Numbered from the stretch's first letter, positions 1 to 20,000 are shown. The stretch: 20,000 bases of DNA from an uncultured virus (IMG/VR IMGVR_UViG_3300027782_003801) (IMGVR_UViG_3300027782_003801); one strand, 5' to 3'. Numbers and translations: made by a program. The notes: generated by a model from the sequence alone, not told the origin.

Positions 1-144
1 AAGTTTTTAGGTTGGAACATGTATATGACACCACCAGATGCTGCTGATGGATTATGGTTAATGTCATCAATGCCAAAACATAATGAAGATACAATTGAGA
101 ACTATCCCGATTTAACAAAAAATGATTTATTCAATAAATTTTAA
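1..144 (+). CDS. 3' end of a DegT/DnrJ/EryC1/StrS-like sugar aminotransferase (partial)
   Basis: Frame 1 is open to TAA at 142-144: KFLGWNMYMTPPDAADGLWLM...; G-x-N-x-x-M...AAxGL resembles the DegT family; the next ATG follows directly. Confidence 0.6.
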   Translation, partial: KFLGWNMYMTPPDAADGLWLMSSMPKHNEDTIENYPDLTKNDLFNKF

Positions 145-1101
145 ATGATGGAAGATTTAATACTTATAACCGCATATTGCGAAACTGAAAAACAAGAAGA
201 GGCATTAAATAGATGTATTGATTCGGTAAGTAAACTTGGATTTCACATTTTACTAATATCCCATTCACACATACCCACACACATACAAAAAAAATGTAAT
301 TATTATTTTTATGATTATAATAATGATGTTAGTGAGGACCATAATTTATTAGGACATTTTACTTTTAACTTTGATAATAAAAAAATAAATTCTAGATTCT
401 TTATTAAAAAATTTTACGGGTTTGCTATATATAGAATGTTTTCAATTGCTAGTCAAATTGCCACAAATTTTGGATATGATAATCTACATCATATTGAATA
501 TGATTGCGAATTGTTAGATGAAAATTTAATCTTTGAAAATAAAGAAAATCTTAAAAAGTACGATTCGGTAATTTGTACTGACACTGGTGATAAAAATGGG
601 TGGTTGTATGGTTCATTTAAGTCATTCAAAGTTAAATCGTTACCTGATAAATTTAAAAATTACGATAGAGATTTTATTGAATCTGAAATGAAAAATCTAA
701 CTAAAACTCATTTAGAATTTCTAACAAAAAAATTATTTATTGATGGTGGAAAAACTTTATTTAAAAATGAACCACCAAAAGATAAATTTAAAAAGGGAAA
801 TATATCCGAACATAGGTATTTACATTTTACACTTTATTTTGATTCTGAAAATGAAACATTAAATATTTTTTATAATGCAATTAATATAAAAAAATCAGAA
901 GAAATAACTGTAATGGTAAATAAAGAAAAGGTAACCAATCTAATAACAAAACCTGGATTTTGGACTACAAGAGAATTGGGTAATTTTAATGAAATAACAC
1001 ATGTTAGGGTAGATAATAATAAAAAAGTTATTTATGAAATTGCATTTGATGACGATTTTAGAGAAATCTTCAAAATAAAATCATATATTACAGAAAATTA
1101 A
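145..1101 (+). CDS. Hypothetical protein, possibly glycosyltransferase-like
   Basis: 318 aa ORF; N-terminal ILITAY strand and HIEYD acidic motif; glycan-modification neighbourhood. Confidence 0.5.
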   Translation: MMEDLILITAYCETEKQEEALNRCIDSVSKLGFHILLISHSHIPTHIQKKCNYYFYDYNNDVSEDHNLLGHFTFNFDNKKINSRFFIKKFYGFAIYRMFSIASQIATNFGYDNLHHIEYDCELLDENLIFENKENLKKYDSVICTDTGDKNGWLYGSFKSFKVKSLPDKFKNYDRDFIESEMKNLTKTHLEFLTKKLFIDGGKTLFKNEPPKDKFKKGNISEHRYLHFTLYFDSENETLNIFYNAINIKKSEEITVMVNKEKVTNLITKPGFWTTRELGNFNEITHVRVDNNKKVIYEIAFDDDFREIFKIKSYITEN

Positions 1102-1107
1102 AAATAA

Positions 1108-1812
1108 ATGAAAAACACATTCAATAAGGCTTACGAAAGTTATAAGAATCACATGAAAAATAATGTGAATGATTATGACAACACATTCAGACATCAACTA
1201 AGAAGAAAACAATGTGAAACCTTAATTAATTCTATTAATAATAGATTTAATTTTGATAAAATAATAACATTAGAAACAGGAACATCACAAAGTTATGATG
1301 ATGGTTTATATGGATTGTTTCTTGGTTTTGTTAGTTTATATACAAATGGTAAAATGTCATCAGTAGACATCAACGAAGGATATGTTAAAAAATCCATACA
1401 AAAGTTTAATGAAGTTATTCCTGATTTAGATTATACCGCACACATAGGGGATTCGGTCAGTTATTTAAAAAATATAGAAGAGATACCAAATTTAGTTCAT
1501 CTTGACAGTTGGGATTTTAACTTGTTTGACCCGTTTCCTTCCGCACTTCACGGATGGATGGAGTTTGATGCGATTCAAAGTAAAATGGAATCTGGTAGTA
1601 TAATTATTATTGATGATAATTGGAGAAAGGACACAACGTTACAATGGAACTACGGTAATGGAACATCTACAGATGTTCCAATAAAGTATCCTATGATTGG
1701 AAAAGGAACACACATATATCAACAAGCTCTCGCCGATAGAATCGGTTGGAAATTAATTGGTAACCATTACGATACATTCGATAATATAAAGATTATTATA
1801 CAAAAAAATTAA
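1108..1812 (+). CDS. Class I SAM-dependent methyltransferase (Methyltransf_24-like)
   Basis: Motifs LETGTS, SVDI, GDSVSYL, LVHLDS and GSIIIIDD in canonical order. Confidence 0.8.
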   Translation: MKNTFNKAYESYKNHMKNNVNDYDNTFRHQLRRKQCETLINSINNRFNFDKIITLETGTSQSYDDGLYGLFLGFVSLYTNGKMSSVDINEGYVKKSIQKFNEVIPDLDYTAHIGDSVSYLKNIEEIPNLVHLDSWDFNLFDPFPSALHGWMEFDAIQSKMESGSIIIIDDNWRKDTTLQWNYGNGTSTDVPIKYPMIGKGTHIYQQALADRIGWKLIGNHYDTFDNIKIIIQKN

Positions 1813-1824
1813 AGTGATTGTGTT

Positions 1825-2061
1825 TTAACCATTTTCATTTAATCGTTGAGTCAATTCATTAGTTAATATACGAATCCATTCGTCTTTTGTTTTCCCATTG
1901 TATGGGTCGGGTATTTCGGTTAGACCAACACCCCGTAAACATAAAATAGTATTCTCAATGTGACTAGCGGTCATATAAAAAATAGGGGTATCTCGACCAT
2001 TTTGAGACCTCCAACAGACATTCCTATCGAATATTTCCCCTCTTAAGAATTTAAACTCCAT
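1825..2061 (-). CDS. Small hypothetical protein with N-terminal MEFKFLRG tag (78 aa)
   Basis: Start revised to ATG 2061, 3 nt downstream of a minus-strand TATCTTTG -7 box. Confidence 0.7.
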   Translation of the reverse strand: MEFKFLRGEIFDRNVCWRSQNGRDTPIFYMTASHIENTILCLRGVGLTEIPDPYNGKTKDEWIRILTNELTQRLNENG

Positions 2062-2064
2062 AGA

Positions 2065-2112
2065 CAAAGATAACATTAATTTTGTATATTCCAAATAATA
2101 TCCTTATCTTTG
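2065..2112. promoter_or_regulatory. Overlapping divergent Bacteroidota sigma-A-type promoters
   Basis: + strand: TTTG 2081-2084, N20, TATCTTTG 2105-2112, ATG 2117. - strand: TTTG at 2092-2095, N19, TATCTTTG at 2065-2072, ATG 2061. Confidence 0.8.
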
Positions 2113-2116
2113 TTAT

Positions 2117-2527
2117 ATGAATACATCAATAACTTTGTCGTTGGTTCTTTTACTTCTTCCTTATGAAATGGAAAAATCTGAAAGGATAATAATGGAAAAG
2201 ATAAAGACGTTAGAACCAATATCTGTAACTTTAACCACATACACAACAAGTGCAAAGGAAACAGATTCAACACCTAACATAACCGCATCTGGTTTTAAAA
2301 TTGATACACTTAATCCAATGAAACATAGGATTATTGCGGTATCAAGGGATTTAAAAAAGAAATGGAAGTTTGGAACAAAGGTGAGAATAACTGGTGCGGG
2401 AAAGTACAATGGAACTTATTATGTGAGAGATTTAATGAACAAAAGATATAAGAAACGAATTGATATATTAATTGGAAAAAACCATAAACAAATTAAATTA
2501 GAAGATATAAAAATCTACAAAATATGA
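2117..2527 (+). CDS. 3D (Asp-Asp-Asp)/MltA-RlpA-like domain protein with N-terminal hydrophobic segment
   Basis: TASG...IIAVSRDL...FGTKVRI.G.G...VRD...RIDI pattern typical of 3D domains. Confidence 0.8.
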   Translation: MNTSITLSLVLLLLPYEMEKSERIIMEKIKTLEPISVTLTTYTTSAKETDSTPNITASGFKIDTLNPMKHRIIAVSRDLKKKWKFGTKVRITGAGKYNGTYYVRDLMNKRYKKRIDILIGKNHKQIKLEDIKIYKI

Positions 2528-2775
2528 TATTCTTTTTATTCTACATAATAGGATTTATCCTAACACTAACATTCTTAAAGTTATTTGGTAAGAAGATGGA
2601 GATTGATTATGATCCACCACATGATGAGGATTATGACGACTATAAAAATAATGCTGAGGCCTATCTATTCTTTTCATTGAGTTGGTTTGTGACCGCACCA
2701 ATGTTTATTGTTGTTGCTACAATTCAATTGTTATATAAATTTACACAATGGTTTATGAAATACCCAAACGTTTAA
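2524..2775 (+). CDS. Small two-TM membrane protein
   Basis: Two hydrophobic segments around an acidic loop; ATGA overlap with the upstream gene. Confidence 0.7.
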   Translation: MIFFLFYIIGFILTLTFLKLFGKKMEIDYDPPHDEDYDDYKNNAEAYLFFSLSWFVTAPMFIVVATIQLLYKFTQWFMKYPNV

Positions 2776-2776
2776 T

Positions 2777-2923
2777 ATGAAATTAGTTGCAATTGCTTTA
2801 TTAATCTTACCGGTGTTCTTTATTGAAGCCACACTAACGGTATTAACAATTACTATTTATTTGTGGATAATTAAAGCACGTGGTGGTGATTTATTAACAG
2901 AAAAATTAATACATAAGTTATGA
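2777..2923 (+). CDS. Small membrane protein, 48 aa (not in ORF track)
   Basis: MKLVAIALLILPVFFIEATLTVLTITIYLWIIKARGG...; fills the gap; ATGA overlap with 2920. Confidence 0.65.
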   Translation: MKLVAIALLILPVFFIEATLTVLTITIYLWIIKARGGDLLTEKLIHKL

Positions 2924-3120
2924 TACTACTAATATACTGGATACTAACAACAATTTATGGAACATATTGGTTGGTTAAACATCCATCAGACAGAAGATAT
3001 GAGGATGATGATGAATTTACATTATTGGAAGTTATTGCTAAGACCGTTCCAGCTGCATTATTATCGTGGCTATTTGTTCCAATGTTTTTATTACACCAAA
3101 TAAAATTTAAAAGAAGGTGA
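2920..3120 (+). CDS. Small two-TM membrane protein
   Basis: TM-acidic loop-TM; shares an SW...PMF motif with 2524..2775. Confidence 0.7.
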   Translation: MILLIYWILTTIYGTYWLVKHPSDRRYEDDDEFTLLEVIAKTVPAALLSWLFVPMFLLHQIKFKRR

Positions 3121-3290
3121 TTGAATTTAAATTTCTTAATGAGAACACAGACAATCGACCCAAAACAAGGGACGAGGTACTTATTATAGTTAGAGATAAC
3201 CTAAACATACTATTTGATGGAAATTATAGAAACCATGTTGATATAGACGACATCGTTGAACAAGTGTGTAGAAATTTAAGAATAGAATAA
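3117..3290 (+). CDS. Small hypothetical protein with MIEFKFL tag, 57 aa (not in ORF track)
   Basis: GTG start overlapping the upstream TGA (GTGA); open to TAA 3288-3290; next ATG at 3292. Confidence 0.7.
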   Translation: MIEFKFLNENTDNRPKTRDEVLIIVRDNLNILFDGNYRNHVDIDDIVEQVCRNLRIE

Positions 3291-3291
3291 T

Positions 3292-3894
3292 ATGAGAATT
3301 TTAATATTAACACATCAAAGGTCTGGTGGATTATCTTTAGTGTCTTGGATTTCAAGAGAATTAAATTTTATATTGTACCATGAACCATTCTCAATAAATT
3401 ATTATGATGAAGGGATTATTAATGATGTTATGAATAATGATAATATCGTTGTAAAAGAATTTCAATATAATATTGAAAAAGGAGGGTTTAATTTAAATGA
3501 TGTAATATCTAAATTTGATAAAGTGATAATACATTATAGAGGTAACTATAACGATGTGGCAATTAGTTTAACATATTTTGACAAAAACGATGGGACTAAA
3601 ATGCATAAGACATATGAAATGACCGATGAATGGATAAAAGATAATGAAGAAGAGATTGAAAAAATGAAAGTAATTAATAATGAAATGTATTGTAGTGTCC
3701 AAAGATTAAAAATTGAAGGGTCTTTGACAACAACTTACGATGGAATATATAATGATAAATCTGATATACCAAAACTTTTAGAGTTTTTAAATGTGACTTA
3801 TCCAAGACATTTAGATATATTAGATAAAAGGCATAAATTACAAAATGGTGATGTTGGAATGGATGATGTTAAAGTTAAACGAAAAATAATATGA
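3292..3894 (+). CDS. Sulfotransferase-like P-loop protein
   Basis: ILILTHQRSGG (PAPS-loop-like), YHEPF, IIHYR, TTYD. Confidence 0.6.
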   Translation: MRILILTHQRSGGLSLVSWISRELNFILYHEPFSINYYDEGIINDVMNNDNIVVKEFQYNIEKGGFNLNDVISKFDKVIIHYRGNYNDVAISLTYFDKNDGTKMHKTYEMTDEWIKDNEEEIEKMKVINNEMYCSVQRLKIEGSLTTTYDGIYNDKSDIPKLLEFLNVTYPRHLDILDKRHKLQNGDVGMDDVKVKRKII

Positions 3895-4070
3895 ATATAT
3901 TGGAACTATATGAAAGATATAATAAAGTGTATGAAATTGAATTAAGAGAAGTTGCAACTCCATATCATTTACAACTTATGAAAGAGATTGATATGTTAGA
4001 GAAGTTAACAATAGATGAGTTTAAAGAAAAATTAAATAACATAGATTTTAAAAAGAAATGGGGAAATTAA
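3891..4070 (+). CDS. Small hypothetical protein, 59 aa (not in ORF track)
   Basis: MNILELYERYNKVYEIELRE...KKWGN; ATGA overlap upstream, short overlap downstream. Confidence 0.65.
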   Translation: MNILELYERYNKVYEIELREVATPYHLQLMKEIDMLEKLTIDEFKEKLNNIDFKKKWGN

Positions 4071-4807
4071 AGTGTGCGGTATTAATATTTGGACCTTACA
4101 GAGAATTTGACACTGTATATGATTCTTGGTCTTTTATGGAACATTACGAATGCGATTATTATATATCTACATGGGATAGAAATAAAATGTCACATAAAGG
4201 ACACGGTGTGGAAATTAATGAGGTTATTACAAAAGAAATGATATTGTCTAAATTACCTTGTGCAACAATTGCGATAAAGGAAGATGATGACAGGTATCTA
4301 AATAATAACTGTAAAATGTCATTTCATTGGAAAACCTGTCTTCAATTGTTGGAGGAAAGTAATAAAGAATATGATATATGTTTATTAACTAGATTTGATA
4401 ATTTCACAACACCATTTAATAGTTGGAATGATATTGATAAAAATGAAATATATACTGAAATTGATAACAAACCATTTATGATGGAAAATGTAATGTCATT
4501 GAATGATTATTTTTATTTAGGTAACTTTGAGAAGATGAAAGAAATTATTAGAAAATTTCCTGTTGTTTCAAAAGACCCACACGGTGATATGTATAATGTT
4601 ATAAAAGATTTAAATATAAAGTTAATCAATTTGTTTGAAAAAAATGATAACACCAAAGGTGTGCAAATTATTCAAGCTAGACCCAATTCAAGGGGAATGG
4701 AACATTTAGAATATAGTAGATTAGTAACTTTAAATGTAGAGTGGTGTGATGGTTGGGATAAAGAGTTTATTCATCCTCCAGGATATTACCCATTTAATTC
4801 TAAATAA
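4058..4807 (+). CDS. Glycosyltransferase-like hypothetical protein
   Basis: KCAVLIFG..R N-terminus, YISTW and YDICLLTRFD motifs, as seen in viral GT-like proteins. Confidence 0.5.
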   Translation: MGKLKCAVLIFGPYREFDTVYDSWSFMEHYECDYYISTWDRNKMSHKGHGVEINEVITKEMILSKLPCATIAIKEDDDRYLNNNCKMSFHWKTCLQLLEESNKEYDICLLTRFDNFTTPFNSWNDIDKNEIYTEIDNKPFMMENVMSLNDYFYLGNFEKMKEIIRKFPVVSKDPHGDMYNVIKDLNIKLINLFEKNDNTKGVQIIQARPNSRGMEHLEYSRLVTLNVEWCDGWDKEFIHPPGYYPFNSK

Positions 4808-5501
4808 TTTTTGAGATTATATGGTTATAAAATAAATCACATTGAACTTGGTGACCCAATTCCCCCATGTGATAATCAATAATTTCATTATTTGTTTCCT
4901 CAATAATTCTTTGACCACCCTTATTTAAAACGATAGCAAGCGGATGATGTTCATATTGTCCCATTATATATTTTTTATCTAACTTTTCATTTAATGGTTT
5001 ATTATAAATTATATTATCTTCACAAGACCAAAAATATAAATTAAATCCTACAAGTTTAGATAATTTAGACATTATTTCAATATAGTTTTTAACATCTTTA
5101 ACGTATAACGGATGTGTTCTATTAATACAAATTTCTTCATGGACTTCTTTGTTAATTTTTTTTTCGGATATATCACCAGGACCATTACATATCCAACTTT
5201 CGTTATACCAATTATCGTTTGCAACCCATCTATAACGACCCATATAAGACCACCCAACAATAACAGTATCATTTTTTTTTATTTCGTTCATGTGTTCAAT
5301 AAAAGTGTGAAATATTAAATCATTACCTGAAGCCCCCTTAGCATAGTTAATGGGATTTAAATTTAACTTTTCAGACAGTAGTTCCAACCATATTTTGGGT
5401 AAGTTACCACCTCTCCATTCTTTATACTTTATATAATGTGAGTTCATATCTAAGTTCCAACTCTCAGTGTAACTACATCCAAATCCAAATAAGTTATTCA
5501 T
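4800..5501 (-). CDS. SGNH/GDSL hydrolase-like protein
   Basis: FGCSYT (block I), NYAKGASGN (block II), DYHMGELGH (D-x-H block V). Confidence 0.7.
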   Translation of the reverse strand: MNNLFGFGCSYTESWNLDMNSHYIKYKEWRGGNLPKIWLELLSEKLNLNPINYAKGASGNDLIFHTFIEHMNEIKKNDTVIVGWSYMGRYRWVANDNWYNESWICNGPGDISEKKINKEVHEEICINRTHPLYVKDVKNYIEIMSKLSKLVGFNLYFWSCEDNIIYNKPLNEKLDKKYIMGQYEHHPLAIVLNKGGQRIIEETNNEIIDYHMGELGHQVQCDLFYNHIISKII

Positions 5502-5505
5502 ATAC

Positions 5506-5513
5506 CATAAATA
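5506..5513 (-). promoter_or_regulatory. Putative phage (late-type) promoter TATTTATG
   Basis: TATTTATR exactly 4 nt before the ATG, as at 9240 and 14706. Confidence 0.45.
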
Positions 5514-5548
5514 TGGTATTATTTAAGTTACTAACATCCAAAATCTGT

Positions 5549-5579
5549 TTTGGAATACCAAATATTATATGTATATTTA
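5549..5579 (+). promoter_or_regulatory. Bacteroidota-type promoter (one mismatch)
   Basis: TTTG 5549-5552, N19, TATATTTA 5572-5579, ATG 5585. Confidence 0.55.
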
Positions 5580-5584
5580 ATCTT

Positions 5585-6037
5585 ATGGGACTCTCAACAT
5601 TTAGATTTTTCAGGGGTATACTTCGTAAAGCGAGAGTAGTTCAATTAAGACATAGATTGACAAGAACACCAATTGCACACATACCAGTTCCCCCACACAC
5701 AGCAACGATATCTGAATATCGTAGAGCGTTTATTAATGGATGGAGATCCTGTGAGTTCGGAAGGAACATATACGACTGCCCACATTCATCATACGACCTG
5801 GTTGAAATACAATTAAAAAGGGAATGGGAATTTGGATTCACAGAATGTTTTAACACAAGACAAGAGGATTTTGTTGAGATTGACACAACAATTACTCAAA
5901 CAGATGAACAATGTTATCTAAATGGATGGGAACGAGCACAACAAGGACGTCCATTAAATGAAAACCCACATACATACGGGTCACACCAATTTAATATGTG
6001 GTATGTTGGGTGGAATGACTTTGTGGATAACCATTAG
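5585..6037 (+). CDS. Protein with two tandem Rmf/CrpP-like modules; FRFFRG tag
   Basis: Start revised to 5585. AFINGW...GRNIYDCPH...EWEFGF and YLNGW...GRPLNENPH...WYVGW match the Rmf pattern GYxAG...CPY...WxxGW. Confidence 0.65.
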   Translation: MGLSTFRFFRGILRKARVVQLRHRLTRTPIAHIPVPPHTATISEYRRAFINGWRSCEFGRNIYDCPHSSYDLVEIQLKREWEFGFTECFNTRQEDFVEIDTTITQTDEQCYLNGWERAQQGRPLNENPHTYGSHQFNMWYVGWNDFVDNH

Positions 6038-6065
6038 AATATTTCGTATATCCAAACTAATATCT

Positions 6066-6073
6066 TATATTTG
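6066..6073 (+). promoter_or_regulatory. Bacteroidota -7 box TATATTTG
   Basis: 4 nt upstream of ATG 6078; imperfect -33 (TTCG) 19 nt upstream. Confidence 0.6.
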
Positions 6074-6077
6074 TATC

Positions 6078-6536
6078 ATGACCGACGCACAAATAGTAAT
6101 ATCAATTTTATCTGGTATAATATTTTTTTTATATCTCGTTAACAATTTAATATCACTTTCTAATGTTGAATTGTATATGAAAAAATATAATGAATTACAA
6201 CGTGGTGTGTATAAGTATGAACCAAATCCAAGTCTTCAATCACATTATTTTTATTTATACAGTTACGATATTAATACCGTTACATTCACTAAAACTAATG
6301 TCTACATTTTATTCTTTCTTGATGGTGATATAAAACTAACAGAAAACAATTATATACATAAATGGCAAATATGGTGGTCAATACCAACTTGGTATCATTA
6401 TAGAAAACTTCATAAGTTAAAAGATGAGTTAATAGTAAATTATGAAAGAGGACTTGATTTTAGACAGATTTATGATAGAGCTGTAGAATTAGAAAGGAAA
6501 AAAAATAAGTTAGAATTTAAATTTTTGCGGGGATGA
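6078..6536 (+). CDS. Membrane-anchored hypothetical protein ending in LEFKFLRG
   Basis: Start revised to MTDAQ at 6078; N-terminal TM; C-terminal FKFL tag. Confidence 0.7.
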   Translation: MTDAQIVISILSGIIFFLYLVNNLISLSNVELYMKKYNELQRGVYKYEPNPSLQSHYFYLYSYDINTVTFTKTNVYILFFLDGDIKLTENNYIHKWQIWWSIPTWYHYRKLHKLKDELIVNYERGLDFRQIYDRAVELERKKNKLEFKFLRG

Positions 6537-7048
6537 TAAAACCATTCAAACTACTTAATGGGTATGTCTATGATGATGAGTATACATTACCAGTACGAAC
6601 AGATCCACCATTTGGTATATCACATCGTCATTGGAATATGTTGCCACAGGATTTGAGAGGTGGAACGCTAATACATATGGAAATATACATTGAGGGGTGG
6701 GAAGCTGGTCGCAATAATATCACCATCAATCCATATGAAGGTATTATCAATGACCCTATGGTTAGTGAATGGATTGAGTTGTGGAATAGAGGACATCTAA
6801 GGTGGTCTGATAGAACAGGACAAAATTTTAGAAATGTAAATCCCAACCCACCAATAGATGAAACATATCCTGAATTCTATAACACAGATGAATTTGTATT
6901 CTTTGACGTGACGCCAGTTGTGTATGATTCTGAATCTTATGTTCCATATAAATTCATGTTGTTTAGACATATTGAAGATGGGAACACAGTACAAGGAAGT
7001 AGAATAACCCCCGAACACCCAATGTGGAATTTTCCTGATATAATTTAA
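6533..7048 (+). CDS. Hypothetical protein with MIKPFKLL tag and Rmf-like module
   Basis: YIEGWEAG...NPY...LWNRG; ATGA overlap. Confidence 0.65.
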   Translation: MIKPFKLLNGYVYDDEYTLPVRTDPPFGISHRHWNMLPQDLRGGTLIHMEIYIEGWEAGRNNITINPYEGIINDPMVSEWIELWNRGHLRWSDRTGQNFRNVNPNPPIDETYPEFYNTDEFVFFDVTPVVYDSESYVPYKFMLFRHIEDGNTVQGSRITPEHPMWNFPDII

Positions 7049-7061
7049 AAAACAAAATAAT

Positions 7062-7226
7062 ATGAGATTAAACGTAGAATTACTTGCAATTGATTTTTAC
7101 AGAGTAGGAAGAAGTTGGATTTCTTTTTTAGAGATTAATTATGGTCACCCATTATTTTATTTAGAATGGGGACAAGGTATGAAAATACAAATCAGTTTTT
7201 TATTTGGACTAATTAAAAATTATTAA
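7062..7226 (+). CDS. Small hypothetical protein, 54 aa (not in ORF track)
   Basis: MRLNVELLAIDFYRVGRSW...; A-rich leader; ends 1 nt before the next ATG. Confidence 0.6.
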   Translation: MRLNVELLAIDFYRVGRSWISFLEINYGHPLFYLEWGQGMKIQISFLFGLIKNY

Positions 7227-7227
7227 T

Positions 7228-7461
7228 ATGAAATTTGAAGAAGCGGAAGAAAAATCTTTAACCGTAAAATGGGAAATCGGAACTTGCTCGCAAGGAGAAA
7301 GGTGTTGGTGTAGAACGATTAAACCTATTGAACCTATACTTTTTGATGATGGAGATAGTCAAGATGAATATTGGATAGTTGGGTCTGGCGAGTTACATAA
7401 AAATATTGCGGAGTATTTTGTTGAACTCCATAATAAAAATATTGAAAACAAAATTAAATAA
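7228..7461 (+). CDS. Hypothetical protein with C-x5-CWC motif
   Basis: ORF in a contiguous + strand operon. Confidence 0.7.
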   Translation: MKFEEAEEKSLTVKWEIGTCSQGERCWCRTIKPIEPILFDDGDSQDEYWIVGSGELHKNIAEYFVELHNKNIENKIK

Positions 7462-7462
7462 T

Positions 7463-7642
7463 ATGAAATTTAGAAAAACACTCACAGATAAACGTCTTGA
7501 AGAATTGTCTGATAAGGTAAGAAGAGGAACTCCAATCTTAATGAGTGAGGCAATTGAGGTGGTGGAATATCAAGAGATGTTAAAGAAGAATAAACTACCT
7601 TTCACAGATAGAATACTTAATTTCTTTAAAATAAAACAATAA
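7463..7642 (+). CDS. Small hypothetical protein
   Basis: Start revised to MKFRKT at 7463, directly after the upstream stop. Confidence 0.65.
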   Translation: MKFRKTLTDKRLEELSDKVRRGTPILMSEAIEVVEYQEMLKKNKLPFTDRILNFFKIKQ

Positions 7643-7647
7643 AGATT

Positions 7648-7875
7648 ATGAAAACATTTAAGTTCCTCTCAAAGAAACAAGTTCCTATACCAAATAGATA
7701 TAGTAGTTTAAGTCCTGAGGATAGAAACATATACACAAAAGGATATTATGATGCGTTTGATTGTTATAATCATAGTCGTTCGTTAGAGTCACCATACAAT
7801 CCACTTGTGGAAGAATATGAGTATGAATTATGGAGAGAGGGAGTTACGATGTATGAACGAAATAATAATGTATAA
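7648..7875 (+). CDS. Small protein with MKTFKFL tag and Rmf-like module
   Basis: YTKGYYDA...SPY...LWREG. Confidence 0.65.
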   Translation: MKTFKFLSKKQVPIPNRYSSLSPEDRNIYTKGYYDAFDCYNHSRSLESPYNPLVEEYEYELWREGVTMYERNNNV

Positions 7876-8273
7876 TGATAAAGGATTTCAAATTCTTTAG
7901 ATCTAACATAACAAGGGTTAATTGGCAACTAACCGGTTTATTAGATGATGCAACAAATGTTCCATTATTGATTGGTGTATTGGACATCACATACAAATAT
8001 ATTCAGGATAATAATCTAATGGATAATGATAGGGTTAATAATATGTTGATTATTATTATGACTAAATTATACAGAGACAAATATAATTCTTATAGTGATT
8101 ATGATATTAGAGGTAAGATTGATGAGGTTATGATTCATATGGATAGTGTCACAATAAGAAGATATATACAAGAACTTGCAGCGGGTGCTTGGACTAGTAT
8201 TGATGTTGAAGCGGAGATTAATCATATTATTTATGAAAAATGTAAATGGGAAGAACATGATCACGGATTTTAA
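7875..8273 (+). CDS. Hypothetical protein with MIKDFKFF tag
   Basis: TAATG overlap with the upstream gene; 132 aa. Confidence 0.7.
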   Translation: MIKDFKFFRSNITRVNWQLTGLLDDATNVPLLIGVLDITYKYIQDNNLMDNDRVNNMLIIIMTKLYRDKYNSYSDYDIRGKIDEVMIHMDSVTIRRYIQELAAGAWTSIDVEAEINHIIYEKCKWEEHDHGF

Positions 8274-8649
8274 ATTTTTATCGGGGGTGAAATCCATGTT
8301 GGATATGTATGGTAGAGAAATCAATCCAAATCATTATCAAACAATCAGTTTAACCGGCAATCTTCGTTTTCTAAAAGAATACCATAGAAGATTGGATTGT
8401 TTTTATATGTCACATTATAATATGTTTAATGATAGACATCCATTGTATAATCAATCATTAGAATTATATGATAGAACGGTTGGATTTATTAATGGAGGTC
8501 ATATAACAACCCATGAAGAGATAAGGAGATTTGTTCATATCGCTTATTCAGATATGGTCTATGGAGTATTTGAACCGTGGGAAATGGGTGGAGCAACAAA
8601 TCAGGAGATATTAGTTGATACATATAACTTTATAAACCCAAGACGATGA
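8257..8649 (+). CDS. Hypothetical protein with MITDFKFL tag
   Basis: Start revised to 8257 from the shared N-terminal tag and minimal overlap. Confidence 0.7.
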   Translation: MITDFKFLSGVKSMLDMYGREINPNHYQTISLTGNLRFLKEYHRRLDCFYMSHYNMFNDRHPLYNQSLELYDRTVGFINGGHITTHEEIRRFVHIAYSDMVYGVFEPWEMGGATNQEILVDTYNFINPRR

Positions 8650-8972
8650 AGGACTTCAAATTTCTCACCAAGAACAATACCATAAACTTTAACGGACAAA
8701 TGTCCATTGAGGCACTTAGATATTTCAATGATTATGTCAATAATGTAATTAGATATGAAATCTCAACACCAACCGCAACATATAGGATGGTGGATTACAC
8801 TTATGGTGACGGTAATATTGTGGCAGGAACTATCAACGCACATCCATCAGGTGTATCCAATGTAATGGTCACCTATAGTATAAGGAACGGGGAGATTACG
8901 GGACACACAATACATTTAGATTACTGGAATACGGCGGGACAGTTAGTAAACGCATTAAGAGAGACACAATAA
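8646..8972 (+). CDS. Hypothetical protein with MKDFKFL tag
   Basis: ATGA overlap; 108 aa. Confidence 0.7.
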   Translation: MKDFKFLTKNNTINFNGQMSIEALRYFNDYVNNVIRYEISTPTATYRMVDYTYGDGNIVAGTINAHPSGVSNVMVTYSIRNGEITGHTIHLDYWNTAGQLVNALRETQ

Positions 8973-8984
8973 AGACCCATACCA

Positions 8985-9229
8985 CTGTGAATGGGGATTC
9001 CGGCGTACGAAAACAATGATGGAGATAACCAGCACTAATCATAAATAACCATCTTAATGCACGAGAAAACCGGCATTAGAGATTCACTTTACATAATATT
9101 ACCAATATACTTTACATTATATGTAAAAACATATACCAAAATTAAAAACAGACGTAAAATGAATTTCACTATATCCAAATACATATAATTCAAAAGCGAC
9201 TAGATGTCCTCAGTCAGATAATATTATAA
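8985..9229. repeat. Duplicated intergenic element, copy A (candidate structured ncRNA)
   Basis: TTCCGGCGTACGAAAACAAT 8998-9017 and AAAGCGACTAGATGTCCTCAGTCAGATA 9193-9220 are identical to 12382-12401 and 12456-12483. Confidence 0.85.
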
Positions 9230-9239
9230 ACTAATAGGA

Positions 9240-9247
9240 TATTTATA
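9240..9247 (+). promoter_or_regulatory. Putative phage late-type promoter TATTTATA
   Basis: 4 nt before the ATG of the MKFLDIINE protein; same geometry at 14706 and 5506. Confidence 0.5.
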
Positions 9248-9251
9248 TACA

Positions 9252-10775
9252 ATGAAGTTTTTAGACATTATAAACGAATCCGAAGAAGAAAGGTTATTAA
9301 AGAGAGGAAAGACAATCTTTAAAGCATTTAAGGAGGGAACAATCACACGTACTGATGGAGTATCGTTTAGTTATGTATTAGATAACAATGTGGAGATGAT
9401 GGTAAGAAACGGGGAATTAGAACTATACGGATCTGTTTCCAAGATAGTAGAAAAAACCTATTGTCCAATCAATGAAAGGTATATGACGGAGTTAATAGAG
9501 AATAGATTTCGTAAGTTCTATATTACCACAGATTTAAGACCTCCAAGTAAAGACAACATACATAAGTTCCAAGGAAAGAAACCGTGGGAAGAGGACTTAA
9601 ATGATTTAGTGTACTTAAATGAATCCAACGAGTATAAACTAATTAGAAAGGGGAAACTTATATTCAAGGCGTTAAGAAAGGGAACCATAGGGTCTGAGGA
9701 TGAACCTAATAAACCTATGTTTACTTATGAATTATCCGATGATATGTCTGTAAGTTTACATGAAGGTGAAATTATCATTTTTACAGATGAGATTAAGGTT
9801 GTGGAACTGAATGAACCATGTGTAAGAATGAGCACGGATTTAATGGCACGTAAAATTAGTAATAGGTTTAAGCAATTTAAAGTTACATTGTCACATCCAC
9901 CAATACATCCTTTTAATGTGGATAGTTATTATGATAGACGTAAGAAAGAAGAATTAAACGAGAATTTGGTCCATATAATAACGGATGAAGATAAAAAAAA
10001 GGTTAAACTCGTTCATAAAGCAATAAGTTCGGGTGTTGTTAAGGTAAATGACGTTAGATATAGATATGAACTTCCTAAGAACTACCAAATGAGTCCAGCG
10101 AATAATAAAATTATACGTATTAGATTTGAGTTTTATAATGGGGATTTAATTGGTCCCAACCGTGGGGAGAAGTTACCATTAAAGTTATGGAGAATAGAAG
10201 AGGGTAAGGATATATATATCAATGGATTATTAGATAATACGGATGTATCAGATATATGTTATGGTGAACACTATCATCAGAAAGAAACGACACAGGAGTA
10301 TATGATGGTTAAAAATGCGGTTCGTAGGAGATATAATAACTTTAACATTTCATTAGATGTGTCCCCCAAAGATAGAACATTAAAGGTATTTAATAATAAT
10401 CCAGTAAATGAACAGGATGATGTGGTTATTACAGATGATTATATCTACCCAACCAAAGAACAGAAGAAAAGGGCAAAGATATTCTATCATGCGTTTAAGA
10501 CGGGGAAGTTCACAATAGAAGACGATGGTGGAACGTACAAATATGTTCTTCCTGATGAGTATTATGTAAGTGTGGCGGGTGATGGTGTATTAAATATTGT
10601 TTTAACCATGAATCCCCAACAAAAAATGAAGATGTATTTTGTACATAAGGATCATGAGACGGGAGAAACAATAGAAAAAGACATAGACACTTCAAAAAGA
10701 ACTTACCTACATCAATGGATGAAGGATAAGATAGAGAATAAATTCAAACAATTCCAAATTAATTTTATATTTTAA
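9252..10775 (+). CDS. Four-repeat putative virion (internal head) polyprotein
   Basis: Four copies of (I/L/V)NE...K-x-K-x-I-F-x-A-x-x-x-G...Y-x-L...N-R/K-F-x-x-F. Confidence 0.75.
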   Translation: MKFLDIINESEEERLLKRGKTIFKAFKEGTITRTDGVSFSYVLDNNVEMMVRNGELELYGSVSKIVEKTYCPINERYMTELIENRFRKFYITTDLRPPSKDNIHKFQGKKPWEEDLNDLVYLNESNEYKLIRKGKLIFKALRKGTIGSEDEPNKPMFTYELSDDMSVSLHEGEIIIFTDEIKVVELNEPCVRMSTDLMARKISNRFKQFKVTLSHPPIHPFNVDSYYDRRKKEELNENLVHIITDEDKKKVKLVHKAISSGVVKVNDVRYRYELPKNYQMSPANNKIIRIRFEFYNGDLIGPNRGEKLPLKLWRIEEGKDIYINGLLDNTDVSDICYGEHYHQKETTQEYMMVKNAVRRRYNNFNISLDVSPKDRTLKVFNNNPVNEQDDVVITDDYIYPTKEQKKRAKIFYHAFKTGKFTIEDDGGTYKYVLPDEYYVSVAGDGVLNIVLTMNPQQKMKMYFVHKDHETGETIEKDIDTSKRTYLHQWMKDKIENKFKQFQINFIF

Positions 10776-11135
10776 ATGAAACTATTAGATATACTAAATG
10801 AGGATGCTGAGGTGGATGTCCCAAAGGAGAAAAAGAGGGTTAAAACCGTATTCAGGGCGTTAAGGTCAGGGGTTATGTTTGTCCCATTCTTGGGATATAA
10901 AATTAAATATGAACTTAATAACGACTACCAATTAAGTGTGGGGATAGGTAAAGGTCATAGTGACACCATTCTGTTTATTCCATCTGATGACAAGACACCA
11001 AAGATAAAGTTATATGAGATTGGGTCCGATGGGGTGGAAAGATATTTCAGTGTAAATGGATATGACGCCATATATCAAGCCATGTGGCAAATGATAAGTC
11101 AAAGGTTCAAAAATTTCAAAATACATCTAAGATAA
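10776..11135 (+). CDS. Single-domain paralog of the 9252 repeat unit
   Basis: MKLLDILNE...KKRVKTVFRALRSG...KYEL...ISQRFKNFKI. Confidence 0.8.
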   Translation: MKLLDILNEDAEVDVPKEKKRVKTVFRALRSGVMFVPFLGYKIKYELNNDYQLSVGIGKGHSDTILFIPSDDKTPKIKLYEIGSDGVERYFSVNGYDAIYQAMWQMISQRFKNFKIHLR

Positions 11136-11159
11136 TTAGGATATTCCAATTCGTACTAG

Positions 11160-11167
11160 TATATTTG
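11160..11167 (+). promoter_or_regulatory. Bacteroidota -7 box TATATTTG
   Basis: 4 nt upstream of ATG 11172; TTAG 20 nt upstream. Confidence 0.6.
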
Positions 11168-11171
11168 TGGT

Positions 11172-11417
11172 ATGAAAATCCCAATTCAACTAACATACAA
11201 ATACTTCAGTGAGACCATAACCATTAAGAAGAAGGTGGATAGTCTTCATATAGGAGATACCATGGAGATGTATAAAGGTATTATTGTCCCCATATATGGT
11301 CAGGAGAACTACGAGAGGGTTATAATAACACTTGCTCAAAGGATAATGGAACAAAGGAGAAAGAAGGAACCCAAAACACTAATCAAAAGGATTGTGGATA
11401 AAATATTGTATTATTGA
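11172..11417 (+). CDS. Hypothetical protein
   Basis: 81 aa ORF behind a promoter box. Confidence 0.7.
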   Translation: MKIPIQLTYKYFSETITIKKKVDSLHIGDTMEMYKGIIVPIYGQENYERVIITLAQRIMEQRRKKEPKTLIKRIVDKILYY

Positions 11418-11450
11418 TAATATAATGAAAATATTGTATAATTCGGAGAT

Positions 11451-12359
11451 ATGAAGATAACAAGTTTTAATATAAAGGTGAATAAGGATTCCAAACTATT
11501 CATTGGAATAGGGGATAGTTTCTGTGAGGGTTCTGGAGCTCAACCAATTGAGATATGGGAGAAGTATGGTTGGGACAGATGGAAAATGTCCTTATCGGAT
11601 GAGGGGAGTGAATGGGCAATAAAGAACTCATTTGTGAATAAGATATGTGAGAGACATCTAAAGGACTTTACACCTGTTAATTTGGGTAGTGGGGGAAAGG
11701 GAAATAGATATGCCATAAGGGAACTATTCTTAAACCCAACAATTGATTTTAAGATTGCCAAGGAGAAGATTGTGGTATTTGCAATGTCAGGGATTGAAAG
11801 GTTGGACTTCTCCAATTCCATTGTAAGTGATAATAATGGTGACCATACAACAACGATATGGTCATATAATGAAGAAAATGTAATGAAAGGGTATTCGGGT
11901 TTATTGAGACCTGACGGGGAGAGTATAAACAATATAAGGTTTGCAATATCTGAATTTATGTTTGATATGTTTATGTTGACAAACTGGTGTGAGTTGAATA
12001 ATGCTAAGTTACTATTGTTTAGTGGGTTTTCTAAAGAATATAACAGGGAACATTTTAACAGGTTATTGATTCAGGATAATGGTGGGCTTGATATTGATGT
12101 GGTTATGGAGAATACAAGATTATTGCTTGATAGAATGCCATGGGATAAGATTATTAGACCCATGGGATATGAATGTGTCACCGATATGTTATTACACTTG
12201 GAAGGTAGGGATGATTTAAATGGACATCTTGGTGGAATAAATTACGAGACCATAGGAGAGAATCATTATTTAACCAAGTGTCAACATCCATCATATAAAG
12301 GACACGAATTACTATCGGACATCATATATGAGAAGATTATAGAATGGGGTTACTTATAA
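11451..12359 (+). CDS. SGNH/GDSL hydrolase-like protein
   Basis: IGDSFCEG, NLGSGGKGN, QHPSYKGH. Confidence 0.7.
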   Translation: MKITSFNIKVNKDSKLFIGIGDSFCEGSGAQPIEIWEKYGWDRWKMSLSDEGSEWAIKNSFVNKICERHLKDFTPVNLGSGGKGNRYAIRELFLNPTIDFKIAKEKIVVFAMSGIERLDFSNSIVSDNNGDHTTTIWSYNEENVMKGYSGLLRPDGESINNIRFAISEFMFDMFMLTNWCELNNAKLLLFSGFSKEYNREHFNRLLIQDNGGLDIDVVMENTRLLLDRMPWDKIIRPMGYECVTDMLLHLEGRDDLNGHLGGINYETIGENHYLTKCQHPSYKGHELLSDIIYEKIIEWGYL

Positions 12360-12368
12360 CTCACAACA

Positions 12369-12494
12369 CCGAGAACGGGGGTTCCGGCGTACGAAAACAA
12401 TCCCAAAACTGGCGTCAGAATGTTAGATACTATATCCCAATTAGGTATAATCTCTAAAGCGACTAGATGTCCTCAGTCAGATATATTATTATAA
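12369..12494. repeat. Duplicated intergenic element, copy B
   Basis: Same two conserved blocks as copy A, with a 54-nt rather than 175-nt linker. Confidence 0.85.
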
Positions 12495-12539
12495 TTCGTG
12501 GGATATCTAATGAATGTGGATAACTTATACAAGAAATAG

Positions 12540-12571
12540 TTTGGAATATAAAGAATATAATCGTATATTTG
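12540..12571 (+). promoter_or_regulatory. Consensus Bacteroidota promoter
   Basis: TTTG 12540-12543, N20, TATATTTG 12564-12571. Confidence 0.8.
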
Positions 12572-12593
12572 TATTATTAAACAATAAAAACAT

Positions 12594-12953
12594 ATGGAAC
12601 AAGTATTATTAGAAAAAGACAATAAGAAAATCGGGTTGAAAGAGTTAGATGTTAAATTCTGTGGACATAGAGTTACAGGTTCAACAGGAAGAGAAACATT
12701 CCTAATCACATTATCTATTATCGGAGGTTTAGTCGGGGGATATTCTAAACTTAGTGAGTATTCAGAAGATATCTCAGAGGATAAAGAAACCTTCCATATA
12801 AGAAACCCTAAGAGTTATGACCAACAATTCATAAGAGAAATGGGAGATTATTATGTATGGTTTAACTACTCAAATGAACAAAAGAGATATAGATTACAAA
12901 GTCTTGTTGAGAGATTAAATCTACAGGATAAATTCTACATTACATTGGATTAG
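12594..12953 (+). CDS. Hypothetical protein (monocistronic)
   Basis: Own promoter and terminator; A-rich leader. Confidence 0.75.
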   Translation: MEQVLLEKDNKKIGLKELDVKFCGHRVTGSTGRETFLITLSIIGGLVGGYSKLSEYSEDISEDKETFHIRNPKSYDQQFIREMGDYYVWFNYSNEQKRYRLQSLVERLNLQDKFYITLD

Positions 12954-12956
12954 TAT

Positions 12957-12981
12957 AAGGGGACCTAAAGGTCCCTTTTTT
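12957..12981 (+). terminator. Rho-independent terminator
   Basis: AAGGGGACC-TAAA-GGTCCCTTT running into a T-tract, just after the TAG stop. Confidence 0.85.
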
Positions 12982-13861
12982 ATTCCTCCTTGGTAAGGGA
13001 CTTATAGACCTGGTACAAGGAACCTATTATGGAGATAATCATAAGGATAAAGATGTATATCATAGGGTATTATTTGGATATAAAGATAGGATAAACTTCC
13101 GAGATTGTCCACGTTTTAGTTCCGACTTTGGACCTGTTTTATCCCACTATGTCTCCGACATCTGTGTCGGGAACATCCTGTTTACCCCCCGACGAGGACC
13201 TTTAGGTCCGAGATAATTGTCCTGTTTAAGGTACATTTTTCCCACCTTAATACCCCCGAAAATTACCCCTAATTTATCCCCGATATTGATACTAATATCC
13301 CCACTTTATTCACCTTGATCTGTCGGGATCCATTTAGGGGATGGAATTCCCACTTTTAGCGTATATTTATTGATACCGTATATAATATCGGTAATTTGGG
13401 GAGAAAGTGGGGAAAAGTGGTAGTATGTGGGGATTGACCCCTGACCGAATCAAGGACCATATCCATAAAAATTTGAATATATAACTGTATTACGGGGTCC
13501 TTCGGACCCCTTCAGGGGTGACACAATGTCCATTTATGTTATGTATATGAATAACCCATCATACGTAATACAGTGGTTAGTAATACATCCCATTCCATTT
13601 AACATAATGTACGTTATAGGTTCACAAGTAATACACATCTTTATCCACACCCATCCCCTGAAGGGACGACCGTAGGATCGTCCCGTAATACACTTGCCAG
13701 ACAATATCGGTAGATTTAATGTTTAACCATTTAAGTGTAATACTTACACAAAACTTGCCAAACAATATTGTCCGTCATACATCCGTTCGTCTACGGTAAT
13801 ACATAAAACCTGAAGGGGACCCATAGGGTCCCCGAACAATTAAAATATGTGCTTGTGTGTA
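12982..13861. other. Large repeat/hairpin-rich non-coding region at the convergent strand switch (origin/terminus/pac candidate)
   Basis: No credible ORF; several repeat families (TCCGA..CCTGTTT, CCCAC/GTGG, GTAATAC, GGG-hairpin-CCCTTCAGG); DnaA box at 13641. Confidence 0.6.
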
Positions 13862-14701
13862 TTACGCGGAGAAGTCTATACCGAAGTGTTTAAACCTATT
13901 TTTCAACCATTCTTTAAAGTCATCTTTTTCATCGTAATTAAGAGGACATGTATTACTTGTGATTTTAACCCCGTCAATATAGGCGTGACCTGGACTATAA
14001 CTTATTTCAAAATCGGGACTAATAATCTTATCCCTTTTATTATAGTTTTTATTCATTTGGTGTACGGTAATACTAGGTTGGTTAAACTTACCGTAGTCAT
14101 ACGTGTGACCTTTCCAAGTTCCTTTACCCAAAGCCGTGTAGATTGTCTTACACTTCTTAACTAATTTGGTCATTGTGGTCGAGTAGTCTTCTGAGAACGT
14201 CGGTAATTGTTCTGGCAATAATAGGTATAAGTTTTCATTTTGAAATAATTCATATAATGAGTTTGGTCTTTCTATCTTCACATTATAGACATTATTGTCC
14301 ATATAGTCTTTTAAGAATAATATCCCCTCCATAAGGGTTATTGTCACCCTTTCAATGTGGATTCTAAAATCCGTTCTATCTTTTAACACATCATAATAGT
14401 GATCAAGAAATTCTTCCTTGGACATGTTTCTTGCCAAACAAATTGTGTTGATCAGCTCGTCCCCCGCTATTTTAATTAAATCTGGTGGTATGATTGGATT
14501 AACATGATCAGGATTATATGTAACATACACTTCAAATTCTCTTTTTGAAACGAAACGATATGTAATATAACCTGTACCGCTGGTAAACTTAAGTTTCTTC
14601 AAATACCGTAAATCATCAGATACCTTAAGTAGAAGGTTCGTAAGCTCAACCTTCTTTAGGTCACTCCCTGCTTGTTCTGATATAATGTCCATAATCTTCA
14701 T
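13862..14701 (-). CDS. Putative virion protein (MKIMDIISEQ) with a C-terminal copy of the 9252 repeat domain
   Basis: Start revised to 14701; KKCKTIYTALGKG...LKNRFKHFGI. Confidence 0.75.
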   Translation of the reverse strand: MKIMDIISEQAGSDLKKVELTNLLLKVSDDLRYLKKLKFTSGTGYITYRFVSKREFEVYVTYNPDHVNPIIPPDLIKIAGDELINTICLARNMSKEEFLDHYYDVLKDRTDFRIHIERVTITLMEGILFLKDYMDNNVYNVKIERPNSLYELFQNENLYLLLPEQLPTFSEDYSTTMTKLVKKCKTIYTALGKGTWKGHTYDYGKFNQPSITVHQMNKNYNKRDKIISPDFEISYSPGHAYIDGVKITSNTCPLNYDEKDDFKEWLKNRFKHFGIDFSA

Positions 14702-14705
14702 GTTA

Positions 14706-14713
14706 TATAAATA
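14706..14713 (-). promoter_or_regulatory. Putative phage late-type promoter TATTTATA
   Basis: 4 nt before ATG 14701. Confidence 0.5.
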
Positions 14714-14764
14714 GTTCTTTGCCAAACAATATTCGAGTCGGTCTTCCTGATCAGTGTCGTCTTT

Positions 14765-14797
14765 AAACAATAAACCCCCCACAATAGTGGAGGGTCT
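14765..14797 (-). terminator. Rho-independent terminator of the 58-aa gene
   Basis: Minus strand AGACCCTCCAC-TATT-GTGGGGGGTTT then ATTGTTT; the mismatches are G-U pairs only on the minus strand. Confidence 0.7.
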
Positions 14798-14821
14798 ACT
14801 ATCGTTCTTATAATCTACAGG

Positions 14822-14998
14822 TTATGCAGATAATAAAGTATTTCTGTAAGTAATCGCTGTTCTCTTGTTAGAGAAGTTCTTACTGTGTTTTGTTCCTTCT
14901 ACAGATACACGAACACGGTAGCTGTTACCGTCGAAGTATACATTGTTAGATACAGGAACATAAGTTGTCTTGGTAGAACGAGATTTGGTTGTTTTCAT
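14822..14998 (-). CDS. 58-aa basic AP2/integrase-arm-type DNA-binding domain protein (not in ORF track)
   Basis: MKTTKSRSTKTTYVPVSNNVYFDGNSYRVRVSVEGTKHSKNFSNKRTAITYRNTLLSA; beta3-alpha pattern; downstream terminator; TCT/CGT/AAC/TAC/TTC codons. Confidence 0.7.
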   Translation of the reverse strand: MKTTKSRSTKTTYVPVSNNVYFDGNSYRVRVSVEGTKHSKNFSNKRTAITYRNTLLSA

Positions 14999-15126
14999 TT
15001 TTACTGAATTTTAATTTAACATTATTGTTTATAAAATATAAACCATTAATTCGGTAAAAAAAAATAAATGGCAACTTATTTTTCGTTTTGTCAGAACTGG
15101 TGTTGCCAAACAACATTCACAGTGGA

Positions 15127-15267
15127 TCAGGACTCGAACTTCTTGTCAATCCATTTATACCACTCCTCACCGTACTTCTGTTCCATATGGTTGAAGTACC
15201 TGTAATGTTTTCTCTCGTTGTAGAGGAAATACACGAAGTAATAATCTATGTACCACTCCAACTTCAT
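15127..15267 (-). CDS. Small aromatic-rich hypothetical protein, 46 aa (not in ORF track)
   Basis: MKLEWYIDYYFVYFLYNERKHYRYFNHMEQKYGEEWYKWIDKKFES; starts 1 nt after the upstream stop. Confidence 0.65.
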   Translation of the reverse strand: MKLEWYIDYYFVYFLYNERKHYRYFNHMEQKYGEEWYKWIDKKFES

Positions 15268-15268
15268 T

Positions 15269-15457
15269 TTAAATCTTTTCATGGTATTCTATTTCAATGT
15301 TAACACTGTCTAAGTTGAATTCGTCGTAGAACTTCTCCAAGATATCAATCTTAGCATCTGCTGAAATGTATAGGATTAGTCCCATATCCTTCTTTCGTTG
15401 AATCTTAGAGATTTGGTCCGTAACCCATAGTTTAACCATTTGGTCATTTAGTTTCAT
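15269..15457 (-). CDS. Small hypothetical protein
   Basis: Start revised to MKLNDQ at 15457. Confidence 0.65.
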   Translation of the reverse strand: MKLNDQMVKLWVTDQISKIQRKKDMGLILYISADAKIDILEKFYDEFNLDSVNIEIEYHEKI

Positions 15458-15776
15458 CTTGTAGTATTTTATATTGTTTATCACCAATAGTATCCAAGAT
15501 ATATGCCACCTCCACTATATCTTCCAAGTCATATGTGGATATGTCATCGAACTCATCACCATATGGTGTTACACCTGTCAAGTACTGTCCATCAGTCATT
15601 GTCCTTACAAGATACGGTACCTTAGTCATAGTTGCATCGTACTCATTATCCTCACTGATGTAAACATTAAATGGGTGGGTAAACTCTATGGTTTCCCCGA
15701 GTTTGAATAGATTCTCTATCTCATTACAGAACTTGGTCTTCAGGTTCTTAACTTCTTCCCTTGAGTTGTAGTTCAT
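15444..15776 (-). CDS. Acidic hypothetical protein
   Basis: Member of the minus-strand operon; ATGA overlap. Confidence 0.7.
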   Translation of the reverse strand: MNYNSREEVKNLKTKFCNEIENLFKLGETIEFTHPFNVYISEDNEYDATMTKVPYLVRTMTDGQYLTGVTPYGDEFDDISTYDLEDIVEVAYILDTIGDKQYKILQDETK

Positions 15777-16336
15777 ATTAATTCATTTAAAAATTTATTT
15801 GGAAATCTTTCCATACCAAAATCTATTGCAATTCCTACAATCTTTCCCTTGTGTTTTGCCACAAGACATCTGTATCCACCATCACCAATACCTGATGACG
15901 ATACCACACCTGTGTCATACATACCCCACGACTCGGTGGATAATGTGAATTGGCACATCTTCTCGTACCACTCATCACCATCCCTATCTTTCACACCTAA
16001 GGTAAATGGTCTTCCATCATATGTCTTATCAGGTGTTGTAATACTTGAGGCAATGTCGTCATTCTTGAAAGAAGACATGCTGAAGATTCCTGCTTGACCT
16101 GAATCCACCCCAACTTGACCAGGGTAATTTCTCCAAGATAATGTATCCTCCACATAATCCTCGTGGACAGTAAGTAATACAGAACACCTGTTCCCCCAAT
16201 TAGGGTCCTCAGTTTTTCTCACGGTAGTTATGTAACCACCAGGTAATACATCCTTTAGTTTTACTTGACACCAAGTTTCGTCCGAGTAGCAAGGGTCACT
16301 GACCATCACATCACTCTCAAGTGTAATACGGTTCAT
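15773..16336 (-). CDS. DUF4241-like phage protein
   Basis: VSDPCY, VGVDSGQAGIF, SSGIGDGGY motifs. Confidence 0.65.
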   Translation of the reverse strand: MNRITLESDVMVSDPCYSDETWCQVKLKDVLPGGYITTVRKTEDPNWGNRCSVLLTVHEDYVEDTLSWRNYPGQVGVDSGQAGIFSMSSFKNDDIASSITTPDKTYDGRPFTLGVKDRDGDEWYEKMCQFTLSTESWGMYDTGVVSSSGIGDGGYRCLVAKHKGKIVGIAIDFGMERFPNKFLNELI

Positions 16337-16387
16337 AGTTTATAAGTTTAGGGTTTAAAGTTATGACATAGTTATGATATCACAAAA

Positions 16388-16888
16388 TTATTTGGAATAT
16401 ATTCTTTTATAGTTATTAACATTTTCTACAATCTCTGTTAACATTACAGCGGATACCTTGTCATACGCCCTCAACATAAACAATTGATTGCCAGACAACA
16501 TTGCGAGATCTGCTGTCCCATCTTGGAAGTATAAATCTATTGGGTCTATTAGAACTCTAACTTCATTGATATCATTATCGGACCTAAAGAAAGGACAACG
16601 ACCATACACATATGTATCTCTTACAGTGTAGAGTTTGATAGTGTCCTTCATGTTAGTTAAGGCTCTAATCTGCATAATGATTACTTCTAATTCAGACAAC
16701 TGTTGAAAGTCCACCTTGTGTTTAGAAACTTTATTACTGTACTCTGTTACAAAATCTGCCAGACAATATCCACCTGGCTGATCAGATCCGTGACTCCTTG
16801 TTATGAACTGGTCGTAAGTACTTCTTTCTTTAGAGGTACCTACAATGTTTACGAATACTCCTTCCGTGGTTTTATTTAACCTACCCAT
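16388..16888 (-). CDS. Hypothetical protein
   Basis: 166 aa; TAATG overlap; carries two embedded 14-bp motifs. Confidence 0.7.
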   Translation of the reverse strand: MGRLNKTTEGVFVNIVGTSKERSTYDQFITRSHGSDQPGGYCLADFVTEYSNKVSKHKVDFQQLSELEVIIMQIRALTNMKDTIKLYTVRDTYVYGRCPFFRSDNDINEVRVLIDPIDLYFQDGTADLAMLSGNQLFMLRAYDKVSAVMLTEIVENVNNYKRIYSK

Positions 16889-17103
16889 TATAGTATATTT
16901 AAATTGTTAATAAATTTGCCAAACAATATCGACCAGGATGATCTCTGTGGTTGTCCAAGAAAAACTCTGGTGTTAAACACATTGCCTCCATAATATGGAG
17001 TTGGTTTGTTGTAGTGACTTGCCACACCAAATTGGCGGAACCATTCGTCCTGAGGAGGTTGTTTTTCAGGATATGTTGTCTTACATACTCTTTCTTTAGT
17101 CAT
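16888..17103 (-). CDS. Small hypothetical protein
   Basis: 71 aa, overlapping both neighbours. Confidence 0.65.
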   Translation of the reverse strand: MTKERVCKTTYPEKQPPQDEWFRQFGVASHYNKPTPYYGGNVFNTRVFLGQPQRSSWSILFGKFINNLNIL

Positions 17104-17752
17104 TTAATTCTTCTTTAAGTTGTTTAATAATTGTTTCTTTATCTTCATCCGTTACGAAACCGAAGTTCTCGTTTACATATTCTACTATTTTAACTTCATC
17201 TATTGTTTCATCCTCATCTTCTTCATCATCAGATGTTATTTCATCACGAGCTGAATCAATCATAGATTCAAGCTCCGAATTCCAAAACAACTCCTTGTCC
17301 AACAAATAAATGCCCTCCAAATAAGGATACTCACTATCATCAACCATTGTGAATCCATCTTCATCACGATAGATTTTGGTTTCACCACTGAACCCTATAC
17401 CACCTTCACTATAGAAGATGTAAGCTTCAATACCATCATACTGCTTAACCAAGTTGGTTAGAAATTCTATGGGAGGACTCCAAGCTGTATCAGGATATAA
17501 TCTGATTTCAGTTTCATCATAATCCATATTACAATCACTATATGACACATCCCATTTAGTCCCGAACCAACTTACATTGGTATTGTACCAATCCTTATCA
17601 TAATCGGCTTTAGTCATATGGTCAGGATATCCAATAAGGGATTGGAATACTCTGTCTTCACCATCTTTAGTATTTTCAATAACCCTTACTAAAGTAGCTA
17701 TAATTTTTTCATCTCCATTAATTCTAATGGAATTGTTACACCAGTTTGGCAT
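17096..17752 (-). CDS. DUF1281/YubB ferredoxin-like domain protein
   Basis: MPNWCNN, WY.....FGTKWD, TAWSPP, YSEGG motifs. Confidence 0.75.
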   Translation of the reverse strand: MPNWCNNSIRINGDEKIIATLVRVIENTKDGEDRVFQSLIGYPDHMTKADYDKDWYNTNVSWFGTKWDVSYSDCNMDYDETEIRLYPDTAWSPPIEFLTNLVKQYDGIEAYIFYSEGGIGFSGETKIYRDEDGFTMVDDSEYPYLEGIYLLDKELFWNSELESMIDSARDEITSDDEEDEDETIDEVKIVEYVNENFGFVTDEDKETIIKQLKEELND

Positions 17753-17770
17753 GATATATAATTTAATTGA

Positions 17771-18232
17771 TTACCAAGATGAACGATAGTAAAAAGAAGC
17801 ACCTTTATTATCTTCTTCTAATAAATCTTTAAGTTGAATAATAGTAGATTTAACTTCTTCCCAATAGTATTCGTCAATTTCATCACTACCGAAGAAGAAA
17901 CCCTGTGCTGTTGGCAGTATAGTTTCTGCAGTGTCTTTATTATCATAGACATATGTTAATGTTTCCAATAACATCTTCAGGTCTGATTCATCTACAAAAC
18001 ATTCTTTACAATCATCCACACCCTCTTGTACATTATCGACGAACCATTTGTGAAGAGCATTAAACTTTCTCCACTCCATCACCTGTTCCATAACATAACA
18101 AATTCTGTCAGGTTTAATGTGGTCTAATTTCTTTTTACCTTTCTTAACAGAGATGGTGTGTCTTTCATTATCAGACATCCAATCCCAATTCTTAACATAG
18201 TGTTTCTTGTAGAGATACATATCTAATCCCAT
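17771..18232 (-). CDS. Conserved phage hypothetical protein (MGLDMYL...WRK.N...YYxSSW family)
   Basis: Recognisable motifs MGLDMY, WRKFNALHKWF, LPT..GFFFG, YYRSSW. Confidence 0.75.
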   Translation of the reverse strand: MGLDMYLYKKHYVKNWDWMSDNERHTISVKKGKKKLDHIKPDRICYVMEQVMEWRKFNALHKWFVDNVQEGVDDCKECFVDESDLKMLLETLTYVYDNKDTAETILPTAQGFFFGSDEIDEYYWEEVKSTIIQLKDLLEEDNKGASFYYRSSW

Positions 18233-18251
18233 AGTTGTAAGTTTTAGGATA

Positions 18252-18284
18252 CAAAGATAATGAATATTCTTTTATAACGCCAAA
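18252..18284 (-). promoter_or_regulatory. Consensus Bacteroidota promoter for the minus-strand operon
   Basis: TTTG (18281-18284), N21, TATCTTTG (18252-18259). Confidence 0.8.
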
Positions 18285-18359
18285 TTATTTAAAGCTTTTT
18301 TTATAAAAAAACATGCGCGCAGATCAGGTGGATATTGTTTGGCAAATTCTGTTATTGAT

Positions 18360-18372
18360 TATCAATGAGTTA
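18360..18372 (+). promoter_or_regulatory. IHF-consensus site
   Basis: TATCAA-TGAG-TTA matches WATCAANNNNTTR exactly; lies between inverted 14-bp motifs. Confidence 0.55.
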
Positions 18373-18454
18373 TGTTTTGCCAAACAACATCGTTGCTGCG
18401 CGCAGATCTGCAGCATGCTATGCGAAACAAGTATTACATGCGAAACAACATAGC

Positions 18455-18485
18455 AAAAAAATCCCCCGTACTTCTACGAGGGATT
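18455..18485 (-). terminator. Rho-independent terminator
   Basis: Minus strand ATCCCTCGTA-GAAG-TACGGGGGAT followed by T6. Confidence 0.8.
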
Positions 18486-18512
18486 GAACTAAACTTACTA
18501 ACCCACATCCAT

Positions 18513-18692
18513 TTATTTTTTACAAACTAAATCACTCAATAGTCGAGAACTACCTTTGATTATTATTGTTTCTTTCATTGCTTCGTCAATCGTTGTAATA
18601 CCCTTCTTGTGTAGTTTGAAATCAGTACCATTGTTGGTGTACCAAATTTCATACGTTTTGTTGTTTGAAGACAACTTAATAGTGGTCGTCAT
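18513..18692 (-). CDS. Small hypothetical protein (59 aa)
   Basis: Start revised to MTTTIKL at 18692 (AACTATG context as in neighbours); followed by a terminator. Confidence 0.65.
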   Translation of the reverse strand: MTTTIKLSSNNKTYEIWYTNNGTDFKLHKKGITTIDEAMKETIIIKGSSRLLSDLVCKK

Positions 18693-18808
18693 AGTTTTAC
18701 GGATTTGTTGAAATGCTAAAGTAATACAAAAAACAATACAAACCAACAAATTTATTTTTATTTATTTTTGCCAGACAATATCCGTCAGGGGCCCACAGGT
18801 ATTACACC

Positions 18809-18840
18809 AAATAAAAATGGGTATCATTTCTGATACCCAT
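18809..18840 (-). terminator. Rho-independent terminator
   Basis: Perfect 10-bp stem ATGGGTATCA-GAAA-TGATACCCAT followed by TTTTATTT. Confidence 0.85.
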
Positions 18841-18906
18841 CGTATAACAAACACTCTCCATATAAACACTATATAATATACCGAATATTTTGGATATAAA
18901 CAAATA

Positions 18907-19203
18907 TTACCAACCATCTACTTCATTTGGATTGGTTGAGAGAGTATTATTCAATACTTGTATCATCTCACCCACTTTATCCATATAATAAATCTCGGCT
19001 GTGGGTTCATTACCATTCTCACTTGGTTGTAATACTTCATTTAAACCATCAATTTCTTCCCAACCAATATCCTCCAGGTCCCCTCTGTCATACATTTCTT
19101 TAGCAATCTTGACAGCTTCGTTTAAATCGTTAGCCTTTACCTCAAACTCGGTTTTCATCCATGTTGTTACCTTTTGGTCAAGGCGAAAGTCAAATGTTTT
19201 CAT
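18907..19203 (-). CDS. Hypothetical protein, DpnD/PcfM-like N-terminus
   Basis: EVKANDLNEAVKIA pattern. Confidence 0.6.
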   Translation of the reverse strand: MKTFDFRLDQKVTTWMKTEFEVKANDLNEAVKIAKEMYDRGDLEDIGWEEIDGLNEVLQPSENGNEPTAEIYYMDKVGEMIQVLNNTLSTNPNEVDGW

Positions 19204-19214
19204 ATTGTTTTATT

Positions 19215-19397
19215 TTAAAATTTACCTACGTGTTTTCCCCTATGAGCCCCGTATTTCTTTTCAAATTTCATGATGGCTTCACGAGGCGTGTGCATCCAAT
19301 ACGTCTCCTCGTTCCCTTTTTTATTCCATATATTAATCACCAAACCATCTTGGTTAAAGTGCATAAGTGGAGGTTCTTTTTTCATAACTTTTTTCAT
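19215..19397 (-). CDS. Small hypothetical protein
   Basis: Tightly packed minus-strand operon. Confidence 0.6.
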   Translation of the reverse strand: MKKVMKKEPPLMHFNQDGLVINIWNKKGNEETYWMHTPREAIMKFEKKYGAHRGKHVGKF

Positions 19398-19398
19398 A

Positions 19399-19653
19399 TT
19401 ATCTCCGATTTTTATTTATCTCCACAAGACGTTCCCAACTCCAAGTTATTTTTTTCTTTCGTCTGTTCATCGTCATTATCACAAACACATCTTCTCTATC
19501 ACCAGTACCCACACCTTCCCACCATTTTGACGGAACGATTTCAAGATAGATTTCAATACCATCATTTATTTCTTTATCAGTAAAATTACTATTAAAATAT
19601 TTTACATACTCAAAGAACTCATCTCTTTTCTTTTTTGAAATTTTCTTTTCCAT
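19399..19653 (-). CDS. Small hypothetical protein
   Basis: Tightly packed minus-strand operon. Confidence 0.65.
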   Translation of the reverse strand: MEKKISKKKRDEFFEYVKYFNSNFTDKEINDGIEIYLEIVPSKWWEGVGTGDREDVFVIMTMNRRKKKITWSWERLVEINKNRR

Positions 19654-19656
19654 AAC

Positions 19657-19896
19657 TTAATATTTACTTCTAATACCCCTTCTACGATATAAGTCGTCGT
19701 ACGGGTTAATATTTGGTTTAAGTGATTCATTGATTAATGTAATGTCAGCTTCAGATATTTCATCCACAAACTTCTTATCAAGGTCATCAATGTGTTTGCC
19801 GGACAACTTGTCGTAACCACCCATCTGATATTTGGGGTAGATGATTTTGGTTTCGGTGTCAAGTACAGATGCAACTGATTTTAATTCTACTATCAT
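19657..19896 (-). CDS. Small hypothetical protein
   Basis: Tightly packed minus-strand operon; AACTATG start context. Confidence 0.65.
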   Translation of the reverse strand: MIVELKSVASVLDTETKIIYPKYQMGGYDKLSGKHIDDLDKKFVDEISEADITLINESLKPNINPYDDLYRRRGIRSKY

Positions 19897-19899
19897 AGT

Positions 19900-20000
19900 T
19901 TAAGATTTAGGGAAGTCATCTTCCGTGATTTCTAATATTGTTTCCACATTATAATTCCAACTATCCATATAACCAAATAGGTCTTCATCACTCTCTTTGA
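19900..20000 (-). CDS. 3' end of a hypothetical protein (partial)
   Basis: Open frame ...KESDEDLFGYMDSWNYNVETILEITEDDFPKS* ending 3 nt before the next start. Confidence 0.6.
   Translation of the reverse strand, partial: KESDEDLFGYMDSWNYNVETILEITEDDFPKS

Follow-up and report, generated by a model that had tools for sequence, protein, structure and literature searches.

The window, a stretch of 20,000 nucleotides of an uncultured virus (IMG/VR IMGVR_UViG_3300027782_003801), is part of a freshwater jumbo myophage and carries an array of copies of an asymmetric 14-bp word (TTGCCARACAAYAT; ATRTTGTYTGGCAA in the gene sense), some of which are written through genes. The question raised by this locus is what kind of protein, if any, reads the word, and what the word does for the genes that carry it.

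Occurrence of the word in the window

An exact search for the core TGCCARACAA returned 11 matches, all within 13695–18778, namely, ten on the plus strand (13695, 13756, 14432, 14720, 15104, 16489, 16757, 16917, 18378 and 18769) and one on the minus strand (18335–18344). The number and orientation of copies reported in the first-pass annotation, where the starts of the 14-mer equal the core positions minus 1, were reproduced by this count. The expected number of core matches is 0.02, and none of 200 dinucleotide shuffles reached 11. With up to two mismatches to TTGCCARACAAYAT, 14 matches were found versus 0.93 expected, and none is located below 13694; the earlier statement that bases 1–13600 are free of the word is valid for both searches. 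The relaxed set includes the degenerate copies proposed at 18438 and 19796, and also one at 19057, while two other proposed copies are more distant: the copy at 18420 has only TGCGAAACAA in common with that at 18438, and the copy at 14206 has the opposite orientation and one extra base. Word B, the heptamer GTATTAC, is absent from positions 1–13486 of the window.

The features of the window are listed in Table 1. Four intragenic copies read in two frames, as described earlier, were seen in the translations (ICLAR and YCLAD versus MLSGN and ILFGK). Site 14719 falls in the GTG-started extension of ORF 13862–14782 but more likely lies upstream of the true ATG at 14701 than within the gene; the G002 homologue of the encoded 279-aa protein starts at the matching position.

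Table 1. Features of the window; copies of the word (sites A) are assigned to the strand on which they read in the gene sense, and G002 and G005 are related genomes
Feature	Position	Strand	Description
Site A	13694..13707	-	single, 3' of the last module gene; gene-sense ATATTGTCTGGCAA; kept in G002 and G005
Surroundings of site 13694	13691-13685	-	word B GTATTAC, 2 nt on from the site, followed by a hairpin
Site A	13755..13768	-	single, intergenic, 61 nt from the preceding copy; kept in G002 and G005
Site A	14431..14444	-	within CDS 13862-14701 (ICLAR); weakest copy, differing from the 14-mer at 2 positions; G002 has one mismatch in the core, G005 lacks the site
Site A	14719..14732	-	18 nt upstream of the likely true ATG 14701 (279-aa gene); 13/14 identical in G005, flanks 37%
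Site A	15103..15116	-	between genes, the 58-aa gene lying 105 nt downstream; 14/14 identical in G005
Site A	16488..16501	-	within the 166-aa gene (MLSGN); in G005, M to I and S to F precisely at the two degenerate positions of the word
Site A	16756..16769	-	within the 166-aa gene (YCLAD); 9/14 identical in G005, GTTTGGCA retained
Site A	16916..16929	-	within the final codons, ILFGK, of the 71-aa gene; ATG 16888 follows after 27 nt
Convergent inverted pair of sites A	18332..18390	.	18332-18345 on +, 18377-18390 on -; 31-nt AT-rich spacer with a small palindrome, GC-rich GATC-bearing tracts on both sides; also in G002 (66486/66529) and G005
Two tandem variant words (TGCGAAACAA) flanking one word B	18420..18451	+	in another lineage (locus L150), the variant serves as the main word
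Site A	18768..18781	-	single, upstream of gene 18513-18692, between terminator 18841-18816 and word B 18727-18721; kept in G002 and G005
Degenerate site A	19796..19809	-	2 mismatches; within gene 19657-19896
Bacteroidota-type promoter pattern	18252..18284	-	TTTG, 21 nt, TATCTTTG at 18259-18252; 19 nt ahead of ATG 18232, downstream of the inverted pair
Terminator-like hairpin and T run	18460..18485	-	upstream of the inverted pair; near-identical hairpin in G002 cassettes
Terminator-like hairpin and T run	18816..18841	-	upstream of site 18768
Word B (GTATTAC), range	13487..19035	-	19 copies, 14 on the gene strand
Gene of a 58-aa basic protein	14822..14998	-	predicted three-strand sheet and helix, integrase arm-type/AP2-like

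Conservation at the DNA level

Comparison of the window with G005 at nine sites showed 107 of 127 columns identical (84%) versus 529 of 1042 (51%) in the ±60-nt flanks, one of the ten sites, split by an alignment gap, being left out; with all ten sites included, 120/185 columns are identical versus 614/1161 in the flanks (Fisher p 0.0025). At third codon positions, the two genomes agree in 10/11 cases inside intragenic sites and in 111/220 outside (p 0.011), and this synonymous-site check upholds the earlier claim that the DNA, and not the protein, is under selection. The homologous gene of the 166-aa protein bears each lineage's own word, in 2, 2, 3, 1 and 2 copies.

Distribution in related genomes

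In the complete genome G007 (335.6 kb), which has the same word as the window, 31 of 33 exact copies (40 of 44 under relaxed matching) are located in one module of ~18 kb. The module of G002 contains 30/30 exact and 42/45 relaxed copies, and that of G005 contains all 30 exact copies. Sister lineages have different words with an unchanged grammar, for example TTTACTGGA in G003, all 44 copies of which lie in 17.7 kb of 323.9 kb; the word of G001 has the form TGTTTGGCY, and at least ten word types were found among 44 loci. In complete relatives, the word is limited to 4–6% of the genome. Assembled metatranscriptome contigs, which are blind to starts and strands, cover genes of the module.

The array of G002 is one plus-strand block of small genes (56114–72513) with minus-strand genes on either side. 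The array coincides precisely with one module of small genes that share a direction, and the word is therefore not a chromosome-scale polar motif. Its orientation tracks the local gene direction, and the cumulative GC skew reflects gene-strand effects only, not a replichore pattern. The array is clustered and oriented in the relatives, as had been proposed for the window, and its copies are neither uniformly distributed nor unoriented. The analogies with KOPS, Ter and terminase-recognition sites are not supported in view of the confined module, the gene-following orientation, the mostly intergenic positions and the convergent pairs. A replichore-polar motif of the KOPS, Chi or Ter type does not agree with the counts in G007 and G003, and a terminase site (pac or cos) would be a single locus, whereas 30–44 copies are spread over 15–18 kb and the terminase gene of G003 is ~70 kb away.

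Organization of the cassettes

In the relatives, cassettes are organized in the following order: terminator of the upstream gene, a GC-rich tract of ~40–46 nt, the word, a second word GTATTACA, AT-rich DNA, a Bacteroidota-type -33/-7 promoter and the gene. Coding sequence takes up about two thirds of the module, yet most sites fall between genes. The word forms one block of high conservation, GC-rich on its 5' side and AT-rich on its 3' side, and is present either as a single copy or as a convergent inverted pair with a spacer of 0 to ~43 nt. Paired copies make up ~40% of all copies in the relatives, and a few of them abut with a spacer of 0–2 nt; tight palindromes account for 5 among 42 sites in G002 and are absent from the window, the sole pair of which has a 31-nt spacer. 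Of 93 unpaired copies, 81 have the direction of the genes, as have 26 of the 28 copies within coding sequences; among the oriented unpaired copies are those that run through genes in the densely packed half of the module covered by the window. Some copies are located 18–28 nt ahead of a start codon.

Five strong terminator-like hairpins were found in G002, where predicted terminators are located 40–73 nt upstream of sites. Host-type -33/-7 patterns, for which the -7 box consensus of PMC9723704 was used, are 1.6–8 times denser inside the module, with 41/42 on the gene strand. Cassettes of G002 and G003 repeatedly show the pattern TTTG-N20-22-TAnnTTTG ~19 nt before the ATG, and the window has one clear case (Table 1). 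At several promoters of G003, the -33 TTTG is located 12 nt downstream of the word, while in cassettes of the G002 type the distance from word to promoter is not fixed. The second word, called word B in the window, is present in G002 as the 8-mer GTATTACA in 21 copies on the gene strand of the module versus 2 in the other 81 kb, and in G007 all 21 of its module copies are on the gene strand. GATC is found beside the sites in several lineages, in particular in G003, where 26 of 29 module GATCs are within 30 nt of a site and only 14 are present in the remainder of the 324-kb genome; this link was not found in G007.

Candidate readers

A protein assigned by structure prediction to the ParB/KorB/Noc fold is encoded inside the module in relatives and is a candidate reader of the word. 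Its AF2 model has a pLDDT of 84.7, and the top Foldseek matches are ParB, Noc and KorB (probability 1.0, E 4e-4), with low TM-scores to ParB structures (0.29–0.38); the protein was not named by Pfam, NCBIfam and PDB sequence searches. Inverted pairs of the word lie on both sides of the gene, which was found in G001, G002 and G005, and in 17 of the 44 loci. It is not seen in the window, its expected position being beyond base 20000, just past the right end. It is present in 16/18 loci with TGGC in the top word and in 0/9 loci with ACTGG-type words, and no homologue was detected in G003 (97% complete, same grammar). The word does not follow the similarity of the protein: one copy with 75% identity is accompanied by a different word, and copies with 34–52% identity by the same one.

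The 58-aa basic protein was rejected as a reader, its variation being uncorrelated with that of the word. The genome of G003 contains two sigma70_r2-like ORFs, far from the module, and no phage RNA polymerase was detected in it. No partner ParA was noticed in PHROG scans of G002 and G003.

Possible function of the word

The word is a real, conserved and direction-sensitive putative docking signal with a lineage-dependent spelling, and, judging from the sequences, its role is most likely the control of its gene block as one unit. The recognition array for a protein, proposed in the first-pass annotation, remains the most economical reading. Tentatively, with slightly less than even confidence, the word is considered to be an asymmetric half-site of a lineage-specific DNA-binding regulator of an early module. 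Such a regulator would mark the transcription units of one 15–18-kb module of small accessory genes; the promoter-like patterns suggest that the module is 'early', that is, read by the host RNA polymerase, and that the host belongs to the Bacteroidota. The protein may occupy half-sites either as a monomer or as a dimer with a flexible link, a pair of sites then forming a full operator and a lone site a directional contact; its binding would switch or insulate the entire module, most likely by silencing or stimulating the host-type promoters. In the lineage of the window, the leading candidate is the module protein with the predicted ParB/KorB/Noc fold, which, if it does read the word, would behave as KorB does at its operators. 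The strictly oriented single half-sites and the intragenic sites are atypical for a palindrome-binding repressor and speak against the regulator reading.

OB, the operator of KorB, is short and palindromic and is occupied by a dimer. A site of this parS/KorB type does not describe the arrays, given the low number of tight palindromes in G002 and their absence from the window; unlike OB, oriented half-sites dominate here, the spacers of pairs are variable, and one lineage, G003, carries the array without the ParB-fold protein. KorB is described as a CTP clamp of the ParB family reading OB of plasmid RK2, with operators close to the controlled promoters or 45 bp to >1 kb upstream of them (PMC11790492). 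According to the same source, many operator copies are spread across the regulatory regions of a mobile element, with a ParB-fold gene among the sites; the arrays resemble this in the spread of the copies and, in the relatives with the candidate reader, would do so in the gene. The earlier parS analogy is tenable at most in the sense of a transcription operator; a gene for a protein with the predicted ParB fold lies in the module of relatives, but the dominance of oriented half-sites and the array of G003 argue against the analogy.

It is rather unlikely that the word is itself a promoter or its key element, with a phage sigma factor or an appropriator like MotA redirecting the host RNA polymerase; the same module would then have a second, 'middle' transcription mode, with internal promoters inside upstream genes. 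T4 MotA boxes are asymmetric, orientation-fixed activator sites of the prereplicative region, co-directional and often inside upstream genes, and the word would resemble them in these respects, except that inverted pairs are present, that no -10/-7 element or other second element at a fixed distance was found, and that in G003 the word lies upstream of the -33 element instead of replacing it. The co-directionality of unpaired and coding-sequence copies, the single conserved block with its GC-rich and AT-rich sides, the start codons shortly after some copies and the two sigma-like ORFs of G003, with no phage RNA polymerase detected there, are consistent with a promoter, as is the lineage-specific spelling, which is like that of phage polymerase/promoter pairs. 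A review describes early-promoter motifs of jumbo phages as varying from phage to phage, and as short, conserved, phage-specific and located by bioinformatics upstream of operons presumed to be early, which is similar to the word; in RNAP-encoding jumbo phages, they are AT-rich, centred near -10 and linked to a virion multisubunit RNAP (PMC7598289); they lack the palindromic pairing seen among copies of the word, and no virion RNAP was detected in G003. The cassettes, however, have a separate host-type promoter downstream of the word, and the sigma genes are distant from the module. Single copies mostly run with the genes, but convergent and abutting pairs are common, and both members of such a pair cannot fire; the arrays do not agree with a phage-specific promoter class in which every copy is co-directional with a downstream gene and active.

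An improbable alternative is that the word is not a transcription signal but a polar signal of a DNA transaction, such as entry, injection stop or pulling, strand-specific nicking, replication priming or a fork barrier, packaging or recombination; the Ter, KOPS and terminase analogies of the first-pass annotation belong to this family. The asymmetry of the word, its strong strand bias over 15–18 kb and the adjoining GATC in several lineages argue for this, and intragenic copies maintained in each lineage's own spelling suggest a density requirement along the DNA. However, the array occupies a small part of complete genomes, in the interior of contigs and at varying distance from arbitrary ends; orientation and GC skew follow the local gene strand, the large terminase gene of G003 is remote, the copies are concentrated between genes, in cassettes where they stand between a terminator and a promoter, convergent pairs do not suit a one-way signal, and the GATC link is missing in G007.

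Little probability is likewise assigned to the word being a product of concerted evolution at PeSL-like recombination joints that swap small genes without a dedicated reader. PeSLs of T4-type phages are described as composite promoter/stem-loop repeats of ~100 bp between small ORFans in a plastic region of myophages, each with a hairpin terminator and an early promoter of the host type, and are linked to gene swapping and modular shuffling (PMC2839356, PMC4122927). The cassettes studied here resemble them: both a putative host-type promoter and an adjacent terminator-like stem-loop were found, cassettes of hairpin, GC tract and word recur with near-identical hairpins, and the window and its relatives are mosaic, with a 110-nt stretch 100% identical to G001 in unrelated surroundings. 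Among the breaks noted, one, with G002, begins ~20 nt from site 15103, and others are at gene ends. In contrast to PeSLs, the conserved word is an additional 14-bp asymmetric element, neither promoter hexamers nor hairpin; it occurs in convergent pairs, as oriented singles and within genes without promoter or stem-loop, its spelling changes between lineages, and the promoters are of the Bacteroidota -33/-7 type rather than sigma70. The word is also far better conserved than the remainder of the cassette, the intragenic copies arose in two frames and in each lineage's own spelling by substitution, not insertion, and the orientation rule is strict.

A parS-like centromere or condensation array, with the ParB-fold protein serving partition or compaction and not gene control, is very improbable: the protein predicted to have this fold is encoded in the module, its gene co-occurs with TGGC-type words and G002 has five tight palindromes of two half-sites, but such palindromes are absent from the window, most sites are either oriented half-sites or members of pairs whose spacers are long and variable, no ParA partner was noticed in G002 and G003, G003 has the array without the protein, and partition is not known to be needed by a lytic jumbo phage.

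The regulator reading has a broader form, which is fairly unlikely. The words may constitute a fast-evolving 'address code', consisting in each lineage of a reader and 30–45 direction-sensitive docking sites on an early accessory, anti-defence-like module, which would let the phage silence, insulate or physically handle the block as one unit. The reader would possibly be a clamp of the ParB/KorB type in part of the lineages and an unrelated protein elsewhere, and the spelling would change fast, since cross-regulation between co-infecting relatives has to be avoided. If the address code exists, it would parallel the immunity groups of temperate phages and the incompatibility groups of plasmids, and its carriers would be abundant jumbo phages of lakes.

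General characteristics of the phages

The window (32% G+C) contains mostly ORFan genes, and blastn against the 'phages' collection gave no match. Syntenic and farther relatives are listed in the table. Genes of tail sheath, baseplate, portal, large terminase, family-B DNA polymerase, helicases and ribonucleotide reductase were found in the genome of the farther relative G003, which identifies these phages as jumbo myophages. Neither multisubunit nor T7-like RNA polymerase was detected in G003; two sigma70_r2-like ORFs are present. DNA of the window, or nearly identical DNA, was found in metagenome runs from freshwater and lakes belonging to 20 studies, and these phages are abundant in lakes. 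Module genes are covered piecewise by RNA contigs from three metatranscriptomes, in which starts, strands and levels are unreadable and DNA carry-over is possible.

Two paralogous gene families were recognized in the window by eye, namely, small plus-strand genes opening with the motif (D/T/P)FKF(L/F), and proteins with the domain 'K..K.IFKA.K.GT', present four times in a 507-aa protein and once each in a 119-aa protein and a minus-strand 279-aa protein. The right end of the window is identical to a segment of G001, beginning exactly at a gene boundary in otherwise diverged DNA, which suggests recent mosaic exchange. No tRNAs were found in the window.

Related records and coordinates of the features described
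Feature	Record	Coordinates	Remarks
Syntenic relative	G002		97 kb; 80-94% nucleotide identity
Syntenic relatives	G005, G006		66-91% identity
Syntenic relative	G007		335,630 bp; CheckV 100% complete; 126-nt overlap of ends
Farther relative	G001		83 kb
Farther relative	G003		323,865 bp; 97% complete
Exact cores TGCCARACAA	window	13695-18778	all 11 copies; 10 on plus, 1 on minus strand
Exact cores	G007	25,416-40,326	30 of 33 copies, one more at 22,342; orientation 27:6
Exact cores	G002	56,887-71,383	30 of 30 copies; orientation 24:6
Exact cores	G005	46,829-59,589	30 of 30 copies
Own word TTTACTGGA	G003	156,417-174,116	all 44 copies (34:10); 324-kb genome
Small-gene block	G002	56,114-72,513	plus strand; minus-strand genes on both sides
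Convergent word pair	window	18332-18345, 18377-18390	first copy is against the genes
GC tract/word hairpin	window	16758-16778
Word B 7-mer	window	13487-19035	19 copies; none in 1-13486
Word B 7-mers in 187-aa gene	window	16038-16323	four copies, in two reading frames
Convergent junction	window	13490-13830	past last module gene; no long ORF
58-aa protein gene	window	14822-14998
ParB-fold protein gene	G002	62,076-62,822	248 aa; inverted pairs on both sides
RNA polymerase alpha C-terminal domain homologue	G002	59954-60106	PF03118
RNA polymerase alpha C-terminal domain homologue	G003	162283-162456	PF03118
Dam-class methyltransferase	G003	302300-303040	PF02086
Named module domains	window	17096-17752	also in relatives
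Paralogous families	window	6533-8972, 9252-11135, 13862-14701
Identical segment	window / G001	19891-20000 / 9243-9352	110 nt, 100% identity

The word in the window

The 11 exact cores of the 14-bp word contrast with a chance level of 0.02 per window for the 10-bp core, and none of 200 dinucleotide-preserving shuffles reached 11. When up to two mismatches were allowed, the 14-mer gave 14 matches against 0.93 expected, none of them below position 13694. These counts confirm the clustering reported in the first-pass annotation and the absence of copies from the left part of the window; translation likewise agrees with its reading of four intragenic copies in two frames. All window genes to the right of ~13860 are on the minus strand, so the gene-sense form of the word is ATRTTGTYTGGCAA; 10 copies are oriented with the genes and one against them. 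A fifth copy, at 14719, probably precedes the real start codon (14701) by 18 nt. Two copies at 18420 and 18438 (TGCGAAACAA), previously taken as degenerate, match the word that prevails at locus L150, which belongs to another lineage.

A hairpin between GC tract and word was rejected as part of the element, being formed at one copy only. A search of Rfam with positions 12500-20000 gave nothing beyond a chance snoRNA match (E 0.29), and a literature string search with four 11-mers of the word found no description of it among the 10 papers listed of 70 matching, whose titles (primers, enhancers) are unrelated.

Structure of the cassettes

In the relatives, repeated cassettes occupy the intergenic regions in the promoter-proximal half of the module. 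Each cassette consists of a terminator hairpin and its T run; GC-rich DNA of about 40-46 nt; one copy of the word or two copies as a convergent inverted pair; further GC-rich DNA; the second word, word B (GTATTACA); an AT-rich stretch that includes a TTAACAA repeat; and TTTG, 20-22 nt, TAnnTTTG, about 19 nt and ATG. Spacers of the inverted pairs vary between 0-2 nt, as in five tight palindromes of G002, and about 43 nt. The TAnnTTTG element matches the -7 box of Flavobacterium sigma-A, and Shine-Dalgarno sequences are absent, which is a described trait of the phylum of Flavobacterium (PMC9723704). Both features point to a host probably belonging to Bacteroidota and to a module that would be read by the host polymerase ('early'). 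Density of the -33/-7 promoter patterns is 1.6-8 times as high inside the module as outside it, and 41 of 42 such patterns are on the gene strand. A scan for sigma70-type promoters was uninformative (33 found, 34 expected), and a sigma54-type reading of the TGGCA core was rejected, as inspection of the contexts by eye showed no conserved -12 element at the right spacing.

Among 174 sites pooled from five records, most are intergenic, though coding sequence makes up about two thirds of the module. Co-direction with the genes was observed for 81 of 93 unpaired sites and for 26 of 28 intragenic ones. In several G003 promoters, a gap of 12 nt separates the word from the -33 TTTG downstream of it.

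A protein operator agrees best with the inverted pairs, the co-evolving spelling and the placement of the word between terminator and promoter, and the word is tentatively interpreted as the half-site of a lineage-specific regulator controlling the early module. A promoter or a transcription-coupled contact agrees with the strict polarity of single copies and with their upkeep inside genes; that the word is itself a promoter element of the phage-sigma or MotA-like type is considered unlikely. Operator-like and promoter-like traits are combined in no single known system. The closest described systems are PeSL cassettes of T4-type phages (PMC2839356, PMC4122927) and KorB operators (PMC11790492); the word lacks a defining feature of each.

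Confinement to one module

In the complete or partial genomes of the syntenic relatives G007, G002 and G005, nearly all exact cores lie within one module, and the array of G002 spans exactly one plus-strand block of small genes. The window covers the promoter-distal third of the module only. The genome-wide count thus upheld the clustering and strand bias of the first-pass annotation in relatives, but limited both to a single module. Cumulative GC skew in G003 tracks gene strand only, with no inflection at the module; replication-linked skew beyond gene strand was not found. Accordingly, the array belongs to one transcription module and not to a replichore or genome end, and the earlier analogies with chromosome-polar and genome-end signals are not supported. 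A polar signal for DNA transactions would agree with the strand bias and is improbable given this confinement.

Perfect DnaA-box 9-mers (TTATCCACA) occur five times in the window (13640 among the sites) and 11 times in G005, and some are fused to word B within cassettes (window 13640; G005 46-60 kb). The boxes also occur elsewhere, and their enrichment was rejected as a module feature.

Spelling of the word and selection on the DNA

The syntenic module of G003 showed no enrichment of the window's word; it contains a word of its own, likewise as pairs, single copies and intragenic copies. The G001 word has the form TGWTTGGCY. A conserved 58-aa module gene, through its homologues, served as anchor for 44 loci, among which at least 10 word types, called from the commonest GC-containing 9-mers, were distinguished; a YTGG core is common to many of them. 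The grammar (pairs, oriented singles, intragenic copies) is conserved, whereas the vocabulary turns over between lineages.

To assess conservation, the window was aligned jointly with G002 and G005. The sites, 10 in all and one of them broken by an alignment gap, are identical between the window and G005 in 120 of 185 columns, and their flanks in 614 of 1161 (Fisher p 0.0025); for the nine cleanly aligned sites the values are 107 of 127 and 529 of 1042 (±60-nt flanks). Site 14431 is not conserved. In the two site-carrying genes, third codon positions are identical at 10 of 11 places inside the word and 111 of 220 elsewhere (p 0.011), which bears out the earlier claim of selection on the DNA. 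At site 16488, the residue changes M to I and S to F fall exactly on the two degenerate positions of the word.

Homologues of a 166-aa gene carry copies of their own lineage's word: two in the window, G002 and G003, three in G005 and one in G001. These copies arose through substitution, with gene length unchanged. The repeated words could also be recombination joints having no reader, an explanation given little credence beside such substitutions and the conservation inside genes.

GATC, word B and the convergent junction

GATC is located within 30 nt on the gene-sense 5' side of 8 of 11 window sites, against 4.5% of random 30-nt module windows. Outside the module, G003 contains 14 GATC in 305 kb, while about 3 per kb (~900) are expected from base composition; its 18.5-kb module keeps 29, of which 26 are within 30 nt of a word. 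G003 also encodes a Dam-class methyltransferase. The G007 module has the same word as the window and only six GATC, the homologous flanks being mutated, and GATC was therefore ruled out as a required site component. CATG is absent from the 83 kb of G001, which looks like restriction-site avoidance with a specificity other than that of G003.

In G002, the module carries 21 copies of word B on its gene strand, and the other 81 kb carry two; in the G007 module (22-41 kb) the ratio is 21:0 for the gene strand. Word B is module-restricted and more strictly co-directional than the 14-mer. The convergent junction contains seven GTATTAC, two copies of the 14-bp word and three GC hairpins with TTCAGG behind each, and this hairpin-plus-tail family recurs in G001, G002 and G003. 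Small RNAs or special terminators may be encoded here; a search of Rfam at the junction found nothing.

Candidate readers

A ParB-fold protein is encoded inside the G002 module, and in the window's phage its gene would be expected just past the window's right end. The protein is named ParB-like in PHROGs (E 1e-27), while searches of Pfam, NCBIfam and PDB sequences gave no name. Its AlphaFold model (pLDDT 84.7) has ParB, Noc and KorB as top Foldseek matches (probability 1.0, E 4e-4, TM 0.29-0.38). The protein is encoded in G001, G002 and G005; a profile search of the 97%-complete G003 found no homologue. Among the 44 loci, the gene is present in 16 of 18 with TGGC or GCCA in the top word, also in L150, and in none of nine with ACTGG-type words; many loci are near-duplicates, so few independent lineages are behind this co-occurrence. 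Sequence identity of the protein does not follow word type. The protein is a candidate reader for TGGC lineages only. A true parS array, which such a protein would bring to mind, is very improbable, considering that no homologue was found in G003.

The 58-aa basic protein is highly conserved, with 69-97% identity among the 120 matches listed, and all four lineages encode it, each time close to the module 3' end. Public data contain at least 200 relatives of this protein and likewise at least 200 of the ParB-fold protein. The predicted fold of the 58-aa protein, a three-strand sheet plus helix, gave only weak matches (integrase arm-type, AP2 domains; E 0.38 or worse). By eye, the sheet sequence is nearly identical where words are unrelated, e.g., in L147 and L150, and the protein was therefore rejected as specificity reader. 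A GP88-family protein was rejected as a stand-in for the ParB-fold protein: no BLASTP similarity was found, and both are present together in seven loci, so they are not complementary.

The module also encodes a stand-alone ~95-aa homologue of the RNA polymerase alpha C-terminal domain (38-44 bits), which may act as a host-takeover factor at UP-like elements. Other module domains are DUF1281_C/Api92-like, DUF932, DUF4314, DUF1737 and L5 gp82-like. The gene content resembles that of plasmid and ICE leading regions, and by this analogy hints at a role in anti-defence or takeover.

Significance of the array

Through the array, the way in which one gene block is addressed by a very large phage becomes cleanly accessible to computation. 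Co-evolution of word and reader is directly testable by covariation over hundreds of metagenomic lineages and by binding assays. The system offers putative orthogonal operator/reader pairs and Bacteroidota-type promoter cassettes as genetic tools for Flavobacteria. If the ParB-fold protein is the reader, KorB-style clamp regulation would extend from plasmids to lytic phages.

Follow-up and report, generated by a model that had tools for sequence, protein, structure and literature searches.

The window analysed here is a 20,000-nt stretch of DNA from an uncultured virus (IMGVR_UViG_3300027782_003801). On its minus strand, a basic ORF of 58 residues lies between two exact copies of a 14-nt motif. 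A reading made from the sequence alone proposed that the ORF encodes a stand-alone DNA-binding protein of the AP2/integrase-arm type and that the repeated motif is its cognate site. The locus raises the question of whether this small ORF is a gene, what fold its product adopts, and which of the repeated motifs around it, if any, the protein would bind.

The 58-residue protein is encoded by a separate transcription unit

The features of the gene and of its surroundings are listed below. M1 and M2 denote the two repeated motifs of the locus.

14822–14998, minus strand: ORF of 58 residues with an ATG start (ORF list), comprising a short basic tail (residues 1–12) and a predicted β-sheet/helix domain of the AP2/integrase-arm type
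14999–15102, minus strand: AT-rich leader of 104 nt, from the upstream M1 copy to the start codon (read from the sequence)
15103–15116, minus strand: upstream M1 copy, reading ATGTTGTTTGGCAA on the gene strand, 10 nt past the stop of the preceding 51-residue ORF
about 14766–14803, minus strand: hairpin with a T-rich tail, the terminator of the gene (RNA fold)
14719–14732, minus strand: M1 copy past the terminator, 17 nt before the likely ATG (14701) of the next gene (motif scan and ORF list)
13862–14701, minus strand: next gene, about 279 residues when read from an internal ATG, and the final protein gene of the block (ORF list)
12954–13861, minus strand: non-coding end of the block, about 900 nt, with seven M2 copies, two M1 copies and several GC-rich hairpins, where the block meets plus-strand genes
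13565–19087, minus strand: motif-filled block of co-oriented small genes, given as the span of 19 gene-strand M2 copies (motif count)

The ORF is a real, functional gene, as the sequence-only reading had claimed. It begins with an ATG and has the many homologues described below. C-ending codons make up 11 of its 15 Asn, Tyr, Phe, His, Asp and Ile codons; for 33 other window ORFs together the figure is 440 of 1622 (Fisher p = 2.8e-4), and the share in this gene is the highest among all window ORFs tested. Three of the five Arg codons are CGT (19 of 204 in the other ORFs), and six of the eight Ser codons are TCT. These are the codons that had been taken as a sign of high expression, and the gene is probably highly expressed.

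The gene constitutes a separate transcription unit composed of an M1 site, the AT-rich leader, the ORF and the hairpin terminator. The leader contains a TTGCCA half-motif in the opposite orientation and lacks a Shine–Dalgarno-like sequence, as read from the sequence; by eye, the same leader features are present in four relatives (L001, L002, L003 and L008). The proposed terminator holds up in RNA folding: the 86-nt stretch 14740–14825 on the minus strand has a predicted energy of −29.7 kcal/mol, with the hairpin and T-rich run at about 14803–14766. This hairpin is not among the sites of a consensus terminator scan. The M1 copy that follows the terminator recurs in the same arrangement in L002, L003 and L007, sometimes as two copies about 46 nt apart.

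The gene is covered by contigs of three RNA libraries, which come without transcript ends, strand or level and cannot prove transcription. One contig, from run X22, spans 14768–14995 and lends weak support to the terminator. One RNA-library contig extends upstream beyond M1, so that no transcript start is indicated at M1 by these contigs.

A second ORF of 56 residues (14946–15116, minus strand), which overlaps the leader, has its start ATG within the M1 copy. The 102-residue protein record P0064 is a gene call from that M1-internal ATG in a relative. Both the ORF and the call are most likely annotation artefacts.

The family is conserved in uncultured freshwater jumbo phages

A search of 5.8 billion proteins with the 58-residue query returns at least 200 homologues at E ≤ 1 (200 of 200 candidates), the closest among the matches listed being 97% identical. 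Among the 120 matches listed, the homologues are 58–102 residues long and nearly all named hypothetical. A profile run against 1.84 billion representatives of protein clusters, formed at 50% identity, yields 102 matches at E ≤ 0.001. Of these, 91 are 48–173 residues long and share the same core. The other 11 are long; nine of them were scanned and proved to be repeat proteins (LapA, Kringle, TSP1, DUF11 and the like) unrelated to the family, and are thus chance matches. None of the 91 short representatives carries a second, catalytic or recombinase domain, in agreement with the proposal of a protein free of catalytic domains.

Conservation is strong within the core. In 85 diverse members, R28 is invariant and Y13, R30 and A48 are nearly so, and an alignment of 24 close members (A1) contains 25 invariant positions. 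No tryptophan is conserved among the 85 members. Some members (P0139, P0144, P0154, P0163 and P0221, and those of loci L045, L048, L049, L061, L068 and L072) possess N-terminal tails of 30–100 residues rich in Ala, Lys, Pro, Thr and Ser. Ala/Lys/Pro-rich tails are a feature of non-specific DNA-coating proteins, and those of the members named resemble the tails of histone H1-like DNA-condensing proteins.

A search of IMG/VR, made with a narrower alignment (A3), identifies 60 loci with relatives at 50–97% identity on contigs of up to 335 kb. No IMG/VR locus was found for the distant members P0162 and P0189. Phages in GenBank show no near DNA match to the window, and at the protein level the sole match is to a Campylobacter phage at E 0.6. 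At least part of the stretch is contained in at least 24 sequencing runs from 20 studies, all but three of them labelled freshwater or lake water; three of those runs are RNA libraries. The 58-residue family is a very conserved one, belonging to uncultured freshwater jumbo phages of about 300–335 kb.

The protein is predicted to adopt an AP2/integrase-arm-type fold

The AF2 model of the protein, built with 24 sequences, has a pLDDT of 86 and a pTM of 0.64. It contains β-strands at residues 14–17, 20–22, 27–33 and 36–42, followed by a helix at residues 45–57. R28 and R30 are both located on the third strand. The model reproduces the three-stranded sheet plus helix that had been suggested from the sequence. 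The predicted fold is a three- to four-stranded antiparallel β-sheet with a C-terminal helix, which, at weak scores, is of the AP2/integrase-arm type.

Comparisons with other structures concur on this fold, all by weak matches (Z below 8, Foldseek E above 1e-3). The top rows of a Foldseek search against the PDB are the arm domains of HPI and P4-like integrases, Toxoplasma mitoribosome AP2-like proteins, lambda Int and AP2 domains, with E from 0.34 up. VIA-align, which does not rely on Foldseek, gives Z scores of 5.5 for the PfSIP2 AP2 domain, 4.6 for the GCC-box domain of AtERF1 (2gcc; rmsd 1.9 over 44 residues), 4.4 for the HPI arm domain, 4.2 for TEM1, 4.1 for WRI1 and 3.7 for Tn916 Int, all in the range below 8 where a score may mirror a common arrangement only. 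The matches among the predicted viral structures of BFVD are headed by HNH endonucleases, NUMOD4 and AP2/ERF proteins, with a best E of 5e-3.

Sequence comparison of the 85 members gives weak links to HNH endonucleases and integrases. The HNH endonuclease family phrog_99 is matched by 16 members (best E 1.3e-5), the integrase family phrog_1 by six (best E 1.7e-3) and the integrase family phrog_11531 by three; additional HNH and integrase PHROGs rank below phrog_99 and phrog_1. In a protein atlas, the 58-residue protein lies near clusters in which 12% of members carry Integrase_DNA and 26% carry Arm-DNA-bind_4.

The window protein itself has no match in Pfam or PHROGs at E ≤ 10, including no HNH catalytic or nuclease domain in Pfam, no meaningful match in NCBIfam, and chance matches only in profile searches of PDB sequences. 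No Pfam AP2 or Arm model occurs among the 25 families listed, of 34, for the 85 members, and in the complete genome of the relative G001 the AP2 model PF00847 finds nothing at E ≤ 1. The AP2/arm-like assignment made earlier is thus upheld by the predicted fold and by weak HNH and integrase PHROG links, but not by the Pfam AP2 model. The protein represents a new stand-alone family with a predicted AP2/arm-type fold that is not Pfam AP2 by sequence.

The gene lies at the end of a motif-filled block

The small gene is located at the far end of a 6–20 kb block of co-oriented small genes. In the window, it is followed by one more protein gene (13862–14701), which has no family match, and then by the non-coding end of the block. 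A search of 12500–20000 against Rfam finds no family at E ≤ 1, with one sub-threshold chance match. Two depth bins over 13400–13833 are among the three highest of the RNA library X23. The region 12954–13861 may encode a non-coding RNA, serve as a replication origin or mark an end of the genome.

Two further observations concern the genes of the window. The C-ending share of Asn, Tyr, Phe, His, Asp and Ile codons is mostly 0.35–0.62 in the minus-strand block genes, versus mostly 0.06–0.39 in most plus-strand genes at 145–12359. The ORF at 17096–17752 (minus strand) contains DUF1281_C, a ferredoxin-like domain of Api92-like proteins (E 1.7e-6), and is the only window ORF above a Pfam cut-off.

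M1 is a lineage-specific motif ahead of the units of the block

M1 is the 14-mer TTGCCARACAAYAT on the plus strand and reads ATRTTGTYTGGCAA on the gene strand. The window contains 14 matches with at most two mismatches, nine of them exact, where 0.93 are expected; a count of 14 was not attained in any of 200 shuffles. Thirteen are on the plus strand, and all 14 lie within 13694–19809, where genes run on the minus strand. Clustering is also seen in relatives: all 12 exact copies of the 335,630-nt genome G001, rated 100% complete, lie at 25,415–37,066, and all 14 exact copies of a 97-kb relative lie within 10.5 kb.

The position of M1 is related to transcription units. Exact copies occur 75, 144, 27, 151, 104 and 17 nt before the start codons at 18692, 18232, 16888, 16336, 14998 and 14701, respectively, and two further exact copies are in the non-coding end. 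The exact copies at 14719–14732 and 15103–15116, which had been seen as a bracket around the 58-residue ORF, are indeed present, but the bracket is not specific to this gene: M1 precedes six start codons, is mostly intergenic, and stands ahead of most transcription units of the block. An M1 copy is found within about 35 nt after two predicted terminators of the window, and many copies in relatives are 25–40 nt past a T-run. Across 31 loci, 279 of 478 M1-type copies (58%) are outside ORFs of at least 60 residues, DNA that makes up 25% of the block, a count in which the rows of L028, L037 and L070 hold the complement of M2 by mistake. Counted by eye, 27 of 36 loci have an M1 copy in the 300 nt that precede the homologue.

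M1 changes between lineages. The word repeated most often around the gene is ATATTGTTTGGCAA in the clade of the window, ATTTAGTTTGGC, GATTTTGTTTGGCAA or ATAATGTTTGGCC in other lineages, and TTTACTGGGG, TTTACTGGAT, AAAACTGGAA or ATGACTGGCC in yet others. The variants share a (C/T)TGG core. Four loci (L022, L027, L031 and L034) have four different M1 motifs and an almost identical protein core, by eye. In L046, L061, L068, L072 and L073, three to seven tandem M1 copies with a spacing of 45–49 nt directly precede the gene. L046 and L035 have M1 in inverted orientation with respect to their genes.

M1 is read here as a promoter or operator element of the block, which probably co-evolves with another factor. 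No sigma-70-like −35/−10 pair is evident around M1, either in a promoter scan or by eye; the scan finds 30 sites versus 30.2 expected. A Bacteroidota-type −7 box, a sigma-54 site and a T7-like promoter were also considered and rejected, as their spacings and conserved positions, compared by eye with consensus sequences, do not fit M1.

Several local arrangements accompany M1. In the window, two M1 copies face each other at 18332–18390, 31 nt apart and flanked by GC-rich palindromes (GCGCGC and AGATCT), and L004 contains three similar inverted pairs with spacers of 23–35 nt. In L046, the interval from a terminator to the small gene contains seven tandem units of 46–48 nt (7590–7900) that each include one inverted M1 copy, and eight M2 copies follow the small gene within 320 nt. 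In the window and in L001–L008, by eye, the 15–25 nt before M1 copies are GC-rich within an AT-rich genome, with frequent short palindromes (GATC, GCGCGC, GCATGC and CTGCAG).

M2 is invariant, enriched in the block and purged from adjoining DNA

M2 is the motif GTATKAC, with the consensus YGTATKACA and no conservation of the flanks among 583 copies. It is the same in all lineages. Its complement, GTAATAC, is a word that the sequence-only reading had already listed. In all 36 loci compared, the gene strand carries more M2 copies than its complement, 5–29 versus 2–12, where 1.4–2.8 are expected per strand. Within 1.5 kb after the stop of the small gene, the 36 loci together contain 220 gene-strand copies. 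The window has 19 copies on the minus strand (13565–19087) and five on the plus strand. The same orientation is kept in L046 and L035, the loci in which M1 is inverted.

The enrichment ends abruptly. Beyond 2 kb past the gene, M2 has no copy on either strand in 209,639 nt from the 36 loci, where about 36 per strand are predicted from base composition. In the window, it is absent from both strands of 1–13486. In G001, 33 of 39 reverse-strand GTATKACA copies are in the 20–40 kb region, and the block is adjoined by a 57,585-nt stretch free of M2 that encodes DNA methylases, glycosyltransferases, sugar-modifying enzymes and GDSL hydrolases. The absence of M2 from both strands elsewhere suggests that a copy matters wherever it is present. 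Inside the block, 64% of M2 copies are within ORFs, which is unusual for the sites of a regulator; the ORF at 15773–16336 (564 nt) alone contains five copies in three reading frames.

No explanation so far covers both the enrichment of M2 in the block and its purge from the adjoining DNA. A Chi-like site was considered, as the orientation of M2 relative to the block end would fit the Chi rule, and was rejected: it leaves the purge from both strands elsewhere unexplained.

The homologues had been expected to be accompanied by local motif arrays. This is the case throughout the jumbo-phage clade, but not for the distant homologue L091/L092, the one distant homologue that could be placed, which has no array nearby. 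From the motif side, IMG/VR contains at least 119 loci with two M2 copies 8–30 nt apart, and none of the 119 retrieved encodes the family; this sample includes no previously identified family locus, is made up chiefly of chance pairs, with in-frame repeats of coding sequence as its dense cases, and carries no weight in either direction. A positive control of the HMM recovered 61 of 62 family loci and missed L009. Protein and motif co-occur within a single related clade, so that their co-occurrence does not amount to independent evidence. M2 clusters at the block end, where the gene is also located, and their adjacency may simply follow from this.

A sequence-specific binder acting on the block is the preferred reading

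From the gene, its conservation and codon bias, the predicted fold and the motif statistics, we tentatively infer DNA binding, the motif bound and its consequence as follows: the protein may be a stand-alone AP2/arm-type DNA binder that acts on the block and has M2 or M1 as its sites. This reading is plausible, though short of probable. The short Lys/Arg/Thr-rich tail would precede the sheet and the C-terminal helix, and the exposed Arg/Lys face of the sheet, with its invariant Tyr-Arg-Val-Arg stretch, would contact duplex DNA. Its specific sites would be one of the two motifs, M2 rather than M1. M2 is favoured because it is as invariant as the protein and because its length suits one small domain. 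Bound protein might mark, organise or switch off the block during infection.

The proposal of a cognate motif is thereby shifted from one motif to the other. The 14-mer changes between lineages with a nearly unchanged protein core (by eye), which argues against it as the cognate site, while GTAATAC, the M2 complement, is conserved and would fit better.

A more speculative form of the preferred reading, rather unlikely as a whole, treats the protein and the invariant 9-mer M2 as a DNA-marking system. An abundant, sequence-specific ‘mini-histone’ would coat a single block of 15–20 kb via co-oriented sites hundreds of base pairs apart, and the site would be purged elsewhere so that only the block is coated. 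The coat could time, protect or position the block, for example if the block enters the cell ahead of all other DNA. A different factor, one that evolves faster, would recognise the lineage-specific M1.

Alternative explanations

A different possibility, somewhat against the odds yet with a real chance of being right, is that the motifs are ordinary promoter or operator signals recognised by the RNA polymerase of the host together with a sigma factor of host or phage origin, and that the protein is a general histone-like DNA coat or a regulator with other targets. The placement of M1 agrees with this: it occurs 17–151 nt before six start codons of the window and often about 30 nt past terminators, 58% of its copies are non-coding in a block that is 25% non-coding, and it turns over between lineages without change of the protein core (by eye). 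The Ala/Lys/Pro-rich tails of some members and the codon bias, which suggests abundance, would likewise suit a general coat. Sigma70-type genes are present in two of the three records searched, G001 and G002. Each has two sigma70-region-2 matches, one above the cut-off and one weak, far from the motif block; those of G001 are at 133,850–134,035 and 214,589–214,795. The proteins are candidates for the factor reading M1. No Rpb2-type RNA polymerase was found in G001 in a Pfam search (RNA_pol_Rpb2_6), though such subunits are so divergent that this does not prove absence, and a search for T7-type polymerase gave no match in G001, with a positive control that matched nowhere either.

Early promoters provide a precedent. 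In jumbo phages that encode RNA polymerases, one report (PMC7598289) describes a highly conserved short early-promoter motif upstream of one class of operons, the early ones, that differs from phage to phage. M1 is like the motifs described there in being a conserved short motif before transcription units, variable between lineages and findable by eye or computer. It is unlike them in that sigma-factor genes, rather than an Rpb2-type polymerase, were found in G001, and in that M1 has stretches that are not AT-rich and an inverted orientation in two lineages.

This inversion, with the orientation of M2 kept, is hard to square with a directional core promoter, and the lack of an evident −35/−10 pair around M1 also counts against promoter signals. 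Five M2 copies in three reading frames of one 564-nt gene are unlike a promoter as well. In addition, the top fold matches of the protein are AP2 and integrase arm domains, and both are sequence-specific DNA binders.

It is doubtful that M1 is instead the cognate site of the protein, with the copies around the gene and the upstream tandem arrays serving as autoregulatory operators within a dispersed array. In several lineages the densest M1 clusters, of three to seven copies, are directly upstream of the gene, and inversion of M1 in two lineages, impossible for a directional core promoter, is possible for a binding site. A (C/T)TGG core is also common to the lineage variants. However, four loci share nearly the same protein core with four different M1 motifs (by eye). 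A 14-mer is also long for one domain of about 45 residues, judging from AP2 and arm-type sites in general, and M1 stands ahead of most units of the block rather than of this gene in particular.

Binding of RNA is improbable. A cut-down dsRBD-like fold would then read M2 in transcripts of the block and control their stability or translation, which would be in line with the strong bias of M2 to the transcribed strand. Seven of the 85 members have weak matches to dsrm (best E 0.023), dsRBD structures appear low in the Foldseek PDB list, and the AP2-like proteins of the Toxoplasma mitoribosome rank high in fold searches. However, the AF2 model lacks the N-terminal helix of a dsRBD (alpha-beta-beta-beta-alpha), and matches to HNH and integrase PHROGs are more frequent and stronger than those to dsrm. 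M2 is missing from both flanking strands, which points to recognition of duplex DNA.

Finally, it is very improbable that the ORF is a functionless vestige, in decay, left from the DNA-binding region of a homing endonuclease or integrase: the weak similarity to DNA-binding domains of such enzymes would be explained, but the 25 positions invariant in A1, the four core residues invariant or nearly so over 85 members, the constant length and position over 60 loci, and the gene's own leader, terminator and codon bias all speak against decay.

Comparison with known systems

The protein resembles the AP2/ERF domain in its predicted sheet packed on a C-terminal helix; AP2 domains are its best structural matches in VIA-align, and phage HNH/AP2 proteins in BFVD. 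A relation to the AP2 domains of phage HNH homing endonucleases is also suggested by the 16 of 85 members that match an HNH-endonuclease PHROG. Small AP2-annotated phage proteins of similar kind appear among the BFVD rows, including a 66-residue protein of Escherichia phage phT4A and a 64-residue ‘putative transcription factor’ of Shigella phage Sf12. Unlike AP2/ERF proteins, the 58-residue family has no Pfam AP2 match and no nuclease domain, possesses a basic or Ala/Lys/Pro-rich N-terminal tail, and is encoded at a constant position where a motif-filled block of jumbo phages ends.

The arm domains of tyrosine integrases (lambda Int, HPI/P4-like Int and Tn916 Int) are similar to the protein by fold matches (3jtz, 3rmp, 2wcc and 1bb8), by weak matches to integrase PHROGs and by atlas neighbours. 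Integrase arm domains read short asymmetric sites in several copies, and M1 and M2 are likewise multi-copy. In contrast to the integrase systems, no recombinase domain is attached here, and the arrays span kilobases and run inside genes rather than in an attachment site.

The proposed mode of action, a small abundant phage binder on one class of transcription units, may be compared with TF1 of phage SPO1. TF1 is an abundant small DNA-binding protein that has preferred sites in early promoter regions and shuts off early transcription. It belongs to the HU family and has a different fold, so that the comparison is an analogy only.

A limited literature search found no functional description of small stand-alone AP2/arm-like phage proteins or of this family, only annotations in passing. 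Short AP2-annotated phage proteins are already known, and the two-motif architecture is the less expected part of the locus. The analysis ties the family, which is abundant in lake metagenomes, to a sharply bounded genome block with two classes of motif. If the protein reads neither motif, the turnover of M1 between lineages, the flips of its orientation and the absence of M2 from neighbouring DNA would still need explaining. If it reads M1 or M2, it would offer a simple in vitro entry into the gene regulation or DNA organisation of uncultured jumbo phages without a cultured host.
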